A stretch of 64,000 bases of DNA, taken from contig CAZIHJ010000004.1 of assembly GCA_964538485.1 (NCBI GenBank), positions 5,836 to 69,835 on the forward strand, in the 5' to 3' direction. The DNA comes from an uncultured Chitinophagales bacterium. Lineage in GTDB: Bacteria > Bacteroidota > Ignavibacteria > UBA10030 > UBA6906. Under the pieces are notes generated by a model. The model saw only the letters and a program-made list of their open reading frames with translations. It ran no database searches and was not told where the DNA came from. Shown here piece after piece: positions 1 to 64,000 of this stretch. The position numbers and the translations under genes were made by a program. How positions within the stretch are numbered: the stretch's first letter is position 1; every line of letters begins with the position of its first letter.

Positions 1-698
1 TTGATTGCCGGAGGCCGGAAGTGGGAAACGCCGAGCAACGTCAGCGCGAAGTTCGAGGCAGAGCCGTATCTCTTCACGAAGTCATCTCCATACCACGAGA
101 GAAGCTCGGAGAGATAGAGAGTGTGTGTCTCTTTCTCAAAGCGGTTCTTGCTGACATCGTTCAAGAATCTCTTTGCATTGTCCTGAAGCTGGTTGCCAAG
201 CTTCCCCCCAACGTACGCCTCTGACCTGAGCGGGGGACAACTCTTCGCCGCGCATACAAGTGCCATGTGAATGCGGGGTTCATCGAACTTCTTCCGGATT
301 ACCTCGTGCTCAATCTGGTTCAGACTGTACTTCGCTTCAGCAATGTCAATCCAGACAATATCCCAGGGCCCCTTCCCCCCCTGATGAATGTCCCGTATGC
401 TCTTGACCGGATAATGGTCGATGATTAACTGTATTGTGAAGGCGTTGTACGCATTGATCCAGAATGCGAGGCGCTCATCTTGGCTCTTGATCGAGGAGGG
501 ATCAACTCTGCGTAGAGATGCGAGATACTCTGCAAAGCGCCTGTCGGTTTGAATTGCAGAATAATCCACTGCTCCTTTGGCAACATGGTCACGGAGAACA
601 CTTGTAAACAATGAATGCGAGTTGTCATGCTGGGCATTACAGAGCGTGGCATACGCGAACAGCCAGGCAACAATCAGCAGACACTGCCTAGAACTCAT
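1..698 (-). CDS. DUF547 domain protein with N-terminal signal peptide; C-terminus lies outside the window
   Basis: Manual minus-strand translation from the ATG at 696-698 gives MSSRQCLLIVAWLFAYATLCNA followed by ...ERLAFWINAYNAFTIQLIIDHYP...SLNQIEHEVIRKKFDEPRIHMALVCAAKSCPPL..., the DUF547 (PF04784) signature. The frame stays open to nt 1. It is absent from the ORF track because there is no in-window stop. By my reading a C-tract near 372-381 makes frame continuity slightly uncertain. Confidence 0.5.
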   Translation of the reverse strand, partial: MSSRQCLLIVAWLFAYATLCNAQHDNSHSLFTSVLRDHVAKGAVDYSAIQTDRRFAEYLASLRRVDPSSIKSQDERLAFWINAYNAFTIQLIIDHYPVKSIRDIHQGGKGPWDIVWIDIAEAKYSLNQIEHEVIRKKFDEPRIHMALVCAAKSCPPLRSEAYVGGKLGNQLQDNAKRFLNDVSKNRFEKETHTLYLSELLSWYGDDFVKRYGSASNFALTLLGVSHFRPPAI

Positions 699-1542
699 AA
701 AACACTCCGCCCGCAAAAACGAAACCACCTGCAATGTTTCTTCCGTGTGTAGCGGTCGCGAAAGAAATGGAAATGCCAAAATGTTCAGAGGTCTTGTAGA
801 GAAGTTTCGGCACGATAGCAGTATATTCCTGGTTGTTTGTTGAAAGTCCGTACGCGGACGCCGCCACAGGTGTCGAGGGAATTGAAGAGGTCGATTCCTT
901 ACCTGAGAGGAGGAGAATGAAATACAAGCGGCTCTTGAAGAACCCGTACCCCAACTCCACATTGTAGAGCAGCTCATTTGAGAACCCGCTTCCACGAACG
1001 TTGTATGCGACGTCAGCAGCAATATAGGCGGGCAGCGGATAGAACGATTTCCCAAACAGGAGGACTGGCGCGACATTGAATTCTCCATCTCCGAGTATCA
1101 GACCGTCGGCGTTCTTACTGTCCCCTGACGGGAGGCCGAAACGCAACCCGAACGAAGCTGCATAGCCGTTGTCAAGAAACAGACTGTATCGTGCTGTCAT
1201 ATCTATGTCACCGAGGCCACTGTTCGTACGCTTGGAAGTCACAGGAGCAAAGGCAGATTGCATGGGAGAAACGGAGAGAAACTTGAAGGGGATCAATGCA
1301 GTCAAGGTAAGACGGTCGGTAACCCCAATTTCTCCGAATGCTTGCACAACATTATCCCGCACATCAGCGAATACCGGGGTTTTCTCTGCACGATCATCGT
1401 AGATTTTGTTGTAACCAATCGTACTGAATCCTAATTGCATGAACGCAGAGCCGGGCTTACGCGGCCAAGAACCCGCCAGGCATGTTTCTCCAAAGAAAAG
1501 ATGGGCCGCAAGGAGAACGACGAGCAGTCGGGAATAAATCAT
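688..1542 (-). CDS. Outer-membrane beta-barrel protein with signal peptide; paralog of 16304..17164
   Basis: ORF of 284 aa. N-terminal signal peptide MIYSRLLVVLLAAHLFFG, alternating amphipathic strands, C-terminal aromatic residue (..GVFYEF). Shares the motif L(I/L)xGDGEFN and overall similarity with the 16304..17164 product. Confidence 0.6.
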   Translation of the reverse strand: MIYSRLLVVLLAAHLFFGETCLAGSWPRKPGSAFMQLGFSTIGYNKIYDDRAEKTPVFADVRDNVVQAFGEIGVTDRLTLTALIPFKFLSVSPMQSAFAPVTSKRTNSGLGDIDMTARYSLFLDNGYAASFGLRFGLPSGDSKNADGLILGDGEFNVAPVLLFGKSFYPLPAYIAADVAYNVRGSGFSNELLYNVELGYGFFKSRLYFILLLSGKESTSSIPSTPVAASAYGLSTNNQEYTAIVPKLLYKTSEHFGISISFATATHGRNIAGGFVFAGGVFYEF

Positions 1543-1667
1543 TGATAGACCTTTTTGGTTCGGAAACAGTGCGACACGCTAAAGGACCAAAGTTCAAATA
1601 ACAAACAACATTCAAGAACCAAATAGCAAACAGTTCAAGGCCCTTGTAAAGGGCGCCGGGGTTTATT

Positions 1668-2381
1668 ATGTTGAAACCACACTATATCTTCCTCAGGGAA
1701 AGACGAGCCATGCCAGCATACAAACCCATTCCCCTGCAATTCACGAATTATGCACCCGAAGAGCAACAGCGTCGGGCCAAGCTGTTCTTCGATCTCTGCA
1801 ACAGGCGACGTACGGTGCGGGAATTCTCGGATAAACCTGTCCCGCAGGAACTCATCGATATACTCATCAGAACTGCTGGTACAGCGCCTTCCGGCGCCAA
1901 CAAGCAACCGTGGAAGTTTGTTGTTGTCGATGATCCTGAATTGAAACGACAAATTCGTGTTGCGGCCGAGGCCGAAGAAAAAGAGAGCTATGAGCACCGG
2001 ATGCCACAGTCGTGGCTGGACGATCTGGCCGAACTGGGGACCGATTGGCAGAAAGAGTTTCTGGAGGTAGCTCCATATCTGATCGTCGTCTTCCGCGAGA
2101 AGTACAGGCTCGAAGGAGGCGTCCAGAAGAAGAACTACTACGTGGATGAATCCATTGGTATAGCATGTGGTTTCCTTCTAGCAGCGATCCATAACTCCGG
2201 ACTTGCCTCGCTCACTCACACGCCAAGTCCGATGAATTTTCTGAGCGAGATCCTCAAGCGTCCGCCCAACGAATCGCCCTACCTTCTCATTCCCGTCGGG
2301 TATCCCAAAGAGGACGCAACCGTCCCCGACATCCAGCGAAAACCACTTCACGATATCATGTGTGTGAACACTTCCCGATAG
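1668..2381 (+). CDS. Nitroreductase family flavoprotein with an IYD/BluB-like N-terminal extension
   Basis: 237 aa. RRTVREFS...PSGANKQPWKFVVVDD...ELKRQI nitroreductase fold signature. An alternative start at MPAYK (1710) is possible. Confidence 0.8.
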   Translation: MLKPHYIFLRERRAMPAYKPIPLQFTNYAPEEQQRRAKLFFDLCNRRRTVREFSDKPVPQELIDILIRTAGTAPSGANKQPWKFVVVDDPELKRQIRVAAEAEEKESYEHRMPQSWLDDLAELGTDWQKEFLEVAPYLIVVFREKYRLEGGVQKKNYYVDESIGIACGFLLAAIHNSGLASLTHTPSPMNFLSEILKRPPNESPYLLIPVGYPKEDATVPDIQRKPLHDIMCVNTSR

Positions 2382-2412
2382 TCCATATCGTTTTCCAACC
2401 CGAGGCCGACGA

Positions 2413-3387
2413 TCATTTGATCACTGCTCCGCCGCAACTGCTTCCCGCCCCGGCAGTACAGCCGTAGCAATGCGAGCCGAAAACGATTCCACGCTTCAAG
2501 AGTTTATCAAAATCGAAGTTCCATATTGTGTCCGGCGCTCCATGATTCACCCGCCATTCAAGCATCTGGTTGAAATCACAATCGAATAACGTGCCGTCAT
2601 ACCCAACGCTGATCAGGTTTCTGCACATGACTCCTTCTGCGGCTGTCGGGTTGAATGCGTTTATCAGCTTCTCCATGTAGGACTCATACAACTCCGCCCG
2701 CTCAAGAAAATGCCTGAAACGGTTGATCGGCATGTTGGTAATGACGTACAGTCGATTGAAAACAATTGCATGCCGCTTCCACAATTCCTCTTTGAATTGT
2801 TTCTCAATTGCTCCCTGCTCAGGAGGAAGGTATGCGCCAACAGGATTGTACACCAGGTCAAGCAGGAGCCCACGTCCATCAGTCCCGTACCCAAGGGCGT
2901 TGAGTCTCCGCATGGACTCCAGGCTCTTGCCAAACACACCTTGTCCACGCTGTGCATCCGTCTCATGTTCCTGGAAATATGGCAAGGAAGAGATGACTTC
3001 ACACTGATGATCACGAAAGAACTCAGGAAGGTGCTCCATGTTTCTCCCGTTCACCGGATGGGGGTCCAACGTCACGGTGAGGTTGTGCCGAACCATCACG
3101 TGTCTGTCGAGGGCCCTTGCCTCTGTAACGAAGTACTCAAAATGGTCATTCAACTCGGGGGCTCCGCCGGTGATGTCCAGATTCCTGATCTGAGGATGCT
3201 GTCGAAGGATTTCCAGACAGCGATCAATGGTGGATCTGTCCATCATTTCCGTGCGCTTCGGGCCGGCATCAACATGACAATGCTTGCACGCCTGGTTGCA
3301 GAGCTTCCCGAGGTTTACCTGCAGTGTCTCAATGCCGAGTGGCTCCAGTGCCATGTTGGCCGCCGCGAGAGTCATTTCAAAGCTCAT
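2413..3387 (-). CDS. Radical SAM / Cys-rich domain protein, ArsS-like (TIGR04167-type)
   Basis: 324 aa. CNQACKHC radical-SAM CxxxCxxC motif near the N-terminus. C-terminal Cys-rich tail ...GSHCYGCTAGAGSSCGGAVIK typical of the ArsS/rSAM-Cys-rich family. No arsM neighbour. Confidence 0.75.
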   Translation of the reverse strand: MSFEMTLAAANMALEPLGIETLQVNLGKLCNQACKHCHVDAGPKRTEMMDRSTIDRCLEILRQHPQIRNLDITGGAPELNDHFEYFVTEARALDRHVMVRHNLTVTLDPHPVNGRNMEHLPEFFRDHQCEVISSLPYFQEHETDAQRGQGVFGKSLESMRRLNALGYGTDGRGLLLDLVYNPVGAYLPPEQGAIEKQFKEELWKRHAIVFNRLYVITNMPINRFRHFLERAELYESYMEKLINAFNPTAAEGVMCRNLISVGYDGTLFDCDFNQMLEWRVNHGAPDTIWNFDFDKLLKRGIVFGSHCYGCTAGAGSSCGGAVIK

Positions 3388-3460
3388 CGTTGATTCCCTT
3401 GCTACTCCGTACAGTGTTTATCAAATCTCAGCAGTCATCGGATTGCAGCCTCAACTATAT

Positions 3461-6433
3461 TCAACTGTTCTTCAGAACGTTCTGGAGTGTCGTGAGTAAC
3501 TTCTCTGATGTATACGGTTTTGAAATGTATTCTTTCACACAACCGGATATTCTCTTTGCAGTATTATGACTCCCTGTCATGCCGCTCGATGCGATGATCG
3601 TCACTGTGGGGTTCATCTTTTCCAGGGCACGTATTGTGGCCGAGCCATCCATGTAGGGCATCATCATGTCAGTGAGCACAACACTTATGTCATCGCCATG
3701 TTTCGCATACAGCGACAAAGCCTCAGTCCCGTCACTGGCGGTGATAGCCCGATAGCCATGTTCTTCAAGTGTTATCCTGGTCATCTCACGAATCGACGCT
3801 TCATCATCCACGATGAGAACGAGTTCCCCGTTCCCGTTGGATAGAATCCGCCTCTCCTCCTCATGTCGGTCTTCCAGTGCTTCGGCAGCTGGAAGGTAAA
3901 CGCGAAAGGCCGCACCCTTACCAATCTCACTCGACACCTCGACGAGTCCTCCATGTCCCTTCACGATGCCAGCCACAGTTGCAAGACCAAGGCCCGTCCC
4001 TTTACCAAATTCCTTTGTGGTAAAGAATGGTTCAAACACCCGTTCGATGACATCCGCCGGTATCCCTGATCCTGTGTCAGACACAATGATCGTTATGTAA
4101 CGACCGGGCTTCACATCCGGGCGCATTCGAGTGTAGTGTTCATCCAGAGTTGTATTTTCGCTCTTGATACTCAGGATACCTCCGTTTGGCATTGCATCAC
4201 GGGCGTTCACACAGAGGTTCAGGAGCACTTGATGAAGCTGTGTCGCATTAGCGACGACCTGCCAGAGCCCCCTGGAGATTCTTGTCTGCAATTGAATAGA
4301 CGGCGGAAATGTTCCCCGTACAATTTTCTCCACTTCTTTGATCAGGCGTCGTGGATCAAGAGTCGTCCGGCCACCCTCCGCACCGCGGGCAAATGTGAGC
4401 ACCTGATGAGCCATGTCTGCGCCACGTTTTGCGTTCGATTCAATCATCGTCAGCAAGTCATGCGTTCGATTATCCACCTGTTTCGAGAGGAGCGTCTCAA
4501 CCGCCAACATGATAGGAGTGAGCACGTTGTTAAGATCGTGGGCAACTCCGCCGGCCAAAGTTCCTATACTTTCGATCCGTTGGGCTCGCAGGAAGTTGAG
4601 TTCGAGTTGTTTTTTTTCTGTCACATCAGTGTTGATGGTGAGGATGGATCGCGGCTGTCCTTTCTCGTCACGGACAAGAGTCCACCTGCTCTGCACAATG
4701 ATGTCCCTTCCGTCCTTCGTCCTCTGTCGCAATTCGCCATTCCAATCACCCTTCGCCTTCAGAACCTTCATGGGCTCATTGATCTGTCCCCTTTCAGCCT
4801 CGTTGAAAAGCAGATCCGAGGTTTTTTTACCGATTACATGTCCGGCCTTCCATCCGTAGAGACGTTCAGCACCTTCATTCCAGAATAAAATGTTGTTCTC
4901 CATATCCCTGACGAGAATAGCATCGTGTGCTCTATTGAGCAATGTCGCCTGTTCCCTGATCTGGATCTCCGCTTGCTTGCGCTGAAGTTCCATTGCAGCA
5001 CGGGCGGCAAAAATACTCAAGATGGACTTTGCCCGTTCAACATTGGCGAGCGGCTTGTCATCAAGGATGCAGATGTGACCCAACGCGCGCCCTGAAGAAT
5101 CGAACAGGGGCACCCCCAAGTAGCACACGGCCCTCAATGCGACAAGGGCGGTCTCCTTGGGAAACATCTCTTGCACGTGGTCGCGGTAAAAGCACATCTT
5201 TCCTTCTTTTAGGACTGACTCGCATGTTGTCCCGACAACGTCATATTCAAAGTCCGGATCCCAATGATCACCAACCCACCAACCAAGTGAATGCACTCTG
5301 TCCGTGCTGTGGTTCATACATTCTGTCACAAGAGCATACCGGACGTTCAGTGCAGCTCCAAGATGCCGCGTGAGAGCCGGAAAAAATTCCTCTCCGGTAA
5401 CAGTCGCAGTACCTGCAACAAGACTATGCAACGCCTGCTCTTCCCGCTTCCGTTCCGTGATATCCGTAACGAATGCATACAGATATTTCGGCTGGCCGGA
5501 CGAATCTTTATACACATCGGTAAACAGTTCGACAGGAATGGTGCTTCCGTTCTTGCACCGGTATTCTTTTTCATATCGTACGGCCGGTCCGCCTGACAGT
5601 AGCTTCGCTACCTCGTGCGCATCAGACTCGTGCCAGCGTTCCGGCGTCAATTGTTGATATGTCAGCGCAAGCAGTTCTTCGCGTCTATAGCCAGTGAGCT
5701 TTTCGAAGGCGCTGTTGAAGCGGATCAGCTTCCCGTCGAGTTCCGTGACTGCGAGTGGCTGCGTTGTTTGTTCCACCATATCGTTGACGAAGCGAAGTTC
5801 ATCCGTTGTCCGTTCGAGAGCATCCACCGCGCGTTTACGCAAAAGCTCCATGGCAGCACGCGCTGCAAAGATGCCGAGAATTGACTTGGCCCGATCAGGA
5901 TCCGACAGCGGCTTGCCGTCTACTACATACAAATGACCCAGGGTTACCCCATCAGTGTCGAACAGCGGTGCGCCCAAATAACATGCAGCACCAAATGCCG
6001 GCAAGAACGTGTTCCCAAGGAAATGATCCTGAACATGATCCGGATAGAAACACATTCCTCCACTCTTCAGCACTTTCTCACAAGGAGTGTTCTCAGTAGC
6101 ATACTCAAGCCCACTATCCCATTGCCCGTCTTTCCATCTGGCCAGTTGGCGTACTTGCTCGAACTTCGCTCCCGTGCATTCTGTAACAACAGCCATGCGC
6201 ACCCCCAAAGCTACGGCAAGATGGCGCACGAGAGCGGGAAAAAATTCCTCACCGGTAACTGAGGCCGTCCCTGCAACGAGGTTCTGGAGGGCTTCGTCGA
6301 CACGGTGTAGTTCGCGTTGAGATGCTTCTTCTTCTGCCATGGAGTCTATCGTTTGGGACTGGGAGAGAATATCAACAGAGGCGTTTCTTGGTCCATCTCT
6401 CTTCTTCATAGATCCTCCGTATGAGGAACTCAC
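3461..6433 (-). CDS. Hybrid sensor histidine kinase/response regulator (GAF-PAS, GAF-PAS, HisKA, HATPase_c, REC)
   Basis: 990 aa. Two near-identical GAF blocks (GEEFFPAL(V/T)RHL...CYLG(A/V)PLFD...AKSIL(G/S)IFAARAAMEL). H-box HDLNNVLTPI. G-box DTGSGIP...GTGLGL. C-terminal receiver LVLIVDDEASIREM...D. All plus-strand ORFs in this span are antisense artefacts. Confidence 0.85.
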   Translation of the reverse strand: MSSSYGGSMKKRDGPRNASVDILSQSQTIDSMAEEEASQRELHRVDEALQNLVAGTASVTGEEFFPALVRHLAVALGVRMAVVTECTGAKFEQVRQLARWKDGQWDSGLEYATENTPCEKVLKSGGMCFYPDHVQDHFLGNTFLPAFGAACYLGAPLFDTDGVTLGHLYVVDGKPLSDPDRAKSILGIFAARAAMELLRKRAVDALERTTDELRFVNDMVEQTTQPLAVTELDGKLIRFNSAFEKLTGYRREELLALTYQQLTPERWHESDAHEVAKLLSGGPAVRYEKEYRCKNGSTIPVELFTDVYKDSSGQPKYLYAFVTDITERKREEQALHSLVAGTATVTGEEFFPALTRHLGAALNVRYALVTECMNHSTDRVHSLGWWVGDHWDPDFEYDVVGTTCESVLKEGKMCFYRDHVQEMFPKETALVALRAVCYLGVPLFDSSGRALGHICILDDKPLANVERAKSILSIFAARAAMELQRKQAEIQIREQATLLNRAHDAILVRDMENNILFWNEGAERLYGWKAGHVIGKKTSDLLFNEAERGQINEPMKVLKAKGDWNGELRQRTKDGRDIIVQSRWTLVRDEKGQPRSILTINTDVTEKKQLELNFLRAQRIESIGTLAGGVAHDLNNVLTPIMLAVETLLSKQVDNRTHDLLTMIESNAKRGADMAHQVLTFARGAEGGRTTLDPRRLIKEVEKIVRGTFPPSIQLQTRISRGLWQVVANATQLHQVLLNLCVNARDAMPNGGILSIKSENTTLDEHYTRMRPDVKPGRYITIIVSDTGSGIPADVIERVFEPFFTTKEFGKGTGLGLATVAGIVKGHGGLVEVSSEIGKGAAFRVYLPAAEALEDRHEEERRILSNGNGELVLIVDDEASIREMTRITLEEHGYRAITASDGTEALSLYAKHGDDISVVLTDMMMPYMDGSATIRALEKMNPTVTIIASSGMTGSHNTAKRISGCVKEYISKPYTSEKLLTTLQNVLKNS

Positions 6434-6662
6434 AGTCTGATGGTGAAAGGGTTGGGGATTGAATAGGACCGCATAGGAATTAGCTTACACAAATCCTACT
6501 TCCTTGTCAATATACTCAGGGACCCGAGGATTGATAGAAGACCGTTGTGTACGAGCTCTGTAGTCAGAGGATACAATTTGTTCTCCTTCCTCGTTCTTTT
6601 CCTCGTCAAAGTGCCATAGTGAATGGTTTCTTGCTAGATGGGGAGGACTGTTATCGAGCGCC

Positions 6663-8150
6663 CTACGCGGCAACGTTCCTTTGCCGTGAGGACATTGGCA
6701 GTTCAAACTTGAATCGAGTCCCTTTTCCAACCTGACTTTCGACAGTGATGGATTCGCCATGGACGTCGAGAATTTTCTTCACAATCGCCAGACCCAATCC
6801 TGCTCCGCCCGTCTTTCCGTTCGTTCGTGACTGATAGAATCTTTCAAATACAAAAGGCAGGTCGCTCGCCGGTATTCCAACACCTGTATCTTCAATGTAG
6901 ACCCTCACTCTGTCACCCTGGCGTTCCAGCACGATACGCACTTCTCCACCGGTATGCGTATGGACAACTGCGTTGTCAAGCAGATTTTGCAGCACGCGTT
7001 CGATGAGGCCAATGTCTGCCTCCACCATCGGCAAATTTTCCTGAAAACTGGACATGAGCTTCACTTGCTTTTTCTCAACAATGGGGGCAAACTTCTGAAT
7101 GAGGTCGTTTGCAAGTTCGGAAAGGGAAAATGGTTCGGCATGCAGTTGTGTTTGCCTCGCTTCGAGTTTAGAAAGCTCAAACAGGTCCTGCACAAGCCTG
7201 CTCAGTCGCTTGGTGCTGCTGAAGACAACCTCGAGGGAATTCCGGCGCTCTTCCGCGGTCAGGTTTGTGTCTTTCATGAGTACTGTTTCAAGGTAGCCCT
7301 GCATTGATGCAAGAGGAGTGCGCAGGTCATGGGAGACGTTGGCAATCAGCTCCCTGCGAAGCGTATCCGTGCGCTGCAGTTCTCCCACCTGTGTGGCAAG
7401 CGTCTCGGCCATAGAGTTGAATGCCCTGCCGAGATCATCCAGCTCGTCGTTTGACGTGATTGTCATCCGCTGAGAATAGTCCCCCTCTTTAAGGGCGAGA
7501 GCTGTGCGCGTTAACCGCCGCAACTTCTTCGTAACGAACCCAATCGCGACGAGGCCAATGACTCCTGCTGCAAAAAAACTAACGAGCACGCCTCGCACAG
7601 CCAAAGTCAGGATGTGGCTTTGTCGAATCCGATCGGCGACAGAGTCAAACTCCTCGCCGCGCAGAATGACGTAGACATATCCATCCGTCATTCCGTTCAA
7701 TAGTACCGGCGCTGCAGAGAAAACTTTGGGTGTGTGGATGTCGCGAGGATTATCTCCAAGGACGAGCTTCTTCCCATCCGAAGCCAGGAATTCATTGATT
7801 GGCTGAAGCGACACTGATGTGGCGGTCACTTTTTCCTTCGGAGCATCAAACGTGAGAATTGTTCCTTCCGCGTCAAGCAGGTACACCTCTACGCTCGGGT
7901 TGACGACCATGACATCATGAAACAACTTGGCCATTCCGTCAAGGTTCGGCTTTCCATCAACGAATGGGCGGATATCATCTACGATATGCCGGGCCAGAGA
8001 TGCGTTAATGCGCTGACTCGTCTCTGCAAAATACATCTCACTGGAAAACAGCGTCAGATAGGTGTATGCCCCCCCGACGAACAAGAGCAAAACCAGAAAA
8101 ACAGCAGACAGCTTCCAATACAAGCTTCGAAAGAACCCCCTGAACATCAC
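6663..8150 (-). CDS. Two-component sensor histidine kinase (TM, HAMP, HisKA, HATPase_c)
   Basis: 495 aa. N-terminal TM segment, second TM plus HAMP, H-box SHDLRTPLASMQGY, ATP-lid DTGVGIP..GLGLAI. A 4-nt overlap with the upstream response-regulator stop suggests an operon. Confidence 0.85.
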   Translation of the reverse strand: MMFRGFFRSLYWKLSAVFLVLLLFVGGAYTYLTLFSSEMYFAETSQRINASLARHIVDDIRPFVDGKPNLDGMAKLFHDVMVVNPSVEVYLLDAEGTILTFDAPKEKVTATSVSLQPINEFLASDGKKLVLGDNPRDIHTPKVFSAAPVLLNGMTDGYVYVILRGEEFDSVADRIRQSHILTLAVRGVLVSFFAAGVIGLVAIGFVTKKLRRLTRTALALKEGDYSQRMTITSNDELDDLGRAFNSMAETLATQVGELQRTDTLRRELIANVSHDLRTPLASMQGYLETVLMKDTNLTAEERRNSLEVVFSSTKRLSRLVQDLFELSKLEARQTQLHAEPFSLSELANDLIQKFAPIVEKKQVKLMSSFQENLPMVEADIGLIERVLQNLLDNAVVHTHTGGEVRIVLERQGDRVRVYIEDTGVGIPASDLPFVFERFYQSRTNGKTGGAGLGLAIVKKILDVHGESITVESQVGKGTRFKFELPMSSRQRNVAA

Positions 8151-8851
8151 TCCTCATCGGCAAATTTGTATCCCAGACCCCACACGGTGAGAATGTACTG
8201 GGGGTTTGCAGGATCTTGTTCAATCTTAGCTCGCAACCTGTTGATATGTGAGTTCACGGTGTGATCATAGCCATCGAACTTGTACCCCCACACAGTATCA
8301 AGAAGCCCCTGCCTTGAATAGGCCTTTCCAGGGTTCCTGGCAAACAAGGCAAGCAGATCAAATTCTTTTGCGGTCAGTTCAACCTTGCCACCTTTGCAAA
8401 GAACAGTGCGTTTCTCTAAATCAATTTTCAGATCTCGAAAGTGTATTTGCTTCTTCGCAATGCCCGAGACATCATCCTTTACTGCATCGACACGGCGAAA
8501 GATTGCTTTCACCCTCGCCAGTAGCTCCCGCACACTAAACGGCTTCGTGAGATAATCGTCCGCACCAAATTCCAGTCCGAGCACTTTGTCAAATTCCTCG
8601 GAACGCGATGTAAGCATGAGAATTGGAGTGTAATTCCTCTCCGATCGAAGCTCTTTGCAAATCTCAAGGCCGTCGATGCCTGGAAGCATAAGGTCAAGAA
8701 TGATGAGATCATAGTGATTCTTTAGTGCCTTCTGCAGCCCGGCCTCTCCATCATTGGCGACATCGCATTTGCATCCCAGATCAGTTATATGCATCTCGAC
8801 GAGTTTTGAAATGTCCCGGTCATCTTCAACAATGAGAACCTTTTGGTTCAT
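8147..8851 (-). CDS. OmpR-family response regulator (REC + winged-helix)
   Basis: Start chosen at MNQKVLIVEDDRDISK (ATG at 8849-8851). Receiver Asp pocket, and C-terminal trans_reg_C motif ...RLRAKIE...P..I.TVWGLGYKF. Confidence 0.85.
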   Translation of the reverse strand: MNQKVLIVEDDRDISKLVEMHITDLGCKCDVANDGEAGLQKALKNHYDLIILDLMLPGIDGLEICKELRSERNYTPILMLTSRSEEFDKVLGLEFGADDYLTKPFSVRELLARVKAIFRRVDAVKDDVSGIAKKQIHFRDLKIDLEKRTVLCKGGKVELTAKEFDLLALFARNPGKAYSRQGLLDTVWGYKFDGYDHTVNSHINRLRAKIEQDPANPQYILTVWGLGYKFADEE

Positions 8852-8964
8852 GGCTTGGAGGGTTCCTTTCGCCCTTGGGACGGTAACGGTTGGCTCTGAG
8901 AACATACGGAATCTCCTTGAGAATTTACACTGAAACAAAGTAACAGCCAAATATCACGAGATTA

Positions 8965-10038
8965 TCACGAAACCATGACAGTAGCATCCGCATCAATCAC
9001 TTCGGAGGATTGAGCACCCATTCTTCTCAGTGATCCCGGTTTATACACCCGCCACATCGAATCAGCGAAGTAGCGGCGCGAATCGAAGAGATGCTCGTAC
9101 ACTTCAAAGCCTGTCTCCCCTGCAAGTTGCTCGATCTCAGAAACGAGATATTTGTAGGAATATTCCGTGTGAATTGGCTCCCATGCCTCAAAATGAAACC
9201 ACCTCCCGATCTTTTCAACGAACACCGATTGCTTCTCGAGGCTCACGACATAACTCTCCATTCCACCGGAAAACACATCGTAGGTCCCGAAGTGGCGCCA
9301 TTTGCTCACATCGAAGTTTCCCCCGAGCTCCCGATTGATGCGATGAAGGAGGTTCAAATTAAAGTCCCGCGTTACTCCCTGAGAATCATTGTAAGCCCGG
9401 AGCAACATGTCGATGTCCTTCTTCAGATCAAAACCGATAAGAATCACATCATCATGATTGAGACAATTCCAGAGATTCCGCAAGAGGACGCAGTTTTCGG
9501 CATGCGTGAAATTCCCGATGGAAGAGCCCATAAAAAGAACGAGGTTCTTTCGTTTCGAACGATTGTTCAGCCATTTTAATCCGTTGAAATAGTCGGTGAC
9601 AAGTCCATTCGCCTGAAGAGCCGGGAACTGATTGTCGAGTGACGCTATGAGCGCTTGCATAGCACCCTCGGAGATATCAATAGGAACATATTGAAAGTCG
9701 AGCTTCTGCTCGATAAAGCAATTCAAGAGTGTTGTTGTTTTCCTGCTGAATCCAGCCCCAAGTTCCACGAGATTAAATGGCTGATCGTAATCGACGTAGT
9801 GCGCAATGGTAGAGCTGTTCCGTTGTATGATTTCCAGTTCGCAGCCGGTGGGATAGTATTCCGGCAATTCAGTGATCCTGGTGAAGAGCTCACTCCCCCG
9901 TTTGTCATAGAAATATTTGGAGGAGAGTTTTTTCTTCGGTGATGAAAGCCCTACCAGGACATCAAGGGCGAACGCATCTGTCTCGTTGAACGAGTCAGCG
10001 TAGTCGGTTTCGTGAAGAATCTTATACGTTGGTGGCAT
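8965..10038 (-). CDS. egtD: L-histidine N-alpha-methyltransferase (ergothioneine biosynthesis, EgtD)
   Basis: 357 aa. YFYDKRGSELFTRITELPEYYPTGCELEII matches the EgtD hallmark WFYDxxGSxLFxxIxxLPEYYPTRxExxIL, followed by the ELGAG SAM-binding motif. Confidence 0.8.
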   Translation of the reverse strand: MPPTYKILHETDYADSFNETDAFALDVLVGLSSPKKKLSSKYFYDKRGSELFTRITELPEYYPTGCELEIIQRNSSTIAHYVDYDQPFNLVELGAGFSRKTTTLLNCFIEQKLDFQYVPIDISEGAMQALIASLDNQFPALQANGLVTDYFNGLKWLNNRSKRKNLVLFMGSSIGNFTHAENCVLLRNLWNCLNHDDVILIGFDLKKDIDMLLRAYNDSQGVTRDFNLNLLHRINRELGGNFDVSKWRHFGTYDVFSGGMESYVVSLEKQSVFVEKIGRWFHFEAWEPIHTEYSYKYLVSEIEQLAGETGFEVYEHLFDSRRYFADSMWRVYKPGSLRRMGAQSSEVIDADATVMVS

Positions 10039-10050
10039 GGTTCCTCCGTT

Positions 10051-11370
10051 TCACATGGTGTCGGATGCAAGGCGAAATCCCGTGAACTGCCAGCGCTTAT
10101 CACACTGGAAGAAGTTGCGGTACGTTGGCCGGATGTGTGTCCGCGGAGTAGCGCACGATCCTCCACGCAGAGTCATCTGGTTGATCATGAACTTTCCATT
10201 ATATTCCCCGAGAGGTCCCTTCTCCTGCTGGTAGCCAGGGTATGGTAAGTAGGAACTGCCCGTCCATTCCCACACATCACCATACATTTGCGAAATTCCC
10301 GACGTATCAACTCCCGGGGCATGACCGAGAGGAACGGGATGAAAGTTCTGCATTTCGAGAAAGTTTCCGCACGAAGCCGATGTCTTTACTGATGCTGCAG
10401 CCTTCTCCCACTCAACCTCCGTTGGCAATCGTTTGTCCGCCCATCGGGCGTACGCCGATGCTTCGTAATAGCTCACATGACTCACCGGTTCATCCTTTTC
10501 TATTGAGCGAATGCCTGACATTGTAACGATCCGCCATTCTCCATCTTTCTTCTCCCAGTACAATGGAGCTTGCCATCCATCTTTCGTCACGATCTCCCAC
10601 CCGTCCGAAAGCCAGAGAAGGGGATTCTGATAACCGCCGTCATTCATGAACTCCAGGAAATCTCCGCAAGTCACCAGACGATCCATCAACCCGAAGTCAT
10701 TCACAAACGCTTTGTGCCGGGGCAACTCATTATCCCAGGCGAAGCCTTTGTTTCCTGCACCCATTTCAAAGATGCCTCCCTGAATACCAATGAATTTCAC
10801 AGGAGAGAGAAGAGGTTTGGTCATTTGGGGTCGGGTCTGCTTGTACACGGGACGAAGGGGATTCGATGCGAGTAAATGCTTGATATCGGTAACCAGAAGC
10901 TCTTGGTGCTGTTGCTCATGGTGGAGACCCAATTCAATCAGCGCAGAAACCTTTCGGTAATCATTTTCTCCGACAGATTGAATAAGCGAACGCGTTTGTT
11001 CGTTGATTGCAGTCCGGTAATCGTAGACGTCCTTAACGGTCGGCCGTGAGAGTGTTCCCCGAATGTCCCTGCTCCATCGCTCACCGAAGCTCTGATAGTA
11101 AGAGTTGAAAAGAACGTAGTAATGTTCGTTGTACGGTTGATAGGTTCGGGAGAACTGCTGCAGGATCACCCGTTCAAAGAACCAGGTGGTATGGGCGAGA
11201 TGCCATTTCGGTGGACTGACATCAGCCATGGACTGGATGACGTAGTCTTCCGTAACAAGCGGTTGACAAATTTCTTCTGTCACCCGCCGGACGCTGTCAA
11301 ATGCAGCCAGCAGATCGTGTCGTTCCATTGGAGCCCTCATGATTGGATGCTGATGAATTCGTGTCTGCAT
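10051..11370 (-). CDS. egtB: Ergothioneine biosynthesis sulfoxide synthase EgtB (DinB_2 + FGE-sulfatase domains)
   Basis: 439 aa. KWHLAHTTWFFE, HHEQQHQELL (DinB-like iron site), RLPTEVEWEKAA and LRGGSCATPRTHIRPTYRNF..FTGFRLA (FGE-sulfatase C-domain) align with Mycobacterium EgtB landmarks. Confidence 0.8.
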   Translation of the reverse strand: MQTRIHQHPIMRAPMERHDLLAAFDSVRRVTEEICQPLVTEDYVIQSMADVSPPKWHLAHTTWFFERVILQQFSRTYQPYNEHYYVLFNSYYQSFGERWSRDIRGTLSRPTVKDVYDYRTAINEQTRSLIQSVGENDYRKVSALIELGLHHEQQHQELLVTDIKHLLASNPLRPVYKQTRPQMTKPLLSPVKFIGIQGGIFEMGAGNKGFAWDNELPRHKAFVNDFGLMDRLVTCGDFLEFMNDGGYQNPLLWLSDGWEIVTKDGWQAPLYWEKKDGEWRIVTMSGIRSIEKDEPVSHVSYYEASAYARWADKRLPTEVEWEKAAASVKTSASCGNFLEMQNFHPVPLGHAPGVDTSGISQMYGDVWEWTGSSYLPYPGYQQEKGPLGEYNGKFMINQMTLRGGSCATPRTHIRPTYRNFFQCDKRWQFTGFRLASDTM

Positions 11371-11546
11371 GAATGTGCTGAAGAAGTATCACGAAAGTGT
11401 CAACGCCAGGTAAACCTGTGGTGATAATTCGATGAGCATCGACATAGATCTTTTATCCCGGATGGACCGTTTCGTGACCATCGGCAGGCATATTGTATTC
11501 CATCAACAATGAACGATCACTACCACCAGTTAGCAAGGAGGCGGGA

Positions 11547-11756
11547 ATGCGAGTACATGAGGTATTGTTTGATGATTTTTTTGCAAGAAGAATCCCCGAT
11601 GAAGGATTCACGCTTGAGGAAGTCTATGAGGAATACTTTGGATTGATCCACGAGAGGCAGGAGAATCGCCCTGAATTGCATGGGCACGTTGTAACAATGG
11701 ATGGAAACGTTGTTGTCCCGGAATTGCGACCGTCAGTCGCACCGTTCGCAGCATAA
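11547..11756 (+). CDS. Small acidic hypothetical protein (69 aa)
   Basis: ATG MRVHEVLFDDFF... preceded by a strong RBS AAGGAGG with 6-nt spacing. Sub-ORF of listed ORF 11493..11756. No recognised domain. Confidence 0.35.
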   Translation: MRVHEVLFDDFFARRIPDEGFTLEEVYEEYFGLIHERQENRPELHGHVVTMDGNVVVPELRPSVAPFAA

Positions 11757-11778
11757 CTTATCATCATTGGAGGTACCT

Positions 11779-11931
11779 ATGGACGCGTTTGACTATGATA
11801 CCATCGCCCCTGTCATTAACGATTACATCGGTGACGAACTCACATTCGAAGACTTGAAAAAGGGCTTCTCGGCATTCCTCGAAGACGAACGATCAGAGTC
11901 CATTGCATTGGTTGCGGTCGAAACCAGATGA
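11779..11931 (+). CDS. Small acidic hypothetical protein (50 aa), translationally coupled to the MIP channel gene
   Basis: MDAFDYDTIAPVINDYIGDELTFEDLKKGFSAFLEDERSESIALVAVETR. RBS GGAGGT 5 nt upstream. Its TGA overlaps the ATG of the next gene (ATGA at 11928-11931). Confidence 0.4.
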   Translation: MDAFDYDTIAPVINDYIGDELTFEDLKKGFSAFLEDERSESIALVAVETR

Positions 11932-12713
11932 ATGACGCTTTGCGAAAACACTGGCCCGAATATCTCATGGAAGCGGCAGAGCTCGGGATCTTCATGATCT
12001 CCGCAGCAACGGTCGGCGTCTTGTTGGGGCATCCGAATTCGATCATTCATCAATCACTGCCCGACCCATTCGTACGGCGTGTTCTGGGAGGATGTGCCAT
12101 GGGCATCACAGCGATCTGTCTTATCTACTCACCGTGGGGAAAACAGTCGGGTGCACATATGAATCCAGCTCTGACTCTGACATTTCTCCGACTCGGCAAA
12201 ATCAAACGGTTGGATGCTCTCTTCTATATTTTCGCCCAGTTTGCGGGTGGAGTTACAGGAGTCGTCGTTGCAAAGACATTTCTTGGAGCCAGTTTGGGTC
12301 ATCCGTCGGTGAACTATGTCGCTACACTGCCCGGACCATGGGGAAGTGGGGCCGCATTCGCTGGAGAGTTTGTCATTGCCTTTCTAATGATGTCAATGGT
12401 CCTCTGGGCATCCCACTCGGCAACTCTTTCACCCTACACAGGTCTATTTGCGGGCCTTCTCGTGGCGTTGTACATCACACTTGAAGATCCGCTCTCCGGT
12501 ATGAGCATGAACCCCGCGCGAACATTTGGTTCGGCTATCTCAGCAATGCGATGGGATGCGCTGTGGATTTACTTCACAGCCCCTCCTCTTGCGATGCTTT
12601 TGGCAGGGGAAATGTACATCAGGCGAAAGGGACAACTGGCGGTTGCTTGTGCCAAGTTCCATCATGAGAATGACAAGCGTTGCATCCATTGCGGCGCAAA
12701 CATGAACACGTGA
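11928..12713 (+). CDS. MIP family channel (aquaporin/aquaglyceroporin-like) with a Cys/His-rich C-terminal tail
   Basis: 261 aa. Two NPA boxes (SGAHMNPALT and GMSMNPART), six predicted TM segments. Tail CAKFHHENDKRCIHCGANMNT. Confidence 0.8.
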   Translation: MNDALRKHWPEYLMEAAELGIFMISAATVGVLLGHPNSIIHQSLPDPFVRRVLGGCAMGITAICLIYSPWGKQSGAHMNPALTLTFLRLGKIKRLDALFYIFAQFAGGVTGVVVAKTFLGASLGHPSVNYVATLPGPWGSGAAFAGEFVIAFLMMSMVLWASHSATLSPYTGLFAGLLVALYITLEDPLSGMSMNPARTFGSAISAMRWDALWIYFTAPPLAMLLAGEMYIRRKGQLAVACAKFHHENDKRCIHCGANMNT

Positions 12714-12755
12714 TTTGGAATCCAGTCCTTCAACCAACCATCAACGAGGTCTATC

Positions 12756-13607
12756 ATGAAACATGTGCTTTCTGCACTCTTACTATCGCTTATCTTTTCC
12801 AGCTTGAGCCATGCCCAGGTTATATCCAAGAAGACTCTGACGCTCGAGGGGGCCAAACGGGTCATTGGAGCAGCCGTGGAAGAAGCAAAGAGACTCAACG
12901 CACCCGGTGGGGCGATTGCGGTCGTAGATGATGGCGGCAATCTTATCGCGGTCGAACGTCTCGATGGCACATTTGCCGCGGGAGCTCTCATCTCGATCGG
13001 TAAGGCCCGCACATCCGCTCTCTTCAAAAGACCGACCAGTTTCTTCGAGGATGTCATCAAGAAGGGTCGGACGCCCATGGTCGCGTTGAATGATTTTACT
13101 CCACTGCAGGGCGGCGTTCCGATCGAAGTTGATGGACAAGTCGTCGGTGCAGTCGGCGTGAGCGGCGCATCAAGCGCTCAACAGGATGAAGAGCTTGCGC
13201 TTGCCGGAGTGAAGGCACTGCAAGGGGGAACGGGAGGCAACATGGACGTGAAGTATTTCAAGGGTAACTCTGTCGCCGAGGCATTTAAGAAAGGGATGCC
13301 CCTCGTTGAAAACGGTCAGTATAAAGTCCATGCGAGTCACCGTGATGGTCCCGGTATGGCCGAGGTGCATACGAGGGATACTGATATCATTTATGTGCAG
13401 GAAGGAAATGCGACCCTCGTCATCGGCGGGACAGTTGTGGATGGAAAGCAAATCGAAACAAATGAAATTCGTGGGGTGTCAATCGTGAATGGTGAGACCA
13501 GGGCCCTTGCGAAAGGCGATGTCGTCGTGGTGCCGAACGGGATTCCGCACTGGTTTAAAGAGGTGCGCGGACCGCTCAATTACTATGTCGTAAAGGTAAC
13601 CGAATAG
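12756..13607 (+). CDS. Exported GlcG/HbpS-like (DUF336) domain fused to a C-terminal cupin domain
   Basis: Signal peptide MKHVLSALLLSLIFSSLSHAQ. GlcG-like segment GGAIAVVDDGGNLIAVERLDG...VGAVGVSGASSAQQDEELA. C-terminal cupin-like beta-barrel ...IYVQEGNATLVIGG...GDVVVVPNGIPHWF. Confidence 0.7.
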   Translation: MKHVLSALLLSLIFSSLSHAQVISKKTLTLEGAKRVIGAAVEEAKRLNAPGGAIAVVDDGGNLIAVERLDGTFAAGALISIGKARTSALFKRPTSFFEDVIKKGRTPMVALNDFTPLQGGVPIEVDGQVVGAVGVSGASSAQQDEELALAGVKALQGGTGGNMDVKYFKGNSVAEAFKKGMPLVENGQYKVHASHRDGPGMAEVHTRDTDIIYVQEGNATLVIGGTVVDGKQIETNEIRGVSIVNGETRALAKGDVVVVPNGIPHWFKEVRGPLNYYVVKVTE

Positions 13608-13648
13608 AAGAAAACGACCAGAATCCACACTACATCAAGGAGAACGTC

Positions 13649-15340
13649 ATGAAATTGAAATACACATTACTACTGCCAATCCTTTCGGTTATTTGCATGG
13701 GTTCCTCAGCCCGTGTAAACGCCGAACTTCCTGCGGGTGCGGCTGCTGCAACGGTTGATCTCGCAACTGACGCGGGTGTTGCACTCGTGAAAGGTCAATG
13801 GAGATACAGTGAAACGAAGATCATCGAAACAGACTTTTGGGAGCCCGGACCGGATGGTCAACCGGGAACCACGCCGACGAAAACATACGACTACGCTCCG
13901 CACGCTGGTGGAGTGAACTTTGATGATTCACAATGGGAAATAGTACCTCCGACCTCACTCTCAAAGCGCAGAGGCAACGGCCGGCTCTTCTTCAACTGGT
14001 ATCGCATCGCGATCACCGTGCCGGAGAAGATCGATGATATGTCCGCGTCCGGTTCAACTGTAGTGTTCTCTACCTCGCTTGATGACTATGCCGAAATTTG
14101 GGTGGATGGGGAATTGAGCCGTTCCCTTGGACAGTCAGGTGGTTCCATCGTTGCGGGGTGGAATGCAGAGAATAAGCTTGTAATCGGTCGCAACGTAAGG
14201 CCCGGACAGGTGATTCAGCTTGCGGTCTTCGGCATCAATGGTCCGATCTCCAACCCCCCTGCGAATTACATTTACCTGCGATATGCAACGCTTGAGTTTC
14301 ATCCCGGCTCGTACGCTCCTGTTGCCCTGACTCCAACCGAAGTGAATGTTGAGGTGGATCGGCATGATCCCGCCATCAATGCAATCGTTTCACTCAATCC
14401 AAAGATATTCAAGTTGGCGGATGGGTTTCGGTTTACTGAGGGACCAATCTGGGTAAGAGACGGCAAGTATCTTCTCTTCAGCGATCCGAACAGTAACATC
14501 ATCTGGAAATACACAAGCGATGGCAAACTCTCCGTTTTCCGGGAGAAGAGTGGCTACGCAGGAGCGGATATTGGTGAATACGGTCAGCCCGGCTCCAACG
14601 GCATGACCGTGGATCCGCAGGGAAGACTGACAATCGACCAGCATGGGAACCATCAAATCATCCGGATTGAGAATGATGGCAACGAGACAGTCCTTGCGGA
14701 CAAGTATCAGGGCAAGCGACTCAATAGTCCAAACGACCTCGTTTATCGCTCCGATGGAACACTGTTCTTCACCGATCCTCCGTTCGGATTGCCGAAGGTC
14801 TTCGATGACCCGCGCAAAGAGTTGAGCTTCAGCGGGGTTTACTCGATCTACAAAAGAAAGCTCCAACTGCTGACAAGAGAATTCACCGGCCCGAATGGTA
14901 TTGCCCTTTCTCCTGACGAAAAGTATCTCTATGTCGGCAATTGGGATGAGAAGGCAAAAGTAGTAAAGCGATACGAAGTGAACGCGGACGGTACGGTGAA
15001 AAATGGGACGCTCTTCTACGATTTCACCAGCGCGCCCGGTGAAGATGCGATAGACGGTGTAAAAGTCGATCAACTCGGCAATGTCTACGTGTCGGGTCCG
15101 GGTGGGTTGTGGATAATCTCCGCACAGGGCAAGCATCTGGGGACAATCAAAGCGCCCAAGCATATCCACAATATGGCTTGGGGAGATGATGATGGAAAGA
15201 CATTGTACCTATGCGCACGTGGATCATTGTACCGGATGAGGCTGAGCGTCGCCGGAGCCGGATTAAACATTGGAGCCCCCGCATTGGGAAGCAACCAGGG
15301 AACTCACCAAACCGACCACGGGGAGATCTACAATAAATGA
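13649..15340 (+). CDS. Exported two-domain protein: N-terminal jelly-roll-like domain + SMP-30/gluconolactonase/LRE-like beta-propeller
   Basis: 563 aa with signal peptide. The C-terminal half (FRFTEGPIWVRDGKYLLFSDPNSNIIWKY...GKRLNSPNDLVYRSDGTLFFTDPPFGLP) is a paralog of 17177..18202. The antisense 259-aa ORF 14390..15169 is rejected. Confidence 0.75.
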   Translation: MKLKYTLLLPILSVICMGSSARVNAELPAGAAAATVDLATDAGVALVKGQWRYSETKIIETDFWEPGPDGQPGTTPTKTYDYAPHAGGVNFDDSQWEIVPPTSLSKRRGNGRLFFNWYRIAITVPEKIDDMSASGSTVVFSTSLDDYAEIWVDGELSRSLGQSGGSIVAGWNAENKLVIGRNVRPGQVIQLAVFGINGPISNPPANYIYLRYATLEFHPGSYAPVALTPTEVNVEVDRHDPAINAIVSLNPKIFKLADGFRFTEGPIWVRDGKYLLFSDPNSNIIWKYTSDGKLSVFREKSGYAGADIGEYGQPGSNGMTVDPQGRLTIDQHGNHQIIRIENDGNETVLADKYQGKRLNSPNDLVYRSDGTLFFTDPPFGLPKVFDDPRKELSFSGVYSIYKRKLQLLTREFTGPNGIALSPDEKYLYVGNWDEKAKVVKRYEVNADGTVKNGTLFYDFTSAPGEDAIDGVKVDQLGNVYVSGPGGLWIISAQGKHLGTIKAPKHIHNMAWGDDDGKTLYLCARGSLYRMRLSVAGAGLNIGAPALGSNQGTHQTDHGEIYNK

Positions 15341-16284
15341 AAGAGAATCTTATGAAGTGGCTCTACGCTCTCCCTTTCTTTCTCACAAGCTGCGTTGGGA
15401 CGGAATATATCGATGACCCGGTTTCACCCGAACAGGTTGCGTCGCGGGTAGTGATTTCTCCTTTGAATGCGGCGGTTCAGGTTGGATTCAGTTTGCAGTT
15501 GCATGCTGCGCTGGTAAATTCTGTTGGAGACAGCTCCTTACCTCAGGAAGTGCAATGGTCCAGCTCGAACACGACGGTGGCTACAGTCAATCCCGGCGGT
15601 CTTCTTGTTGGGTTGCAGCCGGGGCAAGTACGGATTTCAGCCCGGCATATTGATCTGGTGAGTTCGCCCGCGCTCGTCACGGTCGTTGCAGATCCAAATC
15701 AGGTTGCCCGGGTTGTCGTGTCGCCTCATGCTGTACAACGGAACATCGGTGGAATGCAGCAGTTCACCGCAACTGCATACAATTTGAGCGGCGATGTGCT
15801 GGCGGGAAGAATTCCGGCGTGGGCCAGTTCCAACACGTCAGCTGTCTCAATCAATTCGAACGGGCTTGCGACGGCTCTCACTGAGGGTGCAGCATCAATC
15901 AGTGCAGTCATTGACGGAATCGAAAGCGGGCCCTCTCTGTTTACCGTTGTCGATAATGTCGTAAGCCGGACGGGAACATTTGTCATGCGACCGGGTAGCG
16001 GTCACAACGTGCAGGGAACAGCAACTCTCAGCCGTCGAACAAACGGCAGCCTGGTTCTTGCGTTTGGATCAGACTTTGCCAGCGCAGGTGGGCCGGATGT
16101 CGAAGTATATCTTTCAACTACAAACTCCGTCGGGGCAAACAGCATCAGTGTAGGTAACCTCCAGAGGTTCTCGGGTGCCCAAAGCTACAATGTGCCTTCC
16201 GGAGTCCAGTTGAACAGTTATGATTGGGTCATCATTCACTGCGTGCCATTTAATATCACGTTCGGCTATGCACGCCTGCAGTAA
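15337..16284 (+). CDS. Lipoprotein with bacterial Ig-like (Big_2) repeats and a C-terminal DM13 domain
   Basis: Lipobox FFLTSC. Two Big_2-like repeats (...VQWSSSNTTVATVNPGGLLVGLQPGQVRISA... and ...PAWASSNTSAVSINSNGLATALTEGAASISA...). The C-terminal ~100 aa (GSGHNVQGTATLSRRTNGSLVLAFGSDFASAGGPDVEVYLS...) has the same architecture as the two repeats in 21994..22851. The ATGA overlap with the upstream gene suggests translational coupling. Confidence 0.65.
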   Translation: MKENLMKWLYALPFFLTSCVGTEYIDDPVSPEQVASRVVISPLNAAVQVGFSLQLHAALVNSVGDSSLPQEVQWSSSNTTVATVNPGGLLVGLQPGQVRISARHIDLVSSPALVTVVADPNQVARVVVSPHAVQRNIGGMQQFTATAYNLSGDVLAGRIPAWASSNTSAVSINSNGLATALTEGAASISAVIDGIESGPSLFTVVDNVVSRTGTFVMRPGSGHNVQGTATLSRRTNGSLVLAFGSDFASAGGPDVEVYLSTTNSVGANSISVGNLQRFSGAQSYNVPSGVQLNSYDWVIIHCVPFNITFGYARLQ

Positions 16285-16303
16285 AACTCAAATAGGGGCA
16301 CTC

Positions 16304-17164
16304 ATGTTCACAACCTTACTTCTCCGGACGGGCCTCATCGTCCTGCTCATCTCAGTTGCAACCGAGTCACTCACGGCCGGAGGCTGGACACTGCAAGAGG
16401 GGCGAGGATTCTACAAGCTTGGCTTTCAACTGATCAACGCCAGGGAATTCTACGAACCGAGTGGGAACAAGACTTCGATTACACCGCTTGGAGACTACAC
16501 GGTGAGTGTCTATGCGGAATATGGAGTAACGGATTGGGTTACGGGAACCGCCTACGTTCCGTTCTACAAGCGAAATACTCTGGACCGGGTGGTGGGTCGA
16601 CAGAGCGGCGTGACGTATTTTGAAGGCGACCAGACATCACACTTTGCCGATGTAACCTTGGGTGCGCGTATTGGCATTATTCGGCAGTCGCCCACAGTGC
16701 TGGCTCTCAGTGTGCAACTCGGGTTGCCATTGGGCAACTCGACGCAGCCCAACGGACTCCTCTCCGGCGATGGCGAGTTCAATCAACTCGTGTCAGTGGA
16801 GATTGGCCATTCACTCCATCCCCTGCCGATGTTTGCAACTGTTAATGCAGGTTTCAATAATCGGACACGCGGTTTCTCTGACGAGTTCAGCTACGGCGCA
16901 CAGGTTGGGTACACCTTTGAGCATCTGGTGACGCTCATTGCGCACTGTCACGGGGTGGAATCGCTGAACAATGGCTCAACAGATGTGACAGGAGGCGTGA
17001 GTGGTCTTTACGCGAACAACCAGAGGTTCCTGGGGTTTGGTCTGGAGTGCATGTACAAGCTCACAGAGGCCTATGGTATATCTCTCAGTGCCGCCACCGC
17101 AACTAGAGGAAGGAATGTCCTTTCAGCAATAAAGTATTCGATCGGCTTCTCTTTAAAAATATAG
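16304..17164 (+). CDS. Outer-membrane beta-barrel protein; paralog of 688..1542
   Basis: Start at MFTTLLLRTGLIVLLISVATESLTAGGW (ATG at 16304, after the upstream TAA at 16282-16284). Shares LLSGDGEFN and the overall strand pattern with the 688..1542 product. Confidence 0.6.
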   Translation: MFTTLLLRTGLIVLLISVATESLTAGGWTLQEGRGFYKLGFQLINAREFYEPSGNKTSITPLGDYTVSVYAEYGVTDWVTGTAYVPFYKRNTLDRVVGRQSGVTYFEGDQTSHFADVTLGARIGIIRQSPTVLALSVQLGLPLGNSTQPNGLLSGDGEFNQLVSVEIGHSLHPLPMFATVNAGFNNRTRGFSDEFSYGAQVGYTFEHLVTLIAHCHGVESLNNGSTDVTGGVSGLYANNQRFLGFGLECMYKLTEAYGISLSAATATRGRNVLSAIKYSIGFSLKI

Positions 17165-17176
17165 AGGAGAATCCTC

Positions 17177-18202
17177 ATGAACAGAAAGTCTTGGGGGGTT
17201 GTCATTGCATTTTTAATAGGTCTTTCGGTGCAACAGGTGATCCCGGGAAATAGTCGGAAGGATCCGGAATACCTTCCCCGCATCGTGCGACTCGACAAGC
17301 GTATTGACGCATTGGTTCCGCAGGGTGCGAAATTGGAGAAGGTCGCTGAAGGTTACACCTGGCTCGAAGGACCGGTTTGGAGTCGCAAGGGACGCTATCT
17401 TCTGTTCTCGGACATTCCGGCAAATTCGATATTTATGTGGAAGGAAAGCAAGGGCGTAAGCCTTTTCATGAAGCCGAGCGGCTATACTGGTTCGTCGAAA
17501 TTTGAAGGAAAAGAACCCGGGTCCAACGGACTCACATTCGATCTTGATGGGCGCCTCGTGATTTGCGAACATGGCGATCGCCGTATCACCCGTGTCGAAG
17601 CCAACGGTCTCAAGACTGTCCTCGCCGACCGATTTGATGGCAAGCGGCTCAATAGTCCGAACGACGTTGTGTTCATGTCCAACGGGGACATGTACTTCAC
17701 CGATCCTCCATTCGGACTTCCACAGGCATTTGATGACCCAGCGCGAGAGCTTGAGTTCTGCGGCGTATTCAGGCTTTCAACCGGGGGAACGCTCACCCTC
17801 CTCACAAAAGATATCAAAGCGCCAAACGGGTTGGCATTCTCGCCCGACGAGAAAAAACTCTACGTCACGGACGTAGATCCAAACCGGTCTGCATGGCTTG
17901 TCTATGATGTACAGACTGATGGCACGATTGCCAACGGCCGCATCTTCCACGATGCAACTGTATTCAGAAAGCGATGGCCGGGGGCTCCAGATGGAATAAA
18001 GGTCGACAGACAAGGAAACGTCTACGGTGCCGGGCCGGGCGGCGTTTACATCTTTGCTCCGGATGGAGTGCTTCTCGGCCTGTTCGAGACCGGTACGGCA
18101 ACATCTAACTGCTGTTGGGAAGAAGATGGCTCCGTCTTATATGTTACGGCGGGGACATCAGTGTTCCGCATAGTATTACACACGGGTCGGAATGGAGGTT
18201 GA
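17177..18202 (+). CDS. SMP-30/gluconolactonase/LRE family protein (exported)
   Basis: 341 aa with signal peptide. LEGPVWSRKGRYLLFSDIPANSIFMW...GKRLNSPNDVVFMSNGDMYFTDPPFGLP is a six-bladed propeller lactonase signature. Confidence 0.8.
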   Translation: MNRKSWGVVIAFLIGLSVQQVIPGNSRKDPEYLPRIVRLDKRIDALVPQGAKLEKVAEGYTWLEGPVWSRKGRYLLFSDIPANSIFMWKESKGVSLFMKPSGYTGSSKFEGKEPGSNGLTFDLDGRLVICEHGDRRITRVEANGLKTVLADRFDGKRLNSPNDVVFMSNGDMYFTDPPFGLPQAFDDPARELEFCGVFRLSTGGTLTLLTKDIKAPNGLAFSPDEKKLYVTDVDPNRSAWLVYDVQTDGTIANGRIFHDATVFRKRWPGAPDGIKVDRQGNVYGAGPGGVYIFAPDGVLLGLFETGTATSNCCWEEDGSVLYVTAGTSVFRIVLHTGRNGG

Positions 18203-18386
18203 GGATGTTACAAGAAACGGTGACGGGAAATGAGGCCAGCCGACGTTGCACACTTCGGCAGGCTTTTGGGCAGTTCAAAACATTCCACACCTTTGTGATG
18301 GTTCTGCAATCGTTACCGACTATCTTTGGTCAGCAGCGGACATCATTAGTCTATTAATCAACCACATGACAGGATGAACAAAACGC

Positions 18387-18968
18387 ATGAAGGGCAGGAT
18401 TTTGACGGCGACGATCGTTGCAGGAATCTTGTTAGTTGTTTTGACACAAGCATTTCCCCGGAATGGTCGAAACCGCGTAACGACATTGAATAGTTCGAAG
18501 GAAATGACATTGGAGACTGCAACATTTGGTGCGGGGTGTTTCTGGCACGTCGAAGATACATTCCGTCGGATTGAGGGTGTTGTAAGCACAGCCGTAGGTT
18601 TTGAGGGTGGAACTCTCCCCAACCCGACGTACAAGGACGTGTCCACAGATCTCACTGGCCATGCCGAGGTTGTACAGATCCAGTTTGACCCTGCAAAGGT
18701 ATCGTATCAGAAACTGCTGGAAGCATTTTTCGAGCTCCACGACCCGACCACGCTCAATCGTCAGGGTCCGGATATCGGAGTGCAGTATCGATCGGCTGTC
18801 TTCTACCATTCCCCTCACCAGAAGGCAAGTGCCGAGGCATTGAAGGCAAGGCTCGGTTCGAGCGGTCGTTACAAGCGGCCAATCGTCACCGAGATAGCAC
18901 CGGCCTCAACCTTTTGGAGAGCGGAGGAATATCACCAGCAGTACTACGAGAAACAACGCGGCCGATAA
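18387..18968 (+). CDS. msrA: Peptide-methionine (S)-S-oxide reductase MsrA, with N-terminal hydrophobic leader
   Basis: 193 aa. Active-site [12 protein letters not shown]. The roughly 45-aa N-terminal extension [23 protein letters not shown]... looks like a signal peptide or anchor. Confidence 0.85.
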
Positions 18969-18986
18969 CAGTAAGAGGAACACCAT

Positions 18987-19490
18987 ATGAAAACAGCAAT
19001 GCTTGGAATCGTGGTACTGGCCTGGGTAACAATGCTCAACGCCGCAGTCAAGAATCTTCTACTCTATTCTGCAGAGAAGAAAGGATTTGTCATGGCTGAA
19101 AAGATTGTGAAGGACGACCAGGAGTGGAAGAAGCAACTCACCCCCGTGCAGTTCGATGTGACGCGCAAGAAAGGAACCGAACGTGCGTTTACCGGTGAAT
19201 ACTGGAATCATCACGAGACCGGCGTCTACAAATGCATCTGTTGTGGAACGGATTTGTTCCGATCGGAAACGAAATACGAATCTGGAACTGGATGGCCGAG
19301 CTTTTATCGACCAATTGCAAAAGAGAACGTGAAGGAAGATACTGACAACAGTTTCTTCATGTCCCGCACGGAAATCTCGTGCGCCCGCTGCGATGCGCAT
19401 CTTGGCCACGTGTTCGATGATGGACCAAAGCCCACCGGACTACGATACTGCATGAACTCCGCTGCGTTGAAGTTCGAGAAGGGCAAATAG
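18987..19490 (+). CDS. msrB: Peptide-methionine (R)-S-oxide reductase MsrB (possible signal peptide)
   Basis: 167 aa. CICCGTDLF...[16 protein letters not shown] zinc and catalytic motifs. RBS AGAGGAA before the ATG at 18987. An alternative internal start MAEKIV (19092) would remove the leader. Confidence 0.85.
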
Positions 19491-19504
19491 CTTACGACGG
19501 CAGG

Positions 19505-19527
19505 GAGGCGAAGCTCAATCGCCTCCT
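19505..19527 (+). terminator. Putative rho-independent terminator after msrB
   Basis: GGAGGCGA-agctcaa-TCGCCTCC: perfect 8-bp stem with 7-nt loop, followed by a weakly T-rich tail (ttgctcgatttccc). Confidence 0.4.
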
Positions 19528-19653
19528 TGCTCGATTTCCCGGTCGCTCCGCTGTTTTGCCATCCCTGCTTGATACTCCCGTGACTTCGTTCCGCTATTTT
19601 GAATCAGTTTCATCGCAACCCCTTGGAATCGTACCGACTTAGAGGATTACTTC

Positions 19654-21018
19654 ATGAATGCATCATCGAAAGCCCGGGTACTCATTCTCGGCGGAGGATT
19701 TGGCGGCCTTTATGCAGCCCTGGAACTCGAGAAGACCATCGCCAGAGATCCGAATGTGGAGATCACGCTTATCAACAGGGAAAACTACATTCTCTTCACT
19801 CCAATGTTGCACGAAGTAGCTGCAAGCGACCTCGACATCACTCATATCGTCAATCCCATCCGCAAGCTTCTCAAACGTATTCGCTTTTTCCATGGCGAAG
19901 TTGAATCAATCGACCTGGTCGGGAAACGCGTTGTCGCCACCCACGGGAATGAACACCATGACCATGAACTCGAGTATGATCACCTCGTGATTGCGCTCGG
20001 ATCTGAAACCAACTTCCACAACCTCCCCGGCAAGGACAATGCCGTCACGATGAAGTCTCTTGGCGACGCCATACATTTGAGAAACCGCATTATCGAGAAC
20101 CTTGAAGCTGCTGATTTTGAGTGCTTCCCGGATATTCGTGAGCCCCTGTTGACCGTCGTCGTGGCAGGAGGAGGATTTGCCGGTGTTGAAACAATTGCTT
20201 CCGTCAACGATTTCATGCGTGAAGCGCTCAGATTCTACCCTCATCTCAACGAGAAGATGCTCCGACTTGTGCTTGTCCATTCCGGTATGGTCATTCTGCC
20301 TGAACTTGGAGACAAACTGGGGACGTACGCGCAACGGAAGCTTGCTCAACGCAACGTGGAGATTAGAACAAATGCGCGCGTGAAATCATTCACTCATTCA
20401 ATTGTCGAACTGAGCGATGGATCGACAATCAAGGCTGACACGCTTATATGGACGGCAGGAACGTCACCCTGCGCTCTCCTAGAAACACTCCCATGCACAA
20501 AAGACCATGGGCGAATTGTGGTCAATAAGTTCCTGGAAGTTGACGGATTCCCGGGAGTGTGGGCTCTCGGCGACTGCGCGCTTGTCTCCGATCCATACAC
20601 CGGAAAACCGTATCCTCCAACAGCCCAACATGCGTTGCGACAGGGGGAAGTCGTTGGACGGAACATCGTGGCCAGGGTCCGCGGGACTCAAAAGAGGCCG
20701 TTCACATTTAAGACAATTGGTGCACTTGCGACGATCGGGAGAAGAACCGGCGTCGCCCAGATCTTCGGGTTCAATTTCTCCGGTTTCATTGCCTGGTGGA
20801 TGTGGCGAACAATTTATCTGAGCAAACTTCCTCGCTTCGAAAAGAAGGTCCGGGTTGCGCTGGATTGGACGTTGGATCTTCTTTTCTCAAAAGACCTCGT
20901 GAAGTTCGAGACGGTCAGGGCAAGGGCCGTTTCCAGTCCACACGATCAAGGTGAAGACCACAGTGTGGCAACAAGACCTTCAAGATCGTCCGCAAGCCGT
21001 GCAACTGTCGAGGTGTAA
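19654..21018 (+). CDS. Type II NADH dehydrogenase / FAD-dependent pyridine nucleotide-disulfide oxidoreductase
   Basis: 454 aa. Two Rossmann dinucleotide motifs (VLILGGGFGGLYAA and TVVVAGGGFAGVE). NDH-2-like C-terminal membrane-anchoring helices. Confidence 0.75.
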   Translation: MNASSKARVLILGGGFGGLYAALELEKTIARDPNVEITLINRENYILFTPMLHEVAASDLDITHIVNPIRKLLKRIRFFHGEVESIDLVGKRVVATHGNEHHDHELEYDHLVIALGSETNFHNLPGKDNAVTMKSLGDAIHLRNRIIENLEAADFECFPDIREPLLTVVVAGGGFAGVETIASVNDFMREALRFYPHLNEKMLRLVLVHSGMVILPELGDKLGTYAQRKLAQRNVEIRTNARVKSFTHSIVELSDGSTIKADTLIWTAGTSPCALLETLPCTKDHGRIVVNKFLEVDGFPGVWALGDCALVSDPYTGKPYPPTAQHALRQGEVVGRNIVARVRGTQKRPFTFKTIGALATIGRRTGVAQIFGFNFSGFIAWWMWRTIYLSKLPRFEKKVRVALDWTLDLLFSKDLVKFETVRARAVSSPHDQGEDHSVATRPSRSSASRATVEV

Positions 21019-21156
21019 GGGGATAATGATTCTATCTCTTGACTACAGATTCGTGACAATTCGAACCTATCTTGTGTCCAGGTTTTGCAACACGGTTGCC
21101 TTTACACAATGTTGGCAACACAATTTACCAACCATCAAATCAATAGGAGGTTCAAT

Positions 21157-21885
21157 ATGGTTCGTCTTACATCCATCGTGGCGATCGTTACTTTGGCGCT
21201 GGGGCTCTCAATTGAGTCACAAGCGGCAAGCAAAGTTCGTTTCAAGGTCCGTTACGAGAATATTACCACGGGCGAGATTCTGAAAAGTTCAACCGGCAAG
21301 ACAGCTCCTCTTGCCGTGGCACCCGGACTTTGGGTTGTCGGCACCATCAACGCACCGATTTTCAAGACCGGCGAAAAGGAATGGGGTCATGGTCTGGAGT
21401 CGCTTGCAGAAGACGGTGATCCGTCAAAGCAGGCAGATTTCTGTAGGACCCACAAAGGTGTCGTGGCTGCGGGTGCATACAACACGCCAATGGGCGCCAC
21501 AATGCCCGGCCCGATCACTCCCGGCAATGCATTTGAGTTTACGTTCGAGGCTACTCAAGGGCAAAAACTGTTTCTCGCCAACATGTGGGGACAATCGAAC
21601 GACCTGTTCTACAGCACAAACGAGCTGGGCATAGATCTCTTCGATGCAAAGGACAGACCACTGAGCGGCGATATCACGAACAATCTATTCCTGTACGACG
21701 CAGGCACGGAAGTCAACGAAGAGCCCGGATTCGGTCCAAACCAGGGCCCGCGTCAAAGTGGCCCGAACACCGGAGTGGTTGAAAACGGTGTCGTCCGTCC
21801 GGTGTTGGACCCTTACGTGTATCCGACGGTCGCCGGAACGATCCGGGTGACCATTACCCCCGAGGCGTCTCTCGGGGCGAAGTAA
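21157..21885 (+). CDS. Exported spondin_N-like domain protein
   Basis: Start at MVRLTSIVAIVTLALGLSIESQAAS, with AGGAGG 6 nt upstream of the ATG at 21157. KVRFKVRYENITTGE...FEFTFEATQGQKLFLANMWGQSNDLFYS resembles the bacterial spondin_N (PF06468) beta-sandwich. Family assignment is from memory and tentative. Confidence 0.5.
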   Translation: MVRLTSIVAIVTLALGLSIESQAASKVRFKVRYENITTGEILKSSTGKTAPLAVAPGLWVVGTINAPIFKTGEKEWGHGLESLAEDGDPSKQADFCRTHKGVVAAGAYNTPMGATMPGPITPGNAFEFTFEATQGQKLFLANMWGQSNDLFYSTNELGIDLFDAKDRPLSGDITNNLFLYDAGTEVNEEPGFGPNQGPRQSGPNTGVVENGVVRPVLDPYVYPTVAGTIRVTITPEASLGAK

Positions 21886-21890
21886 CACCG

Positions 21891-21953
21891 GTTTGTTAGC
21901 TAACAAACTATCAGGAGTCGGAGTTTGAAGGTGGGCGGCTCTGGCTCCTGATA
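21891..21953. promoter_or_regulatory. Two consecutive inverted repeats (perfect 18-nt palindrome, then 9-bp stem) downstream of the spondin-like gene
   Basis: GTTTGTTAGCTAACAAAC (21891-21908) is a perfect palindrome. It is immediately followed by TATCAGGAG...(27 nt)...CTCCTGATA (21909-21953). No T-run follows. Lies between the spondin-like gene and the DM13 gene. Confidence 0.4.
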
Positions 21954-21993
21954 ACAAACAAAACATTCAAATATGAAATGGAGGATATACAAC

Positions 21994-22851
21994 ATGAGCA
22001 GGAAATCATTATTGATCGTTCTCGGATTGGTTGTCGCTTCAATCGGCTGGTATGCCTTTCGTCCCGAACGACTCTTCATCAACGAAGAAGTGAACGAAAG
22101 CTTCCCGGCAGTGGGGGTACAGAACTCGAACATGCCTGAACCGCTTTCGTATGGCATGTTCCGTGGAGTCGCACACGATGCACGCGGCACGGCAACAATC
22201 TACAAGCTTGCGGATGGCAAGCGCGTTCTTCGGTTCACGGATTTCGAGACATCAAATGGCCCCGACCTTAACGTGTACCTGGTCGCGGCAGAGGATGCCA
22301 GGGACAACGAGACGGTAACAAAGACCGGCTTCATTCAGCTTGGGTCAATCAAGGGTAACAAGGGAGATCAGAACTACGATGTTCCAGCCGACATTGACCT
22401 CAACAAGTACAAAGCTGTCACCATTTGGTGCCGACGGTTCGGAGTGAATTTCGCCACGGCTCCTTTGATGGTAAAGAACGCAGAGCCTGTTGTTGTCTCC
22501 CAAGGCAACTTTCACGGGGTCTCCCACGAGACAAGGGGCACGGCATCAATCTACAAATTGGCAGATGGCAAAAAGGTGCTCCGTTTGACCGGGTTCGAGA
22601 CTTCCAATGGTCCTGATGTGCAAGTATATCTCGGATACGCGCAGGATGCGAACGACGATGAGACTGTGACACGGGCCGGTTTCTACCACCTCGCAGCTCT
22701 CAAAGGAAACAAGGGCGACCAGAACTATGAGATTCCCGGAGCCGTGGAGCTTGGCAAGGTGAAATCTGTGACCGTTTGGTGCAAACGGTTCGGGAAGAAC
22801 TTCGGCACTGCCCCGCTGACCTCGACATCTCAGAAGCTGGCGTCCATGTAG
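21994..22851 (+). CDS. Exported protein with two tandem DM13 domains
   Basis: Start at MSRKSLLIVLGLVVASIGWYAF, with GGAGGA 8 nt upstream. Two ~105-aa repeats (F(R/H)GV(A/S)H(D/E)(A/T)RGTA(T/S)IYKLADGK(R/K)VLR(F/L)T(D/G)FETSNGPD(L/V)(N/Q)VYL...GNKGDQNY(D/E)(V/I)P...WC(R/K)RFG(V/K)NF(A/G)TAPL) match the DM13 architecture. Confidence 0.65.
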   Translation: MSRKSLLIVLGLVVASIGWYAFRPERLFINEEVNESFPAVGVQNSNMPEPLSYGMFRGVAHDARGTATIYKLADGKRVLRFTDFETSNGPDLNVYLVAAEDARDNETVTKTGFIQLGSIKGNKGDQNYDVPADIDLNKYKAVTIWCRRFGVNFATAPLMVKNAEPVVVSQGNFHGVSHETRGTASIYKLADGKKVLRLTGFETSNGPDVQVYLGYAQDANDDETVTRAGFYHLAALKGNKGDQNYEIPGAVELGKVKSVTVWCKRFGKNFGTAPLTSTSQKLASM

Positions 22852-22933
22852 CAGGAACCCACAACGAGGACAAAGACAGTAGTAGTACCTCCATATGGGA
22901 ACCTGTCTAGCCCTTGGACGGCGGGGATGCAAC

Positions 22934-22972
22934 CAGCCGCAGATTCAAGCAATCTGCGGCTTTGGCTTTCTT
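22934..22972 (+). terminator. Rho-independent terminator after the DM13 gene
   Basis: AGCCGCAGAT-tcaagca-ATCTGCGGCT perfect 10-bp stem, then TTGGCTTTCTTC. Confidence 0.55.
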
Positions 22973-23081
22973 CAATATCTGAGGTATGCCGCTTTGAGAT
23001 GTTTTATTCTCCCATGACCATTTCGTGACTTTTGTTGGCCACATTGTCGACACTTCATTTTTATACTATCTGGAGATTGAC

Positions 23082-24692
23082 ATGAACAACCACTACGACG
23101 TCATCATCATCGGGACAGGTGCGGGCGGAGGAACACTGGCATACGCATTGGCCTCAAGCGGAAAGAAGATCCTCCTCATCGAGCGTGGTGGCTACGTGCC
23201 ACGGGAAAAGGATAATTGGAGTACAAAGGCTGTCAACCAGGATGCGCGGTATAATACGAAGGAAACCTGGCGCGACAAGGATGGCAGGACGCTGCATCCA
23301 CACACGAATTACTACGTCGGTGGAAACACCAAGTTCTATGGCGCGGCGTTGTTTCGTTTGCGTGAAGAGGATTTTGGAGAAGTGAAGCACCATGGTGGCG
23401 TCTCCCCCTCCTGGCCAATTCCCTACAAAGAAATGGAGCCGTACTACACGCAAGCTGAAGAGCTGTATCATGTACATGGTGAACGCGGGGTTGACCCTAC
23501 AGACCCCTGGGCGAGTGCACCCTATCCGTACGCGGCAGTGAGTCACGAACCCCGAATGCAACAGCTTAGTGATGACTGGAAGAAGCTCGGACTCAACCCG
23601 TTTCACGTACCTCTCGGTATCATGCTTGATGAGAAGAATACGCAGAAGAGTCCTTGCATTCGCTGTAACACATGCGATGGCCATCCGTGTTTGATCTACG
23701 CCAAATCCGACGCACAGGTTCTCTGTGTCGATCCGGCCCTGCAATATCAGAATGTTACGTTGCTGACCAATGCACTCGTGAAGAAGCTCGAGACAAACGA
23801 CTCGGGTACCGAAGTAACCAGTGTTGTGGTGGAAATCGCCGGGATGACCTCAAAGTATTCGGGCGACATCGTTGTGTCCTCTGCCGGTGCAATCAATTCT
23901 GCAGCATTGCTTCTGCGCTCTGCAAACACCAAGCACCCTTACGGTCTGGCTAATGGTTCAGGCGTCGTTGGACGATACTACATGGGACATGTCAACTCAG
24001 TATTGATGGCTATTGCGAAGTGTCCAAACCCTACAATTTTTCAGAAAACTCTGGCTCTTAACGATTTCTATTTTGGGTCGAACGAGTGGCAGCACCCGAT
24101 GGGGCATATTTCGTTCGTTGGTAAACTGGACAAGGACACTCTAAAAGCAGGTGCACCGGCAATTGCTCCTGGATTCGTGCTCGAAACAATGGCTGAGCAC
24201 TCGCTCGACTTCTGGCTGACGTCAGAGGACTTGCCTGATCCGAATAATCGTGTGTCTCTTGATCGTGAGGGGAACATCGTTCTGACTTACACACCGAATA
24301 ATGAAGAAGGCCATAAGCGTCTTACGGCCAAGCTGAAAGAAATTATGAAGCAACAGAGAGCCTGCCCGGTTCATGGAAACGAATGTCACCAGGGATTATT
24401 TGCCCGCAATCTCTACGCCGGTCAGCGCATTCCGTTGGCCGGAGTCGCACACCAGAACGGCACGATCCGTTTCGGTAATGATCCGAAAACATCAGCTCTC
24501 GACCCGAACTGCAAAGCGCACGAATTGGACAACCTCTACGTCGTGGATGCGAGTTTCTTTCCATCGAGTGGGGCCGTGAACCCGGCACTCACGATCATGG
24601 CGAACGCGTTGCGGGTGGCGGAGCATTTGAAGGAACGGATGGGTGTGCGTGAGGCATCGAGGAAGCCTGAGCCCGCAACAGTGATGGCCTGA
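23082..24692 (+). CDS. GMC family oxidoreductase
   Basis: Start at MNNHYDVIIIGTGAGGGTLAYALA (FAD Rossmann). C-terminal GMC_oxred_C region ...HELDNLYVVDASFFPSSGAVNPALTIMANALRVAEH. The antisense 196-aa ORF is rejected. Confidence 0.8.
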   Translation: MNNHYDVIIIGTGAGGGTLAYALASSGKKILLIERGGYVPREKDNWSTKAVNQDARYNTKETWRDKDGRTLHPHTNYYVGGNTKFYGAALFRLREEDFGEVKHHGGVSPSWPIPYKEMEPYYTQAEELYHVHGERGVDPTDPWASAPYPYAAVSHEPRMQQLSDDWKKLGLNPFHVPLGIMLDEKNTQKSPCIRCNTCDGHPCLIYAKSDAQVLCVDPALQYQNVTLLTNALVKKLETNDSGTEVTSVVVEIAGMTSKYSGDIVVSSAGAINSAALLLRSANTKHPYGLANGSGVVGRYYMGHVNSVLMAIAKCPNPTIFQKTLALNDFYFGSNEWQHPMGHISFVGKLDKDTLKAGAPAIAPGFVLETMAEHSLDFWLTSEDLPDPNNRVSLDREGNIVLTYTPNNEEGHKRLTAKLKEIMKQQRACPVHGNECHQGLFARNLYAGQRIPLAGVAHQNGTIRFGNDPKTSALDPNCKAHELDNLYVVDASFFPSSGAVNPALTIMANALRVAEHLKERMGVREASRKPEPATVMA

Positions 24693-24749
24693 CGAATCAC
24701 AGGACGGATCGCCGCCCGCCTGACCGGACGGGGAGGAATCGTCCCATGC

Positions 24750-25343
24750 ATGAATTCCAAGAAGAACAAGCCCATGGAAACAACAAGATCTCTCTTCATC
24801 CCCGTTATTCTTGGCACGCCACGCCAGGGACGAATGAGTGAGCATGTGGCAACGCTCCTCATCTCCGAGGTCGCCAAATTTCCGGGCGTGGAGACCGAAT
24901 TGATCGACGTGAGGAATATACCATTGACCGTGAACGGAGCAGGTGAGGACATCAAGGATCCTCAATTCTCTGCCCAGTGCAATCGAGCCGATGCGTTCAT
25001 CATCATCGCACCAGAGTACAACCACGGCTATCCCGGATTGCTGAAGCACGTCCTCGATACGAATCTGAAAGAATATATCCACAAGGCAGTCGGTATCGTC
25101 GGGGTGTCGGCGGGACCATTTGGAGGCACGCGTGTTGTGCAAAACCTTCTGCCGGTCATGCGAGAGCTTGGCTTGGTGACGATCTTTTGGGATGGCAACT
25201 TTTCCCAGGTGCAGAAGGCATTCGACGCATCCGGAAAGCTCCTCGATCAGGCATATCCGCGACGGCTGGAGAAGTTCATCAAGGAGTTGATCTGGATGGG
25301 AACAGTGTTGCGGTACGGGCGGGAGACTGTATCAATCCAGTAG
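24750..25343 (+). CDS. NADPH-dependent FMN reductase family (flavodoxin-like fold)
   Basis: 197 aa. LFIPVILGTPRQGRMSEHVATLL...FIIIAPEYNHGYPGLLKHVLD is the NADPH-dependent FMN reductase (PF03358) pattern. Confidence 0.7.
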   Translation: MNSKKNKPMETTRSLFIPVILGTPRQGRMSEHVATLLISEVAKFPGVETELIDVRNIPLTVNGAGEDIKDPQFSAQCNRADAFIIIAPEYNHGYPGLLKHVLDTNLKEYIHKAVGIVGVSAGPFGGTRVVQNLLPVMRELGLVTIFWDGNFSQVQKAFDASGKLLDQAYPRRLEKFIKELIWMGTVLRYGRETVSIQ

Positions 25344-25405
25344 GAAAGAAAACCACAGAGACCTGCCTGCCGAACGGCAGGTACAAAGACAGAGAACAAG
25401 ATGTC

Positions 25406-25594
25406 ATGAAGACTCACAGACCGAAAATGAAATGCCCTGACTGCGGCATCGATATGAACCAACACGCCGAGAAAATCGACTACACTGCAGCCCCGCGTGA
25501 TCCACAATCGGTTGATCCTGTCCTCGGAGGAGTTATCGAAGAATTCCACTCCTGCCCGAAATGCGGCGGCAGTGCTTCACGAAGAGGAAACTGA
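25406..25594 (+). CDS. Small zinc-ribbon protein (62 aa)
   Basis: MKTHRPKMKCPDCGIDMNQHAEKID...FHSCPKCGGSASRRGN contains two CPxCG knuckles. Sub-ORF of listed ORF 24977..25594. Weak RBS. Confidence 0.35.
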   Translation: MKTHRPKMKCPDCGIDMNQHAEKIDYTAAPRDPQSVDPVLGGVIEEFHSCPKCGGSASRRGN

Positions 25595-25596
25595 CT

Positions 25597-25896
25597 GTGA
25601 TCGCCACAAAAACTGAAGCAGTAGATCTGCTTACACAGCTTTTCCGGGAGACCGGCAGTGCACACCACAAAGCGTTCTCTGCAACCAATGGCGATGACCC
25701 CGAGTGGGCTATCTGGTACGCGAAATTCCTGCAGCCGAAGTTGAACGTTCTGTTTTCCACCCAATATACCAAAAGTCAGATCTTGCATCTGCTCCTCCAA
25801 GCGGAAAGGAACCGGTCCGCCATTACACCAAACCCGGGTTGGCCGGAGTTCTATGCCCGGCTGTTTATCAAAGAACTCGATTCTTCCCACAAATAG
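25597..25896 (+). CDS. Hypothetical protein (~100 aa), GTG start
   Basis: GTG at 25597 immediately after the preceding TGA: VIATKTEAVDLLTQLFRETGSAHHKAFSATNGDDPEWAIWYAKFL... No family assigned. Confidence 0.35.
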   Translation: MIATKTEAVDLLTQLFRETGSAHHKAFSATNGDDPEWAIWYAKFLQPKLNVLFSTQYTKSQILHLLLQAERNRSAITPNPGWPEFYARLFIKELDSSHK

Positions 25897-25989
25897 TCTC
25901 TGCTACCAAATCCTCCATTGCCACGACATTGTTTTGTGAGAACTATCGGTTATCTTCCTCGGAACACCATCACTAGACGGAGAAACGAA

Positions 25990-27000
25990 ATGCAAAGATC
26001 CATTCTTCACCGTTTCATCATCCTGATTTCACTCGTCCTGGTCTTTGGGCAGGTGTCCGCGCAAGCCGTCATTGAGGTTGACGCCATTGGCATGACAGTG
26101 AGCGATATGGACCGGGCTATTGACTTCTACTCTAAGGTGTTGACATTTGAGAGAGTATCCGATGTGGAAGTTTGGGGAGATCAGTACGAGCACCTTCAGG
26201 GACTCTTCGGTCTGCGTATGCGTGTCGTTCGAATGCGTCTCGCTGACGAAACCATCGAGCTGACGGAGTATCTTGCACCCAAGGGACGCCCCTTCCCGAT
26301 TGATACCAAGAGCAACGATCACTGGTTCCAGCATATTGCCATCGTCGTCAGTGATATGGACAAAGCATACGCGCGGCTCCGGGAGTTCAAAGTACAGCAT
26401 GCTTCCTCCGGGCCTCAGCGAATACCTGATTGGAACAAAGGAGCGGCAGGCATTAAGGCATTTTATTTCAGGGATCCTGATGGGCACTATCTCGAAGTCA
26501 TCCACTTCCCTTCCGGGAAAGGCGATCCGAAGTGGCAGGATGCCAACGGCAAGCTCTTCCTCGGCATTGACCACACGGCCATTGTCATTGCCAGCACAGA
26601 CGAGAGCCTGAAGTTTTATCGGGATGAGCTTGGATTGAAAGTCGCAGGCGAAAGCGAGAACTATGGAACTGAACAGGAACACTTGAACAACGTCTTCGGC
26701 GCTCGACTTCTTATCACCGGGTTGCGCGCAGCCCGGGGCCCGGGAATCGAGTTCCTTGAATATCTCACACCAAGCGGCGGTCGCCCTACACCGGAAGATA
26801 TCAAGTCCAGCGACATTGCCCACTGGCAAACACGATTGGTTGTAAAAGACATGAACAGCGCATGGTCTGCAGTTCGTAAATCAAACGGGACGCTCGTCTC
26901 ACCCGGCCCGGTTGGCTTTCCTGAGTCGAGGCTCGGGTTCTCACAGGGGTTGCTAGTGCGCGATCCCGACGGTCACGCAATGCTGTTAACTCAACCATAA
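25990..27000 (+). CDS. Exported protein with two VOC (glyoxalase/bleomycin-resistance/dioxygenase) domains
   Basis: Start at MQRSILHRFIILISLVLVFGQVSAQA (GGAG RBS). Two repeats of the VOC beta-alpha-beta-beta-beta module (..IGMTVSDMDRAIDFY.. and ..IDHTAIVIASTDESLKFY..). The antisense 266-aa ORF 26029..26829 is rejected. Confidence 0.7.
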   Translation: MQRSILHRFIILISLVLVFGQVSAQAVIEVDAIGMTVSDMDRAIDFYSKVLTFERVSDVEVWGDQYEHLQGLFGLRMRVVRMRLADETIELTEYLAPKGRPFPIDTKSNDHWFQHIAIVVSDMDKAYARLREFKVQHASSGPQRIPDWNKGAAGIKAFYFRDPDGHYLEVIHFPSGKGDPKWQDANGKLFLGIDHTAIVIASTDESLKFYRDELGLKVAGESENYGTEQEHLNNVFGARLLITGLRAARGPGIEFLEYLTPSGGRPTPEDIKSSDIAHWQTRLVVKDMNSAWSAVRKSNGTLVSPGPVGFPESRLGFSQGLLVRDPDGHAMLLTQP

Positions 27001-27025
27001 CACAACCTACTTCAAGGATCGAATT

Positions 27026-27496
27026 ATGCTGACTTCAAAGACTGTTGCAGGATTTCTCCTTACGGCGGTATTCATGTTTTCCAATGTCATGCCGGACGCT
27101 ACGGCGTCCGCAGGCATTGATCCGGTGAACAAGGGTGAGGATGGAGAAGCAATACACGGCTACGACGCTGTTGCATACTTTACTGAAGGCAAGCCTGTTC
27201 GCGGAGATGAAGCCTATGCACACGAGTGGATGGGCGCCACGTGGTATTTCTCAAGCGATGCAAACAAGGTATTGTTCATCAAAGAGCCGAACAAGTACAC
27301 GCCGCAGTACGGCGGCTATTGTGCGTATGCAGTCGGCAACAACTATACAGCGAATGGCGATCCGATTGCCTGGTCCATTGTTGACAACAAACTCTATCTC
27401 AACTACAACAAGAAAGTCAGAGAGATGTGGTCGAAGGACAAGTCTGACCTCATCAGGAAGGGAGATGCCAATTGGCCGGGGTTGCTCAAGAGATGA
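27026..27496 (+). CDS. YHS domain protein (exported)
   Basis: 156 aa with signal peptide. HGYDAVAYFTEGKPVRG...YGGYCAYAVGNNYTANGDP fits the YHS (PF04945) pattern. Confidence 0.7.
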   Translation: MLTSKTVAGFLLTAVFMFSNVMPDATASAGIDPVNKGEDGEAIHGYDAVAYFTEGKPVRGDEAYAHEWMGATWYFSSDANKVLFIKEPNKYTPQYGGYCAYAVGNNYTANGDPIAWSIVDNKLYLNYNKKVREMWSKDKSDLIRKGDANWPGLLKR

Positions 27497-29106
27497 TCGG
27501 CCTGGAGAAAAGTCACAGCCCGATGCTGGATACTCACCATACCTCCGAGAAACCGGCATGTCCACTCTGCGGTGAACGTGTCCGAGCTTTGATAAATGAT
27601 CACCCGGGCGTTGAAGGAACCAGTGCATGTGCGCGGTGCGTCGATCATTTGGATGCATCCACATTTGTGCGAAGCGGCCATATCCCGCCAGCCTTGCTTG
27701 CCAGAATCAGCAACAACCCGCTTGTGCTTCCGACGCCCCTCCGGTTGAACGCGAACCCGGACTATACCGGCAAGGGAATATCAATATGTCTCATCGACAG
27801 CGGTTTCTATCCTCACCCCGATCTCATTCAACCATTCAACAGGATCGCATGCTCGGTCGATATCGCCGCGGGCCAAAGCACCCATGACGACAGATGGCAC
27901 GGCACGATGACGTCGGTTGTCTGTGCGGGAAATGGGTTTCTCTCTCAAGGACTCTACAGCGGGATCGCGTCTGAAGCACAGCTCGTTCTGCTGAACGTCA
28001 AGGATGAGAACGGGATCGCGGGTGTAAACATAGCCAAGGCGATTCGATGGGCAATCGAGAACAGGGAGAATTACAACATCCGCATCATCAACCTTTCCGT
28101 TACCGATGATGAACCAACATCCTACAAACAGAGCGAAGTGGATCAGGCCGCAGAGGATGCCGTCAAGGTCGGAATTGTTGTCGTTGCCGCAGTGGGGAAC
28201 GATCCAACGCAGCCCGTGAAGCCGCCCGCGAACTCGCCGGGCGTCATCGCAATAGGCGGGGTTGATGACCACAACACACTCGGCATGACCGCTCCCTCGA
28301 TCTATCACTCTACATTCGGGGTAACCGTCGATCAGTTTCTGAAACCTGAGCTGATCGCTCCGAGCATCTGGCTTGCTGCACCAATCCTTCCGATGACGGG
28401 AGAGCATCGCGAAGCGAGTGCACTTTATAGCATTGTTCAGGCCGAAGACCGCCATCTGAAGAGCATTCTGGCGAAGAACATTGAGAATGCAAACGTTCCT
28501 GCGTCCTTGCTCCAGGAAGAGTCGCTTGAAACAATCCGGACGATTGTAAGGAGTCGGTTGGCTGATTTGAAGTATATCTCAGCTGACTACATGCATGCCG
28601 ACGGCACATCCTTCGCAGCGCCGATCGTCTGTGCAATCATCGCCCAGATGCTTGAGGCGAATCCACATTTGACTCCTGCGGCAATCAGGAATATTCTTCT
28701 AACGACGGCGAAGAAACTGAATCATGTTCCTGTTGAGCGACAAGGGCACGGCGTGATTGATGCCAGGGCTGCCGTAACGGCCAGTCTCGCAGAGAGAAAC
28801 ACCATGCATTACGACTACCCAAGCACCCCTGTCATCAATGCTCTCGTTCAAAAGATCACATTCTACTACCATGATGATTCAGCATACAGCATTGCCCTCG
28901 TTGGTTCGTTTAACAATTGGACCACGACGTTACTCCTCACACGAAACGGCACTGGTATCTGGAAGGTGGAGATCCCAATGCTTCCCAAGGGGACGTATTT
29001 GTACAAATTCCTTGTCAATAATAGAGTATGGGTTGATGACCCGGAGAATCTGTACCGCGAACCGGACGGGTTCAATGGATTGAACAGCAGATTCACTATA
29101 GAATGA
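27493..29106 (+). CDS. S8 subtilisin-like serine peptidase with N-terminal Cys4 zinc-ribbon-like motif and C-terminal CBM48/AMPK-beta glycogen-binding domain; no signal peptide
   Basis: First ATG MIGLEK overlaps the upstream stop (ATGA). Catalytic triad blocks ICLIDSGF (Asp), HGTMTSVVCAGNG (His) and GTSFAAPIVCAIIAQ (Ser). N-terminal CPLCGERV...CARCVD. C-terminal ITFYYHDDSAYSIALVGSFNNWT...GIWKVEIPMLPKGTYLYKFLVNNRVWVDDPEN matches the AMPK1_CBM signature. Confidence 0.75.
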   Translation: MIGLEKSHSPMLDTHHTSEKPACPLCGERVRALINDHPGVEGTSACARCVDHLDASTFVRSGHIPPALLARISNNPLVLPTPLRLNANPDYTGKGISICLIDSGFYPHPDLIQPFNRIACSVDIAAGQSTHDDRWHGTMTSVVCAGNGFLSQGLYSGIASEAQLVLLNVKDENGIAGVNIAKAIRWAIENRENYNIRIINLSVTDDEPTSYKQSEVDQAAEDAVKVGIVVVAAVGNDPTQPVKPPANSPGVIAIGGVDDHNTLGMTAPSIYHSTFGVTVDQFLKPELIAPSIWLAAPILPMTGEHREASALYSIVQAEDRHLKSILAKNIENANVPASLLQEESLETIRTIVRSRLADLKYISADYMHADGTSFAAPIVCAIIAQMLEANPHLTPAAIRNILLTTAKKLNHVPVERQGHGVIDARAAVTASLAERNTMHYDYPSTPVINALVQKITFYYHDDSAYSIALVGSFNNWTTTLLLTRNGTGIWKVEIPMLPKGTYLYKFLVNNRVWVDDPENLYREPDGFNGLNSRFTIE

Positions 29107-29130
29107 AGTGGTGAACTCGGGAGAATGAGA

Positions 29131-29700
29131 ATGATCAAGTCAGTAATATTTAGTCTTGAAGGAGCACTTGTAAGAACTGAGGACCTGAAGTCGTTGGATG
29201 AAGAGCTAATTGAGACTCTCAACGTTCCTGAACGATATGCATGTCCTTACAGCATCGGGTTGTTGGCATATGCGAAGCGCGAGGACTTCCGCGTTGGGAT
29301 CACTACGATATCAGATCGTCGTCAGGCGTGCTGTGTACTCGAAGCTCTTGGATTGGAGAATACATTCGATGTCATAGCAACGTGTGAGGATGTTGTAGAA
29401 GGGGGGTCTGATCCCGGGATCTACGCCCGTATCGGTCATGACCTTGGAGTAAAGCCTGAGGAATCGCTCGTTATTGAAGGCTCGGTCCATGGAATTAAAG
29501 CGGCACTGAAGACCGGCATGCCATGCATCGCCAAAACCTCGAACATCACCAGGCAGGCCATCCATGAAAGTGGGCTGATCGAAAAGCAGTGGATTATCGA
29601 TGATCCGGCCCTGCTGATAACCGTTGCCCGACAGCGGATAGCCGAAGCCAGATTGTCCGATCTTGTTCTCCGGTTTTCGATCCGTTCAGCCTCGACGTGA
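29131..29700 (+). CDS. HAD-superfamily-like protein with degenerate catalytic motifs
   Basis: Start at MIKSVIFSLEGALV (GGAGA RBS). Motif I reads FSLEG instead of DxDGT. Motif IV reads IEGSVHGIKAALKTGM instead of GDSxxD. Rossmannoid HAD fold otherwise. Confidence 0.55.
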   Translation: MIKSVIFSLEGALVRTEDLKSLDEELIETLNVPERYACPYSIGLLAYAKREDFRVGITTISDRRQACCVLEALGLENTFDVIATCEDVVEGGSDPGIYARIGHDLGVKPEESLVIEGSVHGIKAALKTGMPCIAKTSNITRQAIHESGLIEKQWIIDDPALLITVARQRIAEARLSDLVLRFSIRSAST

Positions 29701-29774
29701 CCAAAACGTGATACTCCCCTGAGCATCAGAGGACCGTTGAGTGCTACCTTTACACCACACTATTTGGAGTTTCT

Positions 29775-32456
29775 ATGAATGCTGAAAAGAAGCGCGTCCT
29801 TGAGGTCCGACATCATTCAACTCCCTGGAAGAAATGGGGTCCCTACCTCACCGAGCGTCAATGGGGTACAGTTCGCGAAGACTACAGTCCCGGCGGAACT
29901 GCGTGGGAACACGTTTCTCATGATGCGGCGCGGAGCAAAGCATATCGTTGGGGCGAAGAAGGCATTGCCGGGATCTCCGATGACAATCAGCATCTCTGTT
30001 TCTCCATTGCACTTTGGAACGGTCGCGACCCCATCCTCAAAGAACGTCTCTTCGGACTGACGGGGAACGAAGGCAATCATGGTGAGGACGTGAAGGAAAT
30101 CTACTACTACCTCGATAGCACCCCCACTCACTCATACATGAAAATGCTCTACAAGTACCCTCAGGCAGCGTTCCCTTACTCACGCCTTGTGGAAGAAAAC
30201 CGGAAGCGCGGCAAGGATGAGCCCGAGTTCGAGCTTGTTGACACCGGGATTTTTGATGATGATCGTTATTTCGATGTCTTCGTTGAATACGCCAAGACAT
30301 CGCCCGAAGACCTGCTTGCAAGAATCACTATCGTTAATCGCGGACCAGATGAAGCATCCTTGAATGTTCTCCCTCAAGTATGGCTGCGAAACACGTGGTC
30401 ACCCGGTTTGGAGAAATCCAAACCAGTCATGTTTGCAATCGACGAGAATACCATTCAGATTGAGCATCATGGCAAACAACAGTGGGTCTACTTTGAAGGT
30501 GTGGAACAATTACTCTTCTGTGAGAACGAAACAAATTTGCAACGCCTCTACGGCGTGAACGGAACGACGGGTTTCTTTAAGGACGGTATCAACGATTACG
30601 TTGTGAATGGAGCGACAACTGCGGTCAATCCCGGGCAACGGGGAACGAAAGCAGCAGCGAACTACATGATCAGCATACCCCCTGGCGGATCGGTCTCCCT
30701 TCGGATTCGCATCTGCGACGCAATGACCGGGAACCCATTTGTTGGATTCGACAAGTTGTTCGCGACGAGGCAGAAGGAAGCTGATGAATTCTATGACGAG
30801 CTCCAATCGGGCATGACGAGCGTCGATGCAAAGAACGTCCAGCGACAAGCATTTGCCGGGATGCTCTGGTCGAAGCAATACTACTACTATGATATCCCAC
30901 AGTGGTTAAATGGAGATCCCGGTCAACCTCCCCCACCCGCGAACCGAAAGAGCGGCCGCAACAGTGACTGGCTTCATCTCAACAATGCCGACATCATTTC
31001 GATGCCCGACAAGTGGGAGTATCCGTGGTATGCCGCGTGGGACCTCGCGTTTCACACAATCCCGTTGGCGATGGTCGACCCTGACTTTGCAAAGGATCAG
31101 CTTGTCCTCCTGACAAAGGAGTGGTATATGCACCCCAACGGGCAACTCCCTGCATACGAATGGGCGTTCGGGGATGTGAATCCGCCTGTTCATGCGTGGG
31201 CGACGTGGCGTGTGTATAAAATTGATCAGAAAATGAATGACGGCAGGGGTGATGCCGATTTCCTTGAGAGAGTCTTCCACAAGCTTCTCCTCAACTTCAC
31301 CTGGTGGGTCAACCGCAAAGACACAGAAGGGCACAACATCTTCCAGGGTGGCTTCCTGGGATTGGATAATATTGGAGTGTTTGATCGAAGCGCGCCGCTC
31401 CCCACGGGCGGGCACATCGAACAAGCGGATGGTACAAGCTGGATGGCGATGTACTCACTCAATCTCATGCGTATCTCCCTTGAGCTCGCCACAACCAAAC
31501 CGATCTATCAGGATATGGCCACAAAGTTTTTTGAGCACTTTATGTACATTGCTGGTGCCATGGCAAACGTCGGCGGCAGTGGGATCGATCTTTGGGATAA
31601 GGAAGACGAATTCTTCTACGATGTTCTGCATCTGCCCAATGGAGAACGGACACCTCTCAAAGTGAGATCCATGGTGGGACTGATTCCATTTTACGCGGTT
31701 GAAACCCTTGAACCGGAATTACTGGAGAAGGTGCCGGAATTCAAGAGGCATATGGAGTGGTTTCTGAACTACCGTCCCGACCTTGCAAACCTTGTTTCCC
31801 GATGGAATGAACCAGGCATGGGCGAGCGACGATTACTATCGTTGCTGCGTGGTCATCGCATGAAGAAGTTGCTCACGCGGATGCTCGATGAAACCGAGTT
31901 TCTGTCGGACTATGGTGTGAGGGCTCTCTCGAGATATCACAAAGATCACCCGTATGAATTCCATGTCAACGGAAACACGTTTACGGTGAACTACACGCCT
32001 GCGGAATCCAATACGGGATTGTTCGGGGGCAACTCCAACTGGCGGGGACCAATCTGGTTTCCTGTGAACTTCCTTCTGATCGAGTCACTGCAAAAGTTCC
32101 ATCACTACTACGGGGACGATTTTAAGATTGAATGTCCGACGGGCTCCGGCAAGTACTTGACAATCAATGACGTGGCTGACGAGCTTTCAAAGCGGCTAAC
32201 GAGAACATTCCTGCTTGACAGTGATGGAAAGCGGCCGGCATTGGGCTATAGTAAAAAGATGCAAACTGACCCCCACTTCCGGGACTACCTGCTCTTCCAC
32301 GAGTATTTCGACGGGGATTCCGGAAGAGGCGTTGGTGCGTCCCATCAAACCGGTTGGACGGGTGTAGTTGCAAAGTTGTTGCAGCCTCGCACAAAAGAAG
32401 TCCGCCAAGAATCCAAAGCTGAAACCAAGACATTCACGAAGGAGATTACTGTATGA
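29775..32456 (+). CDS. GH63-family glycoside hydrolase (MGH1-like glucosidase / mannosyl- or glucosyl-glycerate hydrolase-like)
   Basis: 893 aa. (alpha/alpha)6 barrel region with [30 protein letters not shown], typical of bacterial GH63. The overall length fits the ~890-aa bacterial glucosidase family. Confidence 0.65.
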
Positions 32457-33604
32457 AAGCAATCTGCGTCATTCCCGGAAGACCAAATTCAGTCCATTTA
32501 AGAGATGTCCCAAAACCCAATGTTATAGACATTCCCAACGGCCGGGGTGTATTGGTGAAAATTCTGCGTGTCGGCGTCGATGGAACGGACAAAGAAATCA
32601 ATGCCGCGGAATACGGGGCCGCACCTCCGGGTGACGAATACCTTACTCTCGGGCACGAATCATTTGGAGTTGTTGAAGAGGTCGGAGAAAATGTGACCGA
32701 ATTCAAGCGAGGCGATTACGTCGTTGCTACGGTCCGTCGTCCCGGTGGATCATTCTATGACACGATCGGCACGTATGACATGACCACTGACGATACCTAC
32801 TACGAGCGTGGAATCAACCTCCGCCACGGCTATCTGGCGGAGTACTACGTCGACGATCCCGAGTACATCGTGAAAGTACCAAAGGGATTGAAAGACATCG
32901 GCGTGTTGCTCGAACCGATGAGCGTTGCAGAGAAGGGAATCATTCAGGCCTATGAAATTCAACGTCGTCTCAAAGTGTGGAGACCAAAAAAGGCGGCGGT
33001 GATGGGTGCCGGAACACTGGGCCTGCTGGCGACCATGATTCTCCGGTTGCGCGGACTGGAGGTTGTCACATTCGGCCGGAAGCCTGCCCCGTATCTCAAC
33101 TCTTCTTTAGCTGAAGAACTCGGGGGACGCTACGTTTCAACGGTAGGCTTGAGTATCAAGGATGCCTCAGAAATGTATGGCCCTTTCGACATCATCTTTG
33201 AAGGCACGGGGAGTTCCGCTGTGGTATTTGAGGCCGCACAGGCTCTCGCCAAGAACGGTGTGTTGATCCTTGCCAGCATCACCGGCGCCGGAAAAAAGCT
33301 TGAGATTCCCGCCGACAAGATCAACCTTGACTTCGTCCTTGGAAACAAAGTCATGTTCGGAACAGTCAATGCCAACAGGGAGTATTTCGAAGCAGGTGCG
33401 AAGGACCTGGCGCAATGCAATGCGGAGTTCCCGGGTTTTGCGCGGAAGTTGCTCACCCACCCGGTGCAGGGCCTCGACAACTTCCAGAAAATGATGAACC
33501 TGCTGACGACCGAAAAGAATGCGATCAAAGTATATGTTGAGGTTGCCTCTGATGTACAGGCAAACGAACACACTGAATATCAAATGGAGATGGCCGTCAA
33601 CTGA
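32453..33604 (+). CDS. Glucose 1-dehydrogenase, archaeal-type MDR (zinc-dependent alcohol dehydrogenase superfamily)
   Basis: 383 aa. [22 protein letters not shown]...[13 protein letters not shown]...[25 protein letters not shown] aligns with Sulfolobus/Thermoplasma glucose dehydrogenase landmarks (WWYDDPKYLVKIPK). 4-nt overlap with the upstream gene. Confidence 0.7.
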
Positions 33605-33632
33605 TTCTCTTATCCGACTATTGAGAGCGCAA

Positions 33633-35696
33633 ATGAAAATCTCATTCGACAAATCCGTAACACAGAACTTTGAAGAGGCAATTCGTCGTGAGTGGCTGGA
33701 GACCAACGGACTCGGCGGCTGGGCAAGCTCAACGATTTCCGGGGCACACTCAAGACGATATCATGGTCTTCTCGTGGCTGCAACCAAGCCCCCTGTCGGT
33801 CGCATGGTGATGCTCTCAAAACTGGATGAGACGATTGAGATCGATGGGAAACGCTATGACCTGAGTACGAATCGTTATCCGGGTGTGGTCCATCCCAGAG
33901 GGTTTGAGTTCCTTCAGACATTTGAGAAGGATATCTTCCCTCAGTTCGAGTTCGAAGCCGGCAGGGTTTACGTTCGAAAAACAATCGTAGCAATCAATGG
34001 AGAAAATACAACCGTAATCCTGTATGAGGTGTTGGAAGCTCCTACCGGGTTCACACTTGAGCTTCAGCCCTTCATGGCCCCCCGTGATTATCACAGCATG
34101 TCCCATGCAAATGACGCAATCCACCGGAGTGCAGAGTTTCACAATGGGATCTTTCGAGTAAGGGCATATGACGGCGTGCCGGAGCTGTTCATTAGCGTCC
34201 CGGGCGCGGCGTTTGAATCAGCGCCGGCCTGGTACAACAATTTCGAGTATGGGGCTGAACAATATCGCGGTCTTGATTTCACTGAAGACTTGTTCACGCA
34301 TGGAGTCTTCAAGCGAACGCTGCGCAAGGGTGACACATTAGGAGTGATCGTCTCCATTGATCCGGTCGAAGGACGGGACGCATTTCAACTTGTCCGTTTT
34401 GAGCAGCAGCGACGTATGAAGTTGCTCGATGCTCTTCCGGAACGGGATCACTTCACGGAAACACTTGCCCTGGCCGCCGATCAGTTCATCGTACAGCGGG
34501 GAGAAGATCTCCAGACTCTCATCGCAGGGTATCATTGGTTCTCCGATTGGGGGCGCGACACGATGATTGCCCTTCCCGGAATTTGTCTCGTGACAGGAAG
34601 GTACGGCGAGGCAAAGAAAATTCTCCGGGCATTTGCGCAGAGCGTCAGTCAGGGTATGCTGCCAAATCGCTTCCCCGATGCTGGCGAGCAGCCTGAGTAC
34701 AACACGGTCGATGCTACGCTTTGGTTCTTCGTCGCGATCTACAAGTACCTACAGTATACCAACGATGAAATAGTGGTGCGAAATGAGCTCATGCCGGTGC
34801 TGCGGGACATCATACGCTGGCACGATCACGGAACGCGATACAACATTCATGTCGATACCGATGGTTTGCTCCACGCTGGCGAGCCAGGAGTTCAGCTTAC
34901 ATGGATGGACGCCAAGGTAGGAAATTGGGTTGTAACACCAAGACAAGGAAAGGCCGTCGAGATCAACGCTCTGTGGTATAACGCCATTGCCATTTATGCG
35001 CACCTTGCTGATCGCCTTCGTCTTCCGGATGAGGGGTTTGAGGAACGCTCGGCCAATGTGAAGATCGCATTCCAGCGAACATTCTGGAACGAAAAGGTTG
35101 GCGGGTTGTATGACTTCGTCGACGGCGAATACCGCGACGATGCCATACGGCCAAATCAAATTTTTGCACTCTCTCTCCCATTCCCATTGTTGGCAGGTGG
35201 ACGCGCAGAGAGCATCCTGAACCTTGTTGCTGACAAGCTTTATACGCCTGTGGGCCTACGTAGCCTCTCCCCAGACCATCCGGCATACCGCCTTCACTAT
35301 GGTGGAGATCAACTTATGCGGGATAGTGCCTATCATCAGGGAACCGTATGGAGTTGGCTGCTTGGACCGTATGTGAGCTCAATGGTAAGCGTTAGAGGGG
35401 AGAAAGCAAGAGAGGAGGCGGAAAGAATACTTAAAGGAATTGCTCCTCATTTTTCAGAAGCTGGTATTGGGACAATATCAGAGATTTTCGATGCAACTCA
35501 GCCGCATGCTCCACGAGGGTGTATCGCCCAGGCTTGGAGTGTGGGAGAGATCTTGAGAGCATACATTGAGGATTGTTTTGGAGCAATTCCAGGGAATTCC
35601 ACAACCTCCGCAGACATCAAGGTCGATTCGAGCCAGGATTATGATTCGACCAAACCCGCAACGGGGAATCAAATACTCTCGCTCCAACCCGGCTAG
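33633..35696 (+). CDS. Glycogen debranching enzyme-like protein (GDE N-terminal domain + amylo-alpha-1,6-glucosidase (alpha/alpha)6 barrel)
   Basis: Start at MKISFDKSVTQNFEEAIRREWLETNGLGGWASSTISGAHSRRYHGLL (GDE_N). C-terminal HWFSDWGRDTMIALPGI...GMLPNRFPD is the GDE_C/amylo-1,6-glucosidase signature. Confidence 0.8.
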   Translation: MKISFDKSVTQNFEEAIRREWLETNGLGGWASSTISGAHSRRYHGLLVAATKPPVGRMVMLSKLDETIEIDGKRYDLSTNRYPGVVHPRGFEFLQTFEKDIFPQFEFEAGRVYVRKTIVAINGENTTVILYEVLEAPTGFTLELQPFMAPRDYHSMSHANDAIHRSAEFHNGIFRVRAYDGVPELFISVPGAAFESAPAWYNNFEYGAEQYRGLDFTEDLFTHGVFKRTLRKGDTLGVIVSIDPVEGRDAFQLVRFEQQRRMKLLDALPERDHFTETLALAADQFIVQRGEDLQTLIAGYHWFSDWGRDTMIALPGICLVTGRYGEAKKILRAFAQSVSQGMLPNRFPDAGEQPEYNTVDATLWFFVAIYKYLQYTNDEIVVRNELMPVLRDIIRWHDHGTRYNIHVDTDGLLHAGEPGVQLTWMDAKVGNWVVTPRQGKAVEINALWYNAIAIYAHLADRLRLPDEGFEERSANVKIAFQRTFWNEKVGGLYDFVDGEYRDDAIRPNQIFALSLPFPLLAGGRAESILNLVADKLYTPVGLRSLSPDHPAYRLHYGGDQLMRDSAYHQGTVWSWLLGPYVSSMVSVRGEKAREEAERILKGIAPHFSEAGIGTISEIFDATQPHAPRGCIAQAWSVGEILRAYIEDCFGAIPGNSTTSADIKVDSSQDYDSTKPATGNQILSLQPG

Positions 35697-35772
35697 CCGG
35701 CAAATTCGAATACGCGATGAAGTTGCGCAAAGTGGTCGGGAGAAGTCCCCGCTACAAGTTCTAAAGAAGAAA

Positions 35773-35811
35773 CCCTCACTGGTGAAAGCTGGTGAGGGTT
35801 TTGTTTTTTTT
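35773..35811 (+). terminator. Rho-independent terminator; copy 1 of a repeated 26-nt hairpin element
   Basis: CCCTCACTGGTGAAAGCTGGTGAGGG followed by TTTTGTTTTTTTTT. A near-identical hairpin occurs at 38269..38294. Confidence 0.7.
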
Positions 35812-35938
35812 GCTTGGTTATATTCCACCAAAACTGCTGATCTACTGGTTCCTCTGCGGATAATTGTAGCCTCTTTTATGGAATCACCTTACTGATTTCC
35901 CCCACTCTAGTTTCATATAAAAATACCGCAAGAAGCCC

Positions 35939-35980
35939 TTGACTTCGACGTGTTAATACATTATACTTTGTGATACAAAG
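35939..35980 (+). promoter_or_regulatory. Near-consensus sigma-70 promoter (TTGACT-N17-TATACT) overlapped by the palindrome CTTTGTGATACAAAG
   Basis: TTGACT at 35939-35944, 17-nt spacer, TATACT at 35962-35967. Perfect 6-bp-arm inverted repeat CTTTGT-gat-ACAAAG at 35966-35980 and a second half-site-like CTTTGT at 35983. The ATG of the membrane-protein gene is at 36010. Confidence 0.5.
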
Positions 35981-36009
35981 TGCTTTGTAACATAACCAAA
36001 GGACGCAGC

Positions 36010-36591
36010 ATGACTAACGCCAGTGAGGATCTTTCCGAGATTCGGTCCATGATGGAGAAGTCAACCCGGGTTTTATCCCTCAGCGGCCTGGCAGGAATTG
36101 CTATCGGCTGTTATGCATTCGCAGGATTCCTTTTTGCCCAGTATATCATCACCCGTTTGCCGAAAAATGAAATACTGCGCTATTTGCTTGGCGATGCGAT
36201 TATCGTGTTGGTTGGCGCGATTGTACTTGTTGTGTATTTCTCAAGCCGGATGGCAAAACAGAAGGGCCTTCCAATTTGGAATGCCACAACGAAACAACTT
36301 GTGGGTGAGCTTGCTTTGCCCCTAGCTGCAGGGGGAGTGTTTTGTGTCTCGCTCCTTGTTCACGAAGCATACACCTCCCTTCCTTCCGTGATGCTCATTT
36401 TTTACGGCCTCGCCCTATTCGCCGCCAGCAAGTACACAATCAAAGAAGTGCGCTTCCTCGGGTTGACTCAACTGGCGATTGGTGTCGCAGCGGCATTTGT
36501 CAACTCCCAGGGATTGAACCTCTGGGGCCTTGGCTTTGGTATCGTGCATATTCTGTTCGGCGTTCGTATCTATCTTGCCTATGAGCGATGA
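36010..36591 (+). CDS. Polytopic membrane protein (4 predicted TM), hypothetical
   Basis: Start at MTNASEDLSEIRSMMEK (AAAGGA RBS). Four hydrophobic helices. Stop overlaps the start of the next gene (ATGA). Confidence 0.55.
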   Translation: MTNASEDLSEIRSMMEKSTRVLSLSGLAGIAIGCYAFAGFLFAQYIITRLPKNEILRYLLGDAIIVLVGAIVLVVYFSSRMAKQKGLPIWNATTKQLVGELALPLAAGGVFCVSLLVHEAYTSLPSVMLIFYGLALFAASKYTIKEVRFLGLTQLAIGVAAAFVNSQGLNLWGLGFGIVHILFGVRIYLAYER

Positions 36592-36887
36592 GCAATCCGA
36601 TCGCAAATCTCAACAAGGTGTTCGAGAGCAGAGTCCGGCTCGGCCTCATGTCTGCCCTCGCAGTAAACGATGCACTTGACTTCAATTCCCTGAAGGAACT
36701 GCTCGGCACTACTGACGGCAATCTGGCTTCACATGCCGGTGCCCTCGAAGAAGAAGGTTACATCAAAGTTAGAAAGTCCTTTGTCGGAAAAAAAACCCGG
36801 ACAACCTATTCCATTACTGTTGCAGGGCAACAAGCATTCGGCGAGCATATCGATGCGCTTGTGCATCTTATCAGTATCTCACGATAA
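36588..36887 (+). CDS. Small winged-helix transcriptional regulator (PadR/MarR-like fold)
   Basis: 99 aa. ...FNSLKELLGTTDGNLASHAGALEEEGYIKVRKSFVGKKTRTTYSITVAGQQAF... has the wHTH pattern: recognition helix, then beta-hairpin wing with conserved G and basic residues. Confidence 0.6.
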   Translation: MSNPIANLNKVFESRVRLGLMSALAVNDALDFNSLKELLGTTDGNLASHAGALEEEGYIKVRKSFVGKKTRTTYSITVAGQQAFGEHIDALVHLISISR

Positions 36888-36916
36888 CTCAAACACTATT
36901 CTCTGGAGGGGATGTT

Positions 36917-38251
36917 ATGAATGACGGCTGGCTGAAACGCTCGGTGATGTTACGCATGATCATCATTGGATGCCTGACAATTGCAATGCTCGTACCATCT
37001 GTTCTGGTTATGGAACTCGTTTCTGATCGTGAGCAAACACGCGACAAGACAACGGCCGATGTGAGCGAAAAATGGGGAGAGGATCAAACTCTTGCAGGGC
37101 CAATATTGACCGTGCCGTTCAAACGCATGATACGGACTGAAGACGGAAATACACGATTCGTTATTGAACATGCGCAACTGCTACCGGAGAATGTGACATT
37201 TGCAGCAACTGCATCTCCGGAGGTACGGTACAGAGGCATTTATCAAGTGGTCCTGTACAATGCTGTGGTAAATATGCAGGCAACATTCTCACTGGAAGGT
37301 CTTGCCGGAATGAACATTGGTGAGGAGGATGTTCTGTGGGACGAGGCCTCTGCGGCCATTGGTATCAGCGATCTGAAGGGGGTGAAGGAAGCGGTCACAG
37401 TCCAATGGGGCGGCAAAGAGCTTACGGCTGAACCGGGTGTCGGTGCCTGCGATGCATTCCGGTCAGGGATCAACGTCAAACCGACAGTATCGGCAGGGTC
37501 AAAGCAGTACACATTTGCCGCCAGCCTCAATCTTAATGGAAGCAATGAATTGCAATTCGTTCCTACAGGAAAAAAAACACACGTGACCCTGACATCAACA
37601 TGGGAGTCACCAAGTTTCATCGGCCGGTTTCTGCCTGATAAACGGACAGTGCGGGAAGACGGATTCAGTGCGGAGTGGAATGTGTTGCATCTGAACCGAA
37701 ACTTCCCACAACAATGGATCAGCGAACGACAATCAAACGAGAACGCCAGGGTCGAGATCAACCCGTTCTCTTTCGGGGTAAAACTGATCTCGCCCAATGA
37801 CCAGTATCAACAGACAATGCGATCTGCGAAATATGCCATTATGTTCATCGCACTGACGTTTCTCGCCTTCTTCCTGACGGAGGTGCTCAACAAGAAAGTA
37901 GCCCATCCTGTCCAATATGCGCTCATAGGATTTGCCCTCGTGCTGTTCTACTGTCTGCTCCTTTCACTCTCCGAACACATGGCGTTCGCGACTGCCTATG
38001 TGATTTCCAGTGTGGCAATCATTCTCCTGGTTGCAGGGTACGCTCGCAGTGTCTTTGGCAGCTACAGCTTTGCAGCCACAGTTTCCTCTCTCCTTGCGCT
38101 GCTCTACACATTCTTGTTTGTCATTCTGCAGGAAGCGGACTATGCGTTGCTGGTTGGCAGCATCGGCTTATTTGCCGTTCTGGCACTTGTAATGTACTTA
38201 ACGAGAAAGATCGACTGGTACATGATTGGCAAGTCAGAGGATGTTGCGTAG
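36917..38251 (+). CDS. creD: Cell envelope integrity inner-membrane protein CreD
   Basis: 444 aa. TLTSTWESPSFIGRFLPDKRTVREDGFSAEWNV and PNDQYQQTMRSAKYAIMFIALTFLAFFLTEVL align with E. coli CreD (TLTSNWPHPSFLGDFLPAKR...; PADQYQLTDRATKYAILLIALTFMAFF...). Confidence 0.75.
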   Translation: MNDGWLKRSVMLRMIIIGCLTIAMLVPSVLVMELVSDREQTRDKTTADVSEKWGEDQTLAGPILTVPFKRMIRTEDGNTRFVIEHAQLLPENVTFAATASPEVRYRGIYQVVLYNAVVNMQATFSLEGLAGMNIGEEDVLWDEASAAIGISDLKGVKEAVTVQWGGKELTAEPGVGACDAFRSGINVKPTVSAGSKQYTFAASLNLNGSNELQFVPTGKKTHVTLTSTWESPSFIGRFLPDKRTVREDGFSAEWNVLHLNRNFPQQWISERQSNENARVEINPFSFGVKLISPNDQYQQTMRSAKYAIMFIALTFLAFFLTEVLNKKVAHPVQYALIGFALVLFYCLLLSLSEHMAFATAYVISSVAIILLVAGYARSVFGSYSFAATVSSLLALLYTFLFVILQEADYALLVGSIGLFAVLALVMYLTRKIDWYMIGKSEDVA

Positions 38252-38268
38252 TGTTCGGGTGAATAAGA

Positions 38269-38294
38269 CCCTCACCGGTGAAAGCTGGTGAGGG
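38269..38294. repeat. Copy 2 of the 26-nt hairpin element (CCCTCACCGGTGAAAGCTGGTGAGGG), between convergent creD and the S9 peptidase gene
   Basis: Differs from copy 1 (35773-35798) at one position (C vs T). The inner palindrome TCACCGGTGA is perfect. No T-run on either strand. Confidence 0.6.
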
Positions 38295-38361
38295 CCTTGC
38301 CTTTGTCACCCTTCGCGAAAACCGTCCGGTGATTCCCTTCACCCTGATGTGGGCTCGTGAG

Positions 38362-40452
38362 TTACTGCAGGAAACGAGCGGTATTTACCTCCAAATGCTT
38401 TCGGATGAACGCTTTGAGTTGAGGGGACGCCGGCGTGAGCCCCCCGGCGAAATGACGATCGGCAGCACTTTCGAGCAGGAACACCCAGGCTTCATCCCCC
38501 AGAGGGTCCACAGGTGTGTGGCCTGCGTCGGAGTCGATTAGAAGGACAACCTCCTTGCCGTTGCGTGTCGCCTCGGCGGCATAATGAGCGACGCTCTTGA
38601 CGGGCGTGCGATCATCATTCGCACCAGCCCAGAGATAAACCGGCGTGCGCATCTTTGACACCCAAGCCAGGGGGGATTCGCGTCGCATCTTTTTCCGCCA
38701 CGTTGAATCCGCGAACGGCAGGCCGTGCTGCGGGAAGCTGAGCGCCACGGGGGGACCGTTGCCACGCATCGACTCGCTTTCGTTGTCGACCTGCCACTGC
38801 TTCGCCCATCCATAATCTGTCGGGGGCGCACCCGCAAACGCGAAGCGGAATCGCTCCGGATAGTGGCTCACTGCCAGCAGGCTCAAATAGCCTCCGAATG
38901 AATGACCGGCAACGGCTTGCAGGTTGCGGTCGCTGATGCCATTTGTCAGGAGGAAATCAAGGCCGTCGATTACATCCGAGAGTACGCGACCATTTCCGAC
39001 GTCGCCGTTTGCCGCACGCTGATACCGAAGTCCGTAGCCGGTCGAGGCGCGGAAATTCGGGAGGAATACCACGTATCCGCGATTCGCCAACAACTGGAAG
39101 CGCGGATCGTAATTATCATAGAGCCGGGAAAATGGCCCGCCATGCAACCATGCGATCAGCGGGGCCTTTTCAAGTGGGGTTCCATGCGGCAGATAGACAT
39201 AGCCGTGGAGGATCATGCCATCGCGCGCGCGCCAACTCACGGGTTGGGCTGAGGTTAAATGATGCGGCGAAGGCATCGCCACCTTTGCGTCGTCCTGAAC
39301 AAACAGCGGTTGCAACCTGTCGCCTCCCGGTTCATACAGAAAGTGACGGGTCAACGGCCAGTTGGATTGCTCTGCCTTCACCAGCCAGGTACGGCCATCA
39401 TTCGCGTGCATTAACTCCAGATTGGCATCGGGAAGATGTCGTTGCAATGCGGTGAGGTGTGACTTCATGCTTTCGCTGTTGCCATACCAACGGCGCTTAT
39501 CACCATAATAGGCAATGGCCTGCCAATCTGCATTGGCATCATTCCATATCAGGTCCCCGGCATCGGCGATTCCGGCAGGATCACGATGCACTATCTTCCA
39601 TTGTGCCGTACCGGCTTGCCAGCGCTGCAGCACCATCTTGTCTTCACCACGGTGCGAAAGCATCCAGAGCAGATCGGCGTGCCCACCGTATCCGAGGAGT
39701 TCGAAGAACTCTATACCACTGAAGCGAGCCAGTTCGCTCACACCATCTTTGGTGTAACGCCGGATGACTGTATCGTAGTCCGGTCCATCGAAGGCCGCGG
39801 CAAAGGCAAGAGATCCATCCGTGCTCAACAATACTTTGCGCAGTGGCAAAGCGGCCTCGTGCATTAATCGGGTCTTGCCTGAATCATTAACGAGCAGATA
39901 ACGGTAACGCAGCATCTGATTCTTTTCAATCCGCTCGGCCACAATCGCATAGACCGGTGCATGCGCATCCACGCCGAAAAAGCTTTGCCGTCGGGAACGG
40001 TCCCATTTCAGTATGCGTTTCGCCTTACCCGTTGCCGGTGCAATAACGGCAAGGCCCTGCTCATCGGCCATCCATATCCTGTTTCCATCGCCAGACCATC
40101 TGTGTTCTGAGTTGCGCACATCGACAAGGAGGCGAACTCGCGTTCCATCCGCTACTTCCTGCAGCCACAAATCCGCACCCTGTTCGTTGCGTTTTAGAAA
40201 GGAGAGATAACGGCCATCCGGCGACAACTGCACGCTACCGATCACGGGGTGCTGCAGCAGCGCAGCACGAGCAATCACCGGTGGTTTCGTTTTGTTGACC
40301 GCCAGTTGAGCGGATTTCCGCAATGCGATACGCGCTGATTCAACTTGTCCGCCTGCCAGGCAATGCCTACCCAAAAACAGGGCCAGCAATGCGCACACTA
40401 TGATAGAAATGCTCCTGACTTGCCCTCCGTATTTGACTCCCATGGGGTTCAC
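38362..40452 (-). CDS. S9 family serine peptidase (prolyl oligopeptidase/dipeptidyl aminopeptidase-like), exported
   Basis: 696 aa. Signal-like N-terminus, beta-propeller N-domain, catalytic Ser in GHSFGGYLSL, C-terminal Asp/His. Start overlaps the upstream permease stop (ATGA). Confidence 0.8.
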   Translation of the reverse strand: MNPMGVKYGGQVRSISIIVCALLALFLGRHCLAGGQVESARIALRKSAQLAVNKTKPPVIARAALLQHPVIGSVQLSPDGRYLSFLKRNEQGADLWLQEVADGTRVRLLVDVRNSEHRWSGDGNRIWMADEQGLAVIAPATGKAKRILKWDRSRRQSFFGVDAHAPVYAIVAERIEKNQMLRYRYLLVNDSGKTRLMHEAALPLRKVLLSTDGSLAFAAAFDGPDYDTVIRRYTKDGVSELARFSGIEFFELLGYGGHADLLWMLSHRGEDKMVLQRWQAGTAQWKIVHRDPAGIADAGDLIWNDANADWQAIAYYGDKRRWYGNSESMKSHLTALQRHLPDANLELMHANDGRTWLVKAEQSNWPLTRHFLYEPGGDRLQPLFVQDDAKVAMPSPHHLTSAQPVSWRARDGMILHGYVYLPHGTPLEKAPLIAWLHGGPFSRLYDNYDPRFQLLANRGYVVFLPNFRASTGYGLRYQRAANGDVGNGRVLSDVIDGLDFLLTNGISDRNLQAVAGHSFGGYLSLLAVSHYPERFRFAFAGAPPTDYGWAKQWQVDNESESMRGNGPPVALSFPQHGLPFADSTWRKKMRRESPLAWVSKMRTPVYLWAGANDDRTPVKSVAHYAAEATRNGKEVVLLIDSDAGHTPVDPLGDEAWVFLLESAADRHFAGGLTPASPQLKAFIRKHLEVNTARFLQ

Positions 40453-42266
40453 TTATGCGTAGCGCGGGGCTCAAGACACACAAGGCTGAGAAACGCGGGA
40501 AGGCCAAGCACCAAACAACTCGCCAGCCACAAGCGCCTGCGCGCCGGATTGACCGGCACTCCACGCAACCACCAGTGGCCCAGTGCAAACGAGAGAAGCA
40601 TCAATCCCGCTGCCACCGGATAGAACACCGGCACCACGGGTAACGGTGCGAGTTGTGGTGGCTGCGTCAGCCCTTTATCGAGTGCGGTCTCGGGCCACCT
40701 AGCCAGGAGGTATAATACCGGCGAGAGCCACCACGACGCTCTCGGAACCAGTGGTGCATCCCCGATACTGATGCTGACATTGCTGATATTTCTGACTTCA
40801 CCCACCACAGTTGACGTGCCACTCTCATTGATATGCACGACTTGCTGCCATTGCTCGGCCAGGCTTTCGAAACCATCGAGCTCCCCCGGCGTGAAATAGA
40901 AGACCGAAACCAACCAGCCGTCCAGCAGCTCAACAATGCTCACCGACGGCACTTCCCTCTCTTCGATGGCCAATGGAAGCTGCCAGTCGAGCTGCAAAGG
41001 AGCGAACTTCGAAGCCGCCCGCCTGTCTTCCCGGTAGGCGAGCAGACGCTGATTCGTCAGTACCAGGGTGCGATCGAGAGCGCGCACGGGGTGGCTGACG
41101 AACCATTCGCCGCGTGGCAGATGAAGGAGTTCATGCTGGCGTTGGGTTTCGTCGTCGATTGCAAAGAGCACCCCGGAGCTCATACTGAAGATGGGGATTT
41201 GGGTGAACGCGTGCTGATCACCTGCGCCGTTTGCGCCCCACCATCCGCGATCATCGCCGGTCTTCAGGTCGCGCCCGTGAAACATCATCCGGTCGTGGCT
41301 GAACGTCCAATCGATCCCGCGCTTTGCATCCCACCACCGTCCGCGCAGATTGGAGATCTGGTTTCGCACCGGGAATTGCCCGAGGTCGGGCTGCAGATCA
41401 GCAACTTCCAGCAATGGTATTTGCTCACGCCATTCGGCAGCCCGCGGATCCTTACTCGCCCCGAGCCCCCGAATAAAACCATTCTGGCTAAACGAACGCG
41501 CCGACGCAGCCGCATTCTCATCCGTTGCCAAAACGGTCACCGCCGGGTAGTTGTTCTCCGCCATGAGTTCCACAACACTGACGGCCACTTTGCTCAGATG
41601 GAACACGATCAGGAAAAACACCAGTTGCAGCGGCAACACGGTGAGCAGCAGCACGCTGGATTGTGCGATCGGTGAGGATCGATCGGCACGGAAGCTATGC
41701 ATTGCAACCCAGGTAAGCCAAGCAAGGGAGACGAATACCGGCAAGAGTAACGACCACACCGAGGCGAGATGCATCGCCAACAGAAACGGCACAACCAAAA
41801 GGGCAACCGTGAGTCTGTTCCAGCTGACGCTGGCATGGGCCCCGGCGAGCCAGGCCATCATCGTGAACGCCAGCATATGGAACAGCGCGACGTAATGACG
41901 AATGTCGACCACATGCGTCGTGAACAGATCGGTCGCAAGTACGAACATCAGCAAAGGCAGGAAGATGGCCACGGTCAGCATGGCAAGAGCCGATAAGGCC
42001 AACGCGGCAAAAATCCGTGGCGGTGCCAATGGACGATGAATAAGCCATAACCACTGGCTGGGCTTGCGATAGCTCCCCACCTGCACCAGAGCCAGCATGA
42101 GGCCTATCAGCATGGAGATTACCAGCATCATACCCTGGTCGTCGACCGGCATTTGGAGCACATTGGTGATGCGTGACAGAAAAAGCAACATAAGCCCATT
42201 GCAGGCCGTAACGATCAACATGGCCCGGCGGAAACGGCGCCACTCCGAGAAGAAGAGGTCTTTCAT
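40449..42266 (-). CDS. Polytopic membrane protein: ABC-2-type permease-like N-terminal TM bundle plus ~300-aa extracytoplasmic domain and C-terminal TM helices
   Basis: 605 aa. Six N-terminal hydrophobic helices, large hydrophilic middle (residues ~230-530), two C-terminal helices. Sits between an ABC ATPase and the S9 peptidase with 4-nt overlaps on both sides. The antisense 280-aa ORF 40833..41675 is rejected. Confidence 0.6.
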   Translation of the reverse strand: MKDLFFSEWRRFRRAMLIVTACNGLMLLFLSRITNVLQMPVDDQGMMLVISMLIGLMLALVQVGSYRKPSQWLWLIHRPLAPPRIFAALALSALAMLTVAIFLPLLMFVLATDLFTTHVVDIRHYVALFHMLAFTMMAWLAGAHASVSWNRLTVALLVVPFLLAMHLASVWSLLLPVFVSLAWLTWVAMHSFRADRSSPIAQSSVLLLTVLPLQLVFFLIVFHLSKVAVSVVELMAENNYPAVTVLATDENAAASARSFSQNGFIRGLGASKDPRAAEWREQIPLLEVADLQPDLGQFPVRNQISNLRGRWWDAKRGIDWTFSHDRMMFHGRDLKTGDDRGWWGANGAGDQHAFTQIPIFSMSSGVLFAIDDETQRQHELLHLPRGEWFVSHPVRALDRTLVLTNQRLLAYREDRRAASKFAPLQLDWQLPLAIEEREVPSVSIVELLDGWLVSVFYFTPGELDGFESLAEQWQQVVHINESGTSTVVGEVRNISNVSISIGDAPLVPRASWWLSPVLYLLARWPETALDKGLTQPPQLAPLPVVPVFYPVAAGLMLLSFALGHWWLRGVPVNPARRRLWLASCLVLGLPAFLSLVCLEPRATHK

Positions 42267-43243
42267 CTCATTCCCCTCCCCTCTTCTGGCACCGGTGTTG
42301 CGTGACCGCGGGCCAGGAAGGCATTCACGGCCCGGTCCAGATTTGCCGTACCCCGATTGAGCCTGCGGGCACCCTGCCGCTCGAGCAACACCCCGAAGGC
42401 ATCCTCTTGGTCGAGCACCACAAAGTGGAATAAGCCGTCAATGCGCTGGCACTGTAACACACCGGGGAGTGTGTCAAGTCCGGGTACGGCGGATGGGAAA
42501 TCGGCGATCCACAACTGCACCCGCTCGCAGAATTCGTCTGGCGGCGACATGTGCATCAGCCGGCCCTGCTCAAGGATGATCAGGTTGTCGGCGAGCCTCT
42601 CGATCTCCTCCATCTGATGGGAACAATAGATGATCGTGGTATCGGTGTTTTCCACCGAAGCGAGGACCGTCTCAAGAAAGGCACGTTTGGCCACGACATC
42701 CAGCCCGAGCGTCGGCTCGTCGAGAATCAGCAACTCCGGTTCCTGGGCGAGTGCCATCGCAAGGTTCACACCGGCACGCTCGCCGCGAGAGAGTTCGGCA
42801 ATCCGCTGCCCGGACTGTACATGGAAATGGCCGATGACGCCCCGGTAGCGCTCATCATTCCATTGCGGGTACTGGTGGCGTTGCATCGACACGACTTCGC
42901 CGACACGCAACCAGGAAGGAACGCTGTGTTCCTCGTTGACGAAGCCGATACGTGCACGCTCGTTTTCGGTGAGCGCAGCGCAATCGTGTCCGAGGATCCT
43001 TGCCCTTCCACCGGTGGGCGACTGAAAGCCAAGAAGCACGCGGAATAATGAGGTCTTGCCGGCGCCGTTGGCACCAACGATGGCATGAATCCGGCCGCGC
43101 GGAATGCGTAGAGTCAGTTGGTTCAACGCCCTTTTGCGTCCGTAGTACAGGTCGAGTCGGTCGGTCTCGATCACATAGTCTGATACTTCAGGAGCTGATG
43201 ATACCGCGCTTTTCGGAAGCGCGTAAAGATTGGGGATAGACAT
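42263..43243 (-). CDS. ABC transporter ATP-binding protein
   Basis: Start at MSIPNLYAL (AGGAAC RBS). Walker A GANGAGKTS, signature LSRGERAGV, Walker B LLILDEPT. The ORF upstream of 43243 in the same frame is an N-terminal over-extension. Confidence 0.85.
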   Translation of the reverse strand: MSIPNLYALPKSAVSSAPEVSDYVIETDRLDLYYGRKRALNQLTLRIPRGRIHAIVGANGAGKTSLFRVLLGFQSPTGGRARILGHDCAALTENERARIGFVNEEHSVPSWLRVGEVVSMQRHQYPQWNDERYRGVIGHFHVQSGQRIAELSRGERAGVNLAMALAQEPELLILDEPTLGLDVVAKRAFLETVLASVENTDTTIIYCSHQMEEIERLADNLIILEQGRLMHMSPPDEFCERVQLWIADFPSAVPGLDTLPGVLQCQRIDGLFHFVVLDQEDAFGVLLERQGARRLNRGTANLDRAVNAFLARGHATPVPEEGRGMR

Positions 43244-43251
43244 AGTGTTCC

Positions 43252-43662
43252 TTATGCGGATCGTTTGGCAAGATACGGAGCCAAGGTGTCGCTCACCTGT
43301 TCGAGAACATGTTCGCACGGGAAGTCCAGCCCGACTACTTCGGCAACGAAGGCCTCCACAGCGAGCGCCAAGCGCCGTTCTCTTTCGGCCTGCGAAAAGC
43401 GTTGGCGCGGCGCGGCCACGAATAATCCCAGACTCTGGCGAGCATCCAGCCAACCTTCATTGGTCAGTTCGGCATAAGCATTGGCCACGGTTTTCGGGTT
43501 AATCGTCAGTTGCAGTGCAAGCCCGCGAATAGTGGGCAGCTGTGAGCCCACAGGCAGCTCGCCGCTTGCAATCTGCAAACGAATACCGTCGGTGATTTGG
43601 CGAGTGATCGGGCGCGGGTCGATCGGGCTGATCTGTAGAAAAACTGGGACTGTGCGAGACAT
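43252..43662 (-). CDS. GntR family transcriptional regulator, YtrA-like short subfamily
   Basis: 136 aa. N-terminal wHTH ...ITDGIRLQIASGELPVGSQLPTIRGLALQLTINPKTVANAYAEL. Short C-terminal effector region typical of the YtrA subfamily that controls ABC exporters. Confidence 0.85.
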   Translation of the reverse strand: MSRTVPVFLQISPIDPRPITRQITDGIRLQIASGELPVGSQLPTIRGLALQLTINPKTVANAYAELTNEGWLDARQSLGLFVAAPRQRFSQAERERRLALAVEAFVAEVVGLDFPCEHVLEQVSDTLAPYLAKRSA

Positions 43663-43670
43663 CGGGTTTC

Positions 43671-43712
43671 CTTGTACCTATTGTACCGGTTATGATGGTA
43701 CAAATGGTACGG
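43671..43712. promoter_or_regulatory. Extended dyad-symmetric operator immediately upstream of the GntR gene start
   Basis: cTTGTACCtaTTGTACCggttatgatGGTACAAatGGTACgg has nested inverted repeats with two GTAC half-sites per arm, in the GT-N-AC style of GntR/YtrA operators. Lies 9-50 nt upstream of the GntR ATG (43662), in the 310-bp divergent region shared with the 43974 outer-membrane protein gene. Confidence 0.6.
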
Positions 43713-43973
43713 AAGATGATCATGAATGTCAAGAAGGATCATTGACGGTTTGCGTTTGACGGACCCTCACGCAAGGAGATGTCCTCCCAGCCTCGGTTGC
43801 AGACTCCGCCGGATCATTGCTTGCATTTTTCTGGCTCATTCTGTAATTTCGTCCGGAATTTTATACTATTTGGATTCAATGTATTCTCCATACAGTTCAT
43901 TGCCGGCTCATCCCTTCCGACTTCACCAGTCCACTAACCCACTATTCAAAAACCAAAACGAAAGGAGCTCCAC

Positions 43974-44648
43974 ATGAGCTCACGCATGATGATCCTTTTG
44001 CTTTGCTTCTTTTTTGTGGCCGCCCCCTCACTGGTGTTTGCCCAGGATGAAGAGCCCTGCGACTGGGGTTATTTATTCAGTTGGCAGCCCAACTTCGATG
44101 TTAGCAAGTATTATGTGGGGAGCGTATACAACAGCGCGAACACCAAACTTCCACTCGTGGGAATCGGGGCAGAACGATATCTTTCTAAAAACTGGGGCGT
44201 GCAGCTTGGTCTGAATTTCGGGTTGGACAATTCCAGCCAGGATGATACCACGAGGACAGTGGACAACAATGCGCTTGATCTCGGATTGAAGATCGGGGCG
44301 AACTACTACTTCCAGGGGAAAGACAAGACAATCGCACCTTACGTTGGCGGATGGGCAAGCTATTCTCTCTATAACGAGACACTGACAGACAAACCTGTTA
44401 CTGGGACTGAATTCAAGAGAGAGTACTCCGCAAGCACGATCGGAATTGGCGTTACGGGAGGAGCATACTGGCAACCATGGGATGATACCGATCTTGATTT
44501 TGGTTTTTATTACAATCTCGGGGTGATGATCACGCCATCGAGTACGCTTAAGATCACCTCAGGCGGACAGACCTCTGAGACAGAAGGGCCCAGCAGAATA
44601 ACAGCAGGCGATTGTGGGGGCGGGATCAACCTACGGTTGAGCTTCTAA
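43974..44648 (+). CDS. Outer-membrane beta-barrel protein (OmpA-like/opacity-type porin fold)
   Basis: 224 aa. Signal peptide MSSRMMILLLCFFFVAAPSLVFAQ, alternating strands, C-terminal F (..INLRLSF). Confidence 0.6.
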   Translation: MSSRMMILLLCFFFVAAPSLVFAQDEEPCDWGYLFSWQPNFDVSKYYVGSVYNSANTKLPLVGIGAERYLSKNWGVQLGLNFGLDNSSQDDTTRTVDNNALDLGLKIGANYYFQGKDKTIAPYVGGWASYSLYNETLTDKPVTGTEFKREYSASTIGIGVTGGAYWQPWDDTDLDFGFYYNLGVMITPSSTLKITSGGQTSETEGPSRITAGDCGGGINLRLSF

Positions 44649-44678
44649 AAAAGGAAATATTGACGAGCACACACTTGG

Positions 44679-44761
44679 GTCCACGAAGAACACACCGAGA
44701 GCTCGCGCGAATGTCCCGCCCGAATTAACCTTGAGTGTCCTTCGTGGACTGTTGTTTTTTT
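44679..44761 (+). terminator. Terminator-like structure with a long structured loop
   Basis: GTCCACGAAGAACAC (44679-44693) pairs with GTGTCCTTCGTGGAC (44735-44749) with one mismatch. The 41-nt loop contains the GAGCTCGCGCG mini-palindrome. Followed by TGTTGTTTTTTTT. Confidence 0.45.
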
Positions 44762-45053
44762 AATGCTCTTCGACTCCCCTCAGCACATGATATCTTGATT
44801 ATTATGTTGTAGCAGCCCACGACTTTATTCGTGAGACGCGGAAACAAAGCCAGCCGCACAAGAACCTGCGTCGCTGGTTTGTCTCTTCTCATTGATCTCC
44901 ACTATTATCGTAGGAATCTCTCCACCACCTCAACATTCTCGATTATGGTTCCATAAAATCTAGCAACAAATGTCGAATCAGTCCGTATTTTATCCTCACA
45001 TTACGTGGTCACATTTCAACTCTCAGGTACTACTACACGAGGCCAAAACAGAA

Positions 45054-45608
45054 ATGAAGAAGTTCGTAGCAGCGACTGCCGTGGTTATTACAGTCTTTGC
45101 CGGCACAATCCGCGGATACTCACAGCATTGGTCGCTCGGAGGGAATACGGGTTTGTCTGTGCTTGGTGGGTCTCCCGGTTTTCAGCTGACTCCAACGGCA
45201 GAAATGCTCATCAATCGAAATATCAGCATCGGATCCGAGTTCAGTATCAATACGCAGTATGGCGCGCCGCTGATATGGTATCCGTATTTCAAGTACTATT
45301 TCAGTATTCACGGATCACAAGTGCGGCCGTTTGCCAGTGCCGGACCTGTACTGGCATTGAACGTCCCAAATGGCCCCTGTTTTGGATTTCTCTTTGGCGG
45401 GGGATTCAAAGTTCCTGTTGCACGGAGATTGTATTTTGCTCCAAATGTACTCCTCGGTCCGGTCTTCAATTATGCGGGGGGCGCTTTCCCCTTCATCCTC
45501 CGGGGATATTACTGGGGATTTGAAACGTATGGTTTGTCGACTTACAAGATCCCCAGTGTGACAGTATTTGCATTCTCCTTGAGGGGAGGCATTCACTACG
45601 AGATATGA
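45054..45608 (+). CDS. Outer-membrane beta-barrel protein
   Basis: Start at MKKFVAATAVVITVFAGTIRGYSQ (signal peptide). 8-10 amphipathic beta strands. Confidence 0.55.
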   Translation: MKKFVAATAVVITVFAGTIRGYSQHWSLGGNTGLSVLGGSPGFQLTPTAEMLINRNISIGSEFSINTQYGAPLIWYPYFKYYFSIHGSQVRPFASAGPVLALNVPNGPCFGFLFGGGFKVPVARRLYFAPNVLLGPVFNYAGGAFPFILRGYYWGFETYGLSTYKIPSVTVFAFSLRGGIHYEI

Positions 45609-45637
45609 ACATTCTGAATCGCACCCCTCGACATGGC

Positions 45638-45662
45638 GACGGCAGGTAAAGTACCTGCCGTC
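45638..45662. terminator. Bidirectional hairpin terminator between convergent genes
   Basis: GACGGCAGGT-aaagt-ACCTGCCGTC, perfect 10-bp stem. Lies between the outer-membrane protein gene (+, ends 45608) and the DUF2911 gene (-, ends 45690). Confidence 0.55.
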
Positions 45663-45689
45663 TGTGTGGTCTTGTTGCCGTGGCTGGTG

Positions 45690-46550
45690 CTACTTCATCG
45701 TTTTCCATTCAGCGATGGAGTCGTCGTTGAACTTGACGTACTGCGCGTTGCCGGCTTTTTGTGCGCGGGATTTGCTTGCTTCTGCCGACGTGATGGCTCC
45801 GGAGTAGTCTTTGAGTCCGGCCTGGATTTGTGACTTTAACCGCCATACCCAGAAGGCGTTGTCGCTCAGTTCGAGAGACTTGTTCACCCACTCAAGTGCT
45901 GTCTTCAGGTCCTTCCCAGCCGAGAAATAATACGACGCTGATTGGAAATACATGTTCGCTACCTCGCCGTATGGGTTTGCCGTGGCCTCCTTGATTGAAG
46001 CCATCACCTTGGTATCAACGTCGAACTCCATCCGGAACTTGACGGCGGTGTTCTCCCACGCCAGCTCGAGGTTGGCGGTACTCGCCGTAATGTCAGAGAC
46101 GTTAATGGTGAATGTCTCCACGGTAATCGGGAGACGCGAGGGCTTTACCTTGAATGTCGCCTGGTCTTCACTTTCGATTCGCTCCGGCTGGCCGGTGGTT
46201 TTCTTGTTGATGACGATCGTCCATTCATTCTCTCCGGGAATGGTGTAGAGAGAGTATTTGCCTGCAGGGACGTCGTGTCCTTCAAGCTTCACCGCATCAC
46301 TGAACGAAATCGTGGTCGGATCGTTCGCCCCGGTTCGCCATACCTGTCCGTAGGGAACGAGCCCGCCGAAAATCTTCCTCCCTTTCATTCCCGGCCTGGA
46401 GTATGAAACCGCAACGTCCATAATGCCGACTTTCTGCTCAATCTTCGCTTTCGGGCTCGGTTGGGGTGTCTCCAACTGTGATTTTGCATCTGGCACAACA
46501 AGTGAAAGTACTAATGCAATCACGAACCATCGTACCGAGGATCTGATCAT
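45690..46550 (-). CDS. DUF2911 domain protein, exported
   Basis: 286 aa with signal peptide. VWRTGANDPTTISFSDAVKLEGHDVPAGKYSLYTIPGENEWTIVINK is typical of DUF2911 (PF11138). Confidence 0.65.
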   Translation of the reverse strand: MIRSSVRWFVIALVLSLVVPDAKSQLETPQPSPKAKIEQKVGIMDVAVSYSRPGMKGRKIFGGLVPYGQVWRTGANDPTTISFSDAVKLEGHDVPAGKYSLYTIPGENEWTIVINKKTTGQPERIESEDQATFKVKPSRLPITVETFTINVSDITASTANLELAWENTAVKFRMEFDVDTKVMASIKEATANPYGEVANMYFQSASYYFSAGKDLKTALEWVNKSLELSDNAFWVWRLKSQIQAGLKDYSGAITSAEASKSRAQKAGNAQYVKFNDDSIAEWKTMK

Positions 46551-46618
46551 ATCTATTTCTCCTTTGTATATGTGATAGTGAAATGTGATGTCGTTCAGGC
46601 CGCGGGTTTCCGAAATAG

Positions 46619-47680
46619 TTACAAGGATGGCTGCTGTTGCGTTAGGCAGTGAAGTGTACCGAATCCCCAGACGAGGTCAACGGCATGAATGCCAATCACG
46701 GGACGGTCGGTGATCAATTCTGAAAGGATGCCTAACGCTGTCCGGTCGTTCAGATCGTTGAATGTCGGCACAAGCACAGCAGCATTGGTGATATAGAAAT
46801 TCGCGTAGCTCGCCGGAAGTCGGACACCGTCGAACACCAGCGGTGCAGGCATCGGCAGTTTCACCACTTCCGGTCGCGATCCATGCTCCAACCGCACATC
46901 TTGAAGACGGTCCTGGTTTTCCTTCAAGACTGTGTAATTCACGTCCACGGAATTCTTCTCGTCACAGATGACAATTGTTGTAGGATTTATGAATCGGGCG
47001 AGATCGTCAATATGGCCGTGGGTGTCATCGCCGGCAATCCCTTTGCCAAGCCAGAGAATGTTGGTAACACCGAGCGAATCGCGTAGCATTTGCTCTGTTT
47101 CAATCCGGCTGAGCCCGGGATTGCGTACCTGCGTCTTCTGATCAAGAAGGCATTCTTCTGTTGTCAGCAAAGAACCGCGTCCATTCACATCAATAGCGCC
47201 CCCTTCAAGGACAAACGACTTCCCGTGCCATCGCGGTTCAAACAACCGGAGGCCGAGTGCCTTTGCAGCACGCGCATGAATCTTCGCATCCTTCTTATGA
47301 TTGGCGTATTTCGCCCAGCCGACAAATCCGAAGTCATTGATTGCCACTTCATGTGCACTCCGGACAAACATCGGACCAAAGTCACGTGTCCATCCCCTGT
47401 CCGTCGGGAAACGAAAGAACTCCACACGGGAAATGTCAACGCCTACCTTTGACAAGATACGTTGTGCCGATCGCTCGTGCTCCTTTGACTCCACAATGAT
47501 GCGGGCCTTTTCGCCCGGAATAAGTGCACGTACAATCTCGCCGTAGACCCACGGGATTGGTGTGAATTTCCCCGGCCAATCGTTTTTATTGTGCGGCCAA
47601 CCGAACCATGTCGCTTCGTGGTGTTCCCACTCCGCGGGCATGTGGAAACCAAGAGATGCGGGTGTTGCGTTACTGGGCAC
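46619..47680 (-). CDS. aguA: Agmatine deiminase
   Basis: 353 aa. MPAEWEHHEATWFGWPHN start motif (alternative start at 47641). Porphyranase-type PAD fold with conserved C-terminal Cys (GTLHCLTQQ). Confidence 0.8.
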   Translation of the reverse strand: MPSNATPASLGFHMPAEWEHHEATWFGWPHNKNDWPGKFTPIPWVYGEIVRALIPGEKARIIVESKEHERSAQRILSKVGVDISRVEFFRFPTDRGWTRDFGPMFVRSAHEVAINDFGFVGWAKYANHKKDAKIHARAAKALGLRLFEPRWHGKSFVLEGGAIDVNGRGSLLTTEECLLDQKTQVRNPGLSRIETEQMLRDSLGVTNILWLGKGIAGDDTHGHIDDLARFINPTTIVICDEKNSVDVNYTVLKENQDRLQDVRLEHGSRPEVVKLPMPAPLVFDGVRLPASYANFYITNAAVLVPTFNDLNDRTALGILSELITDRPVIGIHAVDLVWGFGTLHCLTQQQPSL

Positions 47681-48609
47681 TATTGCTTCGGACTCCAGGG
47701 TTCGTCGTTCAGAAAGCGGCGGGTGATATCTCCGTACGCATCGATGCGCCGGTCGCGCAGGAATGGCCAGTTGCGGCGAATCTCTTCCATGTGGGCCGTA
47801 TCTACTTCGGCAAGAAGGATTTCCTCCTTATCGGTGGATGCCTCGGCGAGGATCACTCCTTGCGGGTCGGCTATGAATGACGATCCCCAGAACTCGATAC
47901 CGGGGCCGCCCTCCTTCGGTATTTCATGACCTGTGCGATTTGCGGCGGCGACGTACACTCCGTTGGCAATCGCATGTCCTCGCTGCACTGTCCGCCATGC
48001 CTCACGCTGCGCCACACCGTATTGGGTTTTTTCATGAGGATGCCACCCTATCGCCGTCGGATAGAACAACACGTCGGCCCCATTAAGTGCAGTCAGTCTT
48101 GCTCCCTCCGGATACCATTGGTCCCAGCAAATCAACGTGCCAATGCGGCCAACAGATGTGTCCACGGCCTTGAAACCAAGGTCTCCTGGAGTGAAGTAGA
48201 ATTTCTCATAGTATGACGGATCGTCCGGGATATGCATCTTTCGGTAGAATCCCGCAATCGCTCCATCAGTATTGATAATGGCGGCACTGTTATGATACAC
48301 CCCCACTGCACGTTTTTCAAAGACCGGAGCAATCACTACAACTCCCAACAACCGTGCTGCTGTTGCCAGTGCCTCCGTACTCGGACCGGGTACAGGTTCA
48401 GCGAGATCAAAGTGTGCTGAGTCTTCACGCTGGCAGAAATATTGCGATCGAAACAACTCCGGCAAGCAAATGACCTTCGCCCCTTTCTTCGCGGCAGCGC
48501 GCACCTTCTCAACAGCGCGACGCAAGTTGTCTGCAGGATCTGGAGTAACAGACATCTGAATAAGACCGATTGTGTAACGACGGGGATGCTGAAGAGTGGT
48601 CACGGGCAC
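47680..48609 (-). CDS. aguB: N-carbamoylputrescine amidase (carbon-nitrogen hydrolase family)
   Basis: 309 aa. IGLIQMSV...ICLPELF...catalytic Cys in TLICWDQWYPE. Glu/Lys/Cys triad context typical of N-carbamoylputrescine amidohydrolase. Confidence 0.8.
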   Translation of the reverse strand: MPVTTLQHPRRYTIGLIQMSVTPDPADNLRRAVEKVRAAAKKGAKVICLPELFRSQYFCQREDSAHFDLAEPVPGPSTEALATAARLLGVVVIAPVFEKRAVGVYHNSAAIINTDGAIAGFYRKMHIPDDPSYYEKFYFTPGDLGFKAVDTSVGRIGTLICWDQWYPEGARLTALNGADVLFYPTAIGWHPHEKTQYGVAQREAWRTVQRGHAIANGVYVAAANRTGHEIPKEGGPGIEFWGSSFIADPQGVILAEASTDKEEILLAEVDTAHMEEIRRNWPFLRDRRIDAYGDITRRFLNDEPWSPKQ

Positions 48610-48673
48610 GATTGATTGTCAATGAAAGGCATTGGCAGAATATACCTACGCAGTTTCTGAAAAGCAAGGCAGT

Positions 48674-50746
48674 TCATCGTACGCGTCCATTCCCTGATGT
48701 AAAGTATTCGTGAATTGCATATTGCGATCTGATACTTCTCTGCGTGTCACGCTGTTTGAACTGATCGTCTGCCGCAGCGTTAACGAGACGGGACTTCACA
48801 TTGTCCGAAAGTTGAATATCAATAACCGACCGAATTTGCTTCTGTAGCCGCTGATTGTAAATGGGAAAAGCAACCTCAATCCGCTGACTCAAATTCCGCC
48901 GCATCCAATCTGCCGAAGAAAGATAATACCGGGGATTTCCTCCGTTGTGGAAAATGAACACGCGTGCATGCTCGAGGTATCGATCAACGATGCTAACGAC
49001 TTCAATATTCTCACTCAATCCTTTTTTTGCGGGAATCAGGCAGCAGATCCCCCGGACGATGAGTTGTATGCGTACTCCTTCAGTACTTGCGTCGTACAAC
49101 TTCTCGATCATCTCACGATCTTCAAGACTGTTCATTTTTGCGATAATCGACGCCGGCTCGCCGTTACGGGCATTCTTTATTTCCCTGTCAATGAGTTTCG
49201 AAAGACTCTTGCGCAAAGTGAAAGGCGCAACAAGCAGATGTTCGAAGGTACCGTGCCGTGCTTTCCTCGACAGAATGTCAAAGACCAGTGTCACTTCATC
49301 GGTCAGCCTGGGATCGGCGGTCAACAGGCCAAAATCCGTGTACATGCGTGCTGCCTGTTCATTGAAGTTACCGGTACTGAGGTATGCAAGCCGGGTTGTT
49401 ATACCTGCCGATTCCATTGTCACAAGGCATAGCTTGGCGTGTACTTTAAGCCCGGGAAAACTGTAAAACACCATTGCACCTGCTTTTTCCAGTTCCTCCG
49501 CCCAATAGAGATTCGATTCTTCATCGAACCGCGCTTTCAGCTCCACAAACACCACTACTTCCTTGCCGTTCCGTACCGCCCGAAGCAATTGTTCAACCAC
49601 CCGGGACTTTCTGGCAACACGGTAGAGCGTTATTTTGATGGATGAGACCCTGTGATCATCAGCGGCATCAGCAAGGAACTGGATAACTGAATCGTATGAA
49701 TGTGACGGATAGTAAAGCAGAATATCCTGTTCCGCAATTTCCTCGAGCAACCGTGTTCCGGGCGGTACACAATGTATCGGCTCCAGAGACTCATAAGTAA
49801 GCTGCGGGGCTTTGGGATTGGGAAACGAGAACAGATCACTGAAATTATGATACCGGGCTCCCTCAATCATGTCATCGTCTTCCAGAGAATACTGCTTCTG
49901 CAACAACTTTCTGATATGTGCAGGCATACTCGCATCATACAGAAATCGGCTCGGTAGTCCGGTGCTCCGCTTCTGCAATGCTTTCTTGATTTTTTGTACG
50001 AGGTCTCCCGAGAACTCATCATCAATATATAACTCTGCGTCGCGTGTCATCTTGATAGCATACGCACCAAGGACGTCATGGTTTGGGAAAACATAAGACA
50101 GGTTTAATCTGATAAGGTCGTCAAGGAACATGATGTCATGTCCGCCTTCGGAACCCGGAAGTTCAATAAATCTGGGGTGAACATGCGTGGGAACATGGAG
50201 TATGGCGTACTGATAGTCAGGTTTTGACGAAGGGGCGTCTGTGCCCCTACGCAACAGCTCAACACAGAGGTACAGGCGTTTATTCTCAAGAAATACGGGC
50301 TCTTTGTCGCGCCGGAGAAACGATGGCTCCAGATGCAATAACACAGTCTCCAGGAAGAAGCTTTTTGCATAACTAAGAGCCCGTTCGTCGAGCATATCCT
50401 GTCCGACCAGCCGGATTCCCTCTCGCTCCAGATCCCCGATAATCCGATTTCTGAAGATCTCTCCGAATTCCTCCTGCTGGCGGGTAACAGTCTTGTTAAT
50501 TTGTTTGAGGAGTTTTATGGGATCGAAATCCAGTTGCCTTGCTTTCTTCTTTTTGAGTGCCAACAAGGCCCGAACAGAAGCAACCCGCACACGGAAAAAC
50601 TCGTCCAGATTGGAGGAGAATATTGCGAGGAATTTGATGCGCTCGAACAACGGAACAGTAGGATCGGAGGCCTCCTGCAACACGCGGTGGTTGAACGAAA
50701 GCCAGCTGAGTTCGCGGTTGTTGAATTGCGACTTGGAATCACTCAT
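48674..50746 (-). CDS. ppk1: Polyphosphate kinase 1
   Basis: Start at MSDSKSQFNNRELSWLSFNHRVLQEA (E. coli PPK has NKELSWLSFNERVLQEA). Two PLD-like C-terminal domains. Confidence 0.9.
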   Translation of the reverse strand: MSDSKSQFNNRELSWLSFNHRVLQEASDPTVPLFERIKFLAIFSSNLDEFFRVRVASVRALLALKKKKARQLDFDPIKLLKQINKTVTRQQEEFGEIFRNRIIGDLEREGIRLVGQDMLDERALSYAKSFFLETVLLHLEPSFLRRDKEPVFLENKRLYLCVELLRRGTDAPSSKPDYQYAILHVPTHVHPRFIELPGSEGGHDIMFLDDLIRLNLSYVFPNHDVLGAYAIKMTRDAELYIDDEFSGDLVQKIKKALQKRSTGLPSRFLYDASMPAHIRKLLQKQYSLEDDDMIEGARYHNFSDLFSFPNPKAPQLTYESLEPIHCVPPGTRLLEEIAEQDILLYYPSHSYDSVIQFLADAADDHRVSSIKITLYRVARKSRVVEQLLRAVRNGKEVVVFVELKARFDEESNLYWAEELEKAGAMVFYSFPGLKVHAKLCLVTMESAGITTRLAYLSTGNFNEQAARMYTDFGLLTADPRLTDEVTLVFDILSRKARHGTFEHLLVAPFTLRKSLSKLIDREIKNARNGEPASIIAKMNSLEDREMIEKLYDASTEGVRIQLIVRGICCLIPAKKGLSENIEVVSIVDRYLEHARVFIFHNGGNPRYYLSSADWMRRNLSQRIEVAFPIYNQRLQKQIRSVIDIQLSDNVKSRLVNAAADDQFKQRDTQRSIRSQYAIHEYFTSGNGRVR

Positions 50747-50836
50747 ATGAACAGGGATCAGAAATGCGCGGTACTGTATTGAAGATGATAAACACTTGGC
50801 AGAGAGCAACAAATGCTATCGGTTGATTGCCGTCGA

Positions 50837-52219
50837 CTACTCATCGCCCGTCAAGATCATCAATCCGGGAGCATTGAATTTCACCCAATACGCCTTCCCC
50901 GGTTCGATCGTGGGCACGGAAACAATCCCGCTGGAATATCCATAGAATGGTGAAGAACGAATACCGGGAGGTGTTGTGACAACATCGCCTGTGTCAACAG
51001 AAGCTGAGATCGATCCAATAATATTCCATCCGGCGACTACCGGTATGGAGTCAGCAAGAATGGGATCTCCAATAATAGGGTTGATTCCTGCTGATCCAAA
51101 TTTTGCCCAATAACCCTCGCCGTTTTGCAGTCGGGTTTGGGGCACATATCCACTGGCAGGATTGAATGAGAAAGCCGTACTTGAGGCGGCTCCGGGATAT
51201 AACTGATGCAATGAATCATCAGCATTGAGCACAGGATGCGAGATCATATTCCACCCATTTTGCAGCGACACGGAAATGGTGAAGTTGACAGAGAATGTCC
51301 TTGTGGAGCTGTAAGGTCCCCAACTGCTTGGGCCGATCCCCGCACGCACTCTCCACCAGTATGTTTGTTGATGCTGCAATCCGTTCATCACTGTCATTGT
51401 ATCTGTCAATGTGGAATCGACGGCTGGAGCGTTAAATAGTGAATCTGTTGAGACCTCCAGCCAGTACGCGTTCATGCCGGCGACTTGGCGCCAGACAAAC
51501 TGGACTGAATTCGATGTGATCACATCTGCGTTAACCGGAATAACAAGGAGCGGTTGAGCGATCATCGGAGTGGTGGTGAAACTCCTTGTCTCCGAGAAAG
51601 CGCTCGAGAGCGGGCTCCCGATCGAACGGACACGCCAGAAATACTCTGTAGAATATGCCAACGGGTTGGTCTGAAATGTCGTATCAACAATGCCGACTTC
51701 ATCAACAACAAGAGAAGAAAACAGAGTATCCAGACACACCTGGAGATGGTAGGATGTTGCTCCGGAGGAAGTCAGCCACCGAAGCAGTGCCGACAATGGA
51801 ATTCCTGTTGCGTTATCTGCGGGAGCAACAAGGGATGGTTGTTCAGCGGGAACAGTCGCGAGAACTCCGTAGGAATAATGAACAGGTCCGCCCAAATCAA
51901 TCTGTCTCAGCCGATAGTACCAGACCCCGGGAGCCGCGTTCGAATCTGTGAACGCATAGTTGTGAGGAGTGCTGGTTGTGCCGTTTCCAGGGATGAACGT
52001 TCCGGGGAGAGTTTGATAATTTGCCTGAGAATTTGCAGAACGCTGAATCTCAAATCCGAAATTCGTGATCTCAGTCAGCGTCGTCCAGTTGAGATGAACG
52101 AGGGTGTGATTAACCGGAGTCGCGGAGAAACTGGAGAGATTGATTGTCGCCGAAGCAGTCACCGGGAGATGCAACAGCAAAAGAATCACCAGAGAACATC
52201 TCATGAAAGGAACTCGCAT
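50837..52219 (-). CDS. Secreted protein with two FN3-like domains and a C-terminal ~120-aa tandem-repeat domain shared with two other proteins in the window
   Basis: Start at MRVPFMRCSLVILLLLHLPVTASA. FN3-like (...GATSYHLQVCLDTLFSSLVVDE...YFWRVRS...). C-terminal GWNMISHPV...GEGYWAKF...AGWNIIGSIS...GKAYWVKFNAPGLMIL. Confidence 0.6.
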   Translation of the reverse strand: MRVPFMRCSLVILLLLHLPVTASATINLSSFSATPVNHTLVHLNWTTLTEITNFGFEIQRSANSQANYQTLPGTFIPGNGTTSTPHNYAFTDSNAAPGVWYYRLRQIDLGGPVHYSYGVLATVPAEQPSLVAPADNATGIPLSALLRWLTSSGATSYHLQVCLDTLFSSLVVDEVGIVDTTFQTNPLAYSTEYFWRVRSIGSPLSSAFSETRSFTTTPMIAQPLLVIPVNADVITSNSVQFVWRQVAGMNAYWLEVSTDSLFNAPAVDSTLTDTMTVMNGLQHQQTYWWRVRAGIGPSSWGPYSSTRTFSVNFTISVSLQNGWNMISHPVLNADDSLHQLYPGAASSTAFSFNPASGYVPQTRLQNGEGYWAKFGSAGINPIIGDPILADSIPVVAGWNIIGSISASVDTGDVVTTPPGIRSSPFYGYSSGIVSVPTIEPGKAYWVKFNAPGLMILTGDE

Positions 52220-52235
52220 GCAGTACTCCAGAGGG

Positions 52236-53510
52236 CTATTTCCTCTTGACGAACACGTAGATTTCCATTCCCGGGACCACCACATCAGTCTGCAGACCAT
52301 TCCATCGCCTTAGCTGATCAACTGTAACGTCGTACTTCTTGGCAATGGTATTGATCGATTCAGCGCGTTTGACGGTATGGACGGTCAGTTCTCCTTCGTC
52401 CACTATGGGACTTTGCGCTTGTTGCGTTGCTCGTCGCGTACTACGCCGCTGCCTGCCTGTACTTGTTGATGGCTGTTGTGTCCCTGTCTGTGGCGGTGAA
52501 ACCGTTTGACGTTGTGGCGTTGTGGTTGTTTGTCCTGGTCGTTGCTGCGGCGTCACCGGAGGGCGACCGGTAGCCACCGGCGGGGTGGTGATCGGTTGTG
52601 GAATTACCTGAGGGGCGGGCGTAAGACGCTCGACGAGACGATCCAATCCTCTCACGAGATTCGGTTTGACAACAACAACGGTTGATGAAGTTGAGGTCTT
52701 CAGAAGGTAGTTGGTATCTGCGGGTGCGAGGGAATAAAGTTCCATTTTTGTCCCCCGTGCGCCCATCACCTCCAGCTCGTACTTTGGTCTGGTTTTGATG
52801 ATCATGGGTGTATCGATAAAAGCTTCTGCCTGAAGTCTGGTAAGAGAGGCAATCGTCTGGGCGACGACATCGTGGGGAATGCGTGTCGTGCGTGAGACCC
52901 ATTCGCTTCCCTCTCTCCTCAGTTCGAATCTTCTTGAACCGCTCGCGAGAGAAAAAGCTGAAATGGAATCGGCGGAGGTTGTATAGACAAGCCGTTGTCT
53001 CCAATCACGAAGCTCCCAATTCAGAATGGAAGGCGTCAAACCCTGGGCAAGATACACTGTATCGGACAGCGGCGTACGAACAAACGCACTACCGGGCGTC
53101 GGAGCCGCCTTACCGACTATGACGGCGATGCTCTTTCCTTCATCATTCACGAATGCGACGTTTGTACCCTGGTCATCAACCTCAAATACACGCTGCTTGT
53201 CGGGATTGGATGACACCAGGCCCGTAAGCCGGAATGCAGCGATACCCTCTTGCAACAATCGCACCTTTCCCGGATCTGCCGAAGCAAATAACGGTTCAGT
53301 GATCTTCCACTCGCCTCGTACTTTTTCCAGTCTCACAAACCCCTGCACGCGACTGATGTCAATGCGGACAATTCTCGCCGGATCCAACACGTATTGTGTG
53401 GTCGGTACTCTGTAGGTAGTGTCTTCCACTGCCTCCGGACCTTGAAGGAAATATGCCACGGCCAGGAGGACGAGCAGAACAACAAGAAGGATAAGATTTG
53501 ATCGTTTCAT
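52236..53510 (-). CDS. DUF4340-like membrane-anchored protein with Pro/Thr/Gln-rich linker and C-terminal LysM domain
   Basis: Start at MKRSNLILLVVLLVLLAVAYFL (TM anchor). Position and architecture match the DUF4340 partner of GldG-type ABC systems. C-terminal LysM HTVKRAESINTIAKKYDVTVDQLRRWNGLQTDVVVPGMEIYV. Confidence 0.6.
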   Translation of the reverse strand: MKRSNLILLVVLLVLLAVAYFLQGPEAVEDTTYRVPTTQYVLDPARIVRIDISRVQGFVRLEKVRGEWKITEPLFASADPGKVRLLQEGIAAFRLTGLVSSNPDKQRVFEVDDQGTNVAFVNDEGKSIAVIVGKAAPTPGSAFVRTPLSDTVYLAQGLTPSILNWELRDWRQRLVYTTSADSISAFSLASGSRRFELRREGSEWVSRTTRIPHDVVAQTIASLTRLQAEAFIDTPMIIKTRPKYELEVMGARGTKMELYSLAPADTNYLLKTSTSSTVVVVKPNLVRGLDRLVERLTPAPQVIPQPITTPPVATGRPPVTPQQRPGQTTTTPQRQTVSPPQTGTQQPSTSTGRQRRSTRRATQQAQSPIVDEGELTVHTVKRAESINTIAKKYDVTVDQLRRWNGLQTDVVVPGMEIYVFVKRK

Positions 53511-53518
53511 GGTTGCAT

Positions 53519-55828
53519 TCAAAAACTGTGTTTGTGCCGGCGACGCCGTGCGGCCTTGACCAACATCCATAACATTCCTCCGGCGATGACCACGCCCGGG
53601 GGTCCAATGAAGCTGAAGTACTTTGCAAAACTCTTTGTCTCTTCAGACACTTCTTCCAGCGGATGGGGGGCAACATCCCGCGATCGCACAGCAGTGAGAA
53701 CGGTATCCCCAACAATCCAATCGACAAGATTCACCGCAAACGCAACGTTGTCATAGTCTTGGACATGCTCATCAAGCACAAAATCCCCATCAGCCACCAC
53801 ACACAGTCGCGTAGGCTTGCTCCGAGGAATAAACTGGCCGGCCGTCATGCGTCCAACAAGATCGCGTAACGATGGATCACGAATGTCGGCAAAAGCGCTT
53901 CTAAAACTTCCTTCGAGTACCGCACCGAGCGGAATGCTTGTCTCGGAAAAATCGGCCGGAGACACCGTTGCACGCGGAGAAATGCTGACGCTATCAGCCG
54001 GGTAACGGCGGGAGAGTGTTGACGAAGTAACAACAACATGGTCCGTGACTCCACGAATACTTGCCAGCCGCATATCCAGAGAACTGACAAACGGAAACTT
54101 CACAGGGCCTGTGTTTCTCAGTAAGTCCCTATCACGCGCAAAGTCGGCCGCGACCGGATAAAATGGATACAGCACCTCGGATGCGTATGTATGCTGTTCA
54201 ATTCCCTCGCGAAACAGAAATGGCGCGCATCGACCATCCGCGACAATGTCTTTGCGGATGATCCACCCGTAGACGTCGAACATGTCATCCAGGTTGACAT
54301 CCATTGTACGGGCATATTTCATTTCCCCGTCAGGCACGACACTATTCATAAAAAAGGCCACCCTGCCACCACGCATAATATACTGATCAAGTTGGACCTT
54401 TTCGGTGTCGCTGAACCTTCGACCGGGGGCAATAACTAATATTGCCGCATACTGTTCGGGAGTAATGGCCCCGTCGCCGAGTTGTACAGGTGCAACAACA
54501 TGCTGACGTGCGAGTGCAGCGAGAAAAGTCGTCATGCGGTCGGCTCCTGCTCCTCCGCTATTTCCCAGAACTCCAATGGTCTGGGGCTCCAATGTTGTGA
54601 TCTTCTTAAGACTGCCGGTTATTTCATATTCCAATCGTTCGAGAGACTGCACAACGGGAAGTCTTTCGACTTTATCCGCGTACGAAAACGCCAATCCGGC
54701 GTATGCCTTCGTACTCTGATACCGATTGTTCTTGATCACCTTCACCTGTACTGGTGTAATGCCTTCCCGCAACGCTTCCTGTTCTTCGCCCGGACCGCCG
54801 AGCGGATTGATGAACTTGTAATGGAATCTGCCGTTTGAGTATGCGCGGAATTCTTCCAGCAACTGTTGGACGCTACGCCTATGATTATGGTACGGCGGGG
54901 GAAGCTCCGGGCTGAAATACGCACGAACAAGAAATGTATCATCAAGGGATGCGAGGAATTTCTTCGTGACATCAGATAAGGTATAGGCCTTGTTCTCGGT
55001 CATGTCCAATCGGACAAAATTTCTCACTGATAGCAGATTGACAAACACCAGTATTCCGATAATAATGCCCGCACGCATGAACCGTTGCCCGAGACGGAAA
55101 TCCTTCCAGCGCCACAAACTCTGTCCGGTTTCCTGAGTCGCACTCACCGTAGCAAGAAGGACGAACAGGACAATAAGTGAGAGATAGTAAATGATGTCCC
55201 GTGAGTCTACAACGCCGCGCGCAAGACCTGAAAAATGGTGCCCGATTCCCAAATATTCGACTGTGGAAACAAGTCCAAGAGGCACGTACGCCAACACTTT
55301 GTCCAATGCAAAGAGCATGAATCCAATAACGAAGCCAAGAATTAATGCGACGATCTGGTTGTCACTCAAGCTTGACCCGAAGATCCCCGCGGCAACGAAA
55401 ACTCCGCCCAGCAACACAAGGCCAAGATAGCCACCAACCAGCGCTCCGGTATCGAGATCACCGAGGGAACCAACCGTGACCACATAGAGCAACGTCGGTA
55501 CCAGAGCACAGCAGATCAGTACCCAGGCAGCAAGGAACTTTCCCACAACAATTTGACCTATGGCAATGGGCTTCGTTTTGATAACTTCGAATGTCCCCGC
55601 CCTCTTTTCCTCGGCGATGAGTCGCATCGTTATGGCCGGCGCAAATACCAGGAGCAACATCGGGGCAATCTCAAAAAATGTCGACAGCGAGGCCACGTTT
55701 GCAAGGAAGAGATTTGCCGAGACATACGCTCCCCCCAGGAACAGGAATATGACAATAAAAATATATGCAAGGCTCGAATCGAAATACGAGCGAAGCTCCT
55801 TTCGCAATATGACGCCGATGTTTCTCAC
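53519..55828 (-). CDS. ABC-2 type permease (GldF-like) fused to a GldG-like auxiliary domain
   Basis: GTG start at 55828 (VRNIGVILRKELRSYF...) directly after the upstream ATPase stop. ~270-aa 6-TM ABC-2 permease, then a ~530-aa GldG-like periplasmic domain and a C-terminal TM. Confidence 0.65.
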   Translation of the reverse strand: MRNIGVILRKELRSYFDSSLAYIFIVIFLFLGGAYVSANLFLANVASLSTFFEIAPMLLLVFAPAITMRLIAEEKRAGTFEVIKTKPIAIGQIVVGKFLAAWVLICCALVPTLLYVVTVGSLGDLDTGALVGGYLGLVLLGGVFVAAGIFGSSLSDNQIVALILGFVIGFMLFALDKVLAYVPLGLVSTVEYLGIGHHFSGLARGVVDSRDIIYYLSLIVLFVLLATVSATQETGQSLWRWKDFRLGQRFMRAGIIIGILVFVNLLSVRNFVRLDMTENKAYTLSDVTKKFLASLDDTFLVRAYFSPELPPPYHNHRRSVQQLLEEFRAYSNGRFHYKFINPLGGPGEEQEALREGITPVQVKVIKNNRYQSTKAYAGLAFSYADKVERLPVVQSLERLEYEITGSLKKITTLEPQTIGVLGNSGGAGADRMTTFLAALARQHVVAPVQLGDGAITPEQYAAILVIAPGRRFSDTEKVQLDQYIMRGGRVAFFMNSVVPDGEMKYARTMDVNLDDMFDVYGWIIRKDIVADGRCAPFLFREGIEQHTYASEVLYPFYPVAADFARDRDLLRNTGPVKFPFVSSLDMRLASIRGVTDHVVVTSSTLSRRYPADSVSISPRATVSPADFSETSIPLGAVLEGSFRSAFADIRDPSLRDLVGRMTAGQFIPRSKPTRLCVVADGDFVLDEHVQDYDNVAFAVNLVDWIVGDTVLTAVRSRDVAPHPLEEVSEETKSFAKYFSFIGPPGVVIAGGMLWMLVKAARRRRHKHSF

Positions 55829-56790
55829 TGACTGGTTTGTCCCGTGGTGATACGATGAAAGATATCCTCGATTTGAACCCGGCCGCGGTGGAGATGGACA
55901 AGCACCCAACCTTCCTGCACACATAATGCAAACAGTTGCCGGCGCATGTTCCCTTCCCGGCGTGACTCCACATAGAACCCCTTTGTGCGTTCCCCCTCTT
56001 CGTGTTGTGAAAGCGGGGAAACAAGCACGACACCGTCCAACGCCCGCATCAACCGTTCCGCGTTCTCGGTGTCATAACCATCCGGAAGGTCGATCCCGAC
56101 AAAGAACTTCTGCATACCCTCAAACTGCAACGAGAGATCTCCGATTGCTGAATCCGCGAGCTTCTTGCCATGATCAATAATGATCACTCTATCACACACG
56201 GCCTGCACCTCCGAAAGAGTGTGCGTGGAAAGAATGACTGTTTTTTCCTTGCCAACCTGCCGGATGTGCTGGCGGAATTCAAGAATCTGATTTGGATCAA
56301 GTCCATTTGTTGGTTCATCGAGAATCAACACCTGCGGGAGATGGAGCATCGCCTGAGCAAGCCCGACACGCTGGCGATACCCTTTGGAGAGCTTGCCAAT
56401 CTCCACATGCTTCACCGTTTGGAGGTCAAATGCCTCCACCACGGCCTTGATACGACGCGGGATGATCTTTCCCGGTACCTCCTGGAGTCGCGCAATGAAT
56501 TCCAGATACTCGATAACATCCATATCCGGATAAAGCGGGTTGTCTTCCGGCAGATACCCGATCAATTTTCGCACCTCGTACGGATCCTTCTGGACATCCT
56601 TGCCGTGAACTTCCACCGAACCACTCGACGGGGAGAGAAATCCGGTGATCATGCGGGCAACTGTGGTCTTCCCCGCCCCGTTCGGTCCGAGCAATCCTAC
56701 GATTTCTCCCGGTTGCACCTTGAATGAGAGGTTCTCGACCGCTTTGGTGGTGCCGTAATATTTCGTAAGTGATGTGACAACAACAGACAT
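55825..56790 (-). CDS. ABC transporter ATP-binding protein (GldA-like)
   Basis: 321 aa. Walker A GPNGAGKTT, signature LSKGYRQRVGLA, Walker B LILDEPTNGLD. Confidence 0.85.
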   Translation of the reverse strand: MSVVVTSLTKYYGTTKAVENLSFKVQPGEIVGLLGPNGAGKTTVARMITGFLSPSSGSVEVHGKDVQKDPYEVRKLIGYLPEDNPLYPDMDVIEYLEFIARLQEVPGKIIPRRIKAVVEAFDLQTVKHVEIGKLSKGYRQRVGLAQAMLHLPQVLILDEPTNGLDPNQILEFRQHIRQVGKEKTVILSTHTLSEVQAVCDRVIIIDHGKKLADSAIGDLSLQFEGMQKFFVGIDLPDGYDTENAERLMRALDGVVLVSPLSQHEEGERTKGFYVESRREGNMRRQLFALCVQEGWVLVHLHRGRVQIEDIFHRITTGQTSQ

Positions 56791-56797
56791 ATCTTGG

Positions 56798-58171
56798 CTA
56801 CCTCACACGAACAAATTCAATACGCCGGTTCTGCTGCCGGCCTTCATCCGTATCATTTGGTGCAATCGGTCGGACAAAACCGAATCCCTTCGTTCCAATC
56901 CTGTTGGCGTCCACTCCGCGCGCAACCAACCATTCCTTCACGGAGTTTGCCCTCGCTTGTGACAGCTTGAGATTGTACGAGGCCTTGCCAATATTATCCG
57001 TGTGGCCGTGAATTTCCACCTCAATACCCGGATTGTCTACCAATGTCCCCATCGCCTGCATCAAGATTGGCTCGGATTCGGGCTTAATCCGGGCACTGTT
57101 GAACTCGAACACTACGCCCTCGAGGACAATTGCCTTCCCGATTTCCACTTCCAGCGTCTGTTTCTTCGCGACGTCATCCTCGGCATTTAGCGGATTCGTT
57201 CCGCGGCGCACTTCCACACCGTCTTCGACTGTTCCGGCATCGGTGTCAATATTCAGCGGATCTGTCTTGTACGTCAGGACTTCATCACCGTCACTCAAAC
57301 TGTCTCCATCGGTATCCGGCCGCAACGGATTGGTACGATGCGTGAGCACTTCCGCTCCGTCGGTCAGCCTGTCCCCGTCTGTATCAGGATTCAATGGATC
57401 TGTGCCATGCACCTTCACTTCATCCCCATCGGTCAGACCATCCCCATCGGTATCAGGATTCAATGGATCCGTCTTGTAGCGGCGGACTTCTTCACCATCG
57501 GTCAAACGATCACCATCAGTATCGGGATTATGTGGATCGGTCCGGATCTTTCTCTCTTCTTTGGTAAGCAATCCGTCCTTGTCCGGATCAGTATCCTCAT
57601 CCTCTCCAACGACAAGTACGCCGATAAGAAAATTCCAGTACCCCGATTTACTCTCGGAATCCAGTCCGGTTATTCCTTTTACAAAAATATTATTATAGCC
57701 CGCATTGAGATCCACCGCAACACGATTGTCCACCATGAATTGTGCCCCGACACCAAGGGGAACAAATCCGGCCCGCCCGCTTTCTTTCACCACGGATCCA
57801 TTTGCCGGTCGCCGTTCCTGGTCATAGTACATTACACCGGCACCGACATAGAGGTATGGACTCCATCGGGAGGTCACCAGGGGTGAGAACACGAGTCGAT
57901 AATCGGCGGGAATCACCTGCGTCTTGAATCTCTTTGCCTTTAATTCGCCGAACTCGATGCCAATTTCACCACGCAACCGCGGTGCCAGCGGGTGCCGCAG
58001 AAACGCGCGGGCGTCATATCCACTTCCGCTCTGTGATGCTTCAGAGTTGCTGAGGATTCCTCCGACTTTCACCCCGACGTTCAGACCATCGTCGCGGAAC
58101 TGTGCTGATACTTCAGGAACCAATCCTATCCAGCATACGCACACCGTAATCAGCAATACCTGTAAACGCAT
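56798..58171 (-). CDS. OmpA family protein with N-terminal beta-barrel and thrombospondin type 3 (calcium-binding) repeats
   Basis: Start at MRLQVLLITVCVCWIGLVPEVSAQ (ATG at 58169-58171). Eight DxDxDGxxDxxE/D repeats (DTDGDGLTDGDEV...). C-terminal OmpA domain (...IEVEIHGHTDNIGKASYNLKLSQARANSV...RRIEFVRV). Confidence 0.8.
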   Translation of the reverse strand: MRLQVLLITVCVCWIGLVPEVSAQFRDDGLNVGVKVGGILSNSEASQSGSGYDARAFLRHPLAPRLRGEIGIEFGELKAKRFKTQVIPADYRLVFSPLVTSRWSPYLYVGAGVMYYDQERRPANGSVVKESGRAGFVPLGVGAQFMVDNRVAVDLNAGYNNIFVKGITGLDSESKSGYWNFLIGVLVVGEDEDTDPDKDGLLTKEERKIRTDPHNPDTDGDRLTDGEEVRRYKTDPLNPDTDGDGLTDGDEVKVHGTDPLNPDTDGDRLTDGAEVLTHRTNPLRPDTDGDSLSDGDEVLTYKTDPLNIDTDAGTVEDGVEVRRGTNPLNAEDDVAKKQTLEVEIGKAIVLEGVVFEFNSARIKPESEPILMQAMGTLVDNPGIEVEIHGHTDNIGKASYNLKLSQARANSVKEWLVARGVDANRIGTKGFGFVRPIAPNDTDEGRQQNRRIEFVRVR

Positions 58172-58518
58172 GACTCGCGTTTTCCTTTCTCGAAGGGTTT
58201 GAAACACTACATTTCCAAAGCTCTGGTCTCCTGATTCGTTACCCATCGGCCAATCCGGCACAACGGCTTGGGGCAACCAAGAAACACGTTTTGGGGAATA
58301 ATTGGGATTCAGGACACTCTCGCCCATACTCGGATTAACAGCACACGAACCCCCCGGAACAGGAGATTTCATGCCAATAATTCTTCTATGATATTGCGAG
58401 AATAAAGAACCTGAGAGGGGAAAAGCTACGGTGTAAGGTGTTGAAAAGTTTCTTGGAAATCAAGTCCTCTTTCTAACTCGATCGGGCCCTATGAACGAGG
58501 AAATCATCCCTAACAAAA

Positions 58519-61500
58519 CTACCTCAACAACAGCATTTTCCTTGATTCCGAGAGGGTAATCCCGACCCCTCCATCCGGAACAAGGTCTAACCTATAGAAG
58601 TAGAGGCCACTGGCAACGGCATTGTTGTTATCATTTGTGCCATCCCATTCAACCGTGTATGTGCCCTTGGAAACCTCCCGCTTCACCAGCGTCCTGATTA
58701 AGCGGCCAAGAATGTCATACACACGGAGTGTTGCGTTTCCATCGATGGGAATTCCATACCGGACGGTTGTAACCGGATTGAATGGGTTGGGATAGTTCTG
58801 ATCAAGCGAAAAAGCAATCGGGCTGTCTTCAATGCCCTGAAGTCGCAACGAGATCGACTGCGGATACTCCACAAGGACCTCACCCTCGTGCAGGAGCGAG
58901 ATCACCCGATTGCCAACAACGAGCCACGCCGCCATAGGGTGTTCTTGTTCCCCCCACCGTAATGAAATTGGAAACGTAGCGGCGGAAATTTTCAACGTAG
59001 TTTCTTTGTGATCCGCACCAGCAAATTCCATCATCGTGTTCGATTCATAACGTATATCAAATGCGCCATCAGGGGGTAATGGTGGAAGCTCGTACGATTC
59101 AGAGGTGAAACGCCCCTCCGGGTTGCGCCCGTACAACAGTGATTGGGTTCGACCTTCTGCATCTTCCAGAATAAGAGAATTCGCCGCTGGTGGAGAAGCC
59201 GGTCCCGGTCGCGATGCGGGTCCCGATGATTGGTTTGCGAAAAGAACACCACTCTGTGATATCTTCACCCAATATCCCAAGGCCGGCTTCAAACTATCCG
59301 TCGCATAGTAGCTTCCGCCATACCCAAAGAATGACGTCCGAATAATACTGTCCGGTGATGAAGAAACACTGGCCACGCTCACGGGAACCGAGAGGGAACC
59401 TATCAGATTCCACCCGGCAGTGACAGCAATAGTGTCCGCAGAATAGGGATAGCCGGTGAAATTAAGCACAGGGTTCGTGAGTTTTGTCCAGTATCCTCTG
59501 CCATTACTCAATGTATCGCTTCTGAAATACTGATTCTGAAAACTATAGCTGAAAGGAATGATATAGGGACAAAGGACATTTACGGGAAGTGAATACAGCC
59601 GCCAGCTTGAGCCAAGATTTGCCTGAATACGGATAGCTCCCCCCGTTCCGGTTCCCGTACCCGAGAGATTCATCGAATCGACCGAAGTAATACCGTTATG
59701 CGTAAAGTAAACTTTCCCGGAGGCGAGACCCGGATTCAGAGGTGCATATATCACAGCCAATTTGAAACTGTCATTGGCATTGACGCTAAACGTGGGAGGG
59801 ACAACGGTGTAGTTTGCATTGTTGGTCACTGCCGTAACATTCAGGGCATTCACCTGTGCAAGATTTCGCACAATAACCGTGTCAACAAGCCGACATCCAA
59901 CTGCGATCGATCCGAAGGTGAGCATGTTACTGTTTGTGCCGAAACGCGGGGCTTCATATTTTATGACACTGTATACCGATCCGTCTTCTGTTTCCGAATA
60001 CCCTGCAACATAAACATTGCCGAGGGCATCAACGACGATCCCCTGCGGTTCGTCATTCAATTGCGCCGGATCATCATAGCGGGTAACCCATTGTTGCACT
60101 CCGGCAGGACTGTATCGGACCGTCGCATAGTCATAGCCAGACTTGAACAAGAAACTGTACCCGGTGACATAGACGTTTCCTTTGGAATCGAGGGCAACAT
60201 CGGCACCTATATCATCGTCATTTTCACCACTATTGTAACGGACGTTCCATTGCTGGACGCCGGAGGAATTGTACTTTATTGTAAGGAAATCGTATCCCAT
60301 GCCGGTGGCCTGGCTTCCCCCGGTCACGAACACGTTGCTTGATGCGTCAAGCTTCAGCATGGTTGGAACATCACTGGCATTTCCGGATCCTGAATAACGC
60401 ACAGCCCATTGCTGGACGCCGCTGCTGTTGTATCGAATTGTAGCGTAGTCAAATCCGGTTCCGATTCCCTCACTCGCCCCGGTTACAAACACGTTGTTGG
60501 TCGCATCCACCGCGATGGCGTATGCTTGATCCACACCATTCGCCGGCCCGCTATAACGCGAAACCCATTGTTGAGTCCCCGACGTATTATACTTCACCGT
60601 TGCAAAGTCAGATGTTCCCCCCGCCCCAACACTCGTACCAGTAACATACACATTTCCCCCTGCATCAAGCGCCAAATCCAAAGCGTTGTCAGTGGAATCA
60701 CCGGGTCCGTTATAAGAACCAGCCCATAATTGCGTTCCCGTGGTTTGATACTTGATCGTCAGGAAATCATTGCCACTGGCCGGGTCGAACCTGGCCCCGG
60801 TAACGTAGACATTGCCTGATCCGTCGACAGCGATGTCAGTTCCTTGATCGATCGCGCTCCCCCCACTTGCATATCTCACTGCCCAGATCTGGGCTCCATT
60901 CACATTGTATTTGACAGTTGCGATATCATAGCCCGTTGACACTCCGAAACTCGTTCCAGTCACATACGCATTGCCAAAGTTATCGATAACAATTGCCGAA
61001 ACGAAATCCTCAGCGTCACCAGTACCATTATAACGGGCGACCCACTGTGGAACGCCGGCAGAATTATACTTGACTGTCGCATAGTCACTCTGACTTTTTT
61101 GGTCGAAACTTGTTCCCGTGACATAAATATTCCCCGACGGATCGAGTGCCACCGCCGCTGCTTCATCGGCTGAGTTCCCCGGGCCATTATAACGTGTTGC
61201 CCACTGCTGCACTCCAACCGAACTGTATTTTACCGTAGCAATGTCTTCGTCGGTCACCAAACCATAGCTTGTCCCAGCCACGTATACATTTCCGAATCCG
61301 TCTACTGTCACCGCCGCTCCTGCATCATAGTCGGTGATATCCCCAGTGTAGCGTGCAACCCATGATTGCAGACCGAGAGAATTGTATTTCACGGTCGCAT
61401 AATCTTCAAATGTTCCTGAACCCGTGCTTGATCCCGTGACATAGACATTGCCTCCCGCATCGACAAATACCGACGCAGCGGCATCAAACGAGCTTCCCGG

Positions 61501-62868
61501 ACCATCATATGTGGCCACCCACCGGATCCCGCCGCTACTACTGTACTTGACGGTCAGGTAATCATCCCCCGAAAGCAGTGCGTAACTCGTTCCTGTGATG
61601 TACACGTTGCGAGACCCGTCGATGGTGATTGCGGCGGGAAGTTCATCGGATTCTTCCGGGGAATTATATCGCACAGACCAATCGGTTCCTCCGAATGCAT
61701 CGTACTTTATCGTTGCATAGTCTGCGTCGAAGTTGGTGTTATAGCTCGCTCCCGTCACATAGGTGTTTCCCCCAACATCGACTGTCATCGCAGCAACAGC
61801 ATCATAGTCGTTTCCCGGGCCGTCATATCGCCTGACCCACACCTGGCTTCCAAGAAAGCTGTACTTGATGGTAACAAAATCCTCGAGAGTCTCTTCACCA
61901 TAGCTCGTACCACTCACATACACGCTTCCCGAAATATCAATCCCCAGTCCTGCGGGAATATCAAGGTCATTCACTCCCCCGTCATACCGTCCATACCAGA
62001 GTTCAGTCCCCGCCGCATTGTACTTGATGGTGACAATATCGGCATCCGTAAGAACTCCGTAGCTGGTTCCCGTAACATGCACATTACCGGCATTGTCCAC
62101 TTTGAGGCCAAGACCGGCATCGTAGTCATTTGCCGGACCGTCATACCGTGCTACCCATTGCCCAACGCCACTTGCACTGTACTTTATGGTAAGAACATCC
62201 TCATCGGTATCAATTCCAAAACTGGAACCGGTCACGTAGACATTCCCGGAAGCATCAACAACAATCGCGTTCGCTCCATCATAATCATTTCCAGGGCCGT
62301 TATATGAGGCAATCCATTGCTGGACCCCGGCACTATTGTACTTGATTGTTACTGCGTCATAGCCGCTGAAAATCCCAGTTGTGTAGCCCGCGACGTAGAC
62401 ATTGCCGCTGGCATCAAGCGTAATAGCTGAAGCGGCATCAAGCGATGGCGCCAAACCGGATGAATAGTGTACCACCCACGCCGCAAGAACCGAGTCAACG
62501 ATGGATTCCGAAATTCCCGCAGCACGCGCAGCATCGCGGTCTATCGCAGGACGCTTGTTGATGAGGTGGGACCATGGCTTGCCTCTCTCTGGACCATGTC
62601 TCTCGTTGAGCTTGTCGCGTCGCACCAGAGCTTGCATCGCAGCAGGCAGTTGACCGCGTTTCCACTTTTCTTCGAATCGCCTTCCCTGTTGTTGCTTTTC
62701 AGGGCCAAGGGGGGTAACGCGCGGAGCTCTGCTGGATCGCTCTGCTTCAGTCCGGCTCCCACCTGCATGCAACACACTTACTGCAGTGTTGGCCATCAGA
62801 CAAAGAGTCACAAGCACATACCCCATCGACCGGCACCCGGAGTTGGCCCATGACGTCCTTGGTTTCAT
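58519..62868 (-). CDS. Large secreted SBBP beta-propeller-repeat protein with T9SS C-terminal sorting domain
   Basis: Start chosen at MKPRTSWANSGCRSMGYVLVTLCLMANTAVSVLHAGG (avoids overlap with the downstream gene). More than 20 SBBP-type repeats (D(A/G)SGNVYVTG(T/S)S...D(Y/F)(A/L)T(V/I)KY...G...W). The shared tandem-repeat domain is at about nt 59307-59682. Extreme C-terminus NYPNPFNPVTTVRYGIP...LRVYDILGRLIRTL...GLYFYRL is a T9SS type-A CTD. Confidence 0.8.
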   Translation of the reverse strand: MKPRTSWANSGCRSMGYVLVTLCLMANTAVSVLHAGGSRTEAERSSRAPRVTPLGPEKQQQGRRFEEKWKRGQLPAAMQALVRRDKLNERHGPERGKPWSHLINKRPAIDRDAARAAGISESIVDSVLAAWVVHYSSGLAPSLDAASAITLDASGNVYVAGYTTGIFSGYDAVTIKYNSAGVQQWIASYNGPGNDYDGANAIVVDASGNVYVTGSSFGIDTDEDVLTIKYSASGVGQWVARYDGPANDYDAGLGLKVDNAGNVHVTGTSYGVLTDADIVTIKYNAAGTELWYGRYDGGVNDLDIPAGLGIDISGSVYVSGTSYGEETLEDFVTIKYSFLGSQVWVRRYDGPGNDYDAVAAMTVDVGGNTYVTGASYNTNFDADYATIKYDAFGGTDWSVRYNSPEESDELPAAITIDGSRNVYITGTSYALLSGDDYLTVKYSSSGGIRWVATYDGPGSSFDAAASVFVDAGGNVYVTGSSTGSGTFEDYATVKYNSLGLQSWVARYTGDITDYDAGAAVTVDGFGNVYVAGTSYGLVTDEDIATVKYSSVGVQQWATRYNGPGNSADEAAAVALDPSGNIYVTGTSFDQKSQSDYATVKYNSAGVPQWVARYNGTGDAEDFVSAIVIDNFGNAYVTGTSFGVSTGYDIATVKYNVNGAQIWAVRYASGGSAIDQGTDIAVDGSGNVYVTGARFDPASGNDFLTIKYQTTGTQLWAGSYNGPGDSTDNALDLALDAGGNVYVTGTSVGAGGTSDFATVKYNTSGTQQWVSRYSGPANGVDQAYAIAVDATNNVFVTGASEGIGTGFDYATIRYNSSGVQQWAVRYSGSGNASDVPTMLKLDASSNVFVTGGSQATGMGYDFLTIKYNSSGVQQWNVRYNSGENDDDIGADVALDSKGNVYVTGYSFLFKSGYDYATVRYSPAGVQQWVTRYDDPAQLNDEPQGIVVDALGNVYVAGYSETEDGSVYSVIKYEAPRFGTNSNMLTFGSIAVGCRLVDTVIVRNLAQVNALNVTAVTNNANYTVVPPTFSVNANDSFKLAVIYAPLNPGLASGKVYFTHNGITSVDSMNLSGTGTGTGGAIRIQANLGSSWRLYSLPVNVLCPYIIPFSYSFQNQYFRSDTLSNGRGYWTKLTNPVLNFTGYPYSADTIAVTAGWNLIGSLSVPVSVASVSSSPDSIIRTSFFGYGGSYYATDSLKPALGYWVKISQSGVLFANQSSGPASRPGPASPPAANSLILEDAEGRTQSLLYGRNPEGRFTSESYELPPLPPDGAFDIRYESNTMMEFAGADHKETTLKISAATFPISLRWGEQEHPMAAWLVVGNRVISLLHEGEVLVEYPQSISLRLQGIEDSPIAFSLDQNYPNPFNPVTTVRYGIPIDGNATLRVYDILGRLIRTLVKREVSKGTYTVEWDGTNDNNNAVASGLYFYRLDLVPDGGVGITLSESRKMLLLR

Positions 62869-62899
62869 CCCATTCATCCTCATCACCATCATCCTGTAC

Positions 62900-64000
62900 C
62901 TATTTCGAAATCCTGTTGTGGCGGTCCGGTGGCCGTATGAGAGAATCATGATCTCCCTGCAATCGATTGCGCCTGGAGGAAACGGGAGACGGAAGAATCA
63001 GGACCCCGTTCTGACTGACTTTCACCCAATACCCTCGTGCAGGGACGAGCGTGTCCGCCGCCACATACCCGGCATCATATTCAAGATAAGATGACACCAC
63101 AATGCCTGCAGGAACCTGGACAATAGAACTTGTGTCAACGGGCTCCGTAAGAGTGCCAATGAGATTCCACCCGGTAAAAACAGCAAGAGTATCACTTTGC
63201 ACAGCATGGCCGACAATGCTTACCTGTTGCAATGAATCAAACTTCAGCCAGTATCCGGCACCGATAGTGAGGGTGTCCTGGGGCTCGTATCCCACTCCAT
63301 TCACAAATGCATATGCGAGGGACGAAGAGGACGGGAAAATGCTGCTCTTCCTGGCATCGCTCACATTCAGCGGAAGACTCACAAGATTCCATGATTCCTG
63401 CACCGTGTATTGCCCTGTCAGTTCCTCCATGGTGAGAAAATTCCAAAGGGTGGAGTATGCACTGACGCCTGCAAAGCTCCTTGCCCGCACACGCCAGTAG
63501 TGCTTTGTCTGTTCCTGGAGTGCGGCAACCTGACGGGAAGTGGTTGTCAACACCGAATCGTTGACAACGAGGGTGGTAAACAAGGAATCTGTTGCCACCT
63601 GCAGGTGATATGATGTTGCCCCAGCCGAAGAGTTCCATGAGATGGTCGGTGTGAGAGGCTGGTGGATGGCTCCATCAGCAGGAGCGATGGGTACGGGAAC
63701 TGGCGGTGGGGCGGTTGTGGTGTAGCCAAGCACTCGAATATCATCCACATAAAACCCGTCCCGCTCTTCACCGCCATCTGCCGACAATCGAAACCGTATC
63801 TTCACAGATTGCCCCGCGTAGGGTGTAAGGTCAACAAACGCAGGCATCCATGTTACTCCGGGGCTGTAACTATCATAACCCCACGTTCCTGTTGTTTGCT
63901 TGCCACCACTTCTTCCTGAACCAGGATGTGCAAGTGTCGGCCTCAGGTTCACCCAGGTTGACCCTGAATTGGTACTGATTTCTACTGTTGCAAAATCCCA
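62900..64000 (-). CDS. Secreted protein (N-terminus beyond window) with FN3-like domain and the shared C-terminal tandem-repeat domain
   Basis: Frame is open from nt 64000; the listed ORF start at 63952 is only an internal GTG. Contains ...GFYVDDIRVLGY, an FN3-like domain (GATSYHLQVATDSLF...HYWRVRARS), then ESWNLVSLPLNV...GAGYWLKF...TGWNLIGTL...ARGYWVKVSQNGVLIL. Confidence 0.6.
   Translation of the reverse strand, partial: WDFATVEISTNSGSTWVNLRPTLAHPGSGRSGGKQTTGTWGYDSYSPGVTWMPAFVDLTPYAGQSVKIRFRLSADGGEERDGFYVDDIRVLGYTTTAPPPVPVPIAPADGAIHQPLTPTISWNSSAGATSYHLQVATDSLFTTLVVNDSVLTTTSRQVAALQEQTKHYWRVRARSFAGVSAYSTLWNFLTMEELTGQYTVQESWNLVSLPLNVSDARKSSIFPSSSSLAYAFVNGVGYEPQDTLTIGAGYWLKFDSLQQVSIVGHAVQSDTLAVFTGWNLIGTLTEPVDTSSIVQVPAGIVVSSYLEYDAGYVAADTLVPARGYWVKVSQNGVLILPSPVSSRRNRLQGDHDSLIRPPDRHNRISK

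Follow-up and report, generated by a model that had tools for sequence, protein, structure and literature searches.

A predicted cytoplasmic subtilase with a putative glycogen-binding CBM48 module in a conserved bacterial gene island

What would a protease that appears to remain inside the cell do with a domain of the type found in the beta subunit of AMPK? The question is raised by a subtilase gene of an uncultured Chitinophagales bacterium, located in a 64,000-nucleotide stretch of contig CAZIHJ010000004.1 which was analyzed as a whole and is here called the window. Non-glycosidase enzymes are known to reach alpha-glucan granules via CBM48 or CBM20 modules, as in AMPK, the SEX4 and laforin phosphatases, PTST and Stbd1; to our knowledge all of these are eukaryotic, and no protease was found among them.

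The protease gene and its surroundings

The S8-CBM48 protease gene lies within a run of genes on one strand, which were assigned using Pfam, NCBIfam and PDB:

22935-22961 (+): terminator-like hairpin, 11-bp stem and T-rich tail, 5' of the GMC gene; putative operon start
23025-35696 (+): putative operon of 12.7 kb, one strand, with gaps of less than 75 nt or overlaps
23025/23082-24692 (+): GMC protein, FAD sugar dehydrogenase-like
24750-25343 (+): FMN_red
25406-25594 (+): small Cys4 zinc-ribbon ORF
25561-25896 (+): uncharacterised ORF of 111 aa
25918/25990-27000 (+): secreted tandem VOC protein
27026-27496 (+): YHS-domain protein with signal peptide; its stop overlaps the protease ATG
27493-29106 (+): S8-CBM48 protease, 537 aa plus stop from ATG 27493
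29125-29700 (+): HAD-like protein
29775-32456 (+): GH63/MGH1-like protein
32453-33604 (+): glucose dehydrogenase (Glu_dehyd_C)
33519/33633-35696 (+): GDE, debranching enzyme (GDE_N/GDE_C)
35769-35802 (+): terminator-like hairpin after GDE, 15-bp stem followed by GTTTTTTTTG; putative operon end

The original prediction placed the protease at the head of a sugar-catabolic cluster; it is instead approximately the seventh of 12 genes in the putative operon between the two terminator-like hairpins, and is probably co-transcribed with these genes. The predicted downstream genes (HAD-like, GH63/MGH1-like, Glu_dehyd_C glucose dehydrogenase and GDE_N/GDE_C debranching enzyme) were all confirmed, as was the overlap with the upstream YHS gene, where an ATGA at 27493-27496 joins the YHS stop codon to ATG 27493 of the protease. 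The same 4-nt overlap occurs in the family loci L005 and L006, and it suggests translational coupling of the two genes. In the ORF listing the protease gene runs from 27472 to 29106 (+) and opens with TTG; this alternative start adds 7 aa with respect to ATG 27493 and has the Shine-Dalgarno-like GGAAGGGAG 7 nt to its 5' side. The nearest in-frame stop on the 5' side is a TGA at 27445-27447, 16 codons upstream, so that TTG 27472 and ATG 27493 are the only possible starts.

The operon includes genes for the release or oxidation of glucose (GDE, the GH63-like protein, glucose dehydrogenase and the FAD sugar dehydrogenase-like protein). The debranching enzyme of eukaryotes has a glucosidase domain that is homologous to GDE, and the nearest solved relatives of the GMC protein are FAD glucose and fructose dehydrogenases, while no solved relative of the GH63-like protein was found by sequence. 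Redox genes are present in the operon and its flanks (MsrA, MsrB, FMN reductase, NDH-2 and ergothioneine-type genes).

The same fusion, as had been proposed for searching, was found in other genomes: over 100 protein clusters have the architecture, which extends to at least 586 species genomes of the Bacteroidota, Ignavibacteriota, Calditrichia, KSB1, Acidobacteriota and Sericytochromatia, and its features are therefore no product of chance. Among species-level genomes the window protein has its nearest matches in two MAGs at 53% identity, one of Calditrichia and one of KSB1. The family is common in Bacteroidota and Acidobacteriota of soil, wastewater and sediment, and at least one family genome comes from a cultured organism, Ferruginibacter sp. 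SUN106, which makes experiments feasible. Database labels for the family are limited to "S8 peptidase" or "AprX", and for this widespread family our literature search found neither a study of the S8-CBM48 architecture nor a description of the conserved gene island around the protease.

The sugar-catabolic character of the cluster holds in part, since 18 of the 41 loci with complete flanks have GDE or GH63 no more than 10 kb from the protease, but the commonest neighbours across 80 species cover a broader range: a MIP channel, a secreted tandem VOC/glyoxalase, the FAD sugar dehydrogenase-like GMC protein, a membrane protein of the Rieske/ferric-reductase type and an SGL lactonase-like protein. 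The most constant neighbours are the aquaporin-type channel, the secreted tandem VOC and the FAD sugar dehydrogenase-like protein; a GMC gene is found within the same 10 kb in 30 of the 41 loci. Across phyla the gene set is retained and its order has changed.

Domain composition of the protease

The following features were mapped on the protease gene:

27559-27639 (+): N-terminal Cys4 module (C23, C26 ... C46, C49), two CxxC knuckles, from alignments
27769-28752 (+): Peptidase_S8 catalytic domain, aa 93-420, Pfam E 3.3e-43
27796-27798 (+): catalytic D102
27898-27900 (+): catalytic H136
28198-28200 (+): oxyanion N236
28384-28578 (+): insertion of about 65 aa, aa 298-362, four predicted helices, AF2 model
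28609-28611 (+): catalytic S373
28828-29103 (+): AMPK-beta-type CBM48, aa 446-537, Pfam and profile match
28918-28920 (+): W476, putative glucan contact
29005-29007 (+): K505, putative glucan contact
29029-29031 (+): W513, putative glucan contact
29083-29085 (+): N531, putative glucan contact

The match to PF00082 reaches 148.5 bits (cut-off 21.8) and covers profile positions 1-288 of 288. The catalytic triad is intact, as predicted: D102, H136 and S373 together with the oxyanion N236, which sit in DSG, HGT, GTS and GN motifs, respectively, are identical in all 89 family sequences of the alignment, drawn from six lineages, from which the conservation counts were taken. The AF2 model of the protease (pLDDT 85.6) has the subtilisin alpha/beta fold, with a Foldseek probability of 1.00 to Tk-SP, subtilisin BPN' and savinase and a target-normalised TM-score of about 0.8. 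The protein is thus predicted to be a catalytically competent subtilase. Assignment to the mycosins, the proteases of type VII secretion, was rejected (NCBIfam TIGR03921, 121.1 bits, cut-off 278.75), and so was assignment to PatA/PatG, CspBA or the anti-phage peptidase IteS, each with an NCBIfam score below threshold.

The helical insertion, which is specific to the family, comes just ahead of the catalytic serine. It separates the IWLAAP strand from the YMHADGTSFAAP serine motif, and by our own sequence comparison its position is that of the subtilisin loop 209-214. Its AF2 helices span residues 303-315, 319-333, 337-341 and 345-358 (pLDDT of the block 85-95); the segment of aa 298-362 is skipped in PDB alignments, and its length differs among family members.

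The closest solved S8 domain is that of Tk-SP of Thermococcus kodakarensis (PDB 3AFG, 9UES; phmmer 7e-30; Foldseek E 1e-22 at 24-25% identity), which in contrast to the protease described here is secreted and has a propeptide (3AFG being the ProN form), and which has neither the Cys4 module nor the 65-aa helical insertion. The C-terminal domain of Tk-SP is a beta-sandwich, a Ca-binding jelly roll, and not a CBM48. The AprX label, which originates from JGI/KEGG, was rejected on the basis of catalytic-residue spacing and architecture (65-aa insertion, CBM48 and Cys4). AprX of Bacillus and Virgibacillus is likewise an intracellular S8 protease with no signal peptide and with an N-terminal extension, which is however non-homologous. 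It is expressed in stationary phase and has a mass of 42-49 kDa (PMC3135529), too small for an extra C-terminal module of the size of CBM48. The spacing between catalytic His and Ser is 189 aa in AprX-SK37 (H178-S367; PMC3135529) versus 237 aa here, meaning that AprX lacks the insertion; it also lacks the Cys4 motif, and the S8 fold and the absence of a signal peptide are the only shared features.

The N-terminal CPLCG...CARC motif of the original prediction corresponds to C23, C26, C46 and C49 and is kept in 67-68 of the 89 family sequences; those without it belong mostly to clades with a different N-terminus, and acidobacterial members have a His-rich N-terminus in its place. The window protein carries a short variant, most members having approximately 20 more residues between the knuckles, including an invariant Trp. 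The module is presumed to be a zinc-binding zinc ribbon. It gave no significant Pfam match when two N-termini and 18 members were scanned and no significant PDB match in a profile search, and a profile search against a set of 5.8 billion proteins likewise brought up nothing beyond zinc-finger noise below threshold and pieces of the same family. We have therefore treated it as a family-specific module with no assigned fold class, which occupies the place taken by the signal peptide and propeptide in secreted subtilisins.

The C-terminal CBM48 module

A C-terminal CBM48 of the AMPK1_CBM kind had been predicted, and both Pfam profiles scored above threshold: PF16561 (AMPK1_CBM) at aa 463-525 with 32.4 bits against a cut-off of 26.8, and PF02922 (CBM_48) at aa 453-511 with 27.8 bits against 22.4. 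The domain has the CBM48 beta-sandwich fold. Fold alone is no proof of glycan binding, since the CBM48 modules appended to CE1 esterases form a subfamily without starch binding and bound none of the glycans tested (PMC8040265). These CE1 feruloyl and acetyl-xylan esterases (wtsFae1A/B, DmCE1B) are secreted, and membership of their non-binding subfamily was rejected for the CBM48 of the protease, in which the canonical residues are kept and the comparison at profile level gives E 6e-6 for the CE1 type versus 2e-9, over the full length, for AMPK beta, i.e., a match about 3000-fold weaker.

The glucan contacts of AMPK beta1 include W100, K126, W133 and N150 (PMC9788615), and PTST no longer binds starch when the two corresponding Trp are mutated (PMC4339375). 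The original prediction looked to carbohydrate-binding Trp and Lys residues in this domain, and W476, W513 and K505 are indeed present; in the alignment W100, K126, W133 and N150 correspond to W476, K505, W513 and N531. Within the family the first three of these are identical in all 89 sequences and N531 in 88 of 89, across six lineages, in a domain with a mean pairwise identity of 45%. The 11 near-invariant columns out of 92 include four of the six contact positions (hypergeometric P = 0.0016). Outside the family, the nearest relatives of the module by sequence come as tandem AMPK1_CBM/CBM48 arrays, and GH13 alpha-amylases carry some of these arrays. We infer that the module binds intracellular alpha-glucan, i.e., glycogen or its oligosaccharides.

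The AMPK beta module (PDB 1Z0M/1Z0N, 2F15, 4Y0G) belongs to the same Pfam family and has GSFNNW, YKF and W-x-DP motifs in common with the CBM48 of the protease, in which the loop carrying the equivalents of L146 and T148 is two residues longer (DGFxGxNS). In AMPK this type of module ties a cytoplasmic regulatory enzyme to glycogen or senses glycogen, and by analogy the same is predicted here, although module and subtilase share one polypeptide here and no kinase complex is involved. In plants CBM48 proteins such as PTST and the glucan phosphatases SEX4 and LSF1 bring an activity to starch, but these are eukaryotic plastid proteins which deliver a phosphatase or a scaffold and not a protease.

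Cellular location and proposed role

The protease is predicted to be cytoplasmic, with no export signal of any kind. A signal peptide is absent, as the original prediction held: given the TGA at 27445-27447 the protein can be extended by at most 7 residues, and the N-terminus has no hydrophobic core, with a maximum 10-aa Kyte-Doolittle mean of 0.8-1.0 compared to 2.4 for the YHS and 3.5 for the VOC neighbour, both of which have signal peptides. No hydrophobic N-terminal stretch was found in 87 of the 89 family sequences, the exceptions (L034 and L041) being due to the upstream ATG chosen for them in our analysis; family N-termini are non-hydrophobic and begin a few residues ahead of the first CxxC. 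A Cys4 zinc site is itself an argument for the cytoplasm. The contrary possibility, that the protease is secreted or surface-bound and binds extracellular starch, its export signal having been missed through a wrong start codon or in the form of a type IX C-terminal domain, could draw on the finding of near sequence relatives of the module in signal-peptide proteins and on the probable presence of type IX-type cargo in this organism, where a 1476-aa SBBP-repeat protein has a C-terminal FlgD_ig-like match that we read as a type IX tail. However, no type IX secretion C-terminal domain or other export-related family was among the NCBIfam matches of the protease, its C-terminus is the CBM48, and the family is also present in Acidobacteriota and Sericytochromatia; we regard secretion, as type IX cargo or otherwise, as highly improbable.

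For a cytoplasmic enzyme we lean modestly towards a subtilase that is tethered to glycogen, or gated by it, through the CBM48 module. As an anchor, the module would hold the protease on glycogen granules, where granule-associated proteins would be cut; as a gate, glycogen occupancy would hold or gate the protease. The removal of a protein primer, put forward in the original prediction, would be a purely hypothetical activity. Its action would most likely be timed to the mobilisation of stored carbohydrate, under stress or in stationary phase, as the presumed co-transcription with glucose-releasing or glucose-oxidising genes and with redox and stress genes suggests. It is unlikely, in our judgement, that the domain instead binds no glycan and has a structural role or helps to shape the cleft, in which case the protein would be an ordinary stress protease of the cell interior, unconnected with glycogen. 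The C-terminal beta-jelly-roll domain of Tk-SP and the CBM48 modules of CE1 esterases are models for such a role, but the greater closeness to AMPK beta at profile level, the retention of all four putative contacts across six lineages and the relationship to CBM arrays on GH13 amylases argue against it.

Another alternative, to which we would give a similarly small chance, is that the module is a sensor and not an anchor, glucan occupancy switching the protease off when reserves are present and on when they are exhausted, or the reverse, with possible redox control added by the Cys4 module. In AMPK, the kinase is inhibited allosterically when glycogen or beta-cyclodextrin occupies the module of the beta subunit, and this inhibition is reported to be lost on W100/W133 mutation (PMC9788615). 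The conserved glucan contacts and the redox genes of the operon and its flanks are consistent with sensing, and in the AF2 model the module is packed rigidly on the S8 domain (pTM 0.86), which together with the helical insertion before the catalytic serine could provide a plausible route of transmission. The basis for this alternative is however the analogy with AMPK, and the lack of Cys4 in acidobacterial members means that any Cys-based redox control would not be family-wide. A full bacterial counterpart of AMPK glycogen sensing, in which CBM48 occupancy and perhaps the redox state of Cys4 would gate the cytoplasmic subtilase, appears more doubtful still. If it were true, bulk or targeted protein degradation would follow the state of the carbon reserve and oxidative stress, with the protease in a cross-phylum stress island (MIP, secreted VOC, FAD sugar dehydrogenase-like protein, SGL, Rieske/ferric reductase and GDE).

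If glycogen binding of the tethered or gated subtilase is confirmed, the family would provide the first case of a protease that carries a module dedicated to glycogen binding, and a case of a bacterial AMPK-beta-type module outside carbohydrate enzymes. It would open the questions of the protein complement of bacterial glycogen granules and its turnover, and of whether the status of the reserve controls proteolysis. The S8-CBM48 family may thus link protein breakdown to the sugar reserve of the cell.

Architecture, start codon and family of the S8-CBM48 protease

The protease ORF is listed from a TTG start, and from the downstream ATG its product is 537 aa long.

27472..29106 (+), ORF of the S8-CBM48 protease, TTG start
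27493-29106 (+), the same ORF from the ATG
27445-27447, TGA, nearest upstream in-frame stop

The position of this stop limits the start to one of the two codons; an SD-like GGAAGGGAG lies 7 nt 5' of the TTG, and the ATG shares an ATGA with the stop codon of the YHS gene, the overlap described in the original prediction. With neither start is there a hydrophobic N-terminus (maximum 10-residue Kyte-Doolittle mean 0.8-1.0); the YHS and tandem VOC proteins encoded upstream reach 2.4 and 3.5 and both have signal peptides. The in-frame TGA and the non-hydrophobic N-termini bear out the claimed lack of a signal peptide, and Sec export of the protease is impossible. The subtilase is intact, as had been stated, with D102, H136 and S373 of the triad and also N236 identical in 89/89 aligned sequences. 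The proposed Pfam search matched Peptidase_S8 (aa 93-420, 3.3e-43), AMPK1_CBM (aa 463-525, 32.4 bits against a cut-off of 26.8) and CBM_48 (aa 453-511, 27.8 bits against 22.4). The factual statements of the original prediction all hold.

Among solved structures the catalytic domain comes closest to Tk-SP, a Thermococcus protease (phmmer 7e-30; Foldseek 1e-22). In the confident AF2 model (pLDDT 85.6, pTM 0.86, 26 input sequences) about 65 residues, aa 298-362, form four helices after the IWLAAP strand and before the YMHADGTSFAAP serine motif, a segment which PDB alignments skip. By sequence comparison this insertion would take the place of loop 209-214 of subtilisin BPN', which lies close to the prime side of the substrate cleft. 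Immediately ahead of the Pfam S8 domain, the stretch LPTPLRLNA resembles the start of mature subtilisin, VPYGVSQIKA; if it is a mature-type N-terminus, an I9-type propeptide would be absent and the Cys4 module would occupy that place. Neither mycosin nor AprX fits the protease. The best NCBIfam model was mycosin, yet its score of 121 bits falls below the cut-off of 279, so the protease is not a mycosin; and the His-Ser spacing of 237 aa differs from the 189 aa (H178, S367) of AprX-SK37, AprX proteins being of 42-49 kDa (PMC3135529).

Searching 5.8 billion proteins with the protease returned 5287 matches at E <= 1e-5. The best 120 of these share 45-82% identity over >84% of the length, almost all are annotated with S8 plus AMPK1_CBM/CBM_48, and the only names they bear in the databases, which list the family under generic names, are "S8 family serine peptidase" and "serine protease AprX". 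The fusion is thus widely present in other genomes: when one genome was scanned for each species, at least 586 were seen to encode a relative, and the best 80 of them belong to Chitinophagaceae, Saprospiraceae, other Bacteroidota, Ignavibacteriota, Calditrichia, KSB1, Pyrinomonadaceae and Blastocatellia (Acidobacteriota), and Sericytochromatia. Across the 89 aligned sequences conservation reaches at least 98% at 67 positions. A literature search found no publication on this architecture.

The N-terminus takes several forms. Most members carry CPxC...CxRC, the two halves separated by about 36 aa that include an invariant Trp; in the clade of the window protease the same four Cys are kept, in line with the Cys4 motif originally noticed, and about 20 residues between them are missing. 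Two Sericytochromatia members (L063, L082) have an extension of about 100 aa. Acidobacterial members are without the Cys4 and start with HDHxH, a His-rich stretch that may be a different metal site; the loci concerned (L065-L067, L070-L075, L078-L081, L083, L085, L087 and L088, from Acidobacteriota and allied loci) include one reading HDHSH...NRFAVIPT. The Cys4 module, which probably binds zinc, matched nothing significant outside the family in Pfam, PDB or a large protein set.

Ligand type of the C-terminal CBM48

The C-terminal domain matches the feruloyl esterase wtsFae1B, DmCE1B, trehalohydrolases, pullulanases, branching enzymes, isoamylase and TreX, as well as AMPK beta2 (9.8), SEX4 (9.6) and SIP2 (9.0). 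Its top match belongs to the CE1-appended CBM48 subfamily, which is reported to lack starch binding, the modules of DmCE1A and DmCE1B having bound 0/11 polysaccharides (PMC8040265). The fold alone is therefore insufficient to fix the ligand, and the module could be a non-binding structural appendage as in the CE1 esterases. Three tests argue against this main rival and point to a glucan-binding type. A profile built from 27 domains of the family hits the modules of AMPK beta1 and beta2 (positions 21-94 of 95, E 2e-9 to 5e-8) and the CBM48 of a Thermococcus pullulanase (7e-10), and the CE1 type at only 6e-6. In this alignment W476, K505, W513, F527, G529 and N531 align with W100, K126, W133, L146, T148 and N150 of AMPK beta1, which hold beta-cyclodextrin (PMC9788615), and mutation of the two equivalent Trp in PTST abolishes starch binding (PMC4339375). 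W476, K505 and W513 are identical in 89/89 sequences and N531 in 88/89, in a domain of 45% mean pairwise identity; four of the six contact positions are among the 11 near-invariant columns out of 92 (P = 0.0016). Lastly, HMMER, run exhaustively with the domain, gave 5074 representatives at E <= 0.001, and the best matches outside the family were tandem arrays of 2 to 18 AMPK1_CBM/CBM48 copies, with GH13 alpha-amylase catalytic domains in two of ten scanned and a signal-peptide-like start in three of four multi-copy proteins inspected in full. The module has the fold, profile and contact residues of a glycogen-binding CBM48, as predicted from its signature, rather than a generic Ig/E-set fold devoid of carbohydrate-binding residues. 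We consider a non-binding appendage unlikely.

Many of the tandem AMPK-beta-like proteins matched in the domain search (P0139-P0287) are of about 480 aa with four copies, and one carries RHS repeats.

Genomic neighbourhood

Between 11928 and 35696 every gene is on the + strand, in the following order.

first group: MIP channel, HbpS-like+cupin, SGL, Big_2+DM13, uncharacterised protein, SGL
second group: MsrA, MsrB, NDH-2, spondin-like protein, DM13
22935-22961 (+), terminator-like hairpin before the GMC gene
third group: GMC oxidoreductase (23025-24692, +), FMN reductase, small Cys4 ORF (25406-25594, +), uncharacterised protein
fourth group: secreted tandem VOC, secreted YHS, S8-CBM48 protease
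last group: HAD-like (29125-29700, +), GH63/MGH1-like, glucose dehydrogenase, GDE
35769-35802 (+), terminator-like hairpin after GDE

From GMC to GDE the genes overlap or are separated by <75 nt, and with the bracketing hairpins we infer a putative 12.7-kb operon, co-transcribed. The genes following the protease are those originally named, and the protease gene would sit in mid-operon rather than at the head of the cluster. Among solved structures, the GMC protein is most closely related to FAD glucose dehydrogenase (6A2U, 1e-32) and fructose dehydrogenase, in each case to the catalytic subunit; these enzymes hold an Fe-S cluster, and the GMC protein has a Cys-rich motif, CIRCNTCDGHPC, at about aa 211-222. 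GDE hits both the archaeal-type GDE model and, in eukaryotic glycogen debranching enzyme, the glucosidase domain. In the HAD-like protein motif I is degenerate (FSLEGA against the expected DxDG, both catalytic Asp replaced) and motif IV looks altered, and the protein may be a pseudo-phosphatase; its gene, missing from the otherwise syntenic L004 and L005, turned up in 1/88 loci (L046). The 62 aa ORF between the FMN reductase and 111-aa genes has its own Cys4, CPDCG...CPKCG, echoing the CPLCG of the protease, and in L004, L005 and L006 the corresponding position is taken by a similarly sized ORF whose zinc-ribbon Pfam matches are faint.

The neighbourhood is kept in other genomes with changes in gene order, the one-strand island of about 24 kb recurring, shuffled, in several phyla (also L001, L002, L004, L005, L007, L008 and L009-L088).

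Gene families near the protease gene. Percentages: homologue of a window gene within 10 kb, 41 species loci flanked by at least 8 kb to either side. Fractions: loci per family, unsupervised clustering of all ORFs of 80 loci, many with incomplete flanks.
GMC oxidoreductase: 73%; 40/80
Tandem VOC: 71%; 43/80
YHS: 37%
GDE: 34%; 15/80
GH63: 27%; 13/80
GDE or GH63: 44%
MIP channel: 44/80
Ferric-reductase/Rieske membrane protein: 35/80
SGL: 34/80
Uncharacterised protein, about 145 aa: 34/80
Uncharacterised protein, about 284 aa: 33/80
DUF1622: 25/80
HbpS-like: 25/80
Tandem YHS: 24/80
ECF sigma factor: 14/80

These counts make the protease a constant member of a multi-phylum island, on which a literature search found no paper. 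The island centres on the oxidation of sugars or polyols and on redox stress, with glycogen/glucoside hydrolases frequent and not universal. The description as a sugar-catabolic cluster stands in part: GDE or GH63 occurs in 44% of the 41 loci, but MIP, VOC, GMC, Rieske and SGL are commoner.

Several flanking genes were also recorded.

6663-8950, OmpR-type response regulator and histidine kinase, after the next pair
8965-11370 (-), Methyltransf_33 (histidine-specific methyltransferase) gene adjoining a DinB_2+FGE-sulfatase gene, immediately upstream of the island; the two resemble an ergothioneine pair of the EgtD/EgtB type
38000-44000, G+C 0.56-0.58 against about 0.51 elsewhere, possibly acquired DNA; three minus-strand genes (S9 peptidase/esterase, uncharacterised 605-aa protein, ABC ATPase)
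48674-50812 (-), polyphosphate kinase 1, a second reserve-polymer gene close by, within 10-20 kb of the protease gene here and in the Ignavibacteria loci L002, L003 and L008
53519-56790, ABC_tran, ABC-2 membrane and ABC_transp_aux domain genes, adjoining the next gene
58519-62949 (-), 1476-aa SBBP beta-propeller-repeat protein; its C-terminal FlgD_ig-like match is likely a type IX secretion tail, which together with the ABC genes beside it hints at an FCB-group organism

Proposed role

The protease gene lies alongside those of glucose-releasing and glucose-oxidising enzymes, and the cytoplasmic ligands of its CBM48 would most likely be glycogen and its oligosaccharides. We lean towards a protease that glycogen either tethers or regulates; any specific substrate is proposed with much less confidence, and the protein-primer removal originally suggested is neither backed nor contradicted by the analysis. 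The CBM48 would place the protease on glycogen, or glycogen occupancy would control it; a sensor of this latter kind, differing from an anchor in its consequences only, seems to us a minority prospect. That the protease is secreted is highly improbable: among the family N-termini examined there was no credible signal peptide, L034 and L041 having been flagged through the choice of an upstream ATG.

A glycogen-tethered or glycogen-regulated protease would act during reserve mobilisation, under stress or in stationary phase, on granule-bound proteins or, after release, on bulk protein. Folding, autoinhibition or redox control are conceivable roles of the Cys4 module, and the helical insertion may limit access to the cleft. 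Intracellular subtilases are known (AprX, the Bacillus intracellular subtilisins), as is CBM48 targeting of non-glycosidase enzymes in eukaryotes (AMPK, SEX4, LSF1, PTST). The family, which joins a subtilase with a CBM48, a Cys4 module and the insertion, represents not a new category but a new variation on known kinds.

Follow-up and report, generated by a model that had tools for sequence, protein, structure and literature searches.

What is the domain with which a secreted protein of this uncultured bacterium ends, and what does it do there and in the other secreted proteins that carry it? The window (the whole stretch of DNA analysed, 64,000 nucleotides) contains three minus-strand ORFs, A, B and C, each encoding a single module in which two repeats (R1 and R2) follow in tandem, and a local HMM of the half-repeats matched no further ORF in the window. 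All coordinates below are on the minus strand. ORF A (50837–52300, stop codon 50837–50839) encodes an FN3-like protein. Its mechanical start at 52300 is probably too far upstream and the real start is probably Met28: the stretch 52220–52300 adds 27 codons before it, and the database protein P0005 (460 aa, beginning MRVPFMRCSL...) is identical to A from Met28. From this probable start the protein would open with a typical Sec (SPI) signal peptide (MRVPFMRCSLVILLLLHLPVTASA, 52148–52219), which has a hydrophobic h-region and no lipobox. The module of A spans 50840–51271 (aa 344–487), with R1 at 51062–51271 and R2 at 50840–51061, and it forms the extreme C-terminus of the protein, which stops 3 residues past the last strand of the module.

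ORF B (58519–62949, 1476 aa) contains SBBP repeats, a choice-of-anchor-D-like Ig domain, which is a separate domain upstream of the module (aa 1000–1085), and a type A T9SS C-terminal domain (CTD). Its module lies at 59230–59625 (aa 1109–1240; R1 59440–59625, R2 59230–59439) and is followed by a Pro/Ser/Ala-rich linker of 15 aa (SSGPASRPGPASPPA, 59185–59229) with low predicted confidence (pLDDT 58), then by an unannotated, beta-rich domain of ~116 aa that we call X (58837–59184, aa 1256–1371), with an ELPPLPP motif at 59071–59091 (aa 1287–1293), and finally by the CTD (58522–58803, QNYPNPFNP ... KMLLLR). ORF C (62903–64000+) is partial, with the frame open to the window end, and contains an InhA-like MAM domain and an FN3-like domain. 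Protein C also has weak similarity to sortase-dependent M36/M6-type metallopeptidases, which together with the InhA-like MAM fragment suggests a large secreted metalloprotease of which C would be the C-terminal part. Its module occupies 62987–63409 (R1 63203–63409, R2 62987–63202) and a basic, non-conserved C-terminal tail of 28 aa (PVSSRRNRLQGDHDSLIRPPDRHNRISK, 62903–62986) follows.

The first-pass annotation of this DNA had noticed a domain of ~120 aa, composed of two ~55-aa repeats, in these three proteins, and the sharing itself proved sound. Comparisons between the six half-repeats scored above all 500 composition-preserving shuffles for each of the 15 pairs (z = 5.4–30.5), so the likeness is positional and not a matter of low-complexity Gly/Ser/Trp composition, a concern raised at the time. 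The lengths had to be revised, as the module measures 132–144 aa and the repeats ~62–74 aa each, with a Trp-to-Trp period of 64–75 aa. The coordinates then proposed were displaced or shortened by ~20–25 aa: the span given for A (50840–51193) leaves out the first GWNMIS, a motif which that annotation itself describes, and the span for B ends ahead of the final GYWVK. The motifs at the two ends of the repeat (GWN-type start, GYW end) are as described, except that R1 of B opens with the variant SWRLYS. Of the two proteins said to terminate with the domain, A does so, while C ends in its basic tail, and in B the CTD is indeed downstream of the module, with the X domain intervening where a plain linker had been supposed.

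Each repeat starts with W-N-[LMI]-[IV]-[SG], has an invariant proline ~20 residues on and then G-Y-W-x-K, followed by one more strand. Among 252 unique modules of the family described below, 33 positions are conserved at ≥80%, and the consensus reads GWNlvSvP...LFPtAxSxxAFaF...GYvxxDTLxNGxGYWLKF...itG for R1 and DTIxVxaGWNLIGSIS...PPGIvtSxFFGYxxGYxxaDTLxPGKGYWVKVsqxGxLIL for R2. The profiles of R1 and R2 align with each other at an hhalign probability of 99.2% (E = 6e-20), and the module thus originated when a unit of ~70 aa was duplicated internally. Between different proteins R1 resembles R1, and R2 resembles R2, more closely than R1 resembles R2 within one protein, and therefore the duplication is older than the paralogues.

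No known family covers the module, as had been supposed. In A, B and C neither Pfam-A (2025 copy) nor NCBIfam 20.0 gave a match on it at E ≤ 1, and 44 diverse isolated modules searched against Pfam and NCBIfam at E ≤ 10 produced scattered noise with no consistent family. A profile search of PDB sequences returned no relative, and literature searches found no description of the module. Individual candidates fared no better. The type A CTD (TIGR04183 / PF18962) does not match the module in the three window proteins or the 44 members, and alignment of R1 or R2 with the CTD alignment from the same proteins gave an hhalign probability of only 0.1–0.2%. The earlier exclusion of FN3, PKD and Big_2 also held in the Pfam and NCBIfam scans, and for FN3, Ig-like, PKD and Big_2 spacers we found neither a Pfam HMM match nor an Ig-like sandwich fold. 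GW and SH3-family models did not match any of the 44 modules at E ≤ 10 in Pfam, and PPC (PF04151) was absent from the Pfam scans covering the module. The weak matches to choice_anch_R (NF041539), in 5 of the 44 members at E ≤ 10 with a best E of 0.0033, we consider noise; in chimeras of the first 30 of the 44 members this model gave no match at E ≤ 1. We regard it as close to certain that the domain is real and unannotated.

The family is large. An exhaustive HMMER search with a half-repeat profile found 8,423 cluster representatives (clusters at 50% identity) at E ≤ 1e-3, of which 5,020 remain at E ≤ 1e-10 and 596 at E ≤ 1e-30, compared with only 2 relatives retrieved in a word-indexed protein search with a single module sequence. 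A pattern scan run on one genome for each species confirmed 439 stretches. All of the 77 loci that we retrieved lie in MAGs labelled Ignavibacteria/Ignavibacteriae, Bacteroidota, or 'uncultured' Chlorobiaceae or Chitinophagales, often with many paralogues per genome. The module is thus not peculiar to this organism, and as far as the hits here show its taxonomic range is that of MAGs labelled Ignavibacteria, Bacteroidota or Chlorobi. Members are annotated at source as 'hypothetical protein' or by a name taken from another domain. The module represents a new domain family, of the familiar type of C-terminal accessory modules of secreted proteins, and few accessory domains are commoner in the entire bacterial class.

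AlphaFold2 modelling of A aa 341–487 with a 44-sequence alignment gave an all-beta structure of very high confidence (mean pLDDT 97.6, pTM 0.90) with 13 predicted strands arranged as 6+7. An independent run on B (model 2) reproduced the 6+7 pattern in its module at pLDDT 82–94 and showed X as a confident separate domain (pLDDT 83–97). As modelled, the module is an autonomous all-beta domain of ~140 aa in which the two halves pack as one rigid body, and by its composition it is non-catalytic. The predicted fold apparently has no relative among solved structures, the comparison being with the PDB, and so appears unprecedented. It is distinct from the seven-stranded Ig-like beta-sandwich of the CTD, and sequence and structural comparisons did not place it with beta-sandwich carbohydrate-binding modules of the CBM6 or CBM35 type either.

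The placement of the module is nearly uniform. Exactly two repeats are found in 147 of 152 proteins analysed and in 108 of 109 ORFs of the genomic loci, with two complete modules in a few proteins, and the module is the last folded domain of Sec-exported proteins, at three discrete classes of distance to the stop. In class 1, which includes A and C, at most ~40 aa follow, optionally as a short basic tail. In class 2 there are ~120 aa, comprising a short ELPPxPP linker ('RIRIVPTSELPPPPP') and a type A CTD, and in class 3, which includes B, ~235 aa, comprising a linker, the X domain (~115 aa) and the CTD. Classes 1, 2 and 3 number 38, 32 and 32 in the genomic loci and 85, 41 and 19 among the database proteins, and the module is terminal in about 40–50% of members and internal whenever a canonical CTD is present. 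The Pfam model Por_Secre_tail was found in class 2 and 3 examples and was absent from class 1 examples. The placement rule is strong, judging from these sequences, but not absolute: the module is N-terminal in P0045 and P0091 and also precedes other domains in P0088 and P0097.

With local HMMs, a CTD was detected in 63 of 102 complete module ORFs and was missing from the other 39, while 42 CTD ORFs of the same loci have no module, which indicates that module and CTD are independent elements. No residues are strongly class-specific among the modules of the three classes, and the nearest neighbour of a module is a member of its own class 71% of the time (chance expectation 38%). From this pattern the classes appear fairly stable, yet CTD and X must have been gained or lost repeatedly.

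The X domain of B has no match in Pfam or NCBIfam. It is kept in all class 3 relatives (consensus LxIxDxxGxxQxLYF...YELPPLPPxGxFDVRF...YPLxIxW; local HMM E = 2e-37 on B) and accompanies the module in 35 of its 39 occurrences in the fetched loci, while class 2 retains only 'RIRIVPTSELPPPPP' of it. A [YS]-E-L-P-P-x-P-P motif, with the two central prolines invariant, is found upstream of the CTD in class 2 and class 3 relatives alike. The motif might mark the region of CTD cleavage or that of anchor attachment.

The passengers are diverse, with 64 Pfam families among 60 complete proteins. The enzymes include S8 and M14 peptidases, an endo/exonuclease-phosphatase and an LCAT-like lipase; the other passengers include FG-GAP, PD40, SBBP, BNR/sortilin, Laminin_G_3, SdrD_B and Flg_new_2, and many members also hold FN3/Ig spacers. 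Carbohydrate-active enzymes are rare, with GH18, apiosidase-like and GH53 domains once each, and the association with carbohydrate-active catalytic domains that is typical of CBMs is not seen in this set. Two proteins carry no passenger: P0124 is a signal peptide followed by the module alone and P0011 a signal peptide followed by two modules, which argues for an autonomous function of the module.

The window is syntenic with contig JBJXHC010000106.1 (locus L001) of the MAG 'Bacteroidota bacterium F1F2.bin.124'. The common gene order is OmpA/TSP3, ABC ATPase, GldF/G-like permease, DUF4340-LysM, A orthologue and ppk, with the orthologues of C and B a few kb off on that contig. The conserved cluster between A and B (52236–58372), identical in order in L001, encodes a protein with DUF4340 and LysM, a fused ABC-2 permease / ABC_transp_aux protein (GldF/GldG-like), an ABC ATPase (GldA-like) and an OmpA-family protein with bacterial TSP3 repeats. 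Neighbouring module genes are frequent: by hand count ~22 of the 77 fetched loci have 2–4 within 12 kb (L004, L008, L020, L021, L024, L033 and others, as well as B and C here, at 58519–64000), which suggests that gene duplication has expanded the family locally. The orthologue of A likewise terminates with the module, and therefore the CTD-less state of A is no recent truncation.

What is the role of the module then? We propose, tentatively, that it is a lineage-specific, non-catalytic module for retention or docking at the cell surface, placed close to the membrane. In the CTD-bearing proteins, by analogy, the sortase PorU would remove the CTD and join the new C-terminus to anionic LPS, as established for the T9SS of Porphyromonas gingivalis (PMC8545088, PMC4804311), and the mature surface protein would then have the module as the domain nearest the membrane. 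An essentially unchanged module would, in the CTD-less proteins, keep the exported enzyme on the envelope without a covalent bond. Its ligand would be a lineage-specific envelope component, either a glycan or LPS or a protein receptor, and candidate binding elements are the symmetric pairs of conserved Trp/Tyr, Asn and Lys in the GWN and GYWxK motifs of each half. Since the module both ends CTD-less exoenzymes and stands alone, envelope retention or docking is the most economical single function for it.

Most of the conserved residues of the module (G, P, W, Y and F) could, however, be purely structural, and the module might be an inert spacer or stalk, a rigid pedestal that projects the passenger off the outer membrane and has no ligand. 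The dominance of Gly, Pro and aromatics among the conserved residues would fit such a pedestal, as would the adjoining Pro-rich linkers and the FN3/Ig spacers of many members. Generic spacers, however, vary in copy number and position, whereas this module is nearly always one two-repeat unit in the last position; it is also found with nothing but a signal peptide in front of it (P0124, P0011), and it is 63% identical between A and its orthologue compared with 51% for the whole protein. We therefore consider a mere stalk unlikely, although it deserves to be kept in mind next to retention or docking.

The CTD-less proteins raise a different question, namely how they leave the cell. Apparently complete class 1 proteins carry ordinary Sec signal peptides and neither lipobox nor CTD, and a lipoprotein anchor was sought and rejected for them, as none of the 69 class 1 proteins starting with Met has a lipobox. 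They carry enzymes of kinds that normally act outside the cell, among them S8 and M14 peptidases, a nuclease and a lipase. The module could accordingly be imagined as a secretion element, either an alternative sorting tag for T9SS or T2SS or a dimerisation handle by which CTD-less proteins ride with CTD-bearing ones. That about 40–50% of members have a Sec signal and no CTD or lipobox, yet carry extracellular-type enzymes, speaks for such a role. So does the position of some of the stops: 17 of 122 CTD-less members stop exactly 10 residues after GYWxK, and 14 of the 17 end in Lys or Arg, usually Arg, as type A CTDs in the same alignment all do, against a background of 30% Lys/Arg ends in non-module ORFs. 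T9SS and T2SS both export folded proteins. Melioribacter roseus, of the Ignavibacteria, encodes both Por-sorting-domain proteins and a T2SS (PMC3534657). On the other side, the module is still present, and non-terminal, beside a canonical CTD, where it is not needed as a signal; the 42 CTD proteins of the same loci do without it; and its profile has no similarity to that of the CTD. We think a secretion element distinctly improbable.

The remaining CTD-less members have short, non-conserved tails rich in Lys/Arg, Pro, Ser and Ala. Lys plus Arg make up 19% of class 1 tails, compared with 5.6% of the protein bodies, and the net charge is positive in 86% of tails; the tails of the orthologues of C differ in sequence and are likewise Lys/Arg-rich. 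These basic tails could be functional or could be the neutral translation of GC-rich DNA. Type II secretion, which Ignavibacteria such as Melioribacter roseus encode, would be a mundane route for class 1 proteins, and they might also simply remain in the periplasm.

A more specific proposal along the same lines is that the module is a sorting or docking tag, acting as the own export signal of CTD-less exoenzymes or pairing in the periplasm with T9SS cargo, and for this we see only a slender chance. In the hitch-hiking version, a CTD-less enzyme would pair with a module-bearing T9SS cargo, pass through the translocon with it and be displayed together with it at the surface. If true, Ignavibacteria-type bacteria would have a display system of their own that resembles cohesin and dockerin and uses a fold without a solved relative.

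We give similarly little chance to substrate targeting, in which the module would be a CBM: an aromatic platform in each half would attach to a polysaccharide of the surroundings and so carry the enzyme to its substrate. Proteases, a nuclease, a lipase, propellers and adhesin-like repeats make up most of the passengers, the structural similarities are at noise level and extend over half the module only, and the fixed place beside the anchor end would be unusual for a substrate-binding CBM. Because carbohydrate-active passengers are rare, the domain architecture favours a cell-associated role over substrate-targeting carbohydrate binding; the first-pass annotation had suggested either surface anchoring or the binding of carbohydrates. 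Least probable is a removable, PPC-like C-terminal pro-domain or intramolecular chaperone that aids folding or latency and is cleaved after export: its C-terminal place on several secreted hydrolases and its compact, independently folding structure in the AlphaFold2 models would suit one, but the module is equally common on non-enzymatic propeller and adhesin-like proteins, exists as a stand-alone protein, has no PPC (PF04151) match in the Pfam scans and is preceded by no conserved cleavage motif.

Retention or docking at the cell surface, the reading that we prefer, has parallels in known systems. Like the Ig-like domain ahead of the type A CTD (TIGR04183 / PF18962) in T9SS cargo, for example the IgSF domain found in gingipain RgpB, the module is the last folded domain before the sorting domain, and both are all-beta, non-catalytic and found in Sec-exported multi-domain surface proteins of the FCB superphylum. 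In Listeria InlB and Ami, GW modules (SH3b-like repeats for cell-wall anchoring) follow one another in tandem at the C-terminus, each ~70–80 aa long and with a Gly-Trp motif. They too sit on diverse surface proteins, and their non-covalent surface retention is the mechanism that we propose here; however, they are Gram-positive binders of lipoteichoic acid with variable copy number, whereas the Ignavibacteria-type module is fixed at two repeats, and we treat the resemblance as an analogy and not as homology. Cellulosomal dockerins are likewise small C-terminal internal duplications that occur once per protein on many unrelated enzymes, and they serve as docking tags, but they are helical, Ca-binding, EF-hand-like repeats of ~22 aa from Firmicutes that bind cohesins, in contrast to an all-beta module of ~140 aa. 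PPC (PF04151) and Haft's 'choice-of-anchor' domains (NF012200 type D, NF041539 type R) are near-C-terminal beta accessories which, as the module does, sit upstream of alternative sorting signals in secreted proteins; unlike them, the module has no PPC match and only the weak Choice_anch_R hits in 5 of 44 members.

A domain that is present in thousands of secreted proteins of a widespread and mostly uncultured group has so far been without name, model or solved relative. Many 'hypothetical' exoproteins of Ignavibacteria and Kapabacteria-type genomes end in this module, and defining it would at once improve the annotation of such genomes. The very confident AlphaFold model without a PDB neighbour makes the module attractive for structure determination, and if it is indeed a docking or retention tag, it could be used as a handle for surface display. 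Its placement beside or instead of the T9SS sorting domain makes the export and retention of exoenzymes that lack both CTD and lipid anchor a testable problem in diderm bacteria.
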